A stretch of 64,000 bases of DNA from a virus (IMGVR_UViG_3300046370_000603), one strand, 5' to 3'. Shown: positions 1 to 64,000, counted from the first letter of the stretch. The notes: generated by a model not told the origin, from the sequence alone. A program made the numbers and translations.

Positions 1-1
1 G

Positions 2-496
2 GAAAAGAATAAAGGGAAAAAATTAAACAAACCTTTTCGAACTCCAGGCGGACCAAAAAAGTTTTCAGTCTATGTTAAAAATGAAAAAGGTAACGTAGTA
101 AAAGTTAACTTTGGTGATCCAAACATGTCTATTAAGCGAGATAACCCAGAAAGAAGAAAAGCTTTTAGGGCAAGACATAATTGCTCAAACCCTGGCCCTA
201 AAACAAAAGCTAGATACTGGTCATGCAGGCAATGGAGAGCTGGATCAAAAGTTCAAGGAGCAGAAGTATTTTTATCAGAGGAGCAGATTGAGGCAGTGAT
301 ATTAGATGAGCTAGACGAATCTGAAGGAAAGAAAAATAAACCTGGGCTTTGGGAAAATATCAGAAGAAAGAAAGCTAGAATGGGGAAAAATTACAAACCA
401 GCTAAACCAGGCGATAAAGATTACCCTGATGAAAAATCTTTAAAGAAAGCTCAAAAATCTTCAAAAGATAAAAAAAAGAAAAGCGATAAAAAATGA
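2..496 (+). CDS. 5'-truncated Lys/Arg-rich head-locus protein made of small basic domains
   Basis: Frame is open from position 2 (EKNKGKKLNKPFRTPGGPKKFSVYVKN...FGDPNMSIKRDNPERRKAFRARHNC...KARYWSCRQW, then PGLWENIRRKK...PGDKDYP). Overlaps the protease start (ATGA). Confidence 0.7.
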   Translation, partial: EKNKGKKLNKPFRTPGGPKKFSVYVKNEKGNVVKVNFGDPNMSIKRDNPERRKAFRARHNCSNPGPKTKARYWSCRQWRAGSKVQGAEVFLSEEQIEAVILDELDESEGKKNKPGLWENIRRKKARMGKNYKPAKPGDKDYPDEKSLKKAQKSSKDKKKKSDKK

Positions 497-2055
497 ACTT
501 TAAATACAAGACTACATTTTCTGATAATTTAAAAATTGATCAATTAATATCAATTGCAAATTCTTATCAAAGTCAGGCATCTTTAGATAATTTACAAGAT
601 TTAATTCCTGGTGATATAGATTTTGAAAAAAATATTGATATATTAGGAGTCGCTTTTAATGCTGCAGTTGTTAATTCCATCAATAAAAATGATGATGGTA
701 TAGATACAGTTACAGCAAAAAAAATTAAAAAATATTTTTTAAATAAACCAACCAATATTGAGCATAATAAAAAGAAAGTGGTTGGACATATTGTATCAAC
801 AGGATTTTCTAAATTTGGCACGGATGAATTGGTTGATGATATAGATGACGATTTTTCTGGGAAATTTAATATAGCTCTTGGATCTATTATATACTCTCAT
901 TCTTTTCCAGAATTTAGTCAACTAGTATTACAATCAAACGATGAAGGGCATGAGCTATATCAATCGGTGTCCGCCAGTTGGGAGCTTGGATTTAATGAAT
1001 ATAATATTGCTTTAGGTAGTAAAGATTTAAATGAAGCAGAAATAATCACAGATGAAAAACAGATTCGAGAATTGTCTGTATATTTAAGAGGGTTTGACGG
1101 CGAAGGCGAATTAAACGACGGAACTCCAGTATATCGAGTTGTAGCAGGTGAAGTTTATCCATTAGGCATTGGTTTTACAGGCAACCCCGCTGCTGATGTT
1201 AAGGGTTTAATTACTAATAAAAAAAAAGTAGAGAGTGACTTAGAGGAGTACGTAGAGGAACACGCTGAAAATAAAAATGAAAAAAAAATTTCACAAAACG
1301 AAAAAATTGATGTAAATAACAATATTAACCAAATTTCTAATATGCAAAAACAAGAACTCATTGAAGAATTTAAAGTGCTTCTAGACGAAAAAATGCCCGA
1401 GCATAATTTCACCCAAGAGGCTGTAGCGAATATTAGTCGCGTTATCGGAGATGCAATAAAATCCAAAAGCGACGAATATGAAAAAGAACTTTCAGCTATC
1501 GACTCTCAAAAAGAAGAGCTCGAAAAAGTTGAAGCTAACCTTAAGGAGGAGATTGAAAACCTCAAAGCTCAATTAGCTAAATCTGAAGAAACTGTTGATT
1601 CCTTAAATGGTGAAATCTTGGAGTCTCAACAGGAGCAAGCTTTCAACGCCAGAATGGAAACTGTTGAAGCTACTTATGAAATCAACGAAGAAGATCGTAA
1701 AGTTTTAGCTAAAGAAATTCAAGAGCTCGACATTGAAGATAAATCTTTTGAAGATTATCAATCAAAGCTTGAAGTTATGTGGGCTCACAAAAACAAAGAG
1801 TATTTAGCGAAGCAGGAAAAACTTTTCGCAGAAAAAGTTGAAGCTGAAGTTCAAAAAAGATTGTCTGGGGAAACTTCCGAAGCAACAGAATCTCAGGAAG
1901 AAACTGAAGAAGTTGAAGAAGTTCTCGCAGATGTACAAGAAGAAGTTTCCGAAGTTGCAACTAACAATAACTTAGATAGCGCAACTGAAGAACCATCATT
2001 GAGAGACAAATTTTCCATGGCTTTTGCTAAAGAAAATATATCTATAAAATTTTAA
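493..2055 (+). CDS. Prohead maturation protease fused to an acidic coiled-coil scaffold
   Basis: N-terminal NKNDDG...NIEH...VSASWELGF...GIGFTGNPA pattern of HK97/herpes-fold prohead proteases; Glu/Lys-rich helical C-terminal half; lies upstream of the capsid gene. Confidence 0.7.
   Translation: MNFKYKTTFSDNLKIDQLISIANSYQSQASLDNLQDLIPGDIDFEKNIDILGVAFNAAVVNSINKNDDGIDTVTAKKIKKYFLNKPTNIEHNKKKVVGHIVSTGFSKFGTDELVDDIDDDFSGKFNIALGSIIYSHSFPEFSQLVLQSNDEGHELYQSVSASWELGFNEYNIALGSKDLNEAEIITDEKQIRELSVYLRGFDGEGELNDGTPVYRVVAGEVYPLGIGFTGNPAADVKGLITNKKKVESDLEEYVEEHAENKNEKKISQNEKIDVNNNINQISNMQKQELIEEFKVLLDEKMPEHNFTQEAVANISRVIGDAIKSKSDEYEKELSAIDSQKEELEKVEANLKEEIENLKAQLAKSEETVDSLNGEILESQQEQAFNARMETVEATYEINEEDRKVLAKEIQELDIEDKSFEDYQSKLEVMWAHKNKEYLAKQEKLFAEKVEAEVQKRLSGETSEATESQEETEEVEEVLADVQEEVSEVATNNNLDSATEEPSLRDKFSMAFAKENISIKF
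1289..1319 (+). promoter_or_regulatory. Putative phage late promoter (TTTCAC-N16-TGTAAATAA) inside the protease gene
   Basis: Same two boxes and same spacing as the motif at 8267-8297; sits just upstream of an in-frame ATG at 1342. Confidence 0.55.
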
Positions 2056-2067
2056 CCTAATAAAAAA

Positions 2068-2739
2068 ATGCATAAATTACTACCATTTAGACAGTACGAC
2101 GAAAAAGATGTTATCAATCTTCTTTCTCTTGACGTAAGTTCTGGCGCAGGAAGCGAGTACATTAATCTCAAACCTGGCGACAAGGCTTTTAACAATGGAG
2201 GCAATTGGTCAGGAACTCTTGTCGATACAGCCTCCACAAACAACAAGATTGGAGCTGATCAACCAGCAAGAACTAATGATAGTTATCTTGGAGCAATTGG
2301 ATCTGGAGATCAAGGATTTGCAATGCAAGAAGGTAGCATTTACCCAACTACTCAAATGAATGTTGGGATTGTCGCAGCAGATGCTGGTGCAGCATTAGGT
2401 TTGACATTACGCCCAACACTCGCATGGGATGAGAACTTGATGAAGTTGCTCAATTATGATGTAAAGAAAGATGAGCTTCAAGCCGTGCTTCCTGGTGAAG
2501 CAGTGCCTGTAGCTACAAAAGGTTTCTTTACTGTAAAAGTTGGAACAGCTGAAGGAGATGGAGCTGGTATCTTCCATGCAAGTGGAATAGGTGCTGGAGG
2601 TATTGTCCCAGGAGCTATTTTAAAAGCTGGTGGAAGTGGACAACTTACACTTAATGGCGATAGTCAAGTCACTTTCGCTAAAGTTATTGCTACTGGAGCA
2701 GGAGCTGGAGACGATGTTGCTTTAATTCAACTAGGATAA
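2068..2739 (+). CDS. Putative head decoration/auxiliary capsid protein
   Basis: Gly/Ala-rich 223 aa protein between scaffold and major capsid gene (position-based call). Confidence 0.55.
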   Translation: MHKLLPFRQYDEKDVINLLSLDVSSGAGSEYINLKPGDKAFNNGGNWSGTLVDTASTNNKIGADQPARTNDSYLGAIGSGDQGFAMQEGSIYPTTQMNVGIVAADAGAALGLTLRPTLAWDENLMKLLNYDVKKDELQAVLPGEAVPVATKGFFTVKVGTAEGDGAGIFHASGIGAGGIVPGAILKAGGSGQLTLNGDSQVTFAKVIATGAGAGDDVALIQLG

Positions 2740-2759
2740 TTTAGAAAGATTTAAATATT

Positions 2760-3959
2760 ATGAATATTACACTAAAACGTACAGAAGAACAAGTTGAGCT
2801 CATTAAAGCGATGGCTTCCAAGAATCGCAATGTAGCACATGAAGCGCAAGCCGCTGCTGCAGAATTTATTGCTCCAGTTTTGGCTGAGGTTATTAATAAC
2901 GCTCCTAGTTTGAGCAATATGTTCACAAGCTTTTCATTCAATGAAGATGATAATCCATCAATTCCTTTGGATTTGTACCACGACATTACTGATACTGATT
3001 ACATTAGTATTTACGTTCAGAATGTTCCTGGTGGATTACCTTCTAACTCAATCATGCCTTCACATAGTGAGCTTAAATTCACTACCTACAGGCTCGAAAC
3101 AGCTCTTGATTTTGATCGTAGATACGCTGCAAGATCACGACTTGACGTAGTTAGTAAAACATTTTCTAGGTTGGCTCAAGAATTGATGCTTAAACAAGAA
3201 GCTACTTCAGCCAATCTTATTTTAGGAGTTTTGGCTGCAGCTCAGACAAACACAAAAGATCACGTTGTGACTTCTCACAACCAAGGTCAATTCTTACTCG
3301 CTGATGTTAATAAACTTATTACTCACGCAAAAAGAATCAATACTGCTTGGAATAAAGGAACACCTATAACCAAGAATCGTGGAGTAACTGATTTGCTTAT
3401 TTCTCCAGAAGTTATGGGCGAAATTCGCGCAATGGCTTACAACCCAATCAATACTCGCGGTCTTGAGACTAACCTTACTGGTACTATTGATGGCACTCCT
3501 GGTGTTGCTGGCGATGCAAGTATTGGTGATGGCGTTACTGTTAACAGTACTGGTGGAGGAGTTATTCCTGCAACTGATGAAATGCGTAACGCATTGTACA
3601 ACAACGCTGGCGCTTCCGAGCTATACGGACTTAGCTTTACTGAGCTCAATGAACTTGGTCAAGAACAAAAGTTCAATGGTGTATTTTCTACACTTGACGG
3701 AGCAGGTTCATCCAACAAAGGTTGGAGCGGAGGGGCCTTCTCTAACGGCGCAGGAGGAGATCAATTGATCATTGGTATTGATCGCTCCAGAGAATCTCTC
3801 ATGAGGGCTATCGCCGTTGATTCGGAAACAGGTGCTGAACTTAATTTAGCAGCTGATGATCAATATACTGTTCGCCAACAAAAAATCGGATACTATGGTT
3901 CGATTGAAGAAGGCAGAATGGTTGTTGACAGCCGAGCTCTTACAGGTATTGTTATGTAA
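2760..3959 (+). CDS. Major capsid protein (HK97 fold, inferred)
   Basis: 399 aa; follows protease/scaffold and decoration genes; ends in a typical ...GYYGSIEEGRMVVDSRAL strand pattern; strong terminator follows. Confidence 0.8.
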   Translation: MNITLKRTEEQVELIKAMASKNRNVAHEAQAAAAEFIAPVLAEVINNAPSLSNMFTSFSFNEDDNPSIPLDLYHDITDTDYISIYVQNVPGGLPSNSIMPSHSELKFTTYRLETALDFDRRYAARSRLDVVSKTFSRLAQELMLKQEATSANLILGVLAAAQTNTKDHVVTSHNQGQFLLADVNKLITHAKRINTAWNKGTPITKNRGVTDLLISPEVMGEIRAMAYNPINTRGLETNLTGTIDGTPGVAGDASIGDGVTVNSTGGGVIPATDEMRNALYNNAGASELYGLSFTELNELGQEQKFNGVFSTLDGAGSSNKGWSGGAFSNGAGGDQLIIGIDRSRESLMRAIAVDSETGAELNLAADDQYTVRQQKIGYYGSIEEGRMVVDSRALTGIVM

Positions 3960-3987
3960 GAGTAGAACATCAGTAAGTTCTAACTTT

Positions 3988-4016
3988 AAAAATCCACCCT
4001 ATGGGTGGATTTTTTT
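3988..4016 (+). terminator. Rho-independent terminator after the major capsid gene
   Basis: AAAAATCCACCC-TAT-GGGTGGATTTTTTT perfect hairpin with T-tract. Confidence 0.9.
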
Positions 4017-4042
4017 GTTCCCAGGGGTAATATAAAGGTGTA
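4017..4042 (+). promoter_or_regulatory. Putative phage late promoter variant (GTTCCC-N16-TGTA)
   Basis: Same spacing as the 1289/8267/60071 motifs; immediately after the terminator and 20 nt before ATG 4063. Confidence 0.4.
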
Positions 4043-4062
4043 ACAATTAATATTGAATACTC

Positions 4063-4443
4063 ATGAGCAAAACAAAACGCAATAAGAAAAAAATAGAAAA
4101 AACTCCACTATATACCGACGGAAAAGCAGCTGGAGCTTCAGAAATCGAAAAAATAAGAGATCTGGAAAATTTACTACGACCAAACATTGAGAATCCATTT
4201 GGTACTGATAGTCAAGAAAAGTTCGAAGAAGATCTTGCGAATATGAATTTAACAGATTTACAATCATTAGCTGTAAGCGCTGGAGTTTTTCCTTCTGGTA
4301 ATAAAACAACATTAAAAAATAAACTTAAAAAAGAATTTAATGCTGTTGTAGTTGGAGGTAAAGGACGATCTTTTCAGGTTACTAAACCAATGATTGATGT
4401 AAATGATTTAACAGAAGATCAAAAAAAACTGTTCAACCTATAA
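4063..4443 (+). CDS. Hypothetical protein (post-capsid position)
   Basis: 126 aa ORF with its own putative promoter. Confidence 0.7.
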   Translation: MSKTKRNKKKIEKTPLYTDGKAAGASEIEKIRDLENLLRPNIENPFGTDSQEKFEEDLANMNLTDLQSLAVSAGVFPSGNKTTLKNKLKKEFNAVVVGGKGRSFQVTKPMIDVNDLTEDQKKLFNL

Positions 4444-4555
4444 GGTAATGCGATATGAAAATACTCACAACAATTAACCTAAGTGGGTATTTGCGTATTA
4501 ACATAATTAAAAACACATCAATACTGCGCTAAAGCGCTGATGAAAGGTCTTAATC

Positions 4556-6340
4556 ATGTCTGAAGACTGCGATTGCGAATATAGTCAAATCAATGAAATA
4601 GCTGAAAGCATATATAATTCAGAATTTTATGATTTTTTTGACGAGAGCAATTCAGAAGATTTGCCAAAAATTAAGAATTTTAAAACTAAAATTGCTGCTT
4701 GGCTAGAAACAAATATAGGTCAATTAAATATTTTAATTCACTCGAGCTATCGCATAACAAAAAAAAATGATATATGCCCGCGATTAAAACCTGAGGAAAT
4801 TTCGATACTCATACAACTTTACCTCAGGGAATTTTATAAAAGAGAAAGTCAGCTAGCTTTAAAAGGTGTAAGTTCTAGCAGCTCAACAACTACCACAGGA
4901 GAATCCTCAGTCACAATGACTGATTGGGTAGAATTAAGAGAAGGGGATTCATCTATAAAAAGAAATTCTCTAATATCTACGCCTCAACAAAAAATCCAAG
5001 CCGCAGCAGCGTATAAATCAATTTCGCAAGATGCCAATGTCAAGTTGCAAGATATGGTGCAATATTATAATATGTATAATGCTTTACCTAGGCAAGTGGT
5101 TAGCCAGGGAATTACAAAAGCTAACTGTGACACAAAATCAAAAGACTGTAAAGAAGAATTGGTGGACTGCCCCGAAAAGACTCCTACATCTTCTCAAACA
5201 GCTTCATCCTCACCATCAACTACATTTTCAGCTACTCCAACAAATACTGAAACTATACTGCCGACCCCCACTTCAAGCGCAACTTCTTCAGCTACTTTAA
5301 CATTAACATCGACATCTACCCCAACATCTAGTGCGACATCTAGTACGACATCTACCCCCACATCTAGTGCGACATCTAGTATGACATCTACCCCAACATC
5401 TAGTGCGACATCTAGTATGACATCTACCCCAACATCTAGTGCGACATCTAGTATGACATCTACCCCAACATCTAGTACGGCATCTACCCCGACATCTAGT
5501 GCAACAATGACAATATTTGATTGCTGCCATGAAGGTGGAGAAGTAATTCTAATAAATAGCTCAGGAGAAGATTCTTCGAGGCTTGGTGCAGATATTCAAA
5601 ATGCAGCACCAGTTTTAAATTCATCCAGGATTTGCCTAGGAAAGCCTTTGGATTCAAGTCCTTCAGTTATAGAACTCCTAATCAATGGATCTAAGGTTTG
5701 TGACATATTGGTGCCATCAAAAAACTTAACTACAGATGTATTATATTTTTCAAAATCATTGTCTGAAGTCTTCGGTGTTGGAAGCTTTATATATGAATCT
5801 AAAGGTAGTTTCTTTAATATTTTTAATTCTCAGAAAAATTTACCAGGCAGTGGAACAGCTCAAACCGACTGTGGTTTTGGGTTTTGTTCAGAATATGCAG
5901 CTTGCAACGAAGAACAGCTTGATCCAACAAGATGCATAGACAGATTACATTGCCCTGAAAATATAGAAGGTATTGAAAATCAATTTTTTGGATATGCCGA
6001 AGGTGAAATTGCACTAAATGCATTTATGGCTGATGGTAGATGCTATTCACTGGTTAATCAAAATGTTCCAGTGAAGCAATGTTTTTCTTTTGTGCAGGAC
6101 GATACTGGATGCGGGGGAGAAGGATTAAAATTCTTAAACTCAACAGCTTATAGTAGTAATTTCGTTAAAAAAGTTGCTCAAGAAGGCGAGCATGTTTTTG
6201 AAAATTGTGCTGCATGCTGTCAGTGCGATGAATCTACAGATTGTATGAGTGCAAACATTGAATGGAGCGAACATGAATTTACAGGCGTCTGTAATTTGGT
6301 TATTAATGCTAAACCTACGCCGACCCCTACAATAGTATAA
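4556..6340 (+). CDS. Putative head-tail adaptor fused to a Ser/Thr/Pro-rich stalk and Cys-rich C-terminal domains
   Basis: N-terminal ~190 aa helical region with ELREGDSSI (connector-like) in the neck gene position; TSTPTSSATSSM repeats; many Cys in the C-terminal half. Confidence 0.55.
   Translation: MSEDCDCEYSQINEIAESIYNSEFYDFFDESNSEDLPKIKNFKTKIAAWLETNIGQLNILIHSSYRITKKNDICPRLKPEEISILIQLYLREFYKRESQLALKGVSSSSSTTTTGESSVTMTDWVELREGDSSIKRNSLISTPQQKIQAAAAYKSISQDANVKLQDMVQYYNMYNALPRQVVSQGITKANCDTKSKDCKEELVDCPEKTPTSSQTASSSPSTTFSATPTNTETILPTPTSSATSSATLTLTSTSTPTSSATSSTTSTPTSSATSSMTSTPTSSATSSMTSTPTSSATSSMTSTPTSSTASTPTSSATMTIFDCCHEGGEVILINSSGEDSSRLGADIQNAAPVLNSSRICLGKPLDSSPSVIELLINGSKVCDILVPSKNLTTDVLYFSKSLSEVFGVGSFIYESKGSFFNIFNSQKNLPGSGTAQTDCGFGFCSEYAACNEEQLDPTRCIDRLHCPENIEGIENQFFGYAEGEIALNAFMADGRCYSLVNQNVPVKQCFSFVQDDTGCGGEGLKFLNSTAYSSNFVKKVAQEGEHVFENCAACCQCDESTDCMSANIEWSEHEFTGVCNLVINAKPTPTPTIV
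5312..5505 (+). repeat. 36-bp tandem repeat (~5 copies) encoding TSTPTSSATSS[M/T]
   Basis: ACATCTACCCC recurs at 5312, 5348, 5384, 5420 and 5456. Confidence 0.95.
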
Positions 6341-6345
6341 TCAAA

Positions 6346-6792
6346 ATGACTGATTTAATATCAAATTCAGATAAAGATAATTTTGATAAAGCATTTGACG
6401 ATATTCATGATACATTTGCTAGAGAAATCACTATATTTAAAAAAGAGAAGCAAGTTTTTGTCGCTACTAATAATACATATAACGCTTTGTACTCTAGAAT
6501 TAAAAACCAAAAGGGTAACGATAAAATTGTTGAAACAATAAAATTAAAAGCTAGGATTGCCTACGCTGGAAACTTTGAATTTTTAAGACAGAGTAATGAA
6601 AATGAAATACTAGGAATAGATATTCCGTCAGATCATATCAGAATAAAAATTAATGAACAAGGCTATAATCTATTAAAAAAAGCTACAGATATAGAAGTTG
6701 ATGGAGAGCTTTTTAATATTTCTTCAGATGCAGCAAAATCAGGAATGTTTTCTGTAAAATATTACAATATTCTACTCAAGAGAAGGGGGTAA
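6346..6792 (+). CDS. Putative head-closure/stopper protein
   Basis: 148 aa beta-rich ORF in neck position (synteny only). Confidence 0.45.
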   Translation: MTDLISNSDKDNFDKAFDDIHDTFAREITIFKKEKQVFVATNNTYNALYSRIKNQKGNDKIVETIKLKARIAYAGNFEFLRQSNENEILGIDIPSDHIRIKINEQGYNLLKKATDIEVDGELFNISSDAAKSGMFSVKYYNILLKRRG

Positions 6793-6793
6793 T

Positions 6794-7390
6794 ATGAAAA
6801 TTAAAATAAACCAAAACGCCCTTAAAAAAATAGAAGATAGTCAAGTAGGGCCAATTGTAGGTAGATATATTGAAAAGAAAATTATTCAAGGGGTTAATCA
6901 AGCCCATCAAGACATGGTTAAAGAATTTGAGTCTCATCCAGTTACAAAAGAAATTGAATCTGGTCCAGAAGGTTGGAATCAAAGTGGTACACTGGGTGGA
7001 TATGGGAATTTATTCTCTTACATTGGATTTGAAGAGGGTATGGATCCCCTAGCACCTGTTAGGAATTTATTAAAAAAAGCACTGAAAGTCAAATCGATAC
7101 CGCAAAGCCAAAAATCAATGATTTTAAAATTTCAAGTAGAACTACCATCGAAAGAAGACATCTTCAATGCTACTCCCATGCCTTGGGTTAGTGGCAGAAG
7201 TTGGGTAGAGGGAATAGAAAAGGGTATATCTGGTTTAGGAAATTATATCAATAGAATGACTTTTACTGGTAGATCTGGTCAAGGTATTCAAGCTAAAAAT
7301 AAAATAAGATCGGGACAGTTTAGGAACACAAAATATTTATCAAATATACTTAACAACCTTAAGGTTAATATCAATAAGTCTATAAAATGA
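6794..7390 (+). CDS. Putative neck protein
   Basis: 198 aa basic ORF in the neck cluster (synteny only). Confidence 0.45.
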   Translation: MKIKINQNALKKIEDSQVGPIVGRYIEKKIIQGVNQAHQDMVKEFESHPVTKEIESGPEGWNQSGTLGGYGNLFSYIGFEEGMDPLAPVRNLLKKALKVKSIPQSQKSMILKFQVELPSKEDIFNATPMPWVSGRSWVEGIEKGISGLGNYINRMTFTGRSGQGIQAKNKIRSGQFRNTKYLSNILNNLKVNINKSIK

Positions 7391-8265
7391 ATGTAGGATT
7401 TGATCATAAATTACTGTCTAGTTTCTATCTGTGGTGCGATGATAGATTGTCATATTTTGCTGAAGCATATCAACCAGCTGTTAATCACACTTTTGAGTAT
7501 GTAGATACTATTGATACTCCATTAAATTATAATGCGTTTTACAGTCCTTATAGGCAGTTTATGTGGTCTTCTGACAGAATTGCTGTTCCAGATGAAGTAA
7601 CCATTGATGGCGCCATCGTGAAAGATAAAGATGGTATATATATAGATTACAATAATGGCAGAGTATTAGTAGATACCAATAGCAGACATGGATCTAGTCA
7701 AACATTAAATATTACAGGTGATTTTTCATATAAAACAGTTAATATTTATATTACAGATGATACTGAAGAAAGTGTTATACTAAATAGTGATTTTATTATA
7801 TCACCAACAAATCAAACTTATTTGCAAACCAATGGTGGATTTAGTGATAAAATTTATACAGTTCCAGCAATGTTTATAACATTAGAAAATTCTGAAAATG
7901 TTCCATTCGCAATGGGGGGTATGGACAGTACGGTGTTAAACATGAGATCTGTTATAGTAGCAGACTCTAATTACACTTTAGATGGGGTTCTGTCAATTTT
8001 TAGAGATTCAGCTAGAACGCAATTTGGATTGGTTGAATTCGAAGATTTTCCTTTTGGTGAATTTTCTCATATTAAAAATCATCCCTATAAATATACTGAT
8101 TTAATTGATAAATCTTCAGAATTTGTATTTGTTGAAGAAATTAGATCATCTAAGTTAACAGACAGATCCAGAGAGAGAATTACATCTTCTCAGGATTATA
8201 AAATAGGATTTTTAGATTTCACATTGTGTAAGCCGAGAAATCCCAGAAAAATTTTTCAAAGATAA
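7387..8265 (+). CDS. Putative tail terminator/completion protein
   Basis: 292 aa, immediately upstream of the tail tube gene (synteny only). Confidence 0.45.
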   Translation: MNVGFDHKLLSSFYLWCDDRLSYFAEAYQPAVNHTFEYVDTIDTPLNYNAFYSPYRQFMWSSDRIAVPDEVTIDGAIVKDKDGIYIDYNNGRVLVDTNSRHGSSQTLNITGDFSYKTVNIYITDDTEESVILNSDFIISPTNQTYLQTNGGFSDKIYTVPAMFITLENSENVPFAMGGMDSTVLNMRSVIVADSNYTLDGVLSIFRDSARTQFGLVEFEDFPFGEFSHIKNHPYKYTDLIDKSSEFVFVEEIRSSKLTDRSRERITSSQDYKIGFLDFTLCKPRNPRKIFQR

Positions 8266-8266
8266 A

Positions 8267-8297
8267 TTTCACATTTATTGAAAATTACTGTAAATAA
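8267..8297 (+). promoter_or_regulatory. Putative phage late promoter (TTTCAC-N16-TGTAAATAA)
   Basis: Intergenic, upstream of the tail tube gene; both boxes identical to 1289-1319. Confidence 0.6.
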
Positions 8298-8324
8298 GTA
8301 TATAATAAACCTTTTTTAAAAATT

Positions 8325-9566
8325 ATGGCAACAGACAGAGTAATATATCAAAGTGAATCTCTTTACACTAGTAAGCTTAAAGGAAGCGGAGCTGGTGAAT
8401 TAATCAATGATAGTGATTTGAAAGAGATTAATAGAGTGCAGGATATGAGTTATAATCTAGAAGTAACTCGTACTGACATTAATGAATTTGGACAGCTTGC
8501 TGCTCTTTCAAGAGAAGTTACAGAACCTCCTACAGTTGGATTAGATTTTTCTTACTATCTCACAGATGGAACTCAAGAAAAAAATCTAGGATTCAATGTA
8601 AACGACGCAAGTCAGTTTACTTTCACGAGCGCTGTACCCATGACTAAACAGCTTTTAGATGGATCAAACGATTTTGATGAACTTAACTATTATGTTGTCA
8701 CCGTACCAGAAGGAGAAGATGTTCACGGACAAAGTCCAGTAGCTGCCTCAGATCATGGAGTTATTGGAATTGGTAATGGATTTATTACAAGTTATGGAAT
8801 TTCTGCAGCTGTTGGAGAATTAGCTACTGCTAGTGTTTCTGTAGAAGCTTCTAATATTATGTTTAAAAATGGATTAAACGCAGCATTTGACAACCCAGCT
8901 GTAGATGTTTCATCGGCTACAGGAGCTAGACTCACTAATCAAGTAGATTTCGCCAGCGTGACATCCAGCGATGGAGACATTCAAGTTGACAGCGAAGAAC
9001 TTTTTGCTATTAGACCTGGAGACATCTTTATTGACTTTGATGCTAAAGGATATTTTAATGCAAATGAAGCTGGTAAATTAAATGTTGGAGGAGCTGTTCT
9101 TCCAGGAGTTAATGAAACCACATCAAAAAGCGCTATCCACGTTCAAAACATATCGCTTGATGTACCTGTTGCAAGAAGTCCTCTTAACAGACTTGGCAGC
9201 TTGTACCCATTTAAAAGAAAAGTTGACTTTCCTGTTAACATGACCTTGAGTGTTTCAGCTCTTATGACTGAATTTTCTGAAGGCAGCCTTGATGGATTAC
9301 TCTGCGGTAGCGAGCAAAAACGAGATATCGCAATCGTATTAAACACAAGATGCGGAAAGAAAAACGCTTTGGTTTATGTTATGAGAAACGCTATTCTTGA
9401 CACTCAATCATTCTCGGCTTCGATTGGAGATAACAAAACTGTAGACTTGACATTCTCCTCTCAAGTTGGAGGAGCTAATGATTCCGACAACGGTATTTTC
9501 CTTATCGGAGAAGCAGCTAATAAAGTTGGCTTCGATAGCGGTATTCCTACAACTCCTACAATATAA
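8325..9566 (+). CDS. Major tail tube protein
   Basis: RVQDMSYNLEVTRTDINEFG and a second ..VQNISLDVPVARSPLNRLG.. strand-loop motif typical of tube folds; own promoter and terminator; upstream of chaperones and TMP. Confidence 0.7.
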   Translation: MATDRVIYQSESLYTSKLKGSGAGELINDSDLKEINRVQDMSYNLEVTRTDINEFGQLAALSREVTEPPTVGLDFSYYLTDGTQEKNLGFNVNDASQFTFTSAVPMTKQLLDGSNDFDELNYYVVTVPEGEDVHGQSPVAASDHGVIGIGNGFITSYGISAAVGELATASVSVEASNIMFKNGLNAAFDNPAVDVSSATGARLTNQVDFASVTSSDGDIQVDSEELFAIRPGDIFIDFDAKGYFNANEAGKLNVGGAVLPGVNETTSKSAIHVQNISLDVPVARSPLNRLGSLYPFKRKVDFPVNMTLSVSALMTEFSEGSLDGLLCGSEQKRDIAIVLNTRCGKKNALVYVMRNAILDTQSFSASIGDNKTVDLTFSSQVGGANDSDNGIFLIGEAANKVGFDSGIPTTPTI

Positions 9567-9591
9567 TAGGACTAGTCATATACCACTTAAC

Positions 9592-9621
9592 AAAAAACCT
9601 CGTCAATGGCGAGGTTTTTTT
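9592..9621 (+). terminator. Rho-independent terminator after the tail tube gene
   Basis: AAAAAACCTCGTC-AAT-GGCGAGGTTTTTTT hairpin with T-tract. Confidence 0.85.
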
Positions 9622-9684
9622 GTGTACATTATCATATAATATGTTATAATAAATATATTATATTAAAGGAATAAGGTTACAGTT

Positions 9685-9969
9685 ATGAAAAAAGAAAGGG
9701 AATTGCTTGAATTTCAAGTAGTTAGATCAATTACAAGTTTATATAAATATTTTTTAGGTTTAGTTGAAGAACTGCAAAAGGATCATGATACGCAGTTTGA
9801 TAAGTTAAAACAGGCTATACCTGACCAAGAAAATATATTAAATCAAGCGGAGTATTTAGATGAAGCTCAATTAAATTTTTTGAGAAAAAAAATACTAGAT
9901 TCGGGCAATGATGCCAGGAGGGAATTAATTTCTTATATGGAAAATTTTGATATAAAAATCAAAAAATAA
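9685..9969 (+). CDS. Hypothetical helical protein
   Basis: 94 aa ORF; AAAGGA and an extended -10 (TGTTATAAT, 9642-9650) upstream. Confidence 0.7.
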   Translation: MKKERELLEFQVVRSITSLYKYFLGLVEELQKDHDTQFDKLKQAIPDQENILNQAEYLDEAQLNFLRKKILDSGNDARRELISYMENFDIKIKK

Positions 9970-9984
9970 TTTTATTATATAAGT

Positions 9985-10692
9985 ATGGCAAAAATAAACC
10001 ACGATAAGAAAGCTCTCTTCTTTCACGTTCCTAAAAATGCAGGAACATCTTTAAGTGTATTTTTAAATTCTCAAGGGTGGGAAAATGTAAGATATTCTCC
10101 AATTGATGGAGAGAGAGATGATGTTGCCCCTAGTTTTAGTTACGCGAGGGGATGTTGTCAAAGAATTAAACATAACTTTAAATTAATTGCTAAAAAAAAT
10201 ATCGTAGCAAGCTTGGCAGACTCCAAGCCTATTTATATTGATATAATCAATGATAATGAAAAAAAATGCTACAAAAACATTAATCAAAATACATGGAAAG
10301 ACTATTTCAAATTTGCATTTACTAGAAACCCTTGGGATAGGGTAGTATCTGCTTGGAAAAACCGATCAAGTATTGAAAAGTTTGAAGATTTTGTAAATGT
10401 TTTACCAGCTCCCAAGAATAAGATTGATCTATGTTGGCATACTATGCCTCAGTATGATCATCTTTTTGATGAAGATGATAATCTTATGGTCGATAAGTTA
10501 TATCGAGTGGAAAATTTACAAGATGATTTAAAAGAAATTTGTGATCAATTTCAATTAAATTACACAACTATCGGAAAAATAAATTCATCAAAAAGGAAAC
10601 CGTATTGGGAATACTACACTGATGAAATGGCGGAAAAAATATCAATAATATACAAAAATGATATTGAAAAATTTAACTACAAATATAGGTAA
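9985..10692 (+). CDS. Sulfotransferase family 2 protein (HNK-1/chondroitin-4-ST-like)
   Basis: 5'-PSB FFHVPKNAGTS; 3'-PB FAFTRNPWDRVVSAW; C-terminal YWEYY...YKNDIEKFNY. Confidence 0.9.
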   Translation: MAKINHDKKALFFHVPKNAGTSLSVFLNSQGWENVRYSPIDGERDDVAPSFSYARGCCQRIKHNFKLIAKKNIVASLADSKPIYIDIINDNEKKCYKNINQNTWKDYFKFAFTRNPWDRVVSAWKNRSSIEKFEDFVNVLPAPKNKIDLCWHTMPQYDHLFDEDDNLMVDKLYRVENLQDDLKEICDQFQLNYTTIGKINSSKRKPYWEYYTDEMAEKISIIYKNDIEKFNYKYR

Positions 10693-10700
10693 AAGGAATT

Positions 10701-11552
10701 ATGAATATTACAGAAAAAAACACATTATACTCATTCTCAATTGATTTAAATAAAGAAGTTGAGGAAGAGGTTGAAAAAAAGTCAAAAAGAAAAAACAAGG
10801 AGACTGGAAAAATGGAAGTTATTACATCCAAAGAAAAAGTAACAGTCAAAAAAGATGTTCCATATAAAATTGTGATCAAAAAACCTAATCGAAGCGAACT
10901 CGAAGAAGGTGACATGTTTTACAGTTTGGAACTTAATAAATTTATAAAAATGGGCATGCTTACAAAAGCCATGCTAGCAAAACAATACGGAAACCAAGGC
11001 GGAGTTTGGTCAGAAAAAGAGCAGAAATTGTATTCTGAATTGTTGTATAAAATGCACAGCAAGCAATTAGAGGTTCAGCAGTTTTCTATTTTAGGAGATA
11101 ATGGCAAACTATCAGAAAGGCAACAAGCTAAGCTTGAGCAAGCTGTTAGAGAGATGTCTGAGATAAAAAAAGACTTAACAGAATATGAAATGGTTCAAAA
11201 TTCTTTGTTTGATCATACTGCAGATGTCAAGGCTAGAAATAGAGCTATCATGTGGTACATTCTGCATTTAACTTATTTCGTTGAAGGTGATGCAGATGAC
11301 GCGCCATTTGAAAACATGTTTGAAGGAGATTCTTTTAAAGAAAAATATGAATCTTACGAACAGTCAGAAGAAGAAGGTGATGAGTTATATCAAAAAATTA
11401 TCGATAAGGTATCTTCTATTGTGACTATTTGGTACGTAAGTGGAACTCAAGGTCAAGAAGGTTTAGATGATATTTTTAACGAAATGAAACAACAAAATCA
11501 AGACGAGGATGAACTTGTTGAGCCCACGGAAGAAGTGGAGGAGCCCGCTTAA
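10701..11552 (+). CDS. Putative tail assembly chaperone
   Basis: Acidic helical protein between tube and TMP genes; AAAAGGA upstream. Confidence 0.55.
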   Translation: MNITEKNTLYSFSIDLNKEVEEEVEKKSKRKNKETGKMEVITSKEKVTVKKDVPYKIVIKKPNRSELEEGDMFYSLELNKFIKMGMLTKAMLAKQYGNQGGVWSEKEQKLYSELLYKMHSKQLEVQQFSILGDNGKLSERQQAKLEQAVREMSEIKKDLTEYEMVQNSLFDHTADVKARNRAIMWYILHLTYFVEGDADDAPFENMFEGDSFKEKYESYEQSEEEGDELYQKIIDKVSSIVTIWYVSGTQGQEGLDDIFNEMKQQNQDEDELVEPTEEVEEPA

Positions 11553-11561
11553 TCATGGTTC

Positions 11562-12551
11562 ATGAACGAAAAAGATTTAGATAATTTATTCGTAGAGATT
11601 AAGAGAGGCTTTTCTGTTTTAAAATTCCAGGAAAGCCTTTTTTATGTAAAGCACCCAGGAATAAAAGAAATTGAACTACTCAATAAGGATAGAGCCAATC
11701 TCTTATTGAAAGCTAAAAAAAAAGGTATACCAACAGAAGAAGAGCTTTTTCAAACATTGAATGAAACTGAACAATGGACAAGCGAAGATGAAAAAAAATT
11801 ATCAAACAATCTATTAGAAGTCAAGAATCTTGAGCAAACCATGATGAATCTAATGAAAGATTCTGAAAAAGCTCCTCTTCAAAGCAGGCTTGATGAAATT
11901 AAAAATGAAACCCAAGAGCTGCAAAGCATAAGGAGTAGTCTTATTAGAATAAGTGCTGAAAAATACGCAAACAAAAAAAGTAATGAAAATTTTCTTCAAA
12001 AATCTTTATACAAAGATTCTGAATGCATGCAACATCATTGGACAGAAGATGAGTTTAATGAAATAGATATTATAACTATACAAAATTTATATGATTCTTA
12101 CAATAAACTCATGGAAAAATTTAGTGATAAAAACATTCAGCAAATATCTATATCAGGAATTTTTAAAAGTTTATTAAATCTTTATGATAAAAATATATCT
12201 AATTTTTTTAAAAAACATCCTTTGGATTTAAGTTATTATCAAATTAATTTATTAAATTATGGAAAAATGTTTACAACCATTTTTGAAAATAAAGAAATCC
12301 CAGAAGATATATCAAATGATGCTGAAAAAATAATAAAGTATTTAGAAGAATCAAAAATAAAGAAAAAGAAAGCTCAAAGAGTTTTAGATAAATCAAACAG
12401 TTCTGATGGATTTTCATATGTTGGAGCAACGCGTAAAGACTTAGATAGTATGGGGGTCAAGAAACAAGGAGGGAAAGACATTCATAGCCTAGCTGCAGAC
12501 AAGGGCGGGGAATTGAGTATGGAAGATTTCATGAAGATCCATAAGAAATGA
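11562..12551 (+). CDS. Putative second tail assembly chaperone
   Basis: Helical 329 aa ORF directly before the TMP gene. Confidence 0.5.
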   Translation: MNEKDLDNLFVEIKRGFSVLKFQESLFYVKHPGIKEIELLNKDRANLLLKAKKKGIPTEEELFQTLNETEQWTSEDEKKLSNNLLEVKNLEQTMMNLMKDSEKAPLQSRLDEIKNETQELQSIRSSLIRISAEKYANKKSNENFLQKSLYKDSECMQHHWTEDEFNEIDIITIQNLYDSYNKLMEKFSDKNIQQISISGIFKSLLNLYDKNISNFFKKHPLDLSYYQINLLNYGKMFTTIFENKEIPEDISNDAEKIIKYLEESKIKKKKAQRVLDKSNSSDGFSYVGATRKDLDSMGVKKQGGKDIHSLAADKGGELSMEDFMKIHKK

Positions 12552-12580
12552 GTGTATATCTATAAAAGGCAAAAGGAATC

Positions 12581-15500
12581 ATGAGTGTTGTAAACATACC
12601 TACAGCTGCTACAGGTTATAGGCAGAGTATTATTAGAGACGCGCAAGGAGCTCAGCGCGTAGTTAATCGTATGCAAATGTCTCCAACCCTAAACCCATCT
12701 GGAATCATTCAGCCTTTGGGTAGAATAACTAATTCAGCAAGCGAATTTCAAAAATCAATGGATGCATCTGCAGCCCGTGTTTTTGCTTTTGGCGCCGCAG
12801 TGGGTGTTATTAATGGGGTTAGTGAAGCTTTTAGGGCGATGATAGCAGCTACAGCAGAAGTTGAAAAATCTCTGAAAGATATTCAGGTTGTAATGGAAGC
12901 TTCAAACAGTGCTATGCAAAAATTTGGAGATGGATTATTTGATGTAGCCAGAAATACTGCCACGTCTTTCAAGGATGTAGCTGAGTCAGCCACGGAACTG
13001 GCTAGGCAAGGTTTAAGTGCAGAAGAAACGTTAGCCAGGGTAAATTCAGCCTTAATACTTAGCAGGCTTTCTGGCCTAGATGCTGTCAAATCTACAGAGA
13101 CTTTAACAGCGGCAATCAACTCTTTTAATAAAGAGGGTATAACTCATTCAGAAATTGTAAATAGAATGGCTAATGTTGACGCTGCATTTGCGGTATCTTC
13201 AGCTGATTTAGCAGAAGCGATCTCAAGAGCTGGAGCTGTTGCGCAATCTTCTGGAGTTTCTTTTAATCAGTTAGCAGCTGTAGTTACTGCAGTGCAGCAA
13301 AGAACTGCCAGAGGCGGATCTGTAATAGGTAATGGATTTAAGAGTATTTTTACTAGAATAAAAAGGAGTGGTGTTCGAGAGGCTTTAGAGGAAATAGGAG
13401 TTGCTACTAAAAACAACGACGGAAGCTTTAGGGACTCAATGTCTGTTATTTTGGATTATGCAGATGTATATAAAAATTTGAGCGATAGCCAAAAAGCTTA
13501 CACAGCGGAACAATTAGCTGGAGTTTATCAAATACAAAATTTACAAGCATTAATCCAAGATCTGAATAGTGGATATTCAATATATAATAAAGCTTTAGGA
13601 GTCGCTAATAATACAACAAACGAAGCAATTCAAAGAAATAAAGACTTAAATACAACTCTATCCGCAATGTTTACGCAAACTCAACTAAGCGCTAAAGAAT
13701 TAGCTTCCTCTTTAGGTGAATTGGCGCTATCAGGAAACTTTAAAGAAATATTAACTTTTTTAAATAACTTAGCTCAAAAACTGAATGATCTTTTATCTGA
13801 GGATGGAGGCAATAATTTAGCTAAAAATTTAGTGCGAGGCATTGGTAGTTTTTTAACTGGCCCTGGGATGGTAATACTTGGAGCAGCTTTCCTTAAGATT
13901 TTTGGATTAGTTACGAAATTTGCTAAAGAAGCTTTTTCCGACATCTTAGGTTTAAATAAAGAATCTAAAAGGCAGCAAAGCCTACAAGCTGCAATAGGGC
14001 AAGTATTGAGCACCAACTCTGGAATTTACCAAAAAATATTGGCTGCTGGAAGTAATACCGCAAAACAAGAGCAGATAATACTGAATTTAATAAGGCAAGA
14101 AACAGCTGAAAGAATCAAGCAAGAAGCTCTGATAAAAAGAATTGCAGCTAGTTCGCGATTGGTTGGTATAGGTGCGTCAGAATCTGGATTTGTACCAATG
14201 GGCAAAAAAACAGCTCAAGCAAGAGGCCGAAAAGTTTTAGGCATGTCAAATGGGTTTTTACCCGCTTTTAACAGAGAGCAAAGAGATATAAATACTGGAG
14301 TAGGCGGAGCAAGAAAATCAGATAAACCTGTCTTACTTAAAAACCATAAAATGGGCGGCGGTAAAGTTAATGATGTTGTAGCTCATACTGGTGAATGGAC
14401 TGTTAGGAATTTTAAAGGCTCGGGGGGTACAGCTATTTTTAATAGAGACATGGCATCAGCTTATGGACTGCCTTCTGGTGCAAAAAAAATTAATGCATCT
14501 AGCGGATTTATCCCGAATTTTGCAAAATTTACCAACGAAAGCCATACAATGACATCCGCCCAACTAGGAGGGTCTCAATCTGGCAAGGGGCCAATATCTA
14601 GACTTTCAGATGTGATTGATAGTTTCACTGGAAAAATAAAAGTCGCTAAAATGGATTTTACCAATAAAGACTTAGGTAAAAATGCAACAGATATTGTCAG
14701 AGGAAATAAGGCGCAAAACATACCTGGATTGATAGAGTCCGACCCAAAAGCTTTAAGAGCTGGGAGAACTAAATATAGAGTTAATAAAAAAGCAGTTGGA
14801 ATGCTTAATAAAAGATACGGGAATTTAGTAAAAGATGGTCCTTATGCTGGTATAGTTACAACGGCGAAAAGCATTAGCGAGAGCAAATATAACAATTATA
14901 AAACATCACAAGGTCAGCCTGATCAAATAAAAGATTATTTTAAAAGTGTTACTGGACTTCTAAAGGGTGTTGAAGGAGAGCATCAAAGTATTAAATATTT
15001 AGCTAATAGCGGTTTGAAAAATGTTAAACCTATACAAGGGGCAGGAAGTTTTGATTTATCCGCAAAAAACTCAAAGGGCAAAAAAGCAAAAATGTTTGAA
15101 GTTAAGGCTAAAGAAAAACAAAACGTGGTGGTTGGACTAAAAAAAGCTGCAGATCAATATTTAAAATTAAAAGCAATTACTCAAAAAAACTCAGGGCAAG
15201 ACCCGATTGGCATCAAAAACGGAAGACCAGATAAAATAAATTTAACTTCAGGCAACGCATTGTTTGCTGGGGGCATTAATATGTTAACAGCTGCAGATAC
15301 AAAACTTTCAGCTAATAAAATCAGTCCTCTTTCAGAAGAAAATAAAAAATTCAAACAAGAAGAGGTTTTCAAACAAATAAAAAGTTTTACAAATTTAGAT
15401 TTTAAAGACAGGCAAGCTTTATATAAAGATAAAACTAATGAAGAAATTTGGTCAAAAGCCAGAAAAGCTCTAGAAGATAAACCCAAAGATCAATTAAATT

Positions 15501-18500
15501 TTTACCTCAGAAGTTTGCAGAATAAGAACTCAGAGGAGTCTGAAGTTGTAAAAAATTATTTAAAGAATTTAATAAAGAAAAAAGAAGATCGAAACTCTAA
15601 AGCTCATTCTTTGTTTTTAGATCCTAATTATAATATTCCACCTGGAGGAATAAGAAACGCTGTAAGCGGATTTGTGCCTAATTTTATGGTCAAGAGACCT
15701 GGCATGGGTAAGAGTGGGTCAGTTTATTCTATACAAAGAGGAAAAGATAGAGTTCTGAACGTGTCTCATATAAGAGCTAATGAAGGTGAGTTTGGGTCAA
15801 CTATATATAGAAACTTAATTAATGAAATAGTTAATGCGGCAAAATCAGGAAATCCTTATACTAAAATTGATGCAGGCTCTATTATTGGACCAAGAATACC
15901 AAGAGCTTTATTAGCTGCAAAAAAAATACTAGACCGAAAAAGAATTACTCAAAATATACCAAAGTTAGAACTAGAAGGAGTTCTTGTCCCCAAACAATTA
16001 AGGCGCAGAGTTGAGGAGTTTAGGCAAAATAATTATACTCGTAGTGGCGGAAAGTTTAATACTGAAGATTCGGTTGAATATTTGCCAGGAGAAGAATCAA
16101 AGCTTATAGATTCATTAAGAAGAATTGGGTTAGGTAGAAACGCTCACAAAAGAAAAAACCTTGTAAGGTTGGAAAACTTGCCAATTGGTAAAAACTTTTC
16201 TGACGGATTTATTCCTAATTTTGCAAAAAACGCTTTATCTGAAGCTATTAATAGAGAAAGAGAAGCTGGAGTACCTCAATCAAGAATTAGGGTAGAAAGA
16301 AGTGCTGATTTAGTATCAAAACATAACCCAATGGGATTAGCAGTAACTAATACCAGAGATGAACCACTTGGTTTAAATCAAGGTATCAGAAGAGCAAAGA
16401 TGGAAGGTGTTAATCCCAAAACTTATGGATCAGGTAGAAATACAACTCCAAATTTTGCAGCGGGAGTCCAAACCACCAAAGGATTTTTTACCACACAAAG
16501 AATTAATAGATTAAAAGATGGTGATTTTGCCAAGGATAGCAGCGGAAATAAAGTCTATTTAAATATGTTTTCGCCTGATGATCAAAAGAAAATATTGGGC
16601 TTTAAAGCTACACATTCAAAGGAAAATATAGCTAAAGCAAAACAAGTCTCTAGAGATAAAAAAAATAAAACACCTCTGATTGACGCATCTACTCAAGCAA
16701 CAATGCTTGTAGCAACAAATAATTTAAGAAGAAGAGTAGATACGAAATTCAAAACTGACAAAGGTGACGTAAGATTAAAGTATAGAGTTGAAGGGTTAAA
16801 ACCAGGAGCCCTTAAAAATACCGAGGGGAAAATAAGAGACAGAATTGGTGACTTAATGCTAAAGGAGTCTACCTTTTTAGCGAAAGAAATGTCTGGAGCT
16901 GGAAAATTCGGTATGAATGTTCCGAATGTTACTAGAATGGCAAATGCAGGTAGCATAGGATCTGCCGCTGGATCAATTTTTGAAACAGCCTTGCAGACTG
17001 TAGGGAAAAATAAATTATTTACAAGAAACAATGCTAGCTTCGATATAGCTGGTGCACCTGATGAAAAATTACAAAAACTTTTTGGATATTACACTCCTTA
17101 TGCTGATGCAAAAATAGGTTTAAACCCAGATACAAAAAGAGATTTTAATCAAAAAGTTTTAAAAATTCCTCAAAATGCGGTTCAGTTATCCAAAACTCAA
17201 AAAACTAAACAAGCTGAAGTCTCTAGGGCTACTAGAAAAAGCTATGGACCGCTTACAAGAGCAACAGTAGGTTATATCCCTAATTTTGCAAAACTAACTA
17301 AAAGACAGAAACAAGATTTTGTCAATTCTGGTTTTGCAAAAAATCACAGAGAAGCGAATGCTAAATATAATTTTAGGGATCATCATTACTTAATAGAGAA
17401 AAAACTATCTAATAAAGAATGGTTGAAGCAGAAAGCGTTTGATCGTGACTATGCAAAAATGACTGGTGTTACAAAAAGAAATACAGCGTATTACGGAACT
17501 TATCCAGGATCACAGCGGGATTACCCAGTTCAACAATCAAGGGCTGTAGCGAGAAACGCTAATGTAGGAGCGAGAGGCGCTGCAATGTCAACTGGAATAG
17601 TTAATCAGTTAAATAGCACGGTTCAAGGCTTAGTTAGTAGAGTATCTAATATCGAAAAACAATTAAATATAGAAAATCTATCTAATGGTTATATACCAAA
17701 TTTTGCTAAAAAAGAATCGTTTAAGCAAAAACAAGCAAGACTACGTAAAGCTGTGAAAAACAACCCTAATGATAAGGGAGCTAAAGAAGCTTTACAAAAG
17801 GCTGAGGCCACAAGACGTGGTAATATAAAACAAAACCAAAAAGACAATCAAGAAAGTAAAGATTCTAAAAGAACAAAAGGTTCCACTTACAGCACAGATT
17901 ATAATAAAAAATCTCAAGATCCGTCAGTTTCCAACCAAGACAAACTTAGAGAAATTATGAGATCTGCTCCAGCTGAAAGTATATCGCAAGTAGAAGTCGA
18001 AGAGTTTGAAAGAAATAAAAAAGCTAAAAATTATATTCCTACGGAAGGTGAAATCACTAGAATCTCAAATCGTGTCGAAAGTGTTTCAAGCGCAAACACC
18101 GCTACAAAACTTTCGCAAGCTGTTGCTCAAGCCCAAATCCCTAAAGGAGAGGCTAAAGAGATTATCAAGGCTGTAAATGTTGCTACTGATGGAGATTTTA
18201 AAAAATTGAAAAATCCAGAAGTGGCGAGGGGGGTACAAAACCAATTATCGAAAATTGAAGATAGAATAACTATTGTTAACCGAGCTCAATCCACAATTCA
18301 AGAAATAAGAAAATTAGTACAAGAAGCTAGTGCTCAGAAAATTGATTCAACTAAAAATGGGTGGAAAAACTTTGTAAAGCAGATTGACGCTAAAGCAAGC
18401 ATGAAAAAACTACTTGAAAAATCTCAAGATTTTATCATGAAAGGAGCTGGAAGTGGAAAGAATCCCTATATATCCGCGATACAGCGGCAAAAAAGATATT

Positions 18501-21500
18501 TAAAAAAATATAAATATAAAAGAGAGCCTGATAATTCATTTCAAAGATTTGGAAATGAAATCAAAAAAAGTGCAGAGAGAAGATATGCAGAAATAATGGG
18601 CATCAAACGAGAGGTAGTAAATCCATTTAAATCTATATATAAAGGTGGCACTTCATTCTTGGATTCAGCAGGAGCAAAAGCATTTAAAGGAGTATCAAAA
18701 GGATTAAAATTCATAGGCAGTGCGGGTAAAAGTATCGGTGGTCCATCTGCAAAATATTTAAAAGAAAGTATATCAGGCGTACCTGTTATGATTGGTAATG
18801 ATCAAGTACATCTCAAGCGAGAAGACGCTAAAACTTTTAAAATTAAAAACAGCAATATAAAAGCTGATTTCGCTGCCACCCAGGAAGATTTGATGGATTT
18901 ATTAAGAGGTAGAAAAGCTGGTAGTAACGATGATGTTTTTGAGCTGGAAAAAAAATTAGATAGAATAAAAATTCAAAAACAAGCAATTGACGATTTTTAC
19001 AAAAAATATTCTAAAAAAATTGTACCACAAAAAAAATCTAGAACATTTAACACTAAATCTAGATTCGGACGAAGAAGATTTGCTGGAGGTTTTATTCCAA
19101 ACTTTAGTAAGCTAGCAAACTTAATACTCGCTCACAATAAAAAAGTTCAAGCGTCTAAACCTTTAGGCGATAAAGAATACTCAAGTTTAAGTGGTAGGAT
19201 AGCTGATTTCAATAAAAGAGTTCAGGGCTCAGGTAAAAGCTCAATGAAGAATAGGCCTATAACTTCTTTGGACAGAAAACAGCCTTTCAAGATTAGCAGA
19301 AGAAATAGACTAGAGGACCTAGATAATGTAAAAAGATTCGTAAACTCGGATGAGTTCAAGATGTTAGATAAAAACTTACAAAGTAAACTTTTATTATATT
19401 ACAACAAACGGAAATCTGAAATTGCATCACTGAAGGATTTAGATCCTCAATACCTTAGGCATTCTAGCGATCCAATGTATCAAGGAAAAATTGCAAACAG
19501 GAGTTCTGGTTTTGTTCCTAACTTTAGTAAGTTGGCGAATTTAATACTGACGCACAATAAAAAAGTTCAAGCGTCTAAACCTTTAGGCGATAAAGAATAC
19601 TCAAGTTTAAGTGGTAGGATAGCTGATTTCAATAAAAGAGTTCAGGGCTCAGGTAAAAGCTCAATGAAGAATAGGCCTATAACTTCTTTGGACAGAAAAC
19701 AGCCTTTCAAGATTAGCAGAAGAAATAGACTAGAGGACCTAGATAATGTAAAAAGATTTATGAACTCGGATGAGTTCAAGATGTTAGATAAAAACTTACA
19801 AAGTAAACTTTTATTATATTACAACAAACGGAAATCTGAAATTGCATCACTGAAGGATTTAGATCCTCAATACCTTAGGTATTCTAGCGATCCAATGTAT
19901 CAAGGAAAAATTGCTAATTACGGAAATGGATTTATGCCAAATTTTGCGCTAGATCAGGCTATAGCTAGAGAATCCGAGGCTTTAAAGAAAAGGGGGGTTT
20001 CTTCAAATAAAATAAAAGTAGAAAAAAGTTCATATTTAAAAAGTGCAATGAATCCCATGGGCCTTGCTGTAACGAATGCAGTCGATGAGCCGATGGGTGT
20101 TCAGCAAGGAATCAATAGAGTAAAAAAACAAGGGTTAAATCCAAAAACTTACGGTGTACCTTCATTCGCTTTATCTGCAGAAGAAAAAAGGTTAGAAAAA
20201 GAAAAAGCTGACTTCAAATTAGAGCAAGAAAGTAAACGAGGTAGATTTTTAGGTAGATCACAATTTTTGAATCCTTACGCTGGGCTGGATGATGATGAAG
20301 CTTTTAAACTTAAAAAAGATCAAGAGGCATATAAGGAAAAAACAAAAGGCACTAAAGGTATCAAAAGGTATATGCAGCACGGCATGTCTCCAGAAGGTCA
20401 AAGAAGAATGTCTGTAGTGGGAGGCAAAATGGGTAACGCTGCAATGGGAGCTATGTTTATGGGGCCAATGGCTGCAGAAATGATTCGAGATGGAAGAGAA
20501 GATGCTGCTATAGGCGGAGGAGGAAGAATGGGTATGGATGTAATGAATTCAGCGGCACTAGGAGCTGCTTTTGGACCTTGGGGCATGGCGCTTGGAGCTG
20601 GTTATGGAGTTGGAAAAGGTATAACAGAATTTGGTCAAAGAGATAAGCAAGCTAATACCTTCAAAGCTTTAGAGGGAGCTAAAAAGAAGCTTGATGAAAT
20701 CATGAGTGATACTTCCAGTATGCAAAGTTTTGCTCAGGGAGTTCAAGAGTTGCATGTTGCTACTCAATCAGGTGATTCAAAAGGTATTGTTGCAGCAAAT
20801 AAACAAATCAGGCAATCTATTAATAATATAGCCGACCCAGAGGTTAGAAAGAGAATGCAGTCGCTTGCAAAATCAAGCATGAGCTCTTCAAAAAAATTAG
20901 AGTTGCTAGGTGCAGCAATTGGTAACATGGGCGAAGAAGCTGAAAAAAGATCTGGCATGCTTGCAGCTGGGAAAAGTGCAAATGACGAAAGATTTGCTGG
21001 AGCTAATGGGTTTCAAGATAGTTGGTTCGGAACTGGGGTTCAGGGAACAGTTGCTGGAGCAAAAACAGCGTTTGATTTTTTAACAGGGGGTGGGAATACT
21101 TTCGATTACAACATGAAAACTTTAGGCGGAGAAGATGCTTTTCAAGGAAATCTTGGAGCAGCTAAAGACCAAGCAAGGTCATTAAACCAAGCCTTTAAAG
21201 CAGAAGCTAAAAGAATGGCTAGAGAAAACTTATACACAGATTTATCGAAAGGTAGGGGTCCGATAGCCGCTCCAGAACTCGTAGGAAAAACTAGTGAAGA
21301 AATTGAGCTCATGCGACAAAATGATGTAGGGTTAGACGCAAAATTAAGCCAAGAGCAGGATATAGCGTATGCACAATTGTATAAAGATACAATAAAGCAG
21401 TTTATGAATAATAAAAAATTATCTGATACAGATATAGGAAAAAACTTAAAACAGCTTCCTGGCGGCGAAGAAAGTTTCGAAAATTTTGATCGACAAACTA

Positions 21501-23182
21501 CATTTGAGGATGGTAGTTTGGCAACGTTTGGAGGGGCAATATTAAAAGAATTTGCCGACACAGCTTTAGATGCAAAAGATGGGCTGGAAGGACATAGTGA
21601 AGCTATAAAAGCAGCTATTGAGACTCAACAAAAAATTGTAAACCTCGAACAAAAATTATTGTCTGAATATCAAAATATGCTTCAAGCTCAACAAAATGTT
21701 AATCAAATGATGAGTAGGTTTGCGACCAATCAAGACATTGGAAGTTATAGACAACAAACAGATTCTATGGTAAGAACAAAAGCTAATGATTATTTAACTG
21801 ATAGAAATTATATTGATCCAAGGCAATATATTGCTAGAGATGCAGGAAATCAGAAACGCGACATTATTGCGGAAGGTGAATCAGGAATGCGTCAAGAGTT
21901 CATGAATTTGATTGCAGGAATTGATGTGACTAAAATGTTCAACCCAAGCGGTACTCAAAAAAAAGAGATGGGTATCAAGGATCCTGTTCCAACCAGTGGA
22001 ACTGGGGCATTTCAACAAAAAGTTGACCAACGAGAATCTCAAGCAGACCAACAATTAGCAAGAGCATTAGCTGATTTTGCGGCTCAAAATAAAGACGGAA
22101 ATGTAACTTTAAATGAGATGAGAGGATTTTTGAGCAAGATTGACAGAACGGGGCAGGCAGGAAATAGAATAGCTAGCGCAGCTAAAGATATAGAAAATGC
22201 TACAAGTCAGAAGATGATTGCTCAACTAGAAAGACTTGCAGTAACAACTATGATCAGAGAGGGGGAAGCAGCTTCTGGAAGATTACAACAACAAGGAGGA
22301 AAAAGATTAGGGGATGGAGAAATAAAAGCTGGAGTAGACGCTGCGGTAGAAAGTGATAAAGATATTCTTGATCTCGTTAATAATTATATGAGTCAAGGTT
22401 CTTTGCCTGGAGATAGTATCATAGCAGGTGCAGCAGATAGTATAGATGCCTTTAGGCAATTGGCTGCAGTAATGGGCGTAAGCTCAACTCTATTTACTGG
22501 ACTTAATGATGATACATCAAATTATTTAACAGCTTTAGCGGATGTTAATGGGATGATGGAGCAGTTGGAAAATTTTGATCCTCAAAAAGCATCCGAATTA
22601 AAACCTGTTTTTGAAAAAATTAAATCTAGCTTAGATGCAGATTATAAAACTACTCAAATTGTGGCTGAAGAATTAAAAAGAATGGCTGGTGAAGGAGGAG
22701 TGGATCCAAATTTAGTAAAAGATCCTATAAAAGCTCTTACTGTACAACTAGGAAATTTATGGGGACAGGGATTAAAAATCACTAACTTGCAAGAGCTTAC
22801 AACTCCATTAACACAATTATTAACTAATCAAGACGGCAATGGCGATGGCTCAGGTTCCCCTATAACCCCGTCAGGTGCACCCGTAGGAACAAGCGATGAC
22901 GGTACACCAAAAGGAACTGAGGGCACAGAAGTAGATTTTTCCTCTGCGATAAAAGCTTTAGAGGAATTACCTGGTCAAATAAGCTCGCAATTAAGTGAGT
23001 TGGTTATTAATCATGAAGTTACTGGCGGAATAACTTTTGACTTCAATTCAGATGTTGTGCAAGGAGTCTTAACTCCAGTCATGAGAGATCAATTAAAAAG
23101 TATTTTGCAGGAAGGAGTTATATTAGATTATCTTGCCACAGCGTTAAAGAAAAAAGTTGACCCTCAAGGAGTTTTAGAATAA
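12581..23182 (+). CDS. Tail tape measure protein with a modular central insert (3533 aa)
   Basis: N-terminal TP901/PhageMin_Tail-like core (ATELARQGLSAEETL...LAEAISRAG...GSVIGNGFKSIFTRI); hydrophobic Gly/Ala segments near 13850-13915 and 20430-20620; position after tube and chaperones. Confidence 0.9.
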   Translation: MSVVNIPTAATGYRQSIIRDAQGAQRVVNRMQMSPTLNPSGIIQPLGRITNSASEFQKSMDASAARVFAFGAAVGVINGVSEAFRAMIAATAEVEKSLKDIQVVMEASNSAMQKFGDGLFDVARNTATSFKDVAESATELARQGLSAEETLARVNSALILSRLSGLDAVKSTETLTAAINSFNKEGITHSEIVNRMANVDAAFAVSSADLAEAISRAGAVAQSSGVSFNQLAAVVTAVQQRTARGGSVIGNGFKSIFTRIKRSGVREALEEIGVATKNNDGSFRDSMSVILDYADVYKNLSDSQKAYTAEQLAGVYQIQNLQALIQDLNSGYSIYNKALGVANNTTNEAIQRNKDLNTTLSAMFTQTQLSAKELASSLGELALSGNFKEILTFLNNLAQKLNDLLSEDGGNNLAKNLVRGIGSFLTGPGMVILGAAFLKIFGLVTKFAKEAFSDILGLNKESKRQQSLQAAIGQVLSTNSGIYQKILAAGSNTAKQEQIILNLIRQETAERIKQEALIKRIAASSRLVGIGASESGFVPMGKKTAQARGRKVLGMSNGFLPAFNREQRDINTGVGGARKSDKPVLLKNHKMGGGKVNDVVAHTGEWTVRNFKGSGGTAIFNRDMASAYGLPSGAKKINASSGFIPNFAKFTNESHTMTSAQLGGSQSGKGPISRLSDVIDSFTGKIKVAKMDFTNKDLGKNATDIVRGNKAQNIPGLIESDPKALRAGRTKYRVNKKAVGMLNKRYGNLVKDGPYAGIVTTAKSISESKYNNYKTSQGQPDQIKDYFKSVTGLLKGVEGEHQSIKYLANSGLKNVKPIQGAGSFDLSAKNSKGKKAKMFEVKAKEKQNVVVGLKKAADQYLKLKAITQKNSGQDPIGIKNGRPDKINLTSGNALFAGGINMLTAADTKLSANKISPLSEENKKFKQEEVFKQIKSFTNLDFKDRQALYKDKTNEEIWSKARKALEDKPKDQLNFYLRSLQNKNSEESEVVKNYLKNLIKKKEDRNSKAHSLFLDPNYNIPPGGIRNAVSGFVPNFMVKRPGMGKSGSVYSIQRGKDRVLNVSHIRANEGEFGSTIYRNLINEIVNAAKSGNPYTKIDAGSIIGPRIPRALLAAKKILDRKRITQNIPKLELEGVLVPKQLRRRVEEFRQNNYTRSGGKFNTEDSVEYLPGEESKLIDSLRRIGLGRNAHKRKNLVRLENLPIGKNFSDGFIPNFAKNALSEAINREREAGVPQSRIRVERSADLVSKHNPMGLAVTNTRDEPLGLNQGIRRAKMEGVNPKTYGSGRNTTPNFAAGVQTTKGFFTTQRINRLKDGDFAKDSSGNKVYLNMFSPDDQKKILGFKATHSKENIAKAKQVSRDKKNKTPLIDASTQATMLVATNNLRRRVDTKFKTDKGDVRLKYRVEGLKPGALKNTEGKIRDRIGDLMLKESTFLAKEMSGAGKFGMNVPNVTRMANAGSIGSAAGSIFETALQTVGKNKLFTRNNASFDIAGAPDEKLQKLFGYYTPYADAKIGLNPDTKRDFNQKVLKIPQNAVQLSKTQKTKQAEVSRATRKSYGPLTRATVGYIPNFAKLTKRQKQDFVNSGFAKNHREANAKYNFRDHHYLIEKKLSNKEWLKQKAFDRDYAKMTGVTKRNTAYYGTYPGSQRDYPVQQSRAVARNANVGARGAAMSTGIVNQLNSTVQGLVSRVSNIEKQLNIENLSNGYIPNFAKKESFKQKQARLRKAVKNNPNDKGAKEALQKAEATRRGNIKQNQKDNQESKDSKRTKGSTYSTDYNKKSQDPSVSNQDKLREIMRSAPAESISQVEVEEFERNKKAKNYIPTEGEITRISNRVESVSSANTATKLSQAVAQAQIPKGEAKEIIKAVNVATDGDFKKLKNPEVARGVQNQLSKIEDRITIVNRAQSTIQEIRKLVQEASAQKIDSTKNGWKNFVKQIDAKASMKKLLEKSQDFIMKGAGSGKNPYISAIQRQKRYLKKYKYKREPDNSFQRFGNEIKKSAERRYAEIMGIKREVVNPFKSIYKGGTSFLDSAGAKAFKGVSKGLKFIGSAGKSIGGPSAKYLKESISGVPVMIGNDQVHLKREDAKTFKIKNSNIKADFAATQEDLMDLLRGRKAGSNDDVFELEKKLDRIKIQKQAIDDFYKKYSKKIVPQKKSRTFNTKSRFGRRRFAGGFIPNFSKLANLILAHNKKVQASKPLGDKEYSSLSGRIADFNKRVQGSGKSSMKNRPITSLDRKQPFKISRRNRLEDLDNVKRFVNSDEFKMLDKNLQSKLLLYYNKRKSEIASLKDLDPQYLRHSSDPMYQGKIANRSSGFVPNFSKLANLILTHNKKVQASKPLGDKEYSSLSGRIADFNKRVQGSGKSSMKNRPITSLDRKQPFKISRRNRLEDLDNVKRFMNSDEFKMLDKNLQSKLLLYYNKRKSEIASLKDLDPQYLRYSSDPMYQGKIANYGNGFMPNFALDQAIARESEALKKRGVSSNKIKVEKSSYLKSAMNPMGLAVTNAVDEPMGVQQGINRVKKQGLNPKTYGVPSFALSAEEKRLEKEKADFKLEQESKRGRFLGRSQFLNPYAGLDDDEAFKLKKDQEAYKEKTKGTKGIKRYMQHGMSPEGQRRMSVVGGKMGNAAMGAMFMGPMAAEMIRDGREDAAIGGGGRMGMDVMNSAALGAAFGPWGMALGAGYGVGKGITEFGQRDKQANTFKALEGAKKKLDEIMSDTSSMQSFAQGVQELHVATQSGDSKGIVAANKQIRQSINNIADPEVRKRMQSLAKSSMSSSKKLELLGAAIGNMGEEAEKRSGMLAAGKSANDERFAGANGFQDSWFGTGVQGTVAGAKTAFDFLTGGGNTFDYNMKTLGGEDAFQGNLGAAKDQARSLNQAFKAEAKRMARENLYTDLSKGRGPIAAPELVGKTSEEIELMRQNDVGLDAKLSQEQDIAYAQLYKDTIKQFMNNKKLSDTDIGKNLKQLPGGEESFENFDRQTTFEDGSLATFGGAILKEFADTALDAKDGLEGHSEAIKAAIETQQKIVNLEQKLLSEYQNMLQAQQNVNQMMSRFATNQDIGSYRQQTDSMVRTKANDYLTDRNYIDPRQYIARDAGNQKRDIIAEGESGMRQEFMNLIAGIDVTKMFNPSGTQKKEMGIKDPVPTSGTGAFQQKVDQRESQADQQLARALADFAAQNKDGNVTLNEMRGFLSKIDRTGQAGNRIASAAKDIENATSQKMIAQLERLAVTTMIREGEAASGRLQQQGGKRLGDGEIKAGVDAAVESDKDILDLVNNYMSQGSLPGDSIIAGAADSIDAFRQLAAVMGVSSTLFTGLNDDTSNYLTALADVNGMMEQLENFDPQKASELKPVFEKIKSSLDADYKTTQIVAEELKRMAGEGGVDPNLVKDPIKALTVQLGNLWGQGLKITNLQELTTPLTQLLTNQDGNGDGSGSPITPSGAPVGTSDDGTPKGTEGTEVDFSSAIKALEELPGQISSQLSELVINHEVTGGITFDFNSDVVQGVLTPVMRDQLKSILQEGVILDYLATALKKKVDPQGVLE
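14252..20167 (+). repeat. Dispersed G-[FY]-x-P-N-F peptide motif (8 exact + 3 variant copies) delimiting modules in the TMP
   Basis: GFLPAF 14252, GFIPNF 14504, GFVPNF 15668, GFIPNF 16205, TTPNF 16442, GYIPNF 17270, GYIPNF 17687, GFIPNF 19088, GFVPNF 19508, GFMPNF 19928, GVPSF 20153. Confidence 0.95.
19088..19927 (+). repeat. 420-bp (140-aa) direct tandem duplication inside the TMP
   Basis: 19133-19494 vs 19553-19914 differ at 4 nt by manual comparison; unit boundaries fall on PNF motifs. Confidence 0.97.
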
Positions 23183-26100
23183 GTGAATTTTAATAATGTA
23201 GAAATTTTAGGAATTTCATTCCAGAATAATAAATTTGATTCTGATTTAACTTTTAATCGGACTAAAACAATTAGTGTTTCTGGTTATTTATTAAGCTTAT
23301 CTAATACAGAGGGCGTAAAAACTATACTACAAGAAACAAATGATATTATTGAGATTGAAAACAATTTAAATACTCAAGATGGATCAATAACTCATGGACT
23401 GCAAGAAATATTTATTAACAGTGTAAGTTTTGGGGAGGGCTTGGTATCCAATTACTCTATAAAGGGAGATCAAATTCAAGACGCTAGATATACGGCGACA
23501 ATAAATTTTATAGAATCAATTGATATAGCCAACCTAAAACTTAGTGAAAATAAAAACAATAATTTAAGCTTTGGAGATTCAGATATTTCTGCAAATGATT
23601 TTAAATATTTACGGTCCATAGATGAAGATTTTGATTTTAAAAATAATGGAGATGAAGTAGAGGTAAATCATTCAATTAATTGCTCTTTTTCAAGAAAGCA
23701 GTCCTTATTACCAAAAAGAAAAAACTTATGGCAGAACGCTAGTATTCAAACAAGTAAATTAATTAATTTAAGAAACAAAGGAAAAGGATCTGTAAAAGTT
23801 TTAGCGGGAAATACATCTACTCAAAGTATAAATTTGGAAGCTGGAACTTATGTGCTAGAGTTTGAGTACCTTGGACAAAACTCAACATCTTCAGGAAATT
23901 GTACTGTTGATTGCTCGGGATCGTCTATAACCTTAAATACAAAAAAGGGGAACAAGAGGCTAGAATTTGAAGTTTCTTCAACTTCTTCTGTTAACATTAA
24001 TTTAGTAGCAAATTCTACTAGAGATACATTTTTTGATAATTTTTATTTATGTAATAAAACAGATCTTCCATTAGAAAAATCAAGGAGTCTCGCAAATTTT
24101 TTACTATCTTCAACCCCTGAATATCCAATTGTATTAGATAGTATATCAGATAAATATTCTGTAACTCAATTTTTTGATAATTTTGAAACTACAGAAAGTT
24201 TTGATCAGATAAATTTAAATTATTCGATATCAAAAAAACTTACATTTGGAGATTTAGATTCCAGTAATAATTATTCAAATAAAAATACTTTAACAATTGA
24301 AATAAGCGAAGCAGGGATTATTACAGTTACAGAAAAAAATGAAATAAAATGCTTGACCGAAAAAACTGACGCTAAAATTAAAAACTTTACAAGCATAGTA
24401 GAGGCTGCCTCGAGGGACAGGTGTGTTAGCGCGCTAAGCTCGTATAATAACTATTATAAATCTGGATGCCCTACTCCAACAAGGACTCAGGTTATTGACG
24501 AAAATCAAATTTATGATATAGAAGAAAGTAAAAGTTTAGTCTATAATTTTAAAAATGGAACATCTGAGTTGACCATGGTTTACTCGAATGACCCTCAAAA
24601 TATAAAATCTACCGATAAGTATTATAAACTTCAAGATTCAGTTAATATAGAAAATACAGAAGGTTATCAATTATTGTCATTTAATGGATCTGCTAAAGGA
24701 AAAGGCGATGATTCAAATACAAGAAAATTAAACGGAAAACAAGCGCTGCTAGATTTTGATACCAATAAAGATGCCTTAATTAATCAAATAAAAACAGACC
24801 ATAATCTGTCGGGCGAATTTGTGGAGATAGGTCGAACCCTTTCAACAGAAGGGTTTTCTGGATCAATAACATATGGTTTAACTTTTAGTAATAAACCATC
24901 ATATAGTGATATGCCTGAGTCCGTAAAGAGCTTAGTTAAGAAATATGAAATAGAAGTTGTGTCTGATGAAAGAGTTGGTTTATTTAATGAATTTGCGATT
25001 AATTGTAATGCTGTCGCTCAAGTCATGGGAGATTTATTTCAACCAAAAGCTTTAAATGTTAGTATATCAGTATTTGGGAAAAAGAATGTGGGAATTGTTG
25101 ATTTAGTTAACGCATCTAAAGCTATATTAGTGCATAAAAATTTAATGTTTGGCTTAGGATCAGAAGGGTCAAAGCAAGATGTTGAAAATAATTATAATAA
25201 AGAAGAGTATACAGTAAAGGAAGATTTTTCCTACAACCAAGTAGAAGATAAAGTTCAATATAATAGATCAGTTTTAGACTTATCTGAATGCTTAGAGTCA
25301 GATAAAGGGGATGCGAATCACGGGTGGATAGATTTAGGTAATGTACCAACCCCAACTCCTTTTGCTTCTTACGTATATAACGAAACTGAATTTGAATACT
25401 CCTACACACCGCCACCAGTAGAAGATTGGAACTACGACGAATATGGTTATAATTTTTCAACCCCAATACCTTTTCCAACTCCAACAGAAATAATTGATCC
25501 AACTCCAACTACTTACTACGTACCTACGTTCACTCCAACAATAACAAAAACGCCAACTAATTTTCCGACGCCAATAATAACAACTCCAACCCCCACCCAG
25601 CAATTCGAAAATGTCGAAGTTTTTATTCCAGAAAACTGGAATAATAGCATTAATAGTTTAATGAGTATTAGTGACTATCAACTTTTATACGGAAAACAAT
25701 GTTTTGATGATAGTGCGTCTATAACAGATTTAAACGAAAGATTAATTTCAAATTCCTATGCAAATAATAGTTCGGTTAAAGACTGCATCAGAGCTGGAAG
25801 TGGAGATAGGTGGTATAGTTTTATTTTTGCTATACCTACTGGATCTAATTTTACGCCACCACACTCAGATGATTGTGAGTTTTTTGAGGTAGAAGTGCCT
25901 GTTTTCTTTCAAGAAAGTATAGAGTGTTTAATAAAATCAAAAACTGATGGATCATGCTTGGGGACTAATCAAAATTATGTAGGAGCAATGGTTAACCCTG
26001 GAACTTTTGAATACTCGTATGAACAAGTAGATGTGAGTTCAAAAATAATAAATTCATCTTCAAATAATTCTTCGCACCCTTATTTTAATAATGGTATAGT

Positions 26101-26794
26101 TGTTACAGGTAGCACAGTTTTTAAAATATGCGGGAATGATAAAAATAATTTCAACAAAGCGAGTGAAAATTTTGTGACTCAAGAAATTTTAATTCCAACT
26201 GGATCAAGTTTAAATTTAGCCGAGCAAATAATTAGCGGTGTATCAGGTTGGAGCCCTGGAAAGTGTTATGAAATCATAGGTTATAAAAATTGCTCCTTAC
26301 AGAATGAATTTAACAGAGGAGATAGAGTATTAAGCAAGAATCAGGTGTACGATAATTGCTCAGAATTTTCAGAAAATGAATTATTGTTCTCGGTAATAGT
26401 GAAAGAAATAAATTGTAATCAAAATTCTCTAACAGTAAATTCTGTGATTGAATATCAAACACCGTTGACACCCAGCCCAACAGCATCTACAACTCCAACA
26501 ACTTCACCAACAGCTTCAGCCACAACTAGTGCTACAACTAGCCCAACAACTAGCGCCACAACTAGCCCAACAACTAGCGCCACAACTAGCCCAACAACCA
26601 GTGCTACAGTAACTCCTACGCCTGCGGGGGTAAATTGCTCTGGATGTGAGGCTCAATATGACGATTTCTTTGAAATGTATGCAACAAATTGTAACCTAGG
26701 TAGTTGCCCATGCTCATGTAGCATATTATTAACAGATGGTCCAAACTCTGGCCAGATGATGCCTTGTACAGACGATCTTTTCTCTGGTTGTTAA
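23183..26794 (+). CDS. Tail-tip/distal tail protein with Pro/Thr-rich linkers, S/T/P stalk and Cys-rich C-terminus
   Basis: Immediately follows the TMP (GTG start); beta-rich; PTPT tracts near 25345-25600; TTSPTTSA tract; ~55-aa Cys-rich tip. Confidence 0.6.
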   Translation: MNFNNVEILGISFQNNKFDSDLTFNRTKTISVSGYLLSLSNTEGVKTILQETNDIIEIENNLNTQDGSITHGLQEIFINSVSFGEGLVSNYSIKGDQIQDARYTATINFIESIDIANLKLSENKNNNLSFGDSDISANDFKYLRSIDEDFDFKNNGDEVEVNHSINCSFSRKQSLLPKRKNLWQNASIQTSKLINLRNKGKGSVKVLAGNTSTQSINLEAGTYVLEFEYLGQNSTSSGNCTVDCSGSSITLNTKKGNKRLEFEVSSTSSVNINLVANSTRDTFFDNFYLCNKTDLPLEKSRSLANFLLSSTPEYPIVLDSISDKYSVTQFFDNFETTESFDQINLNYSISKKLTFGDLDSSNNYSNKNTLTIEISEAGIITVTEKNEIKCLTEKTDAKIKNFTSIVEAASRDRCVSALSSYNNYYKSGCPTPTRTQVIDENQIYDIEESKSLVYNFKNGTSELTMVYSNDPQNIKSTDKYYKLQDSVNIENTEGYQLLSFNGSAKGKGDDSNTRKLNGKQALLDFDTNKDALINQIKTDHNLSGEFVEIGRTLSTEGFSGSITYGLTFSNKPSYSDMPESVKSLVKKYEIEVVSDERVGLFNEFAINCNAVAQVMGDLFQPKALNVSISVFGKKNVGIVDLVNASKAILVHKNLMFGLGSEGSKQDVENNYNKEEYTVKEDFSYNQVEDKVQYNRSVLDLSECLESDKGDANHGWIDLGNVPTPTPFASYVYNETEFEYSYTPPPVEDWNYDEYGYNFSTPIPFPTPTEIIDPTPTTYYVPTFTPTITKTPTNFPTPIITTPTPTQQFENVEVFIPENWNNSINSLMSISDYQLLYGKQCFDDSASITDLNERLISNSYANNSSVKDCIRAGSGDRWYSFIFAIPTGSNFTPPHSDDCEFFEVEVPVFFQESIECLIKSKTDGSCLGTNQNYVGAMVNPGTFEYSYEQVDVSSKIINSSSNNSSHPYFNNGIVVTGSTVFKICGNDKNNFNKASENFVTQEILIPTGSSLNLAEQIISGVSGWSPGKCYEIIGYKNCSLQNEFNRGDRVLSKNQVYDNCSEFSENELLFSVIVKEINCNQNSLTVNSVIEYQTPLTPSPTASTTPTTSPTASATTSATTSPTTSATTSPTTSATTSPTTSATVTPTPAGVNCSGCEAQYDDFFEMYATNCNLGSCPCSCSILLTDGPNSGQMMPCTDDLFSGC
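26462..26622 (+). repeat. 12-bp-unit S/T/P coding repeat (ACAACTAGCCCA / ACAACTAGCGCC type)
   Basis: Same repeat units as in the mucin-like genes at 60-64 kb. Confidence 0.9.
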
Positions 26795-26796
26795 TT

Positions 26797-28464
26797 ATGA
26801 AAAAAGTAACAATATTATATAATAATTTAGATTTCTTTTCTAGTAAAGATTTGCCCACGCCTAAAATATCAAGAAGTATTTCAGATATATATTTTGGAGA
26901 TAAAAAGGGAGTGAAAGAAACTATAATGCTTGATGGTGACATATTTTTCGAGCAAGATATTGCTGATTGCGATTACTTTAATTTTTTACAACAGAGGAGA
27001 GACGAATTAGTTAATGCTTTTTCTCAAGATTTCAAGCAATTAATAATAAAAGAAGATAATGATATTATTTTAGAAAAAGATTTTTGTATAATAAATGATA
27101 TATCTTTTCCTGATCAAGGGTACAAAAAAACATTAGCTTATTCAATAGAAATTGAATGTTATGACGAGTTAACTCATAATGAATTTTATGGAATTGAAAA
27201 TCCAGTTAATTCAACAACTATAGAAAAATCAGAAGAAGAAGTTTACTCTATACAAAGATCTATATCAGCATCAGGGGTTAACACTCAAGACGGGAATCTA
27301 AATGGATCTAATGATACTGACACATCTTCTTCTCTTCAAAATGCTATTGATTTTGTTTTGAATTTATCGGGAGAAGACAATGTAATAAAGCCAAATGATG
27401 CTGGTGATGCTAAATTAGTTTTAATATCTCAATCTGAAAAAATAGACAGAATTAAAAATTCCATTGAAGTTCAAGAGAGTTATGTTTTGGATAAATTTGG
27501 ATCGAGTTCAGACACTGGTGTTGTTCGGTATGTTATCAATAAATCACAACCATTTTCAAGTATAATTCAAGTTGAAATAAGTGGAGAAATAAAAGGGGGT
27601 ATAAACTCAAATTTTGAAGATTTAAGAACTCAATTAAAAAATATAGATTTTTATCAAGAAATCATTGATGGATTTGGAGATGAAGGTTATAACAAAATTC
27701 CTAAAACAATAAATTTTAATGAAAATAAAAAAGTAGGTGTGATATCATTTTCAATATCGTTTGATAATGACAGTACTTTTAATGATTGTGGGGTTTCTAC
27801 CGCATTAGATGTATCCATGGAGAGGGGCGAAGATAGTGTTATCAATGTTTCTGTCGAAGGAACATTATCAGCTTTAGGCCCAGTTTCTAAAAGATGGGAT
27901 TTAGTGTCTTCAGAGTTTTTTAATAAACCGTATGATAATACTTTATATAAAAGCTGGATACATTCAGCAGCTCAACAAGAAATTAATAATTTTTTAAATA
28001 ATGTAACATTATTGGGTGAGCCAGAAAATAGTAGTATAGAAGAAAATAAAAAAGCAGGTGAACTAAAATTTAGTTATACTTTTTCAAACAAAGAAAAGCC
28101 TGAAGATTTTAAAAACTTACAATGTTCATCTACAGTTAATTTAAGATCGCCAAAATATTCTGTAGACATGAATTTTGGGGGAACCATGGATAGTTATAAA
28201 GTAACGCGGTCAGGATTCTCAAAAGGATCTATATCTATAGTTGCTGCAGGTGAATATATAAATAAAACTGGGAATGAAACAACAGATAAAAATAACGCCC
28301 TAGCAAAACTTAGAGAAAAAATTAATACATTATTTTCTGAAATAGAAAATGAGTTTTTCCAAAATGAAGAGTCTCTAAAAATTGGTGATAGTGTATCTTA
28401 TAATACAAATAATAGCCAAGCATCAATAAATGAAACTAGAGAATATTTTGACTCAATAGTATAA
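26797..28464 (+). CDS. Putative tail-tip structural protein (possible paralog of the 23183 N-terminal region)
   Basis: Start placed at ATG 26797 (MKKVTIL); repeated beta-strand units (xxSGxxxG ... ISFSxSFxN) resembling the preceding gene. Confidence 0.5.
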   Translation: MKKVTILYNNLDFFSSKDLPTPKISRSISDIYFGDKKGVKETIMLDGDIFFEQDIADCDYFNFLQQRRDELVNAFSQDFKQLIIKEDNDIILEKDFCIINDISFPDQGYKKTLAYSIEIECYDELTHNEFYGIENPVNSTTIEKSEEEVYSIQRSISASGVNTQDGNLNGSNDTDTSSSLQNAIDFVLNLSGEDNVIKPNDAGDAKLVLISQSEKIDRIKNSIEVQESYVLDKFGSSSDTGVVRYVINKSQPFSSIIQVEISGEIKGGINSNFEDLRTQLKNIDFYQEIIDGFGDEGYNKIPKTINFNENKKVGVISFSISFDNDSTFNDCGVSTALDVSMERGEDSVINVSVEGTLSALGPVSKRWDLVSSEFFNKPYDNTLYKSWIHSAAQQEINNFLNNVTLLGEPENSSIEENKKAGELKFSYTFSNKEKPEDFKNLQCSSTVNLRSPKYSVDMNFGGTMDSYKVTRSGFSKGSISIVAAGEYINKTGNETTDKNNALAKLREKINTLFSEIENEFFQNEESLKIGDSVSYNTNNSQASINETREYFDSIV

Positions 28465-28477
28465 TAATATATAAATT

Positions 28478-30862
28478 ATGACAACAAATTGCACAAGTAA
28501 ACATATCGAGGAATTCTGCTCTGTATTTGTATCATTGAACATGAATTTATCGCCTGCATCAGGCCCCACTATAGACGCTGCTTTACTTGGAGAAATTAAT
28601 GATTACACTGATTTAAGTTTTAAGATTACAAACTACTTGAAAACAATTGGGATTCCAATTTTAAACCCATCGGAGTGGGTTGTGGCCTCTGTGACTGTAG
28701 ATAAATCTTCTTCTGGGGTTGTCACTAATGTTAGATTAGTGGACGGAGTATGGATGGAATACTCAACAAAATATTTAGGGGCTGGACCAGCAAGTGGATT
28801 TTATGACACTCAGATAGGAAAAGAGTATTATAATGTTAATGGAATACCGATTTCAAGTTGGGACGATAAAATACCAAGAAATATTTTAGTTGAAAGATCA
28901 TTTTTATTAAGCCAGTATCGATTTCTGAATTCGGGCACTAGATTTATTAATAATGATGGTTTGCCTGAAGACGTATCAGGTATTACCGCAGCAGAGTTTG
29001 TCAAGAATCATAGTCCTGGATTACCTGATCCAAATGTTGAGTTTGGAGAATATTTTTACACATCAAGAGAATTGTTTGACGAATTTGATAAAGTTAAAAA
29101 TGCTGATAGCATAAAAGGTTTATTTAATGATACAGGTACTTATTTTGATGTTCTTTCGGCTGTCGGAAGCAGGTTTGGCAAGCTATTTGTTGCAAATTCT
29201 ATATGGGGTACTCAATATTTAAATATAGATTCAGGGTACGGAACTAAAGAAAAGTTAACAAGTAATGGAATATCCGTGCCTGATTCAGCAATTAGTTCAA
29301 GTGTTACAAAAGATTATAGTGCAGGATATACAACTGAATACCAATTAGTAACAAGAACGCCAGGTAGATACCGAAGAGATCAACAAGAAGCTATTTCAAA
29401 TACTACTAATAATTATTATGTAAACCCTAGTGGAACATTTAAGCACGGAAAAGTTTTGCTGGGCAGTAAATTAGAATTTGATGATTTATATGATGTTCGT
29501 TTCATGGCTTGGAGTATAGTGAAAGATCATCCAATTTTTCAAGAACTCGGAGCTGCTTACGCTATACAGAAGTATGCTACCGAAATTGACGAAGGGGTTT
29601 CCGCGTTATATGACATGGGGCATTTACAAGGTTATACTTGGTATAAAGGAGCCCAAGAAGCATTGCAGGGTGAAGATTTTTTACAGAACGCTGAAGATTC
29701 TTTGTTTAATCATTCAGCTGCAACGGTATTACCGAACGACATAGACTTTGATGACGCAGTAACCGCATGGGAAAATTATAGAAGGTTTTGGTACTCCACA
29801 ACAGCTGACAGTTATCCAATAACTCAACAAGGTGATGCAAATGACAATCTTTATCCAGACACTTTTGGTTTTGAAAATTTTGGAACAGCTGCAAAACCAC
29901 TGGGTAGTAGGACCTGGACAATCAGTGGAGTAGCCAATTTAAGTTATATCCCTGGATCAACACAGAGTAGAGATTTTGGGTACACGGGTGATAATGCAAC
30001 AGCTTCTATAGCAAGCAAAGTTGGAATTGAGCAAACAGAAGGAATTATTTTAGCAGATTATGGACCGATACCTTTTCCTTCTATTTCAATTGAAGCTAAT
30101 ATTAATGGAGCAGAAAATTTTATAGATTTGAGTAACTCTACTTTAGCTAAAGGAGGCACTCAACTTGGTGGCGTGGCTGCTATTAATTATTCAGAAATAC
30201 GAAGTCGAGCTTGGGATGTTTTTGATAGCGCTGTAAACACAATAAATGATCATGGTAAAAAAAGAACTGGATCAGCGACTACATGTTTTTGGAGCGGCGT
30301 TCAAGACCCTAATATGATATACACCTCAAATACAGCGGCGCTTGACAGTAATGGTAATAGAAAAAACAACAGCGAGTTAACTGAGTCAGAGCAAATAACG
30401 ACTATTAATGAAAAAGTTGCAGTTCATAGAAGAGAGCATGTGCAAAATTGTAAGTCTAGTTTTGGATCAGTGGAGCCTGATAGTCAAGCTTATAGGCTTA
30501 ATAGGCATTTATTTCATAAAGTTAGTACATTATCTTGGTATGAAGGGTATGTTTATAATTCAGAGAAACAAGGGGTGAGAGTTTTATGGAGAGAAGGGGG
30601 TAAAAATTATGCCCAATTTTATCCGTATGTATTTAATTGCGGGCAACCCCATTCCGTTCCTTTTATCGAAACAATATCTTTTAGTTTAGTTAATGAATTA
30701 TACCAACTAACAGATGAGCAAATGAGATTTTTAGAATCTTTATCTATAACCATTAACGACGGAAAAATGAACGCAAAATACGCATTTTCAGAAAAGTCAA
30801 GTACCCCTGATTTTAGGGGAATGGACGCGGCAAAAGTTTCACTTCAAAATGTAATAAGATAA
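28478..30862 (+). CDS. Putative tail hub/baseplate-type protein
   Basis: 794 aa, beta-rich, in tail-tip position (synteny only). Confidence 0.45.
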   Translation: MTTNCTSKHIEEFCSVFVSLNMNLSPASGPTIDAALLGEINDYTDLSFKITNYLKTIGIPILNPSEWVVASVTVDKSSSGVVTNVRLVDGVWMEYSTKYLGAGPASGFYDTQIGKEYYNVNGIPISSWDDKIPRNILVERSFLLSQYRFLNSGTRFINNDGLPEDVSGITAAEFVKNHSPGLPDPNVEFGEYFYTSRELFDEFDKVKNADSIKGLFNDTGTYFDVLSAVGSRFGKLFVANSIWGTQYLNIDSGYGTKEKLTSNGISVPDSAISSSVTKDYSAGYTTEYQLVTRTPGRYRRDQQEAISNTTNNYYVNPSGTFKHGKVLLGSKLEFDDLYDVRFMAWSIVKDHPIFQELGAAYAIQKYATEIDEGVSALYDMGHLQGYTWYKGAQEALQGEDFLQNAEDSLFNHSAATVLPNDIDFDDAVTAWENYRRFWYSTTADSYPITQQGDANDNLYPDTFGFENFGTAAKPLGSRTWTISGVANLSYIPGSTQSRDFGYTGDNATASIASKVGIEQTEGIILADYGPIPFPSISIEANINGAENFIDLSNSTLAKGGTQLGGVAAINYSEIRSRAWDVFDSAVNTINDHGKKRTGSATTCFWSGVQDPNMIYTSNTAALDSNGNRKNNSELTESEQITTINEKVAVHRREHVQNCKSSFGSVEPDSQAYRLNRHLFHKVSTLSWYEGYVYNSEKQGVRVLWREGGKNYAQFYPYVFNCGQPHSVPFIETISFSLVNELYQLTDEQMRFLESLSITINDGKMNAKYAFSEKSSTPDFRGMDAAKVSLQNVIR

Positions 30863-31116
30863 TGAAAACTGTAAAAGCAACTAAATTAATAAAAATGTAT
30901 GCCGATGATAATGGGAATGCTCAAATTATAATCACAAGTGACGGGCAAGATTTTAAAATAGATATAGACTCTGGAGATGAAGTTGAAGAAATTTCTTTGC
31001 TGGAAAATAAACCTAACCTATTGGAGCTAAAAATTAGAGAAATAGAGTATTGCTCAGAAGATGGAACAAAATACAAAATGTATGTACTTGGAACCCAAGC
31101 TTGGAAGGAAGAATAA
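30862..31116 (+). CDS. Small hypothetical tail-locus protein
   Basis: 84 aa, coupled (TAATG) to the previous gene. Confidence 0.65.
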   Translation: MKTVKATKLIKMYADDNGNAQIIITSDGQDFKIDIDSGDEVEEISLLENKPNLLELKIREIEYCSEDGTKYKMYVLGTQAWKEE

Positions 31117-31118
31117 AA

Positions 31119-32705
31119 GTGGGGATTGGTAATTGTTGTAATATTGAAGAAAAAGAAATTGCTGATGATAGAATTAAATATTATGGCAGACCTTCAATTA
31201 AAACGCAAAAATATTTAGCAGGGGAATATTTTGCATCTAGAATAGAATCATTAAATGTTCGTAACCTAGGTGGATCTTTGAATCCATACTTTACTTACGA
31301 TTTGAAAGTTAGTTCTGATTATTTGGTTTCTTGCCATGGGTCTTCAGGTGTTGTTATTAATAGATACTCGAATAAGTCTATAAATTTTCACACTCATATA
31401 ACGGGAAGTGGAGGTAATACAGGTTTATTTAATGGCTCAAAACAAGGCGATAAACAATATCAATTCTGGAAAGGTGGCGCGGGGGGGACTAGATATGGTT
31501 TTGATAATTTTGTTGGTTCTTACGGGGTAGACTTTTACACTTCATCATCAATATTTATTGCTAGAGGGCAGGATGTTGTTTATTACGATATAGAAAATAA
31601 TAGTTACAAAAATGTAGACTCCTTTTCTGGAACAATAGCGAATAAAGTTGCATGCTTTGGGGGATATCTTTTTGTGGGAACCTGTGGGTATAAAAATCCA
31701 TCAACTTACACAGGCTATAATTCTTCTAATTTTCCTGAGTATGGAAGTTTTATGGAAAATTTAATTCAACAAGCTAATCAAAAGCAATCGTCTGGCATTT
31801 TTGTATATGACATTGATAAGATACTTAAGGGGCAAAATGGTTTTGTTAAAGTAATAACTAATAGTAATTGGGGTAATATATCAGATGTAACGTGCATGAA
31901 ATCTGGCGTTGGAAGAGTAGCTTTTGGCACAGTAAATGGCGCGGGCTACATAGAAATTGAAACGGACCCCGCAACAAACCTACAGACTCCTGTTGCTTAT
32001 GGCTTAGGGGTTGGAGATATTATAACATCTATAGATATGGTTGGAGAAGATATATTTACCACAACAGCTAGACATTCTTCTGGCGCCGTTTTTAAAAACG
32101 GTCATCAATTGTTTTCGACAGAAAATTATCAAAATCAACAATGGTGTTCTGATAGTTTTATTGGGTGTCTCGATTTTGATAGTTTTGAATTTTATGATGG
32201 AGCTTTTGCCGCAGTTATGCCACAACCTTTAGATACTTACGGAATTTCTCAAAGAGTTTTGTCCGCAGCGTGTCCACCAATCAATTCCAAAAACACTCTA
32301 GAGCAAATAGGGACATTCCCTACGGGTATAGGCGCAGACGAAAATCTGGTAGCTGTAAGTTTGTGGCAAAATGGAATATACTTTTTTACTCATTCAGGGC
32401 AATTAGTTGGATCAAGAAAAAGTTGGGTATCAATACCAGAATCTTGTAATGAGTTTATTAGACAAGATGGGAGTACAGATCCCTCTGCCTATAACGCAGA
32501 ATACTCTATTTCAGCTGGGCCAATAGCTGTTGGGGATGGTGATGTATTTGTGGCAGACTCTGTGCAATTTGCGTTAGGTGGAGTTTCTGGTCCTTTGATT
32601 TATAATCCAATGAAGATGTATCACACATTCGAAGAAAACTCAGCATTTCATACCCTAACTCAAGGGTTTAATATATTTGGTGGAATAATTCATTTTCATG
32701 ATTAA
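31119..32705 (+). CDS. Putative beta-propeller virion/receptor-binding protein
   Basis: Start placed at GTG 31119 after the previous stop; repeated short strand units (YLVS..G, YLFVG, IFVYD, VAVS...GIYFF, VFVAD). Confidence 0.45.
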   Translation: MGIGNCCNIEEKEIADDRIKYYGRPSIKTQKYLAGEYFASRIESLNVRNLGGSLNPYFTYDLKVSSDYLVSCHGSSGVVINRYSNKSINFHTHITGSGGNTGLFNGSKQGDKQYQFWKGGAGGTRYGFDNFVGSYGVDFYTSSSIFIARGQDVVYYDIENNSYKNVDSFSGTIANKVACFGGYLFVGTCGYKNPSTYTGYNSSNFPEYGSFMENLIQQANQKQSSGIFVYDIDKILKGQNGFVKVITNSNWGNISDVTCMKSGVGRVAFGTVNGAGYIEIETDPATNLQTPVAYGLGVGDIITSIDMVGEDIFTTTARHSSGAVFKNGHQLFSTENYQNQQWCSDSFIGCLDFDSFEFYDGAFAAVMPQPLDTYGISQRVLSAACPPINSKNTLEQIGTFPTGIGADENLVAVSLWQNGIYFFTHSGQLVGSRKSWVSIPESCNEFIRQDGSTDPSAYNAEYSISAGPIAVGDGDVFVADSVQFALGGVSGPLIYNPMKMYHTFEENSAFHTLTQGFNIFGGIIHFHD

Positions 32706-32714
32706 TATAATTAT

Positions 32715-33062
32715 ATGACACTAGAAATTATTGAAGTTTATCTTTGGGGGTTCTTAGGAGCGTTGAATTGGATTTTTACTTGGCAAACAACCACGTTGAA
32801 AGTTAAATTTTTAAAGTTATGGATATTTTTAAGGAGGAAAAAAGTTATGCTTTATACACCCACTGATTTTGAAGAGTATGTTTATAAGAATTGGGGGTTA
32901 CTTGGAGAGCTGCTAACTTGCCCAATATGTTTTTCACATTGGGTTGGCGCAATATTTTCTGGAGTATTAGCTTATGTATTAAATGTTAATTATATTGTAG
33001 TGCCTCTAGCTTTTTTTAGTTACCCAGTTTTAATTTATTTTTTAATTAAAAAATACATTTAA
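32715..33062 (+). CDS. DUF1360-like small membrane protein
   Basis: LGELLTCPICFSHWVG signature with hydrophobic helices; last gene of the structural module. Confidence 0.65.
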   Translation: MTLEIIEVYLWGFLGALNWIFTWQTTTLKVKFLKLWIFLRRKKVMLYTPTDFEEYVYKNWGLLGELLTCPICFSHWVGAIFSGVLAYVLNVNYIVVPLAFFSYPVLIYFLIKKYI

Positions 33063-33801
33063 TATCTTTTTTAGAAATTGAATAATTACCAAAGTAAGCA
33101 ACTGATTTAGAAGCTATATTGGTAGCTAGTTCTATGGATTGATTTATATCACTACTTAATGCATAGCAACCAGATAAAACTGACAAAAAGACGTCTCCCG
33201 CGCCAGATACATCAAAAACTTCAACTTTAGGGGCTGGGAAAATTTTATCATCAAACTTAGATCCTTTAGCGCCACTTGTAAGAATTAGATTATAGTTATC
33301 AGGGAATTTAGGATTTTTAGAAAACTCTAAGTCATTAATTTTAATGAATGCGTTATTAAAGCAAGAAAGATCGTTCTTTTTGGAATCAACGAATACAGGA
33401 ACTTTAGATGTCTTACATATGTATTCTGCTAATTCGTGAGTTATGTAACCTTTGTCGTAGTCTGATATAATGATAAGATCAGAATTTTTTATTAATTTTT
33501 TTTCTTTATTAGTTAAAGTTATAGGATCTACGCTCAGTCCTTTATCAACTCGAATTAATTGCTGTTTAGATTTCTCATCTATATATCTTTCTTTTAAGAT
33601 AAAAGATGGGTTGTTTGTGATTGAATGAACTTTAAATGGAAAAATTTTTAAATTCCTATAAACATTCTGAGACATACCTAGGAAAGATTTTTGCTTTAAA
33701 AAGTTGAAAACAGGAACGGGAGCTTCAGGACTAATTCTATTTACAGAACCAAAGAAGTAAATATCTGTGCAAGATTCTCCTATTAGTAATATATTTTTCA
33801 T
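33046..33801 (-). CDS. PfkB-family sugar kinase, HldE/RfaE kinase domain (heptose-7-phosphate kinase-like)
   Basis: RISPEAPVPV, SDYDKG and DVSGAGD motifs; start set at MKNILLIG (33801) because the longer ORF overlaps the tRNA. Confidence 0.85.
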   Translation of the reverse strand: MKNILLIGESCTDIYFFGSVNRISPEAPVPVFNFLKQKSFLGMSQNVYRNLKIFPFKVHSITNNPSFILKERYIDEKSKQQLIRVDKGLSVDPITLTNKEKKLIKNSDLIIISDYDKGYITHELAEYICKTSKVPVFVDSKKNDLSCFNNAFIKINDLEFSKNPKFPDNYNLILTSGAKGSKFDDKIFPAPKVEVFDVSGAGDVFLSVLSGCYALSSDINQSIELATNIASKSVAYFGNYSISKKDIKCIF

Positions 33802-33809
33802 TTTAAAAA

Positions 33810-33886
33810 TGGTCGGGATAGCAGGATTTGAACCTGCGACTTCTTGCTCCCAAAGCAAGCGCACTACCAGGCTGTGCTATATCCCG
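33810..33886 (-). tRNA. trnP: tRNA-Pro (anticodon TGG)
   Basis: CGGGATATAGCACAGCCTGGTAGTGCGCTTGCTTTGGGAGCAAGAAGTCGCAGGTTCAAATCCTGCTATCCCGACCA: full cloverleaf, GGTTCAAATCC T-arm, encoded CCA end. Confidence 0.97.
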
Positions 33887-33894
33887 ATACAGAT

Positions 33895-34671
33895 CTAATT
33901 TTCTTTTATTATTTTTAGTAGTATTCTAGAATCTTTTGCGGGTATATCTTTGTAACTGTTCCAATTTGGAATTTCAGAATTAATATAGATATTAGATTCT
34001 TTTAGAGAAAGAAGATACTCTTTAAAGCATTCGAAGTCTGGGCAATTAATTATATCTTTAGCAAATTTTTCTAAAGTTTGGTCTATAGAGAAAGCTGGTG
34101 ATAATGTTTCACTAGAAGATGAATTTAAAGGCTTGCTAGAGTCCGAGGTATCCATTTCATCTAAGCCAACTATATGAACATTTAAAAAATTTCTAACAGC
34201 TCTAACAAAGGCTCTATTACAAGCTATAGTTTCTAAGAATTTAACTGCAAAACTACTGCAATTATTAATTGTAGCATTCGCCATATCTTCATAAAAAACA
34301 GATTCTCCGCCCGTTTCGTAGTTAGGTATAAAGTTTATTGTGCAAGATACAGCTACGTGATCGTGCTCGCATTTTACAGTTTCATAACTAATTCCTGAAA
34401 AACCTCTTAGCCTTGCAAGCTCTTTTATTCCAGAAAGTTTAATTAATAATTGATGATCTTTGAGCCCATCAATGACCTTTGGTAAAGGTTTGTTAAATCT
34501 TTGAAACCAAGCCTTATTGGGGAAAAGATGCTCTTCTTTAACCATAGCTCTCCAGTTTATTGAGCCATCATCATTGAAAATATACTCAACATTTTCAAGC
34601 AAGCCATTTTCGTCTCGTTTAAAATTGCTTGGGCCAAAAGAATTGTCTATCTTAGGTTTACTTTTTGACAT
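33895..34671 (-). CDS. Hypothetical protein, possible Rad52/RecT-like single-strand annealing protein
   Basis: LIKLSGIKELA...VSCTI...ETIACNRAFVRAVR resembles the annealase core helix; near ssb. Confidence 0.35.
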   Translation of the reverse strand: MSKSKPKIDNSFGPSNFKRDENGLLENVEYIFNDDGSINWRAMVKEEHLFPNKAWFQRFNKPLPKVIDGLKDHQLLIKLSGIKELARLRGFSGISYETVKCEHDHVAVSCTINFIPNYETGGESVFYEDMANATINNCSSFAVKFLETIACNRAFVRAVRNFLNVHIVGLDEMDTSDSSKPLNSSSSETLSPAFSIDQTLEKFAKDIINCPDFECFKEYLLSLKESNIYINSEIPNWNSYKDIPAKDSRILLKIIKEN

Positions 34672-34677
34672 TTTAGT

Positions 34678-34706
34678 ATGATAATGTATTTAGCCTAAAA
34701 TGTCAA
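34678..34706 (-). promoter_or_regulatory. Sigma70-type promoter TTGACA-N17-TATCAT
   Basis: Read on the - strand; the -10 box ends 6 nt before the ATG at 34671. Confidence 0.75.
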
Positions 34707-35236
34707 GGTTTTTTTAAGTTTTCGATTTGATTTTTAATTCTAAAATTTACAAGCCTACTGATAATTGATTTTATAAATTGATAAATAACTTCTACTTCTC
34801 CAGGGTCAAGGGGAATTTTGAAAGTGTCGGAACCATTTCGAGTGATAGATATCCCAAAAGCAGGAACTACCGATTGCTTCTCTTCAAATTTTTTGGTTTT
34901 AGGATTTAATGAAGATGTTTTTACAGGCTTGTCCCAAGGAGAAAATTTAATAGTAGTTTTGTTACCTTCGTAGTTGTGAAAAGTATTATATTCATAGCGA
35001 TTTCTTAAGCAACTTAATATTGATCCACACTCAAATTCATTAAATTTTATTGATAAATTTTTAGAAGGCTCATTGCTGTTTTGCGAAAAACTTCCAGTTT
35101 TTTTATTATCGTCCCAGCTATATTGTTTGATCGAATTAACGTATAAGCAAGGTTCTTGATTTTTTTGCACTCCATACCTAAAGCTAAAGGCGCAACCAGT
35201 GTTTTTTGAATTTGGTTTGTATATTGATATACTCAT
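34703..35236 (-). CDS. Hypothetical protein (beta-rich, possibly nucleic-acid binding)
   Basis: 177 aa ORF in the early operon. Confidence 0.65.
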   Translation of the reverse strand: MSISIYKPNSKNTGCAFSFRYGVQKNQEPCLYVNSIKQYSWDDNKKTGSFSQNSNEPSKNLSIKFNEFECGSILSCLRNRYEYNTFHNYEGNKTTIKFSPWDKPVKTSSLNPKTKKFEEKQSVVPAFGISITRNGSDTFKIPLDPGEVEVIYQFIKSIISRLVNFRIKNQIENLKKP

Positions 35237-35237
35237 T

Positions 35238-35627
35238 TTAATCGTATGTTACTTTCCAATTTTTGTTTTCCCAAGTCCTTTGCTTTAGTTCATTTACATG
35301 CTTAGCCCCTTTCCTCTTGTTGGAGTAATCTTTGAAGAATTTTTGTTGAACTGGATCAACTCCATTGTTCATGGATTTTCTTTGCTCGGATAACTCTTTA
35401 GAGTAATCTTGAAGATCTCCATAGGTTCCTTTCATTTTTGAGGTTTTTTCAATAAAAGATACATTATTAAAAGGATCTATATTGGACTCGCAATTAAGCT
35501 GGGGATTTGTCCATTCTCTTTTCCATTCGACACCATCTTCATCAAAGTAAACATGTTCATCATTCATTGACTGAATGACTTCTATGTACTGTTCTTTTTC
35601 TGGGTGTTTAAAAACGTAAACAGGCAT
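35238..35627 (-). CDS. FmdB-like (Cys-less zinc-ribbon-type) protein
   Basis: MPVYVFKHPEKEQYIEVIQSMND N-terminus resembles the MPxYxYxC..E..Q family but lacks the Cys ligands. Confidence 0.5.
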   Translation of the reverse strand: MPVYVFKHPEKEQYIEVIQSMNDEHVYFDEDGVEWKREWTNPQLNCESNIDPFNNVSFIEKTSKMKGTYGDLQDYSKELSEQRKSMNNGVDPVQQKFFKDYSNKRKGAKHVNELKQRTWENKNWKVTYD

Positions 35628-35640
35628 ATAATTATATACT

Positions 35641-35669
35641 ATTATAACTCATAAAATAGAAAAAATCAA
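35641..35669 (-). promoter_or_regulatory. Sigma70-type promoter TTGATT-N17-TATAAT
   Basis: Read on the - strand upstream of ATG 35627. Confidence 0.65.
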
Positions 35670-35689
35670 TTAAAAGTGTATTTACAAGA

Positions 35690-36808
35690 ATGTTTTACTT
35701 TATAATTACAATAACAACAGCATTAGCTTTATCTGCTATAGGGGCTTATTTTAGTATTATTGGATTAGCAACTATTTTTCCAGGAGGAAAAGATTCTGTT
35801 ATTATTATGGCATCCATACTGGAGATAGCTAAAATAATAACCGTACTTTGGCTTCATAGAAATTGGGTAAAATGTAAGTTGCTCTTGAAGGCTTATTTAA
35901 CATTTGCAGTTTTTACTTTAATGGGTATAACTAGCTTAGGGATTTTTGGATTCTTGAGCAAGTCTCATGTTGAGCATCAGTTTTTCACAGAAAAAGAATT
36001 GATAAATTCAAAAGAATTTGATTTCCAGATTCAAGTCGAGCTTGATTTAATCAACTCTTATAAAGAAGAAATTAATAAAAAATCTACAGAAACTAGTAAT
36101 CCCTTGAATAGATTTGATAAAAGAAAAGAAGAGGTGAGGGAAGAAATGAGGTTATTAAAAGAAAAACTAAATGAAGATATTATATTTGAGAATAAAAAAA
36201 TAGAAAATAATAATCTTTTGATTTCACAGCTGGATCAAGAGATCAAAAAAGCGGAAGATCAGCCGAGAGGCTTATTCTCGAATAATAAAAATAAAATTGA
36301 AAAAATAAAAGAATCACAAAAAGAAGAAAGAGAAAAGATAAAAATTGATTCTGAAAATGTTAATAAAAATATTTTGAATATTAAAAATAGTTACGATCAG
36401 GCATATGAATTATTAAATAATAAATTAAATGATATATCTAATGTGCAGTGGGAAAATTTTGATGATTCAAAAGATCAAAAACAAAAATATAGCGAATTAA
36501 TTAATCAGTCCATGGAAAAAGTACAAGAACTTAAAAGAGAAAAATTAAAGTTTGACGAAAAAATTATGGCTCTTGAAACTGAGATAGGGCCATTGAAGTA
36601 TGTAGTTGGATTAATTAGCGATCTCTCGGATAAAAAAATTGAAAACGAACAAGCCGTTAGATTAATAATAATAGTTATTATGCTTGTATTTGATCCGCTA
36701 GCAATTCTTTTGCTTGTTGCTGCCCAAGTTTCTTTCAAGAAAGATAGGGGCGAATTTGTCAATAAAACTTACGTGGATTTACATAAAAAAATTAATAAAA
36801 ATTATTAA
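35690..36808 (+). CDS. Membrane protein with a long coiled coil
   Basis: Three N-terminal hydrophobic helices, a Lys/Glu-rich coiled coil, and a C-terminal TM segment (VFDPLAILLL). Confidence 0.75.
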   Translation: MFYFIITITTALALSAIGAYFSIIGLATIFPGGKDSVIIMASILEIAKIITVLWLHRNWVKCKLLLKAYLTFAVFTLMGITSLGIFGFLSKSHVEHQFFTEKELINSKEFDFQIQVELDLINSYKEEINKKSTETSNPLNRFDKRKEEVREEMRLLKEKLNEDIIFENKKIENNNLLISQLDQEIKKAEDQPRGLFSNNKNKIEKIKESQKEEREKIKIDSENVNKNILNIKNSYDQAYELLNNKLNDISNVQWENFDDSKDQKQKYSELINQSMEKVQELKREKLKFDEKIMALETEIGPLKYVVGLISDLSDKKIENEQAVRLIIIVIMLVFDPLAILLLVAAQVSFKKDRGEFVNKTYVDLHKKINKNY

Positions 36809-37275
36809 AATTCAAATTCTTCAGCAAAAGAATCAAAGTCTTCTTCGTCCGCAGGAGGAGATTCATTAGATTTTTGACTCGTGCCTGTTGATTTTTTTGA
36901 TGGAGATTTTATTTTTTTTGAAACCTTGGATTCTTCAATTTCAACTTTTGGGCCAAATTGAATTTTACCGCAGTAACCATCAACATTTACAGTGAAAGTG
37001 GTACACGTTAACTCTTCGCCTTGCGAGCTAGTCTTTGTATATTGCTTAGGTATTATTGATGCATTAGATATAAATACTTGAGCGCCCTTTTTTAGCATCA
37101 TGCATTTTTCTCCCTCTCTGCCCCATACATCAATGTAAAAAAAGAGTGCTTTCTCATTATGAGGGTTGTTTACCGCAATTCTAAATTTACAAACTTTATT
37201 TTGACCAGCATCTTTTAGTTCTGGGTCAGCAACTAAATTGCCTATGCAGTGAAATTGATTTAAATAATAAGCCAT
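36805..37275 (-). CDS. ssb: Single-stranded DNA-binding protein
   Basis: LNQFHCIGNLVADPELK...FRIAVN...VWG...KKGAQV OB-fold pattern; acidic aromatic-ending tail (DEEDFDSFAEEFEF). Confidence 0.85.
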   Translation of the reverse strand: MAYYLNQFHCIGNLVADPELKDAGQNKVCKFRIAVNNPHNEKALFFYIDVWGREGEKCMMLKKGAQVFISNASIIPKQYTKTSSQGEELTCTTFTVNVDGYCGKIQFGPKVEIEESKVSKKIKSPSKKSTGTSQKSNESPPADEEDFDSFAEEFEF

Positions 37276-37276
37276 T

Positions 37277-37876
37277 TTATTTTTCCTTTCTCATAGTTTT
37301 TAAGTATTTATCATGAACATTAATGCAACCTTGTATGCTTAAATTAATATCGGGATCTTTAGAAACTTCAGACCAGGGCATTACTGAATTATTTTTTCCT
37401 TGAATATATCTCAAGTGAAATATTCTATAGAGTCTTTTATCTTTATGCGATTTAAGTTTTTGAATAAAAGAGGATATAATATCTTTATGCTCTGATGTTT
37501 CACAGTTGTTCTCTATAAACTCATCACTACCGTCTGATAATGATTCCATGCATTCTCTATCAACGTTTAAAACTTGACTAAAATCTCTTTTATATTTTCT
37601 TGAAAAGTTTAAGCAGAACCATTTTACTCTACTAGCTAGATATGTACTAAATTTAGCTCCTTTATCAAATTTATAATCAAGTATACATTGATAAATAAAA
37701 TAGTTTTTATCCATCAAGAAGTCTTGTTTGTGAAAGTTGTAACTTGTGTACATATACTTATTGCATATCTTATAAAATATATTAGAATGAAGATCTAAAA
37801 TTTTCTTGAAATTTTCAGATGTATTCTCGCCTTTTTGAATTTTTTCTAAAATTTTATTCTCTTCTAAGTTTTTCAT
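37277..37876 (-). CDS. Phage-encoded sigma70-family sigma factor (regions 2 and 4)
   Basis: DYKFDKGAKFSTYL region-2.3 motif; C-terminal IFHLRY...PWSEVSK...LSIQG HTH-like region 4. Confidence 0.7.
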   Translation of the reverse strand: MKNLEENKILEKIQKGENTSENFKKILDLHSNIFYKICNKYMYTSYNFHKQDFLMDKNYFIYQCILDYKFDKGAKFSTYLASRVKWFCLNFSRKYKRDFSQVLNVDRECMESLSDGSDEFIENNCETSEHKDIISSFIQKLKSHKDKRLYRIFHLRYIQGKNNSVMPWSEVSKDPDINLSIQGCINVHDKYLKTMRKEK

Positions 37877-38414
37877 TTATAAATCCTTCAATAAACGGGA
37901 GTCCTTCGCTATCATCATTTGTGAAGCTTTTCCAGGATATTTGGTAATCTGAGTTTCTTTTTAATTTTGGGTCATTTTCAGCTTCTTCTTCATTTGCAGC
38001 TTCAAAACCAAACCTATGTATGTGTACATTAAGTGATTTAGGAAAATGGTTTCTTATGAACTCTTGTTCATTTTCATATCTAACATCAGTTATCACTGAT
38101 ATTAAACCAGAACTGTAATTAGATTCTAAATCTGGCTTAATCTTATTTATCCAGTGATTTTTATTTAAGGTTCTAGCTAGGTTAGTGCCGTAGGCAACCA
38201 TAAGAGGTCTTACTATTTCCTTATCCTTATTAGAGACATTAAAGCAATCTATATTGAAGTTTTTAATAGTTAACTCATTTAATTCTTTTTTGATTTCATC
38301 AGCAAACGCAAGCCTTTTACATTCTGGGAATTTAAGATTCTGCAAAGAATTACTTAAGAGCTTAAAAAAAGTGTCTTTACCGCTTCTAGCTACTCCTGAA
38401 ATTCCGATTATCAT
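37854..38414 (-). CDS. Deoxynucleoside monophosphate kinase (T4 gp1-like)
   Basis: IIGISGVARSGKDT P-loop, LAFADEIK and ITDVRYENE motifs. Confidence 0.85.
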   Translation of the reverse strand: MIIGISGVARSGKDTFFKLLSNSLQNLKFPECKRLAFADEIKKELNELTIKNFNIDCFNVSNKDKEIVRPLMVAYGTNLARTLNKNHWINKIKPDLESNYSSGLISVITDVRYENEQEFIRNHFPKSLNVHIHRFGFEAANEEEAENDPKLKRNSDYQISWKSFTNDDSEGLPFIEGFINEKLRRE

Positions 38415-38716
38415 TCTCTGGTTAATTTTTTAAATTTTTTAGCCAAATCATGCTTGCCTATATCCGATAAAACCATAGCTGTTGAGTATATTTTGGAATG
38501 ATCCTGATTAAAGTTTACTGAGTATCTTGTTAGATTTATTGATATTATAGCTGGACTTATGTTTAAATTTTTTCCATGTATCTCAAATAAATTTTCTAAA
38601 CTTTTGGATACTGCAGCGTCATGGGATTTCTCTAAGATAGTACACTCCCAGTTAGCTGAAGATATATGATACAAGCTTTCAATGTCATTCTCTATTACTC
38701 TATTCTGAAAATTCAT
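38411..38716 (-). CDS. Hypothetical protein
   Basis: Start moved to MNFQ (38716) because the upstream ATG lies inside the predicted promoter. Confidence 0.6.
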   Translation of the reverse strand: MNFQNRVIENDIESLYHISSANWECTILEKSHDAAVSKSLENLFEIHGKNLNISPAIISINLTRYSVNFNQDHSKIYSTAMVLSDIGKHDLAKKFKKLTRE

Positions 38717-38748
38717 TTTGGATTTTTTAAAAAAAATAATTTTAATAA

Positions 38749-38777
38749 ATCTTAACATTTTTATGAAACAATGTCAA
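38749..38777 (-). promoter_or_regulatory. Sigma70-type promoter TTGACA-N17-TAAGAT
   Basis: Read on the - strand at the head of the dNMP kinase-sigma-ssb operon. Confidence 0.7.
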
Positions 38778-38931
38778 GATTTTTTTCATAAAATTTATTT
38801 TATAAATAATATTATATATATATTATAAATTATATTATATAGGGAATTTCATTTTTTTCTTGTAAAAAGTAAGATTTTCAATTATTATCTAAAAAGATTG
38901 GCATTAACCTGTGTAGATTTAAAAGACAAAT

Positions 38932-41382
38932 ATGGAAATAAAAATTAAAAAAAGAAATGGCAGACTAGAAAACTTTCAAGTCGATAAAATTAATGCTAGC
39001 GCCGAGCGAGCCTGTGAAGGCATAACTGATGTATCCGCCAGCGAAATAGTCTTAGATGCTCAACTTCAACTTTTTGATAAGATAACAACCAAGGAAATAG
39101 ACCAAGCTCTTATTCTTTCAGCTAGAGAAAAAATTGAAAAAGAACCTAACTACTCTTTTGCAGCTGCTAGATTATTATTAAACAATCTATACAAAGAGGT
39201 ATTCAAAGAAGGTGTAGACTCTGACGCTTTTAGACTTCAATACAGAAAAAGCTTCATACAGGGCATCAAAAAAATGGTTAAAAATAATCTATTAAACCCT
39301 AAGCTTCTTGATTTTGATCTAAATAAACTTTCCGAAGCTTTGAGAATAAGGAGAGATTTAGATTTTAAATATCTAGGTATTCAAATATTAACTGATAGGT
39401 ATTTTATTAGATTGGATGAAAAATGCATGGAGGCTCCTCAATCTTTTTGGATGAGAGTTGCCATGGGCTTATCCATAAACGAAGATAATAAAGAAGAAAA
39501 AGCTATTGAATTCTATAATTTATTCAGTCAATTTTTATATACGCCATCAACCCCTACTCTTTTTAATAGTGGAACCACACATTCGCAACTCAGTTCTTGT
39601 TACCTTAATACTTTTGATGATAGTATAGATGGTATTTTTGATGGGGCTTGGCAAGAAGCTAGAAAATCAAAATATGCTGGAGGTCTAGGTCTTGACGTAA
39701 CTCCTTTTCGTTCCACAGGCTCTGGCATACAAGGAACTAATGGAATTTCTAGCGGTCTAGTCCCTTGGTTGAAAATTTACAACGATTTACTTATTGCTGT
39801 CAACCAAGGCGGAAAGCGCCCAGGTGCAGGATGCGCTTATTTAGAACCTTGGCATCTAGACTTTGAGGATTTTTTAAATCTTCGAAGGAATACTGGTGAC
39901 GATAGATTAAGATGCCACGACATGAACACAGCGTCCTGGCTTCCTGACGAGTTTATGCGAAGAGTTAAAAACGAAGATGTTTGGTATTTTTTTGACCCCA
40001 AAGATACTAAAGACGAGAACGAAAAAACTCTCCATGATTACTTTGGTAAAGATTTTGATAACCTTTATTGTAAATTATGTAATGACGCAGAGAATGGGCT
40101 AATTAAAAACTACAGAACCACACCTGCTAAAGATTTGTGGAAAAAAATGCTTAAAGTTTTATTTGAAACCTCACACCCGTGGAATACATTCAAAGATCCG
40201 TGCAACATCAGGTACACAAATCAACACGAAGGCACTGTTAAAAGCTCAAATCTTTGCACTGAAATAACACTACACACAAAATCGTCTAAATATGAAGAAG
40301 GAGAAAAAACTGAAATAGGTGAAACAGCCGTGTGTAATTTAGGTTCGATTAATCTACTCAATCATTTAGATCAAAAATCTACTCATGAAGGCACTGGGTT
40401 TTTTATTAACTATGATAAATTAAAATCTACAATACATACGGCTATTAGAATACTGGATAACGTCATAGATTTAAATTTTTACCCAACAAGAGAAGCTAAA
40501 AATTCTAATTTAAAACATCGCCCAATTGGATTAGGTATGATGGCTACTCACGATGTGATGCACAAGCTTAATATTAAGATTGATAGCAACGAAGCGATAA
40601 AGTTTAGTGATGAGATTTTTGAATTTTATTCTTGTAATGCCATATATGCTAGTTCTTTATTAGCCAAAGAAAGAGGCGCCTATGAGACATATGAAGGCTC
40701 TTTGTGGAGCTCTAATATTTTCCCAATAGACTCTTACAACAACTTAATGTCTTATAGAGAAAAAAAACACTCTAAAGAAAATTTAAAAGAATGGAGTGAA
40801 ACCAGGAAGCATGTATCTGAGTTTGGAATGAGAAATTCTAACGTTATGGCTATAGCCCCAACAGCAACTATTGGTTATATCAATGGGGTAGAGCAAAGTA
40901 TAGAGCCTAATTTTTCTGTTCTCTTTGTTTATGAAAATAAAAGTGGAAACTTTTATATCACCAATAGTCATTTTGTTGAAGATATGAAAAATTTAAACCT
41001 ATGGAATAGTGAAATAGCTACTTTTATAAAAAGTATCGACGGAGATTTGTCCTTATCTAGTGACCTTGTTCCTAAAGAATTAAAAGAAAAATATAAAACA
41101 GCTTTTGATCGAGATATGTTTAAACTAATTGAAGCTACCGCTGCTCGCCAAAAATGGGTAGATCAAGCGATTAGTTTTAATTTGTATAATAGTGGCACAT
41201 CATTAAAATACTTAAATGATATCTACATGGCTTGCTGGGAAGCTGGATTAAAAACTACTTATTACTTAAGGAACAGAGCTGCTAGCAAAGTTGAAAAATC
41301 AACTTCTTCTGAAGGTGAACAACCTAAATCTTGCAGCATAGAAGCTATGAAAAAAGGAGAGTCTTGTGAAAGCTGTCAATAA
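38932..41382 (+). CDS. nrdA: Class I ribonucleoside-diphosphate reductase alpha subunit with ATP cone
   Basis: IKKRNG ATP cone, TPTLFNSG..QLSSCY, SSNLCTEI, VCNLGS, AIAPTAT, GLKTTYYLR, C-terminal CESCQ. Confidence 0.97.
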   Translation: MEIKIKKRNGRLENFQVDKINASAERACEGITDVSASEIVLDAQLQLFDKITTKEIDQALILSAREKIEKEPNYSFAAARLLLNNLYKEVFKEGVDSDAFRLQYRKSFIQGIKKMVKNNLLNPKLLDFDLNKLSEALRIRRDLDFKYLGIQILTDRYFIRLDEKCMEAPQSFWMRVAMGLSINEDNKEEKAIEFYNLFSQFLYTPSTPTLFNSGTTHSQLSSCYLNTFDDSIDGIFDGAWQEARKSKYAGGLGLDVTPFRSTGSGIQGTNGISSGLVPWLKIYNDLLIAVNQGGKRPGAGCAYLEPWHLDFEDFLNLRRNTGDDRLRCHDMNTASWLPDEFMRRVKNEDVWYFFDPKDTKDENEKTLHDYFGKDFDNLYCKLCNDAENGLIKNYRTTPAKDLWKKMLKVLFETSHPWNTFKDPCNIRYTNQHEGTVKSSNLCTEITLHTKSSKYEEGEKTEIGETAVCNLGSINLLNHLDQKSTHEGTGFFINYDKLKSTIHTAIRILDNVIDLNFYPTREAKNSNLKHRPIGLGMMATHDVMHKLNIKIDSNEAIKFSDEIFEFYSCNAIYASSLLAKERGAYETYEGSLWSSNIFPIDSYNNLMSYREKKHSKENLKEWSETRKHVSEFGMRNSNVMAIAPTATIGYINGVEQSIEPNFSVLFVYENKSGNFYITNSHFVEDMKNLNLWNSEIATFIKSIDGDLSLSSDLVPKELKEKYKTAFDRDMFKLIEATAARQKWVDQAISFNLYNSGTSLKYLNDIYMACWEAGLKTTYYLRNRAASKVEKSTSSEGEQPKSCSIEAMKKGESCESCQ

Positions 41383-42415
41383 AATCCCAGAAGTTGATTG
41401 GGACTGCCCTAACTTTAAATGGACTAAAGATGTGTGCGAATGGATACCCATGCATTTATCCAATAGCGTAGAAAAAACTCTTAAAAAATGCAAACCTATA
41501 TCAGAATATGATTTTAATTTAAATCCTAAAAACAAAAAAATTCATTTATTTGTTCAATTTTATTTTGAAAAAAACCCCACAAGGCGTCAAGAAATCATAG
41601 ATTCTATACAAAGAAATATAAACAACAAGCACATTGATAAAATTTCTCTACTTTATGAAAACTGTTCTAGAGAAGTTGTTGAAAACACATTTCAATTAAG
41701 AGACAAAGTTTTAGTTCAAAGGTTTCCAACTAGATTAAAATTCCATATGGCTTTTAATTTTATTAAAAAAAATTTTTTAGATGACGAAACAATATATATT
41801 ATCATAAATAATGATTGCTATCTAAATCAAACCGTAAAAAGACTTAAAAATTTAGATTTTGAAAAAAGCGAAAAAGGTTTATTCGTAACTCTCTCTAGGT
41901 TTGAAAATTATTTTGGCACTAAATCTTTAGGTAGAAACCCTATTAGAGATTTTAAAAATGAAAATGAATATAAAAAACTTCCATTCATAGAACCATGGAG
42001 CTCAGACGCTTGGTGTTTTAAATCAAATTCTCTTGAAAAAATTGACACCAAGGACCCTTATACTCAAAGAACCCTCGGAACCGAATTATGCGAAATAATA
42101 CTTACTGATTATTTAATTCGGTCCAATCATTTTAATGTTAAAAACCTAGGTATGTGTGGTTTTATAGAGTGTATTCATCAACATAAATCAAACTCGAGAA
42201 AACCTGAAGATACTCAAAATAATAAAAAAATTACAGACTTCATCCCTGGTATTTTGCCATCTAAATATTTCTTCAGGGATAAAAATAATTCTATTAAAAA
42301 TTGCTGGAGGTTAAGATCTAGCGTAAACTGGCTCGATAAAAATCAAAAAAATCATGAATATCAAGATATTTTTTGTGTAGATCTAATTGATCTACTTTAT
42401 GAAAAAAACCCTTGA
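41366..42415 (+). CDS. Putative GT-A-fold glycosyltransferase-like protein
   Basis: RRQEI...NINN..IDKISLL, IIINNDCY (DxD-like), LSRF, SSDAW; GTG start with AAGGAG upstream. Confidence 0.5.
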   Translation: MKAVNKIPEVDWDCPNFKWTKDVCEWIPMHLSNSVEKTLKKCKPISEYDFNLNPKNKKIHLFVQFYFEKNPTRRQEIIDSIQRNINNKHIDKISLLYENCSREVVENTFQLRDKVLVQRFPTRLKFHMAFNFIKKNFLDDETIYIIINNDCYLNQTVKRLKNLDFEKSEKGLFVTLSRFENYFGTKSLGRNPIRDFKNENEYKKLPFIEPWSSDAWCFKSNSLEKIDTKDPYTQRTLGTELCEIILTDYLIRSNHFNVKNLGMCGFIECIHQHKSNSRKPEDTQNNKKITDFIPGILPSKYFFRDKNNSIKNCWRLRSSVNWLDKNQKNHEYQDIFCVDLIDLLYEKNP

Positions 42416-43421
42416 ATTACTAGATATTAATAAAGCCAAGCACCACATAGCTGGCTGGAGAGAAGTTAGGAATGTCTTTCACAAATCAAATCAATTTTTT
42501 GATTTTGAATCTGGCGCTTCCTTAGCAGATAAAACAAAAGTTTTTTTAGTTTCTTTTATGAGTGAATTTTTAATAAACCCAGACATAAATCAAAAAAAAC
42601 TAAAATATAAAATACTAGAAGATAAACCTTGGATTGGGATAGATCATTTAGTTAACAACCCAGGTCCTTATTTTAAAGACATGTGGAGCCAACAACCTCA
42701 TACTTCTTTAGATTTAATTAATGAGTATGATAAACTTGGCTTACTTAAAAATTGCAAAGCTATGATTTTCATGAGTGAGAATCAAAAAAATATAGCTTCT
42801 CATTTTAAAGCTCTTAAAAATATTCCTACGTTTGGATTAATGCATCCAATAATCAGTAATAACCCTACTGTTTTTAAACCTGAATTATACCTACAAGATA
42901 AAAGACACGTAGTTCAACTTGGTTGGTCTCAGAGAAATCATTCTTTTTTTAATGATTTTAAATTAAATCCTGATAAATTTAAAAAATCTTTTATGTTTGG
43001 TTCTCTTAAATCCACTCAACCTTATTGCTATAAACACCAGGCTTTTGAAGAAGACTTAAAATATCACAAATCAACTTTATCTTGCGAAGTTCTACCGATG
43101 CTATCAGATCAAGAATGCAATAACATTTTATCAAAATCCATAGTTTTCCTAAACTTATATGATGCTGTTGCTAATAATGGAATACTTGATTGCATAGAAA
43201 GATGCACTCCTGTTATCGTTAACAGATCCCCTTCTTCAGAAGAATATCTTGGGAAAGACTACCCTCTTTTTTATAACAATAATTCTTCTCGGGAAGAAAT
43301 TTTAACTCTATTTAGGGATAAAAGAATTATTAAAGCTCATAAGTATTTATTAAATTTAGATAAAACTAAATTTAGTATAAATAAATTCATGAATTCAATT
43401 AAAAAAATAGCAAATATCTAA
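42399..43421 (+). CDS. Putative GT-B-fold glycosyltransferase
   Basis: IVFLNLYDAVANNGILDCIERCTPVIVN...EEYLGKDYPLFY C-terminal pattern; ATG 42399. Confidence 0.55.
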   Translation: MKKTLELLDINKAKHHIAGWREVRNVFHKSNQFFDFESGASLADKTKVFLVSFMSEFLINPDINQKKLKYKILEDKPWIGIDHLVNNPGPYFKDMWSQQPHTSLDLINEYDKLGLLKNCKAMIFMSENQKNIASHFKALKNIPTFGLMHPIISNNPTVFKPELYLQDKRHVVQLGWSQRNHSFFNDFKLNPDKFKKSFMFGSLKSTQPYCYKHQAFEEDLKYHKSTLSCEVLPMLSDQECNNILSKSIVFLNLYDAVANNGILDCIERCTPVIVNRSPSSEEYLGKDYPLFYNNNSSREEILTLFRDKRIIKAHKYLLNLDKTKFSINKFMNSIKKIANI

Positions 43422-44165
43422 ATGGAAAAAATCTTAATATTATCTAATCCAAGAACAGGATCTACATACCTAAAAGACTTATTGCATTATAATAACTGTT
43501 TATTTTTTGATGAATTGATTCACGACAATCTAGATCAACTTAGATATAACCAATACAATAATGTTTCAGATACGCTTAAGAATTTTAACCAAGAAGAATT
43601 CAGTAAAAAAATTTATTCCTCTAAAAGTCCTATAAAAAAAATTAAACACGTAGATAAACTACTAGATAATATATCACATAAAAATAAACAAAAACAATGC
43701 ATAGGTTATAAAATATTTTTGAATCAACTTGGCGATTTCGAAAACTCTAATTATCAAAAAATTTTCTCTTTTTTTGATAAAGTTATATTTTTAAATAGAG
43801 ATTTCGAGTGTCAAATTTTTTCCGAGATGCAGGCTTATTATTACAATAACTACGTAACCTTACATGATAGAAAAATTTTAAATCAAATGAATGAATTAAT
43901 TATCAAAGGTAAAACAAAAAATTTTGTAAAATATATATATAAAACTAATAAGTTTCTTAATGATTTATCTATTAAATATAAAGGTGATAAATTCTTAAAT
44001 TTTGATTACAAAAATTTAAACAAAAAAAAATTAATTGAGAACTTTCTAAACATAAAACTTCCTAAAACCAGACATCCCTTTTCCCCATTACTATACAACT
44101 ACTCTCGTTTTTTTGCTAATAATTCGTGGATAAAAGAATTAAAATGCAAATCCATTACGCCATGA
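43422..44165 (+). CDS. Sulfotransferase (Stf0-like)
   Basis: ILILSNPRTGSTYL 5'-PSB; GYKIF; VIFLNRD...S 3'-PB. Confidence 0.75.
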   Translation: MEKILILSNPRTGSTYLKDLLHYNNCLFFDELIHDNLDQLRYNQYNNVSDTLKNFNQEEFSKKIYSSKSPIKKIKHVDKLLDNISHKNKQKQCIGYKIFLNQLGDFENSNYQKIFSFFDKVIFLNRDFECQIFSEMQAYYYNNYVTLHDRKILNQMNELIIKGKTKNFVKYIYKTNKFLNDLSIKYKGDKFLNFDYKNLNKKKLIENFLNIKLPKTRHPFSPLLYNYSRFFANNSWIKELKCKSITP

Positions 44166-44245
44166 AACATTACTTAATAAACGCAAATCATAAATTTAAA
44201 TATCTATTTTTTAGAATTCCTAAAAATGCAAATTCAACTTTATAA
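44162..44245 (+). pseudogene. Truncated sulfotransferase N-terminus (27 aa)
   Basis: MKHYLINANHKFKYLFFRIPKNANSTL*: stops right after the 5'-PSB motif. Confidence 0.75.
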
Positions 44246-44248
44246 GAA

Positions 44249-44911
44249 ATGATAATATCACATAAACATAAGTTCGCTTATTTTCATAATCCAAAATGCG
44301 CAGGAACTAGTATTGGTAATACTATTGCAAATAAATGGGAGCTATCCAACAATGATATTATAGTGGGAGAATATGGTCAGCCTGCGCCGAGTTTAGTAAA
44401 TGATCCGAGTTCTATTTTTTATAAACAAAAACATATTACAATTTCAAATCTTAATGAAATATATTCTGGCGACATTTCAGGTTATTATAAATTTGGCTTT
44501 GTGCGAAACCCTTATGACATTGCCGTCTCATGGTATAAATTTTGGTTCAAATGGAAAGGAGGCAGTGTAAATAATCAGCCCGCCTATAATAATTGGTTAA
44601 AAATACAGCATATGAATTTTTCTGAATTTGTAAGATGCAAATGGTTTAATAACATTGCAACACCAGCTGATTATTTTTTATGCGACGCAACAAATAAACT
44701 TCTAGTTGATTTCGTAGGTAAATTTGAAAATCTACAACAAGACTTCGATATCATTTGCGACGAAATTAAAATTCCAAAACAAAAACTTCCGCACAAAAAT
44801 AAATCAAATCACAAACACTACACTGAATACTACGATGATGAAACGCGTCAGATTATTGCGAAAAAATACGCAAAAGACATTAAGTATTTTAATTATGAGT
44901 TTACAGGTTAA
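44249..44911 (+). CDS. Sulfotransferase family 2 protein
   Basis: FHNPKCAGTSI; FVRNPYDIAVSWY; GKFENLQQDF; HYTEYYDDE. Confidence 0.9.
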   Translation: MIISHKHKFAYFHNPKCAGTSIGNTIANKWELSNNDIIVGEYGQPAPSLVNDPSSIFYKQKHITISNLNEIYSGDISGYYKFGFVRNPYDIAVSWYKFWFKWKGGSVNNQPAYNNWLKIQHMNFSEFVRCKWFNNIATPADYFLCDATNKLLVDFVGKFENLQQDFDIICDEIKIPKQKLPHKNKSNHKHYTEYYDDETRQIIAKKYAKDIKYFNYEFTG

Positions 44912-44917
44912 CTAAAA

Positions 44918-45841
44918 ATGAAATATAACTGCGTAATACTAAACAATGAAATCTGGCAACTGCATAATAGATTAAAGTACGACTTAGAGTGGTTTGATAA
45001 AGTTATTATTGTGGAAAGCAATAAAACTTTTTCAGGTTGCAAAAAACCTTTTTTTCTCGAAAAGTATAGTGATATATTTAAGGATTTTAAAGATCGTATT
45101 ATTTATAAAAAAAACCGCAATTTACCACTCCCCATTAAAGGAAATTTCCTCATCCCCTTTTCTTTTAAAGGCGAAAACATACCAATTAAAGAAAATAGAT
45201 GGCATGTAGAACACGCTTCAAGAGCATTCGCAAAACAATGCTTACATCTTTTATTAAACGAAAACGACTTTATATGCTTTCAGGATGTTGATGAAATTGC
45301 TTCACATGAAGCATTATCCGAATCTTATCAAAGTGAAAACTATATTACGATGTTAAAATATTTTAACTACAAATCTCATATTTTAAGTAAAAATTCTGAG
45401 AACGATTGGGTTGCTGGGTTTTGTGGAAAATATAAGCATTTAAAACATTTTGATTTTCATGATTTAAGACATTTCTCTAACTTTAAGCACTTTATGTTAT
45501 CGCATGTAGTACCAAGCAGGCTTCTTTGCAATGCTGATGGCAGCAATATTTACCCTCGATATAAATGCCCCCTAAAAAACATAACTATCAGCAAAAAATA
45601 TGGTTGGCATTTTTCAAATATGAATGGCTGCACTCGTAGAGCCTCAAAAATCAAAGCTGACTGCTTCGCTCATGCTGAATTTTCTAAGTCTAAGCCCACT
45701 GATTTAGAAATTGTTACCGAAGAAGTTTTAAACGAATTATTAAACAACTCAAATTTCGCCCCGCAGGTAGACAAAGACATCCCTTCTTTTTTAAAATCTA
45801 CAAAATTCTATTCCTGTTATTTTAATAAAAAATATGATTAG
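44918..45841 (+). CDS. GT17-like (MGAT3-type) glycosyltransferase
   Basis: IIVESNKTFSGxxKP, WxxExxxR, QDVDEI and GWHFS motifs. Confidence 0.75.
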   Translation: MKYNCVILNNEIWQLHNRLKYDLEWFDKVIIVESNKTFSGCKKPFFLEKYSDIFKDFKDRIIYKKNRNLPLPIKGNFLIPFSFKGENIPIKENRWHVEHASRAFAKQCLHLLLNENDFICFQDVDEIASHEALSESYQSENYITMLKYFNYKSHILSKNSENDWVAGFCGKYKHLKHFDFHDLRHFSNFKHFMLSHVVPSRLLCNADGSNIYPRYKCPLKNITISKKYGWHFSNMNGCTRRASKIKADCFAHAEFSKSKPTDLEIVTEEVLNELLNNSNFAPQVDKDIPSFLKSTKFYSCYFNKKYD

Positions 45842-46490
45842 TTTAGTTAAAAAATTTATATTCATTCATGTGCCCAAAACTGCTGGTACTAGTATTGAGT
45901 CTGCGCTCCTAAATTACTTTGGAATTACAAGATCCAATATTTCTGATTTTGAAAAAAATAATTATAATTTATATTATAAATTTCAAACTAACGATAAAAG
46001 CAATCCACGGATTGATGCGCAACATAAATTCATTAAACATTTTACAGATGTTGATATATCTAATTTTTTCACTTTCTCTTTTGTTCGCAATCCTTGGGAC
46101 AGGTTTTTAAGTGAGTATTTTTTTATTAAAAAAAATAATGGATGTGGTTGTAAAAATTTTAATTTTAGTGAAAAATTCCCAACCTTTAAAAAATATGTGC
46201 TTAAAAGTGGCAAATCCTGCTCTTGGTATCCACACGAACTCAATCAATTAGATTTTTTATCTGATGATAGTGGTGATATAAATGTAGATTACATAGGTAA
46301 ATTTGAAAATCTCCAAGAGGACTTCAATACAATCTGCAAAAAGATAGGGCTACCCAATCAACAACTTCCACACACAAACAAAAGCAAACACAAACACTAC
46401 ACCGAATACTACGATGACGAAACTCGTGAAATTGTTGCGGAAAAATACGCAAAAGACATTGAGTATTTTGGGTATAAATTTGGAGAATAA
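45834..46490 (+). CDS. Sulfotransferase family 2 protein
   Basis: FIHVPKTAGTSI; FVRNPWDRFLSEY; HYTEYYDDE. Confidence 0.92.
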   Translation: MISLVKKFIFIHVPKTAGTSIESALLNYFGITRSNISDFEKNNYNLYYKFQTNDKSNPRIDAQHKFIKHFTDVDISNFFTFSFVRNPWDRFLSEYFFIKKNNGCGCKNFNFSEKFPTFKKYVLKSGKSCSWYPHELNQLDFLSDDSGDINVDYIGKFENLQEDFNTICKKIGLPNQQLPHTNKSKHKHYTEYYDDETREIVAEKYAKDIEYFGYKFGE

Positions 46491-47076
46491 GTGTAAAGAA
46501 AATAACATAAGACATGATAAGCCATAAGTATAAATTTATTTTTATTCATCCTAATAAATGCGGAGGTAATAGTATAGAATATTTCTTTCAAGGTTATCTA
46601 AAGGTAGACCATACCCCCTTAAAAGCGTACCAAAGACAATATCCACAAGAATATGATAATTATTTTAAATTCGGATTTTGCAGAAATCCATTTGATAGGC
46701 TTGTTTCTATATACCATGGAAGGACTCAGGGAAAATTAGTACCAATTGACAAGAAGCTCCTCAACTATTCTTTCAAAGAATCTGTAAAATTAGGCGACAA
46801 AGGCGTGATGAAACATTGCCAGCCAATGACAAAACATTGGTTTACGAATCAAAACAAAGACATGGCCATGAATTTTATTGGAAGATTCGAAAATTACCAA
46901 GAAGATTTCAATGTTGTCTGCGACAAAATAGGAATTCCACGACAAGAAATTCCGCACAAAAACAAAAGCAAACATAAACACTACACCGAATATTACGATG
47001 ACGAAGCTCGTGAGATTGTTGCAGAAAAATACGCAAAAGACATTGAGTATTTCGGATATAAATTTGGAGAATAAGT
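46377..47076 (+). repeat. Conserved ~116-bp 3' block shared by adjacent sulfotransferase genes (46377-46492 and 46961-47076)
   Basis: 7 mismatches in 116 nt by manual alignment; a more diverged third copy at ~44798-44902. Confidence 0.9.
46514..47074 (+). CDS. Sulfotransferase family 2 protein
   Basis: FIHPNKCGGNSI; FCRNPFDRLVSIY; HYTEYYDDE. Confidence 0.9.
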   Translation: MISHKYKFIFIHPNKCGGNSIEYFFQGYLKVDHTPLKAYQRQYPQEYDNYFKFGFCRNPFDRLVSIYHGRTQGKLVPIDKKLLNYSFKESVKLGDKGVMKHCQPMTKHWFTNQNKDMAMNFIGRFENYQEDFNVVCDKIGIPRQEIPHKNKSKHKHYTEYYDDEAREIVAEKYAKDIEYFGYKFGE

Positions 47077-47082
47077 AAGGTT

Positions 47083-47760
47083 GTGATTTTAAGTAAAAAA
47101 CATAAATTTATATTCATTCACATCCCTAAAAATGGTGGGACCTCGTTCAGGGCTAATTTTTATAATTGTACATTCAATCCTGAGGCTTGCGAAGTTTGTG
47201 ACTTGAGAAAGGAGTACGGAAATGAAGAGTTGCAAAACGCTAGTCACCCTTTTTATCACCACTCCAAATCTTCGCAAGTTAAAAATAGCCTTAAAAAAAT
47301 AAACTTAAATATAAAAGATTTTTTTACCTTTTCTTTTTCGAGGAACCCTTGGTCAAGAGAAGCTTCAATGTATAAATATTTATTATGGAGCGCAACTCAC
47401 GCCACTTATCAACCTTGGCGCGAAGAATCTTCTGCATTAATCGAAGAATATAACAGTTTTGAAAAATATATTCTTTCTCAACAAAAAGCTTTTTTTGAAA
47501 CAGGTTTTTACAATTCTATACCTGGAGCCCTCGCCCCATCTAGCGCATGGAACAAATATGTGAATAAAGTCTATAAATTAGAAGAATTTAATTCTGCCCT
47601 AAAAGATATATCTTTAAAAATTAATATTCCGTTAAAGCCTTGCATTGAAAATTTTTCAAAAATAAAAAAACGATACCAAGACTATTATAATAAAACTACA
47701 AAACAAATTGTATTCGAAAAATACAAAAATGATATTGATCTCTTTAAGTATTTATTTTAA
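47083..47760 (+). CDS. Sulfotransferase family 2 protein
   Basis: FIHIPKNGGTS; FSRNPWSREASMY; YQDYY...YKNDIDLFKY. Confidence 0.88.
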   Translation: MILSKKHKFIFIHIPKNGGTSFRANFYNCTFNPEACEVCDLRKEYGNEELQNASHPFYHHSKSSQVKNSLKKINLNIKDFFTFSFSRNPWSREASMYKYLLWSATHATYQPWREESSALIEEYNSFEKYILSQQKAFFETGFYNSIPGALAPSSAWNKYVNKVYKLEEFNSALKDISLKINIPLKPCIENFSKIKKRYQDYYNKTTKQIVFEKYKNDIDLFKYLF

Positions 47761-47793
47761 TAAATTTATAATTTTAGTGTATCTCTAATCATT

Positions 47794-47822
47794 GTGATAT
47801 CAGATAAGAATTTGGAGAATAA
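47794..47822 (+). pseudogene. Probable deletion scar of a sulfotransferase gene
   Basis: GTGATATCAGATAAG (M-I-S-D-K-like start) joined directly to AATTTGGAGAATAA, the exact last 14 nt of the genes ending at 46490 and 47074. Confidence 0.55.
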
Positions 47823-47825
47823 AAA

Positions 47826-48572
47826 ATGAACAAAACAATATGGATGTGCTGGTTCCAGGGAGAAAACGACCCGAGTATTCCTGCTTTAAACCGAGAATGT
47901 ATTAAACGGTGGAAGGAATTAAATCCCGACTGGGCGGTGATTGTTTTATCAGATAAAACAATTGGTCAATACGTACCAGAATACTTTAGTATTACAAAGG
48001 AATGTAAAGTACAAAGAACTCGTCAGGCTAAAAGTGACCTCTTAAGGTTACTTTTATTAGAAAAGTATGGAGGGGTTTGGGCGGATGCATCCTTGTATCC
48101 AGTAATTGATCTTAATTCAATGATGAAAGATTATTTAAATGAAACCAACTTTTTTGCGTATAGATATACACCAAGGTATGTAAATGACTGTGGAATAAAA
48201 GAAATTGCCAGTTTCTTTCTTATCTCTCCACATAAGGAATCATATATCATTCAAAAATGGAAATCTGAGTTTGTAAAAAGGTTTATCTCTAATTCTCCGA
48301 ATACAAATTGTAAGCCAATTAATTCTATAGAAAACTTCAGTAAAAATAATTTTGAATATCAGACTGTATTTTCTGTTATATCAGAACTTTATGATACTGA
48401 TGATAAAATTCAAAAAACTATAGACGGTATGCCACAAATTAGCGAGGAGCATACCCATAGCTTTGTCGGGAGAAAAGATAGGTATTTCAAAAATTTCTAC
48501 TGCCACACATATAAGAGACCAAATAAAAACTTAATGGAAAAATATTTAAACTCGTACCACATACCAGAATGA
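47826..48572 (+). CDS. Capsular-polysaccharide-synthesis family (GT32-like DxD) glycosyltransferase
   Basis: IWMCWFQG; SDLLRLLLLEKYGGVWADAS. Confidence 0.85.
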   Translation: MNKTIWMCWFQGENDPSIPALNRECIKRWKELNPDWAVIVLSDKTIGQYVPEYFSITKECKVQRTRQAKSDLLRLLLLEKYGGVWADASLYPVIDLNSMMKDYLNETNFFAYRYTPRYVNDCGIKEIASFFLISPHKESYIIQKWKSEFVKRFISNSPNTNCKPINSIENFSKNNFEYQTVFSVISELYDTDDKIQKTIDGMPQISEEHTHSFVGRKDRYFKNFYCHTYKRPNKNLMEKYLNSYHIPE

Positions 48573-48591
48573 GAATAGGTCTTTTTATATT

Positions 48592-49236
48592 ATGAAAACA
48601 ATATGGATGTGCTGGTTCCAGGGCGAAAACGACTCGAGTATTCCTTCTTTAAATCGAGAATGCATTAAACGATGGAGGGAATTAAACCCCGATTGGAAGG
48701 TAATTGTTTTATCAGACAAAACAATCGATCAATATGTCCCAGAATATTTTGATATTATTAACAATTCTCCCCCTAGAAAAATGGCGGCCTGTTCTGATCT
48801 CTTAAGAATTTTATTACTCTCAAAGTACGGAGGGGTTTGGTGCGATACAAGTGTGTATCCTATGCTTCCACTAAATAAATTCTATAAAAAAATAATTAAT
48901 CACACTAAGTTTTTTACTTATAGATTTATTCCTAGGGGTGGTTATAATAGGCGAAAAAAATGCGAAACAGTTAGTTGGTTTTTATGTGCAGACGAACCTA
49001 GATTATATTTAATAGAAAAATGGAAAGAAGCGTTTGTCAACAACTTTAAAACAATGCAGCGTTGGCCCTACTTTACATTCCACGAAACCCTAACAGAACT
49101 TTACGACTCAGACCCCGTCATTAAACAATCACTAAATGATATGATTCAAATTAGCGAGAAAATTCCTCACTCAGGTAATCCTTGGGGCAAGAGGAAAGAA
49201 TCTTTTCTTTACAAACGTCCGAATATTAATTTATGA
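48592..49236 (+). CDS. Capsular-polysaccharide-synthesis family (GT32-like) glycosyltransferase, paralog
   Basis: IWMCWFQG; SDLLRILLLSKYGGVWCDTS; first 156 nt ~88% identical to the previous gene. Confidence 0.85.
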   Translation: MKTIWMCWFQGENDSSIPSLNRECIKRWRELNPDWKVIVLSDKTIDQYVPEYFDIINNSPPRKMAACSDLLRILLLSKYGGVWCDTSVYPMLPLNKFYKKIINHTKFFTYRFIPRGGYNRRKKCETVSWFLCADEPRLYLIEKWKEAFVNNFKTMQRWPYFTFHETLTELYDSDPVIKQSLNDMIQISEKIPHSGNPWGKRKESFLYKRPNINL

Positions 49237-49856
49237 AATATATAGGTTTAGGCTCAGCTTGCTACATGAAGCAAAATCTTAAAGAATGGAATAAAGACCC
49301 TTTAGAAAGTTTATTCTTTGATTGGTTCATAACTAGCTTTCAAACAGTGCTTGATGTTTTATCAACTAAAGATGTGAAAAAACTTTTTGCAAAAAAATAT
49401 TTTATTGATGACACTCAAAATGACAAAAGGGCTCCACAAGAAAAGTCTTTATCAATGCGAATAAAATTATCCAGTGTTGATCATTTAGTTTCTATACATG
49501 ATATTAAAAACATCAATGAATATAAAGATTTTGCTGAAAAATATATTCGCCGATTCGACAGAATGATTGAATTAATTTGTAGCGATGAAAAAATAATCTT
49601 CATAAGGGGGGGGATAATGCCTTGGTTAAAATCAATCGCAACCCCAGAGCAAATCGATCTTTTTTTTAGTATAGTAAAATCAATAAACCCTGACTGCGAT
49701 TTTTTATTTGCTCAACTAGTTATAAACTCTGATAAGAACGAAGTAGTTAAATCAAAAAATTTTATAGAAATTAAAACTACAGAAAATAAAGATGATCAAC
49801 TTGGCACGAATTTAAACTGGGATTACTTTTTTAGAACAATTGAAAATGAATTATAA
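49233..49856 (+). CDS. DUF1796 family (putative papain-like) protein
   Basis: IGLGSAC, FFDWF, HD and KYIRRFDR motifs. Confidence 0.7.
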   Translation: MKYIGLGSACYMKQNLKEWNKDPLESLFFDWFITSFQTVLDVLSTKDVKKLFAKKYFIDDTQNDKRAPQEKSLSMRIKLSSVDHLVSIHDIKNINEYKDFAEKYIRRFDRMIELICSDEKIIFIRGGIMPWLKSIATPEQIDLFFSIVKSINPDCDFLFAQLVINSDKNEVVKSKNFIEIKTTENKDDQLGTNLNWDYFFRTIENEL

Positions 49857-50199
49857 TAATTATATCGGGGTAATCTTCTCTTCTGTCAGCGAGGAGTTTA
49901 TCCAAAAAATTTTAAGTCAAATGTCAAAATCTCAACTTGAGACTGGGAAAGAGTATTTTTATATTTTTTCAAATAATTCAAGAGTAAAAAATTTAATGAT
50001 AGATTTTTATTTTAAAGATGTAGCTTTTGGCGACCTATCAACTGAAAATGAAATTGCACTATTGCAAAATATTGATTATATTATATCTTCTAAAGAATTC
50101 TCAAAAGATAAATCCTTAAAAGGTAAAAGTATTGTAGTTCCATCGGAAGAATCTTTTTATTTTGATTTTAACCCTGAAGTCATTAGCAATTTTGTATGA
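49846..50199 (+). CDS. Hypothetical protein
   Basis: ~117 aa ORF overlapping both neighbours in the operon. Confidence 0.55.
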   Translation: MNYNNYIGVIFSSVSEEFIQKILSQMSKSQLETGKEYFYIFSNNSRVKNLMIDFYFKDVAFGDLSTENEIALLQNIDYIISSKEFSKDKSLKGKSIVVPSEESFYFDFNPEVISNFV

Positions 50200-51056
50200 C
50201 AAAATTTAGTTTCATCGCTGTTTCTAGAAATGATAGTTACGGAGGCGACTCTAACAAAAGACTAGAAAATACAATTAATCTACTTGGAAAACTTATTATT
50301 GAATCTGGAAGACAAGAAATTTTTGAAATTATAGTTGTTGATTGGGGTTCGTTTCTCGCCAACTTACATACAATTTTAAATATAGATGAAAAAATTAAAA
50401 AAATAATCAAATTTATAATTGTTCCTTTTGGTAAGGTAAATTATTATAATGCAGATTCGTCTTTTTCAGAAGTTCATGCAATGAATTGCGCCTTTAGAAG
50501 AATGTCTGGAGATTTTTTTATCAGGATAGATCAAGATACTATAGTCGGGGAAAGATTTTTAGATTTTTTAATTCAATCTAAAAAAATACCAAGCGTTTCT
50601 TTTTCTGGGAGAAGAGATTTTCAAGAGAACCAAAAGGGCAACATTGACTATTATTACAATATCATAAAAAGTCAAAAAAGTTTGGAAATTCCCCTTGCTC
50701 ACCCTAAAAACGCTTATAACAATTTGAAACAAGGTCACATTTTTTCTTTCTACGGATCAGCGGTTGGATGTTTAATGATTGAAAAACAAGCGTTTGAAAA
50801 TGCGAAAGGATTTAATGAAGAACTAGTTTTTTTAAATCAAATGGAAATTGATTTATTTAATAGGTTATCTATAAATTATAAAGTCTACAATTTAGGTTTA
50901 AAAGTTAACTTTGACTTTTATCATCAATATCATGATCGCTCTGATAATTCAAAAAGAATACAAAATTCAATTTTATATCGCAAATCTATTTTGCCCAACA
51001 ACAATCCTTCTTCCTGGGGTTTAAAAGATGAAAAATTAGAAATTTTTACATATTAA
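50196..51056 (+). CDS. GT-A-fold (GT2/GT7-like) glycosyltransferase
   Basis: SFIAVSRND, EIIVVDWGS, NCAFRRMSGDFFIRIDQD and GFNEEL motifs. Confidence 0.75.
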   Translation: MTKFSFIAVSRNDSYGGDSNKRLENTINLLGKLIIESGRQEIFEIIVVDWGSFLANLHTILNIDEKIKKIIKFIIVPFGKVNYYNADSSFSEVHAMNCAFRRMSGDFFIRIDQDTIVGERFLDFLIQSKKIPSVSFSGRRDFQENQKGNIDYYYNIIKSQKSLEIPLAHPKNAYNNLKQGHIFSFYGSAVGCLMIEKQAFENAKGFNEELVFLNQMEIDLFNRLSINYKVYNLGLKVNFDFYHQYHDRSDNSKRIQNSILYRKSILPNNNPSSWGLKDEKLEIFTY

Positions 51057-51073
51057 TTTAACATAAATATGTT

Positions 51074-52030
51074 GTGAACATATTAGTAACAGGCGGATTA
51101 GGCTTTATTGGAAGTAATTTTATAGAATATATATTTAATAAATATGACTATAACATTCACAATCTTGATTCAAAAACTTATGCGGCAAATTACAATAACA
51201 TAAGCGAAAAAATTCAAAAATCAGGAAGATACACTTTATCTATTTGTGATATTAACGACTCTAATCGTGTTAAAAATTTAATTAAAAAACAAAACATTAA
51301 TTACATTGTTAATTTCGCAGCGGAGAGTCATGTAGATAACAGCATAAGCAATTCAACACCTTTTATTCAAACCAACATTAATGGAACACACTCTTTATTA
51401 AGCTTACTTCATGATTGCCCAAATGTCGAGAGGTATCTTCAAGTATCCACAGATGAGGTGTATGGTAGTCTAACGGAAAACGACAATCCCTTTACTGAAA
51501 AAACTCCATTGCGAGCTAATAGTCCTTATTCCGCAAGTAAAGCTAGTGCAGATTTATTGTGTCGTAGTTTTTATGAGACTTTTAATTACCCTATTTTAAT
51601 TACTCGTTGCTCCAACAACTATGGGCCAAACCAACATGAAGAAAAATTAATTCCATTAATGATTAAAAATGCTAAAGCGGGAAAAAAACTTCCTGTTTAT
51701 GGTGATGGCAGGAACATTCGTGACTGGATTCATGTTTCAGATCATTGCTCAGGCATTGATGCAGTTTTACACCAAGGAAAAATTGGTGAAGTTTACAATA
51801 TCGGCGGCGAAAATGAAGTTCGCAATATTGACATTGTCAAAACTATTCTTAAGCTATTAGGTAAAAATGAAAACCAAATAGAATTCGTGAAAGATCGATT
51901 AGGTCACGATTGGCGCTATGCAATTGATAATACTAAAATTAAAAATGAATTAAATTGGTTTCCTAGTGTAAACTTTGAAGAAGGGTTAGAAAATTTATTA
52001 AAACCGAGTGCGTTAAATGAGTCATTTTAA
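51074..52030 (+). CDS. rmlB: dTDP-glucose 4,6-dehydratase
   Basis: LVTGGLGFIG, NFAAESHVD, VSTDEVYG, YSASK, RCSNNYGP, DRLGHDWRY. Confidence 0.93.
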   Translation: MNILVTGGLGFIGSNFIEYIFNKYDYNIHNLDSKTYAANYNNISEKIQKSGRYTLSICDINDSNRVKNLIKKQNINYIVNFAAESHVDNSISNSTPFIQTNINGTHSLLSLLHDCPNVERYLQVSTDEVYGSLTENDNPFTEKTPLRANSPYSASKASADLLCRSFYETFNYPILITRCSNNYGPNQHEEKLIPLMIKNAKAGKKLPVYGDGRNIRDWIHVSDHCSGIDAVLHQGKIGEVYNIGGENEVRNIDIVKTILKLLGKNENQIEFVKDRLGHDWRYAIDNTKIKNELNWFPSVNFEEGLENLLKPSALNESF

Positions 52031-52856
52031 AGTAGGAGTTATTGGACATGGTTTCGTAGGAGAAGCTCAATCATTTGCATTCTCACCAATATCCGAAATC
52101 CATGTATATGATATTGACCCATTAAAATCAAGCTCTACATTAGAACAAGTATACGAATGTGATTTTGTGTTTGTGGCAGTGCCAACCCCAATGTACGAAA
52201 ATGGAGAACAAGATTTGTCATATATTGAAGATGTATTTTCAAAAGCGCAATCAGGGCCCATCTACATTATTAAATCCACAGTAATTCCAGGCACCACCAC
52301 TAAACTAATTAATCAATATGCAAACTTAGATATAATTTTTTGCCCTGAATTTTTAACTCAACGCACAGCCAAGTTAGATATGTTAACTCAGGCGCGTATT
52401 ATCTTTGGAGGTGATCCTAGGTTAACTAAAAGAGTAGAAAAACTTTTTACGGCTCGATTCATGAATCGCAACATCATTCATACAGATTCAACAACCGCTG
52501 AATTAATCAAGTATATGAATAACAGCTTCTTCGCCACTAAAACATCAATAATGAATGAATTTAAAAGACTTTCCGATGCATTGGGCGCTAATTGGGAAGA
52601 TGCACTTTACGGTTTTGTATCTGATTGTAGGATAGGAGATAGTCATTTACATGTGCCAGGTCCAGATGGTAAACCAGGATACGGTGGCGTTTGTTTTCCA
52701 AAAGACGTAAATGCAATTACAAATTTAGGGAGGCAATTAGGCGTTCCACTTAATACAATTGAAGCTGGATGGAAAACTAATCTTGAAGTGCGACCTGAAC
52801 AAGATTGGTGCGATCTAGGCGAAGGCAAAACGTTAACCTTAAATAAAAATGAATAA
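52017..52856 (+). CDS. ugd: UDP-glucose/GDP-mannose 6-dehydrogenase family (short form lacking the C-terminal domain)
   Basis: GVIGHGFVG, VAVPTP, IKSTVIPGT, PEFL, AELIKY, GYGGVCFPKD. Confidence 0.85.
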   Translation: MSHFKVGVIGHGFVGEAQSFAFSPISEIHVYDIDPLKSSSTLEQVYECDFVFVAVPTPMYENGEQDLSYIEDVFSKAQSGPIYIIKSTVIPGTTTKLINQYANLDIIFCPEFLTQRTAKLDMLTQARIIFGGDPRLTKRVEKLFTARFMNRNIIHTDSTTAELIKYMNNSFFATKTSIMNEFKRLSDALGANWEDALYGFVSDCRIGDSHLHVPGPDGKPGYGGVCFPKDVNAITNLGRQLGVPLNTIEAGWKTNLEVRPEQDWCDLGEGKTLTLNKNE

Positions 52857-52871
52857 AAATAATTTAAACCA

Positions 52872-53555
52872 ATGAATATAACAAAAAGAGGTGCAACATT
52901 TAAAATTTCAAATTTTCAAAAACATCTTTCAGATTTTCAAAAAGACTGGTGGGAGAATGTTTTTCCACGGTGGGAAGAAGGAACCTATGATCGAATCATA
53001 CCCTGTTTAGATAAAAATAAATATTTTGTTGATATTGGTGCTTGGATAGGGCCAATCACATTAGTAGCTCAACATTTCTCAAGAGGATGTATTTCAATAG
53101 AGCCAGACCCTAAAGCATTTAAAGCATTAGAGGAAACAATTAAGTTAAATAACTTTAACAATATACACTTAGAAAATAAAGCGGTTTCTCTAGATGACTC
53201 CTTAAACCTTGGCGGTGCATTTGGAAACAGTACGACTTCTTATCTTGAAAAAGGTCAATCTATTATTTGTCAAACTATTTCGCTTGCTGATATTTTTCAT
53301 AAATACAGCTTAAGTGAAGAAAATGTTTCGGTAATAAAAATAGATGTCGAAGGTTATGAAAAAGAATTATTGCACGATGAATTTTTACAAAAACTTAATG
53401 TAAACTTACATATAAGCTTTCACTCTAGAATCTTTAAGAGATTTGGTCAGGAAGAGTCGTTTTATTCTTCTTTACCAAATTGGCTAGACCATGACATTAT
53501 AAATAAAATAAAAAAGGGCAATAATATTGATGTTTTTATACCAAAATCGCATTAA
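52872..53555 (+). CDS. FkbM-family methyltransferase
   Basis: FVDIGAWIG, IEPDP and IKIDVEGYE motifs. Confidence 0.9.
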   Translation: MNITKRGATFKISNFQKHLSDFQKDWWENVFPRWEEGTYDRIIPCLDKNKYFVDIGAWIGPITLVAQHFSRGCISIEPDPKAFKALEETIKLNNFNNIHLENKAVSLDDSLNLGGAFGNSTTSYLEKGQSIICQTISLADIFHKYSLSEENVSVIKIDVEGYEKELLHDEFLQKLNVNLHISFHSRIFKRFGQEESFYSSLPNWLDHDIINKIKKGNNIDVFIPKSH

Positions 53556-53561
53556 TAAAAT

Positions 53562-54293
53562 ATGAATAAAGTGTTAGCAGTACTAGTAAACTATGGAGAT
53601 GGGCAGCTAAATTACCTTGAGCAGGTAGTTAATTCTCTTAAGAGTTTTAAAAAGTATGAAGTTACAGTTATAGTAAACTCCAACATTCCTTTAGATATTA
53701 AAGGTATTGACCACATAAATGTAATTAAATTAGAAAACTATCAATTACTTCCTTTGACATGCAGGCGGGTACTATGGGACCACAGAGAAGACTTTGATGT
53801 TTTTATTTTTGGAGAGAATGATCACTTATTTTTAGAACATCACATCGATAGGCATTTAGAATATATAGAGATTTTACCCAAAAACAGAATATCAGGATTA
53901 ATTCAGTATGAAGATAACCAATCAGGAAGATACTATCCAGCATACCACGGTCGTTATGGTTGGGATTATAACTCTGTAGAAGACTATAGCGGCAAGAAAT
54001 TCGCGCATTTTACAAACATTCACCAAGCTAGTTTCATTATCACTCAAGAACAATTATTCAGAATAGGGCAGATGCATGATTTTACTCAGTTCTTTGGGGA
54101 TTCACACTACAGCTTGAAGTGTAAAGTTAATACAGACATATATCAGTTTTGTGATATGCAGAAAGTTATTTGTATTAGCGACTTTAAAGATAATGTAATA
54201 CATCACTTACCAGATAGGTATATTGACCATGAGCTAAACATAAAATCAGACAAAGAAATGCAAGATGATTTATTTAATTTATTAAACAAATAG
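53562..54293 (+). CDS. Hypothetical, possibly GT-A-like
   Basis: VFIFGENDH acidic motif in glyco-island context. Confidence 0.4.
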   Translation: MNKVLAVLVNYGDGQLNYLEQVVNSLKSFKKYEVTVIVNSNIPLDIKGIDHINVIKLENYQLLPLTCRRVLWDHREDFDVFIFGENDHLFLEHHIDRHLEYIEILPKNRISGLIQYEDNQSGRYYPAYHGRYGWDYNSVEDYSGKKFAHFTNIHQASFIITQEQLFRIGQMHDFTQFFGDSHYSLKCKVNTDIYQFCDMQKVICISDFKDNVIHHLPDRYIDHELNIKSDKEMQDDLFNLLNK

Positions 54294-54327
54294 ATTTTTT
54301 ATAAAAGTAGAGTATTAAATAATTAAT

Positions 54328-54789
54328 GTGAATAAAGAAATAATAGGTTTTACCGCGGGCAACTTTGATTTGCTGCACCCAGGCTACATTTACACCTTCG
54401 AAGAGGCGAAGCGACATTGCGACCGTTTTATGGTTTTTTTACAGCGAGATCCAAGCGCTACAAGGTTTACAAAATACAAACCCGTCATACCATATTACGA
54501 ACGCTACAAAGCATTAATGGCTATAAAATATATAGACGAAGTATATATGTATCAAACAGAAGAAGAGTTGATTAATCTAATCAAATTCTGGAAACCTGAT
54601 ATACGCATACTTGGAGAAGATTATATAGGAAAAAGCTTTACGGGAGATGATCTTCCACCAAAAGTTATATATACTACTCGCTCTCATGAATGGTCTACTA
54701 CTCGATTAAAAGATTTGATTACAAAACAAACAATTAAACAAAACCCAGGCATATTTAAAAATGAGCAAGTTAGCGACAAATCCATATAA
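54328..54789 (+). CDS. Cytidylyl/adenylyltransferase (TagD/HldC-like)
   Basis: GNFDLLHPGY (HxGH variant), YIDEV, LGEDY and STT motifs. Confidence 0.85.
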   Translation: MNKEIIGFTAGNFDLLHPGYIYTFEEAKRHCDRFMVFLQRDPSATRFTKYKPVIPYYERYKALMAIKYIDEVYMYQTEEELINLIKFWKPDIRILGEDYIGKSFTGDDLPPKVIYTTRSHEWSTTRLKDLITKQTIKQNPGIFKNEQVSDKSI

Positions 54790-55411
54790 ATCTACTAATG
54801 ATTTTGAAGCTGCTCTGGCGCATTATACTGGCTCAACTTATGCGGTTTGCTTAGATAACATGAGCAATGCGTTATTTCTGTCACTGTATTATGAAAATCA
54901 TGTGAAAAAATCGTGCGATGAATATATTACAATTCCATCAAGAACATATCCCTCTGTGCCCTGTGAAATTATACATGCAGGACTCAAAGTAAAATTCAAA
55001 GAAGTAAAAGGAGAAACATTAACTGGGGCTTATTTACTCGAGGGTAGTAATGTTTGGGATTCGGCTTTAAGATTTACCGCAGATATGTATATTCCCAACT
55101 CTCATATGTGCATATCTTTTACTGGTCCTTATAAACATTTTAAACTTAGTAAAGGGGGCGCAATTCTTACAGATTCAAAAGAGGCAAATGCTTGGTTTAG
55201 GCGGGCAAGATACAGCGGAAGAAACGAATGCTCTTATCATGAAGATAATTTTGATATGTTGGGTTGGAATTTTTATATGATGCCAGAATTAGCATCAAGA
55301 GGTTTATTATTAATGAATCAATTTTATAATCTAGATGGTTCAAAAAAACAAAACAAAGATTTAACTTTACCATACCCAGATTTAAGTACTTATCAAATTT
55401 ATAAACCATGA
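54761..55411 (+). CDS. DegT/DnrJ/EryC1/StrS-family PLP sugar aminotransferase (short form)
   Basis: FEAALAHY, WDSA, SFTGPYKH, GGAILTD, GWNFYM. Confidence 0.75.
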   Translation: MSKLATNPYKSTNDFEAALAHYTGSTYAVCLDNMSNALFLSLYYENHVKKSCDEYITIPSRTYPSVPCEIIHAGLKVKFKEVKGETLTGAYLLEGSNVWDSALRFTADMYIPNSHMCISFTGPYKHFKLSKGGAILTDSKEANAWFRRARYSGRNECSYHEDNFDMLGWNFYMMPELASRGLLLMNQFYNLDGSKKQNKDLTLPYPDLSTYQIYKP

Positions 55412-55992
55412 GTAACATGTTAAAATGCTTAATAGGATACGGGGGGCATGCAAGAGAAATTATGGCTCAAATGGATGAGCGCCTACCTTGTTTTGTTGAT
55501 GATGAATATATATGTGAAAATTCATTACCACTATCCAAATTTGATCCAAATAAATATTTGGCTATGATTGCGATAGGGCACAGTCAAAAGCGAAAACAAA
55601 TGTTTGAAAAACTTCCAGCAAACACAAAATACTTTTCCTTCGTTCATCCCTCTGCTCAAATCATGGATAATTCTATTTTTATAGGTGAAGGTTCCTTTGT
55701 TGGCGCAAACTGCATATTAACAACAAACATTAAAATAGGCGATCAAGCTATCTTAAATCGAGGGAATCATATTAGCCATGATTGTATAATTGGAGACTTT
55801 TTTAGCGCTATGCCAAATTCAATAATTTCTGGAAATGTAAGAATAGGAGATATAGCATACCTTGGTGCTAATAGCTGCATTAAAGAAAAAATAAACATTC
55901 ACAATAATGTTATTATAGGCATGAACAGCGGAGTAATTAAAGACATAAACAGACCAGGAAGCTACGTTGGCTGCCCAGCAAAAAAAATATAA
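55408..55992 (+). CDS. NeuD/PglD-family sugar acetyltransferase
   Basis: IGYGGHARE, AIG, VHPSA, hexapeptide repeats, HDC, VGCPAK. Confidence 0.9.
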   Translation: MSNMLKCLIGYGGHAREIMAQMDERLPCFVDDEYICENSLPLSKFDPNKYLAMIAIGHSQKRKQMFEKLPANTKYFSFVHPSAQIMDNSIFIGEGSFVGANCILTTNIKIGDQAILNRGNHISHDCIIGDFFSAMPNSIISGNVRIGDIAYLGANSCIKEKINIHNNVIIGMNSGVIKDINRPGSYVGCPAKKI

Positions 55993-56012
55993 ACAAAAAC
56001 ATACCATTAATC

Positions 56013-56618
56013 ATGATAATTAATCTCGAAAAAAAAATAAAAGATATATCTAAAAAACCTTCAGATATTCATGAGCATATCCTAAATATGATTCACTATG
56101 CGAAAGACTGTTCTCATATCACAGAAATGGGAGTCAGGAAAATAGTTTCAACCTGGGCTTGGCTATACGCCTTAAATGACCCCCAGCAAGAATTAAAAGG
56201 TGAGTTAGTATCTTATGACATTCAAAATCCAAACAGATGGGATGCATCAATACAAGATGTATACGATACAGCAGAACATTATAAAATAAAGTTTGAGTTT
56301 CACGAAAAAAATGTCCTTGACGTAGAAATTGATGAAACCGATCTTTTATTTCTAGACACGTGGCATTCATATAAACAACTCAAAGCAGAACTTAGCCTGC
56401 ATTCAGAAAAAGTTAAAAAATATATCGTATTTCACGACACTACTAGTTTTGCAGATGCAGACGAGGGTTCATACAAAAACTGGGGGGAAGAGTGGGCGCC
56501 AGAAGGTATAGGCATTTGGAGAGCGATTGAAGAATTTCTTAATAATTCACAAAATTGGCAGTTAGAAAAAAGGTATACAAACAATAATGGATTAACAATA
56601 ATTAAAAGAACGCAATGA
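56013..56618 (+). CDS. Class I SAM-dependent methyltransferase (Methyltransf_24-like)
   Basis: TEMGVR, DLLFLDTWH and IVFHDT motifs. Confidence 0.8.
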   Translation: MIINLEKKIKDISKKPSDIHEHILNMIHYAKDCSHITEMGVRKIVSTWAWLYALNDPQQELKGELVSYDIQNPNRWDASIQDVYDTAEHYKIKFEFHEKNVLDVEIDETDLLFLDTWHSYKQLKAELSLHSEKVKKYIVFHDTTSFADADEGSYKNWGEEWAPEGIGIWRAIEEFLNNSQNWQLEKRYTNNNGLTIIKRTQ

Positions 56619-57310
56619 CTATCCATATATTTTATAGACACTATAACACTCCCGAAAAAAGTTCGAAAAGCCGCCCTCCTTGGTTTTCGTATGAAAAATG
56701 TTTTACCAACCTTTTAGACACTATTAAAGATAAAGATGTAAAACTCAATATTGTTTTTGACCAATCATCAGGTAATCATTTAAATAATTTTATATTCCAG
56801 CACGAAGATCGATTTACTTTACATGAAATTACTGCAGGCAATGATGCAAGTTCGTATTTCCAAACATGGCATCTCGCAAAAAATCAAAACATACCTGAAA
56901 ATGATTTAATATATTTTTTAGAAAATGATTATCTTCATGTTTCGAATTGGGTCGATCTTGTTGTTGAGTTTTTTCGGGATAATCCAAAAAATATGAAAGA
57001 CAACTATCTTTCTCTTTACGATCATAATGATAAATATTTTTATGGAATGTATAACGATTTAACTTCAAAAATTTTCACTACGAAAAACAGGCATTGGAGA
57101 ACAACGCCAAGCACGTGCGGAAGTTTTATTGTCAACAAAAACGTTTTTGATTTAGATTTTGACATCCACTCTACTGTACCTGGAGATCACCAAAAGTTTT
57201 TAGACTTAAATTCCGAAAGGGGTAGGTGGGTCATCACACCTATTCCATCTTTATCAACCCATTGCATGCCAGGTCTTCTTGCTCCAACAATTAACTGGGA
57301 ATCCATTTAA
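56615..57310 (+). CDS. Putative GT-A-fold glycosyltransferase
   Basis: IYFLENDYLH, SLYDH and PIPSLSTH motifs. Confidence 0.55.
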   Translation: MTIHIFYRHYNTPEKSSKSRPPWFSYEKCFTNLLDTIKDKDVKLNIVFDQSSGNHLNNFIFQHEDRFTLHEITAGNDASSYFQTWHLAKNQNIPENDLIYFLENDYLHVSNWVDLVVEFFRDNPKNMKDNYLSLYDHNDKYFYGMYNDLTSKIFTTKNRHWRTTPSTCGSFIVNKNVFDLDFDIHSTVPGDHQKFLDLNSERGRWVITPIPSLSTHCMPGLLAPTINWESI

Positions 57311-57319
57311 TATTTTCAT

Positions 57320-58168
57320 ATGTATATAGTTTTAGGCAAAAACGGATATATAGCAGAAGCTATAATTAAAGAATTAAAATCTCGCAATTTAAGGCATGTC
57401 GCTTGGAGTAGAACTGATGTTGACTACACAAATCTTGCAGAACTAAAATATAACCTTTATATTTTAGGTGACGATTTACACATTATAAATTGCGCGGGGT
57501 ATATTGGTCAGCCAAATGTTGATGCTTGTGAATTAGCGAAAGCTGATTGCGTGGAGGGTAATGTTTTACTCCCCATGATGTTAGCTCAATTGAGTAATGA
57601 AAAAGAATATGATTTTACACAAATATCTTCAGGCTGTATTTATGGAGGTTATGACAAGCATTTTACAGAAAACGACACTTCCAATTTCGATTTTCAAAAC
57701 GGAAGTTTCTACAGTGGAACAAAAGCTCTCGCTGAAAAAGTTGTTAAACGAAACAACCCTAACGCTTACATCTTTAGATTGCGCATTCCATTTGACGAAC
57801 ATGCATCTCCTAGAAATTATATTACTAAATTACTATCTTACGACAAACTACTCAATCTAGAAAACTCCCTATCTCATAGAGGAGACTTTGCGAAGCACAG
57901 TATTGAGTTGTTACAACAAAAAGTCCCAAAAGGAATATACAACATAACAAATAAAGGATTTATCAATGCTGAAGGAGTGGTTAATTTGATTAAAAAATAT
58001 AACTTATCAAAAAAAGATTTTAAATTTTTTGAAAACACCAAATCCTTTAATCAAGAAATTGTTGCGCCAAGATCAAATTGTATCCTAGACACTTCAAAAG
58101 CAGAGCAATACGTTAAAATCAGAACGGTTCAAGAAGCTTTGGAAGATTCTTTATCGAAATATGGTTGA
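57320..58168 (+). CDS. NDP-4-keto-6-deoxyglucose 3,5-epimerase/4-reductase (NRS/ER-type, RmlD superfamily)
   Basis: INCAGYIGQPNVDACE, ISSGCIY, GSFYSGTK, RLRIP, RNYITKL. Confidence 0.8.
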   Translation: MYIVLGKNGYIAEAIIKELKSRNLRHVAWSRTDVDYTNLAELKYNLYILGDDLHIINCAGYIGQPNVDACELAKADCVEGNVLLPMMLAQLSNEKEYDFTQISSGCIYGGYDKHFTENDTSNFDFQNGSFYSGTKALAEKVVKRNNPNAYIFRLRIPFDEHASPRNYITKLLSYDKLLNLENSLSHRGDFAKHSIELLQQKVPKGIYNITNKGFINAEGVVNLIKKYNLSKKDFKFFENTKSFNQEIVAPRSNCILDTSKAEQYVKIRTVQEALEDSLSKYG

Positions 58169-58192
58169 TTTTTAGAATTTATATCTTATAAT
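58165..58192 (+). promoter_or_regulatory. Sigma70-type promoter TTGATT-N16-TATAAT
   Basis: The -10 box ends 6 nt before ATG 58199. Confidence 0.5.

Positions 58193-64000: not shown

Follow-up and report, generated by a model that had tools for sequence, protein, structure and literature searches.

What purpose is served by a tape measure protein (TMP) that carries, between two conserved ends, a long basic insert punctuated by a recurring peptide: does the insert serve the tail itself, or does it travel through the tail into the host? The question is raised by a gene in a 64,000-nucleotide viral sequence (IMGVR_UViG_3300046370_000603), which we refer to as the window, with positions counted from its first letter.

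The product of this gene, P0001, is a tape measure protein of the TP901 family; the phage that encodes it is large, uncultured, and probably long-tailed. A PF10145 (PhageMin_Tail) domain is recognized at aa 123 to 314 (E value of 4.8e-30; 105.4 bits versus the Pfam cutoff of 33.2), and ten PHROG tape measure families match the protein, in its N-terminal part only, with E values down to 2e-48; the nearest cultured matches to this core include TMPs of the SPbeta group, at 27% identity. The genes upstream (413, 94, 235, 283, and 329 aa) and downstream (1203, 566, and 794 aa) match no Pfam or PHROG structural family; their order and sizes fit a tail operon, and the same order occurs on the long-read contig L001.

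The metagenomic source, a 420-bp tandem repeat within the gene, and the splitting of the relative on L001 (P0068) into several open reading frames might each suggest an artifact, be it assembly chimerism, repeat collapse, or gene decay. This is hardly credible, given that a 72-kb and a 159-kb contig encode the identical 3533-aa product, that more than 66 relatives drawn from JGI, ENA, NCBI, and Logan follow the same plan in intact frames of 2000 to 5756 aa, and that the modules keep conserved invariant residues.

A repeated peptide within a basic insert

As the preliminary description had recognized, an insert of ~1970 aa, rich in Lys and Arg, separates the TP901-like core from the C-terminal part, running from the first base of the first motif copy (14252) to the last base of the phenylalanine of the last copy (20167) (Table 1). 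It contains 19.2% K+R and 9.9% D+E, each of its segments has a pI of 9.9 to 10.5, and the C-terminal 1003 aa that follow, which are collinear with the C-terminal families of relatives, have a pI of 5.1. The motif is present in eleven copies, eight matching G[FY]xPNF strictly and three degenerate, in agreement with the earlier count, and these copies cut the insert into ten segments (motif-to-motif spacing of 84, 388, 179, 78, 277, 139, 467, 140, 140, and 74 aa; ~70 to 460 aa in the earlier estimate). The tripeptide PNF alone occurs nine times in P0001, against 0.29 expected (2000 shuffles, maximum of 3), and a six-frame translation of the window contains no copy of the motif outside the TMP.

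Table 1. Positions in the window of the tape measure gene, its parts, and its motif copies
Feature	Position	Strand	Remarks
TMP gene P0001, 3533 aa	12581..23182	+	single open frame
N-terminal TP901-type core, aa 1-557	12581..14251	+	PF10145; BLASTP collinear in all relatives
Small bracket domain A, aa 558-648	14252..14524	+	beta-rich, between GFLPAFN and GFIPNFA; AF2 pLDDT 91-94
Module 1, aa 649-1036	14525..15688	+	PD-(D/E)xK-like alpha/beta domain (about 650-915) and helical tail (predicted); ends GFVPNF
Module 10, aa 1037-1215	15689..16225	+	predicted alpha/beta domain, ends GFIPNFA; AF2 pLDDT 55-83
Small bracket domain B, copy 1, aa 1216-1293	16226..16459	+	ends in degenerate TTPNFA
Module 3, aa 1294-1570	16460..17290	+	N-terminal alpha/beta part (predicted), then FETA...FDI...ADAK; ends GYIPNFA
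Module 21, aa 1571-1709	17291..17707	+	helical, AF2 pLDDT 82-90 in part; ends GYIPNFA
Module 33, aa 1710-2176	17708..19108	+	long helices, low to medium AF2 confidence; 22% K+R; ends GFIPNFS
Modules 22a and 22b, aa 2177-2316 and 2317-2456	19109..19948	+	helical tandem duplicate, motif ends each
Small bracket domain B, copy 2, aa 2457-2530	19949..20170	+	ends in degenerate GVPSFA
C-terminal part, aa 2531-3533	20171..23182	+	Gly/Met-rich hydrophobic stretch, then acidic helical-looking region (read from translation)
Motif copy GFIPNFA, aa 642	14504..14524	+	strict
Further strict motif copies, aa 1030, 1209, 1564, 1703, 2170, 2310, 2450	starts at 15668, 16205, 17270, 17687, 19088, 19508, 19928	+	strict
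Degenerate motif copies GFLPAFN (aa 558), TTPNFA (aa 1288), GVPSFA (aa 2525)	14252-14272, 16442-16459, 20153-20170	+	degenerate

Across 67 TMPs, 327 distinct instances yield the consensus A-[AS]-x-G-[FY]-[IV]-P-N-F-A, in which P and F are conserved at 100%, G at 96%, and N at 91%. Because the motif codons vary at synonymous sites, this conservation resides at the protein level, and the earlier suggestion that the motif is an anchor for recombination fails at the DNA level.

One reading of the insert is that P0001 is an uncut structural ruler, all 3533 aa of which set a tail length of ~500 nm, with the motif acting as a staple, either a short strand by which the TMP chains are held in register or a docking point for the tube wall or an assembly chaperone. 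We consider this somewhat unlikely. In relatives, the same peptide appears twice more within small domain A (as IPNFAFGGG and VPNYAGGG), and the equivalent positions of P0001 are modeled by AlphaFold2 (AF2) as beta-strands, which makes a structural strand a feasible role for the motif. The inter-module copies, however, all lie in low-confidence, apparently disordered linkers (pLDDT below about 60) and not in packed strands, and their spacing is irregular, from 74 to 467 aa.

Predicted folds and catalytic signatures of the modules

The segments are in general unrelated to one another, as first described, except that the three small ones (domain A and both copies of domain B) are homologous (hhalign probability of 97.5% for A versus B). 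Domain A occurs at about aa 545 to 640 in about 97 TMPs; domain B, in whose alignment (A6) the residues R-E, N-P-x-G, and N-x-x-D-E-P-x-G are invariant, closes the module array in most relatives, directly ahead of the C-terminal part. The tandem repeat (420 bp at 19088 to 19914; 96% nucleotide matches, zero indels) duplicates module 22, the first copy of which is modeled as helical with pLDDT values of 80 to 95. This duplication had been reported as exact from motif to motif; it is exact in register but not in sequence, since 132 of 140 aa are identical.

Several modules are predicted to be compact folded domains and not plain extended helix. Small domain A and module 1 are modeled by AF2 with pLDDT values above 90, module 1 as alpha/beta, and an alpha/beta fold is also predicted for module 10 and for the N-terminal portion of module 3. 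Module 1 carries a nuclease-type, PD-(D/E)xK-like catalytic signature: G796, E800, D825, E840, and K842 are invariant in 23 sequences that share 17 to 48% identity, and E800...D825...E840xK842 presents the PD-(D/E)xK catalytic residues in the expected order within a domain modeled at pLDDT values of 94 to 98. Its sole PDB profile match is a weak one to the Hjc structure 1gef (E value of 0.014). Further weak matches agree in direction: to Hjc (Foldseek probability of 0.69), to the FAN1 nuclease domain (Z of 5.5), by shape to four Mrr_cat clusters (TM by row of 0.32 to 0.48), and to Tox-REase-7 (0.87). Module 10, which has seven family members, gives only weak STAS-like and editing-domain-like structure matches (Z of 5.4 to 7.2). 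All structural matches are below the noise marks of the tools (Z below 8, Foldseek E value above 0.001).

Module 3 had also been taken for a nuclease, and the E, D, and A-K of its signature do not vary among 19 sequences; here, neither model nor profile backs the assignment. AF2 confidence is high at aa 1294 to 1420 (pLDDT of 83 to 92) and falls below 50 at aa 1474 to 1514, which span the nuclease-like signature, and searches by profile and by fold returned zero PDB matches. Enzyme-type modules do exist in the family, as had been supposed, in the form of the PD-(D/E)xK-like module of P0001 and of GNAT domains, which score above the Pfam cutoff inside motif-bounded modules of the relatives P0038 and P0062. 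GNAT is present in 3 of 86 representative modules and AAA_33 has one match; about 95% of these modules are without a Pfam family. Pfam searches returned no peptidase family in P0001 at an E value of ≤1 or in the 86 representative modules at ≤0.001, and neither a lytic domain nor an RNA polymerase (RNAP) match in P0001, which also lacks D-x-D-x-D.

The models bear on the structural ruler in both directions. Residues 1571 to 2456, roughly half of the insert, are modeled as helix, like an ordinary ruler (module 21, within this region, has three family members), and the modules are all basic, whatever their family, which suggests a shared physical constraint; the tube lumen is negatively charged in phages with solved tubes. 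As parts of a ruler, the modules would line the tube and, after ejection and still fused, would form or extend a trans-envelope conduit and hold the leading DNA end. Against this, a tail-tube lumen of about 4 nm leaves little room for several copies of a confident 265-aa fold with conserved catalytic-type residues, which argues for a job outside the tube.

Module exchange among relatives

The motif is common to at least 66 giant metagenomic TMPs. Clustering of 413 segments produces 124 families, with a universal N-terminal core (segment family 0, in 66 of 67 TMPs), few C-terminal families, and a permuted interior order. The ends of the TMPs are collinear among relatives and the interior modules vary in both presence and order, modules 10 and 3, for example, being reversed in P0005 and P0010. 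Alignments break preferentially at the motif, 63% of 354 HSP ends falling within 12 aa of a copy versus 12.6% at random, and TMP length correlates with motif count (r = 0.80). We regard a cassette architecture with module exchange at the motif as highly probable; conserved ends, variable module sets, and breakpoints at PNF are what the preliminary description had predicted, and neither collinear modules nor plain extended helix, two outcomes that it had named as refuting its reading, was observed.

The accompanying idea that the modules are captured effectors finds no support for modules 1, 10, and 3, which a word-based search found only in other TMPs. An exhaustive profile search with module 1 against 1.84 billion representatives gave 29 matches, all of them giant TMPs or fragments. 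Recent capture from free-standing effectors is therefore not the origin of these three modules, whose task could lie in the tail; their restriction to TMPs favors the ruler. The insert as a whole had zero matches among 50,697 phage records in which cultured relatives were sought.

The TMP specificity established by the module 1 profile search would also suit modules that act before or during assembly, as built-in chaperones or spacers, and that are perhaps trimmed at the motif and absent from the virion. In keeping with this, the cleaved piece of the T5 TMP, pb2, was long assumed to leave the tail, and three of the six copies of lambda gpHC may be lost (PMC12617516). The T5 piece was, however, then found in the tail (PMC10038345), and both the rapid turnover of cassettes among close relatives and the GNAT or nuclease-type signatures fit host conflict better. 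We judge an assembly role to be quite improbable.

Proposed delivery, cleavage, and known systems

The reading that we favor, with a probability of about 0.5, is a TMP of swappable cassettes whose modules would act in the host, the motif being a putative cutting site. The protein comprises a conserved N-terminal core, a cassette array, and a conserved C-terminal membrane/tip part, with the array bracketed by the small beta-rich domain (copy A at its start, copy B at its end); each module ends in a flexible linker bearing the decapeptide, and the basic modules, several of them modeled as independent folds, differ between phages. Module swapping at this peptide suggests that ready-made proteins probably reach the host by way of the tail. 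TMPs leave the tail ahead of the DNA at ejection, and the modules would exit with P0001 in the same manner. Since three or more copies of a folded 265-aa domain should exceed what the lumen can hold, the modules would travel in a non-native state. Folding would follow in the envelope or cytoplasm of the host, where they would act, for example, by DNA binding or cutting here and by acetylation in relatives. Action of the modules after ejection seems to us marginally better than an even bet. Counting against the favored reading are the confinement of modules 1, 10, and 3 to TMPs, the large share of modules that lack a Pfam family, the helical half of the insert, the low model confidence at the module 3 signature, structural matches that stay below the noise marks, and the negative Pfam search for a peptidase in P0001.

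Cutting at the motif is a tentative element of this scheme, at somewhat under even odds. The motif would mark where the TMP is handled or cleaved during maturation, with the cut falling on or beside F/A (a slash denotes the cut) once the tail is assembled, by analogy with T5, and cutting would release the cassettes as separate proteins. In T5, pb2 is cleaved behind R1127, and neither piece leaves the tail (PMC10038345). The T5 site, NANSFVPR/AEGG, resembles N-A-[AS]-x-G-[FY]-[IV]-P-N-F/A, and the sole [FY][IVL]P tripeptide of pb2 is at this cut, after N-A-N-S (0.09 expected for [FY][IV]P). The likeness, which counts against an uncut ruler, is confined to the peptide level because neither small-domain profile (A5 or A6) picks up the cut regions of T5 and lambda.

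Lambda gpH is converted to gpH* and gpHC by a cut made after tail assembly (PMC12617516). In both T5 and lambda, the C-terminal piece that a post-assembly cut frees is functional and is retained in the tail, and each TMP has one cut, versus eleven candidate sites in P0001. The tail length measurement put forward in the preliminary description cannot separate the readings, because lambda cuts its TMP after assembly and an insert that is measured and then cut is compatible with it (PMC12617516). A stronger version, in which every PNF/A junction is cut once the tail is built and the lumen holds a train of eight or more separate basic proteins, appears unlikely. In this version, the cutting activity might come from a host protease, as is suspected for the T5 TMP, or from the small bracket domain with the invariant residues given above for domain B. 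If this virion polyprotein were real, a nuclease-type enzyme would be among the proteins fired into the cell ahead of the genome, and the lineage would renew its arsenal via cassette swaps at the junction peptide.

Enzyme domains inside TP901-type TMPs are familiar from YomI/CwlP of SPbeta and from the motifs of mycobacteriophage TM4, in which cell wall hydrolase domains are embedded. P0001 is like them in this respect, but theirs are peptidoglycan hydrolases for penetration, one or two in each TMP, with no punctuating motif. In Thermus phage P23-45, gp96 is a 5002-aa TMP fused to a virion RNAP, the proposed role of which is transcription of pre-early genes after injection (PMC10770324). Like P0001 with its putative nuclease-type module, gp96 is giant and holds a large globular enzyme within the TMP chain, toward the N terminus, and that enzyme is proposed to exit the tail with the TMP and to act in the host at the start of infection. 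An extremely long tail goes with gp96 (that of the relative P74-26 is nearly 1 µm), and neither processing nor a cutting off of the RNAP is reported there, which favors the structural ruler (PMC10770324). It has a single enzyme and no array, and a repeated peptide or cassette exchange is not described for it; the likeness is one of principle, an enzyme riding on a TMP, and not of family, the D-x-D-x-D metal site of two-barrel RNAPs being absent here.

Polyvalent proteins of phages and conjugative elements, described by Iyer et al. (2017), are very large mosaics delivered with DNA, with shuffled effector domains (nucleases, GNATs, and others), for which processing into units has been proposed, the candidate enzyme being an embedded zincin-like peptidase (PMC5512222). 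They are described as head packaged or transferred by conjugation, and tape measure proteins are never mentioned (PMC5512222). The earlier statement that no described system has the architecture of P0001 must be qualified, since both the virion enzyme that P23-45 fuses to its TMP (PMC10770324) and the polyvalent proteins (PMC5512222) are partial precedents. The array shares with polyvalent proteins the shuffling of domains, although recognized activities are few here (GNAT, AAA_33, and PD-(D/E)xK-like). It differs from them in that the Pfam searches recognized neither a zincin-like MPTase nor another known peptidase family, in that their hallmark domains are absent here, and in that a conserved linear motif stands at every junction.

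Architecture and exchange of the insert

The window derives from a metagenome (JGI 3300048029), and its tape measure protein (TMP), P0001, is found in identical form on a 72-kb and a 159-kb contig. PhageMin_Tail (PF10145) matches aa 123 to 314 of this protein (Pfam; E = 4.8e-30), and ten PHROG tape-measure families also match it, only at aa ~40 to 490. The gene is placed as expected for a TMP gene, with ORFs of 413, 94, 235 (the sulfotransferase), 283, and 329 aa upstream and of 1203, 566, and 794 aa downstream; these neighbors produced no matches to structural families in Pfam or PHROG, and no tube protein, chaperone, or protease was recognized among them.

The basic insert between the N-terminal core and the C-terminal part is cut into 10 segments by a short peptide, G[FY]xPNF, present in eight strict copies and, counting the degenerate forms GFLPAFN, TTPNFA, and GVPSFA, in 11 copies altogether. 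The coordinates given for this array in the preliminary description are exact, and the copies are spaced 84, 388, 179, 78, 277, 139, 467, 140, 140, and 74 aa apart. PNF occurs nine times in P0001 versus 0.29 times expected from shuffles, and the remaining reading frames of the 64-kb window lack the motif. One segment is repeated in tandem (420 bp); this duplication, previously called exact, is perfect in its motif-to-motif register but not in its sequence (96% nucleotide matches; 132/140 residues identical).

Searching with the insert recovered 66 relatives from JGI, ENA, NCBI, and Logan assemblies, all of them TMPs of 1969 to 5756 aa. PF10145 is found in 65 of the 66, and every one contains the strict motif (several copies in most), with motif number rising with TMP length (r = 0.80). 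When the 67 TMPs are divided at the motif, the resulting 413 segments group into 124 families, with a universal N-terminal core, few families at the C terminus, and an interior that varies in content and order even between close relatives (compared with P0001, the relatives P0005 and P0010 have modules 10 and 3 in inverted order). By a measure independent of this segmentation, of 354 BLASTP end-points falling in the insert, 63% are no more than 12 aa from a motif, versus 12.6% for random positions; the small domains, bounded by motifs on both sides, account for part of this figure. Conserved ends and variable module sets with breakpoints at PNF, as had been predicted, are thus what these TMPs display. 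The 327 distinct instances of the motif give A-[AS]-x-G-[FY]-[IV]-P-N-F-A as their consensus (P and F in 100%, G in 96%, and N in 91%). The motif had also been proposed as a recombination anchor, which its codons contradict at the DNA level: synonymous positions vary freely, so that conservation acts on the peptide and there is no DNA recombination site in the strong sense. Exchanges are probably seen at the motif because they are tolerated there.

TMPs are usually seen as passive rulers that later take part in forming the DNA channel. The existence of at least 66 giant TMPs, with a bracket domain common to ~100 TMPs and more than 100 families of mostly unknown modules linked by a single conserved junction peptide, suggests that the TMP serves as an expandable carrier across an entire uncultured lineage. 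The architecture is real and widespread, and no description of such an array came up in full-text literature searches or in the polyvalent-protein paper (PMC5512222). The architecture extends both the idea of TMP-fused virion enzymes of the P23-45 type and that of polyvalent injected proteins; its addition to what is known is the cassette array with a single junction peptide.

Among 50,697 records of cultured or deposited phages, neither the insert (tblastn) nor 22 kb (megablast) found a match; the N-terminal core matched only distant Firmicute-phage TMPs (~27% identity), and a peptide-pattern scan of IMG/VR returned no relative. A scan of species genomes detected only three contigs, in metagenome-assembled genomes of discordant phyla (Thermodesulfobacteriota, Verrucomicrobiales, and Flavobacteriaceae), which are probably mis-binned phage DNA, and we therefore make no host call. 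At a related locus (L001; ENA ERZ28548097, a 199.8-kb contig), gene calling divides the TMP into six successive ORFs (416, 395, 547, 450, 381, and 211 aa), probably owing to indel errors of long-read assembly rather than to a naturally split gene.

Predicted folds and identities of the modules

AlphaFold2 models covering aa 556 to 1300 (88-row alignment) and aa 1287 to 2320 (29 rows) portray the insert as compact domains mixed with helical stretches on flexible linkers (see the table). The preliminary description had held that plain extended helix would speak against its reading; the models predict compact alpha/beta domains in part of the insert and helix in modules 21, 33, and 22. Foldseek searches of PDB and BFVD gave no row with an E value of ≤0.001 for either model, and a VIA-wide search gave nothing at a Z score of ≥8.

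Of the two segments thought to look like nucleases, module 1 is supported as such by its conserved residues. Among 23 family members with 17 to 48% identity, residues G796, E800, D825, E840, and K842 are invariant in an E...D...ExK layout, and the family profile matches nothing in PDB but the Holliday-junction resolvase Hjc (E = 0.014), the match spanning the catalytic region. Hjc is also listed by Foldseek (probability of 0.69), VIA-align returns the FAN1 nuclease domain (Z score of 5.5), four Mrr_cat clusters come from a shape search of the Atlas (TM by row of 0.32 to 0.48), and a language-model search returns Tox-REase-7 (0.87). Each of these matches is weak, but all agree with one another, and a nuclease-type fold of module 1 is likely. 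In module 3, FETA...FDI...ADAK is as conserved as the module 1 signature, but the stretch is modeled at a pLDDT of <50 and the module has no PDB match by profile or by fold.

The module repertoire is, as far as profiles can read it, largely dark. Within 86 representative interior modules, GNAT was recognized in three and AAA_33 in one, and a single photosystem-II match (PSII_Pbs27) is probably spurious; the GNAT acetyltransferase domains of two relatives, P0038 and P0062, lie above the Pfam threshold inside motif-bounded modules. Two further module families have weak Walker-A/P-loop matches (AAA_23, AAA_30, and AAA_16; E = 0.001 to 0.003).

That the modules are captured genes is not supported by the searches for modules 1, 10, and 3. 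A word-based search of shorter proteins found no free-standing homologues of these modules, only other TMPs. The one short, well-covering match, P0068, was rejected as a free-standing module, since it comes from a TMP that is split over several ORFs on a pilon-polished long-read contig. An exhaustive HMMER search of 1.84 billion representatives with the module 1 profile gave 29 matches, all giant TMPs or their fragments, the short ones all having flanking motifs, bracket domains, or frameshifted tails.

One small domain recurs, in variant form, as the first, fourth, and tenth segments (hhalign probability of 97.5%). Type A occurs at aa ~545 to 640 in ~97 TMPs and type B directly before the C-terminal part in ~99, many of them shorter marine TMPs (1100 to 1900 aa). 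In type B, R-E, N-P-x-G, and N-x-x-D-E-P-x-G are invariant, and no PDB sequence was matched by the profile of either type. Modeling the two upstream ORFs together with domain B, without an alignment, gave a score of 0.00, which speaks neither for nor against a complex.

The junction peptide, cleavage, and delivery

All motif copies fall in low-confidence linkers of the AlphaFold2 models, and strong conservation of a peptide in linkers predicted to be flexible is the mark of a short linear motif that some other molecule reads. We rejected a general virion protease site common to head proteins, since the motif is found nowhere else in the window, and intein-like or Asn-cyclization self-cleavage, since the +1 position has no nucleophile and Asn is replaced by Ser or Ala in 7% of copies. 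A Prp/L27-type F|A site as in staphylococcal phage 80alpha, which agrees with the motif at P1, P1', and P4 only, was also set aside, as were clamp-, SSB-tail-, or FtsZ-tail-like docking peptides, whose likeness to the motif is confined to IPxF.

In the main rival reading, the TMP is a ruler that is never cut; the peptide would act as a structural staple, and the basic modules would form a lining of the tube, the lumen of solved tail tubes being negatively charged. Uniform charge favors this rival (every insert segment has a pI of 9.9 to 10.5, and the insert carries a net charge of +183, in contrast to the acidic C-terminal 1003 aa, with a pI of 5.1), as do the restriction of the searched modules to TMPs and the strand-forming motif copies inside domain A, of which most relatives have two, IPNFAFGGG and VPNYAGGG. 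The size of module 1 points the other way. The lumen of a siphophage tail tube is ~4 nm wide, and the 265-aa domain, confidently modeled and carried by each of the three or six TMP chains, should be too large to lie folded within it; its conserved catalytic-type residues would then point to a job outside the tube. The tail channel is put at 3 to 4 nm (PMC12617516), and P23-45 is a published case of a TMP-fused enzyme proposed to act in the host (PMC10770324).

Cleavage at the motif would have parallels in other phages. T5 pb2 is cut after R1127, both pieces remaining in the tail (PMC10038345), and the T5 record gives the site as NANSFVPR|AEGG. The 1219 aa of pb2 contain [FY][IVL]P only at this cut (0.09 expected for [FY][IV]P), preceded by N-A-x-S, and the site resembles the P0001 junction, N-A-[AS]-x-G-[FY]-[IV]-P-N-F|A, as a peptide only: the bracket-domain profiles do not detect the T5 and lambda regions, so this is a likeness rather than demonstrated homology. 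Lambda gpH is cut once the tail is built (PMC12617516); a TMP can therefore be both measured and cut, and tail length by itself is not decisive.

The reading of the TMP as a polyprotein carrying effectors is plausible but unproven. Should the peptide prove to be a processing site, it would supply a simple sequence rule for spotting pre-made injected phage proteins in metagenomes, which would be candidates for anti-defense and host-takeover functions ahead of any phage gene expression. The finding also raises the physical question of how compactly folding domains could be accommodated in a 4-nm tube and driven along it.

By eye, three TMPs have "A-x-G-G ... G-E-x-x-V" in common, which profiles do not confirm: T5 pb2 (aa 1120 to 1150) continues after its cut with AEGG...MGEHGTEVVTP, FHFATGG...GIVHRGEFVF lies close to the cut region, not yet mapped, of lambda gpH, and small domain A has GGGK...VVAHTGEWTV.

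Other features of the window

Positions of the TMP gene, its predicted domains, and additional features (nucleotides, or aa where marked)
Feature	Record	Position	Strand	Observation
Neck-region ORF	window	4556-6340	+	594 aa; no family match
Sulfotransferase family 2	window	9985-10692	+	Tail gene block, two genes upstream of TMP; PF03567, E 4e-14; PHROG galactose-3-O-sulfotransferase
Chaperone-position ORFs	window	10701-11552; 11562-12551	+	283 and 329 aa; one frame, one stop codon and 9 nt between
TMP gene (P0001)	window	12581-23182	+	3533 codons without interruption
Ribonucleotide reductase and three sugar epimerase/dehydratase genes	window	38932-41382; 51074-52030; 58199-60068	+	Class I large subunit with ATP-cone, E 5e-169; NAD-dependent, GDP-mannose 4,6-dehydratase-like, E 1e-83
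Shifted-composition region	window	60001-64000		GC 0.39-0.45; GC skew -0.35 to -0.41
Long overlapping ORFs	window	60117-62501; 62505-63998	+	
Long overlapping ORFs	window	60713-61765; 62840-63913	-	
Small domain A	P0001	aa 558-648		Beta-rich, pLDDT >90
Small domain B	P0001	aa 1216-1293; 2457-2530		
Module 1	P0001	aa ~650-915		Alpha/beta, pLDDT 94-98
Helical stretch	P0001	aa 920-1008		Helical
Alpha/beta domain	P0001	aa 1047-1180		Lower confidence
Module 3, N-terminal part	P0001	aa 1294-1420		Alpha/beta, pLDDT 83-92
Modules 21, 33, 22	P0001	aa 1571-2316		Helical
P-loop matches	P0051; P0039	aa 872-1035; aa 848-1229		Weak
Split TMP	L001	7600-14813		Six ORFs
T5 pb2	L006 (T5 record)	17122-20781	-	

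The two ORFs at the chaperone position have no family match; they may represent two independent genes, or else a pair joined by read-through in place of the usual -1 frameshift. The related locus L001 has no sulfotransferase at the corresponding position. The last 4 kb of the window, where no Pfam match was found, differs sharply in composition from the ~0.32 GC elsewhere. The sulfotransferase, ribonucleotide reductase, and epimerase/dehydratase genes together suggest that the phage makes or modifies glycans.
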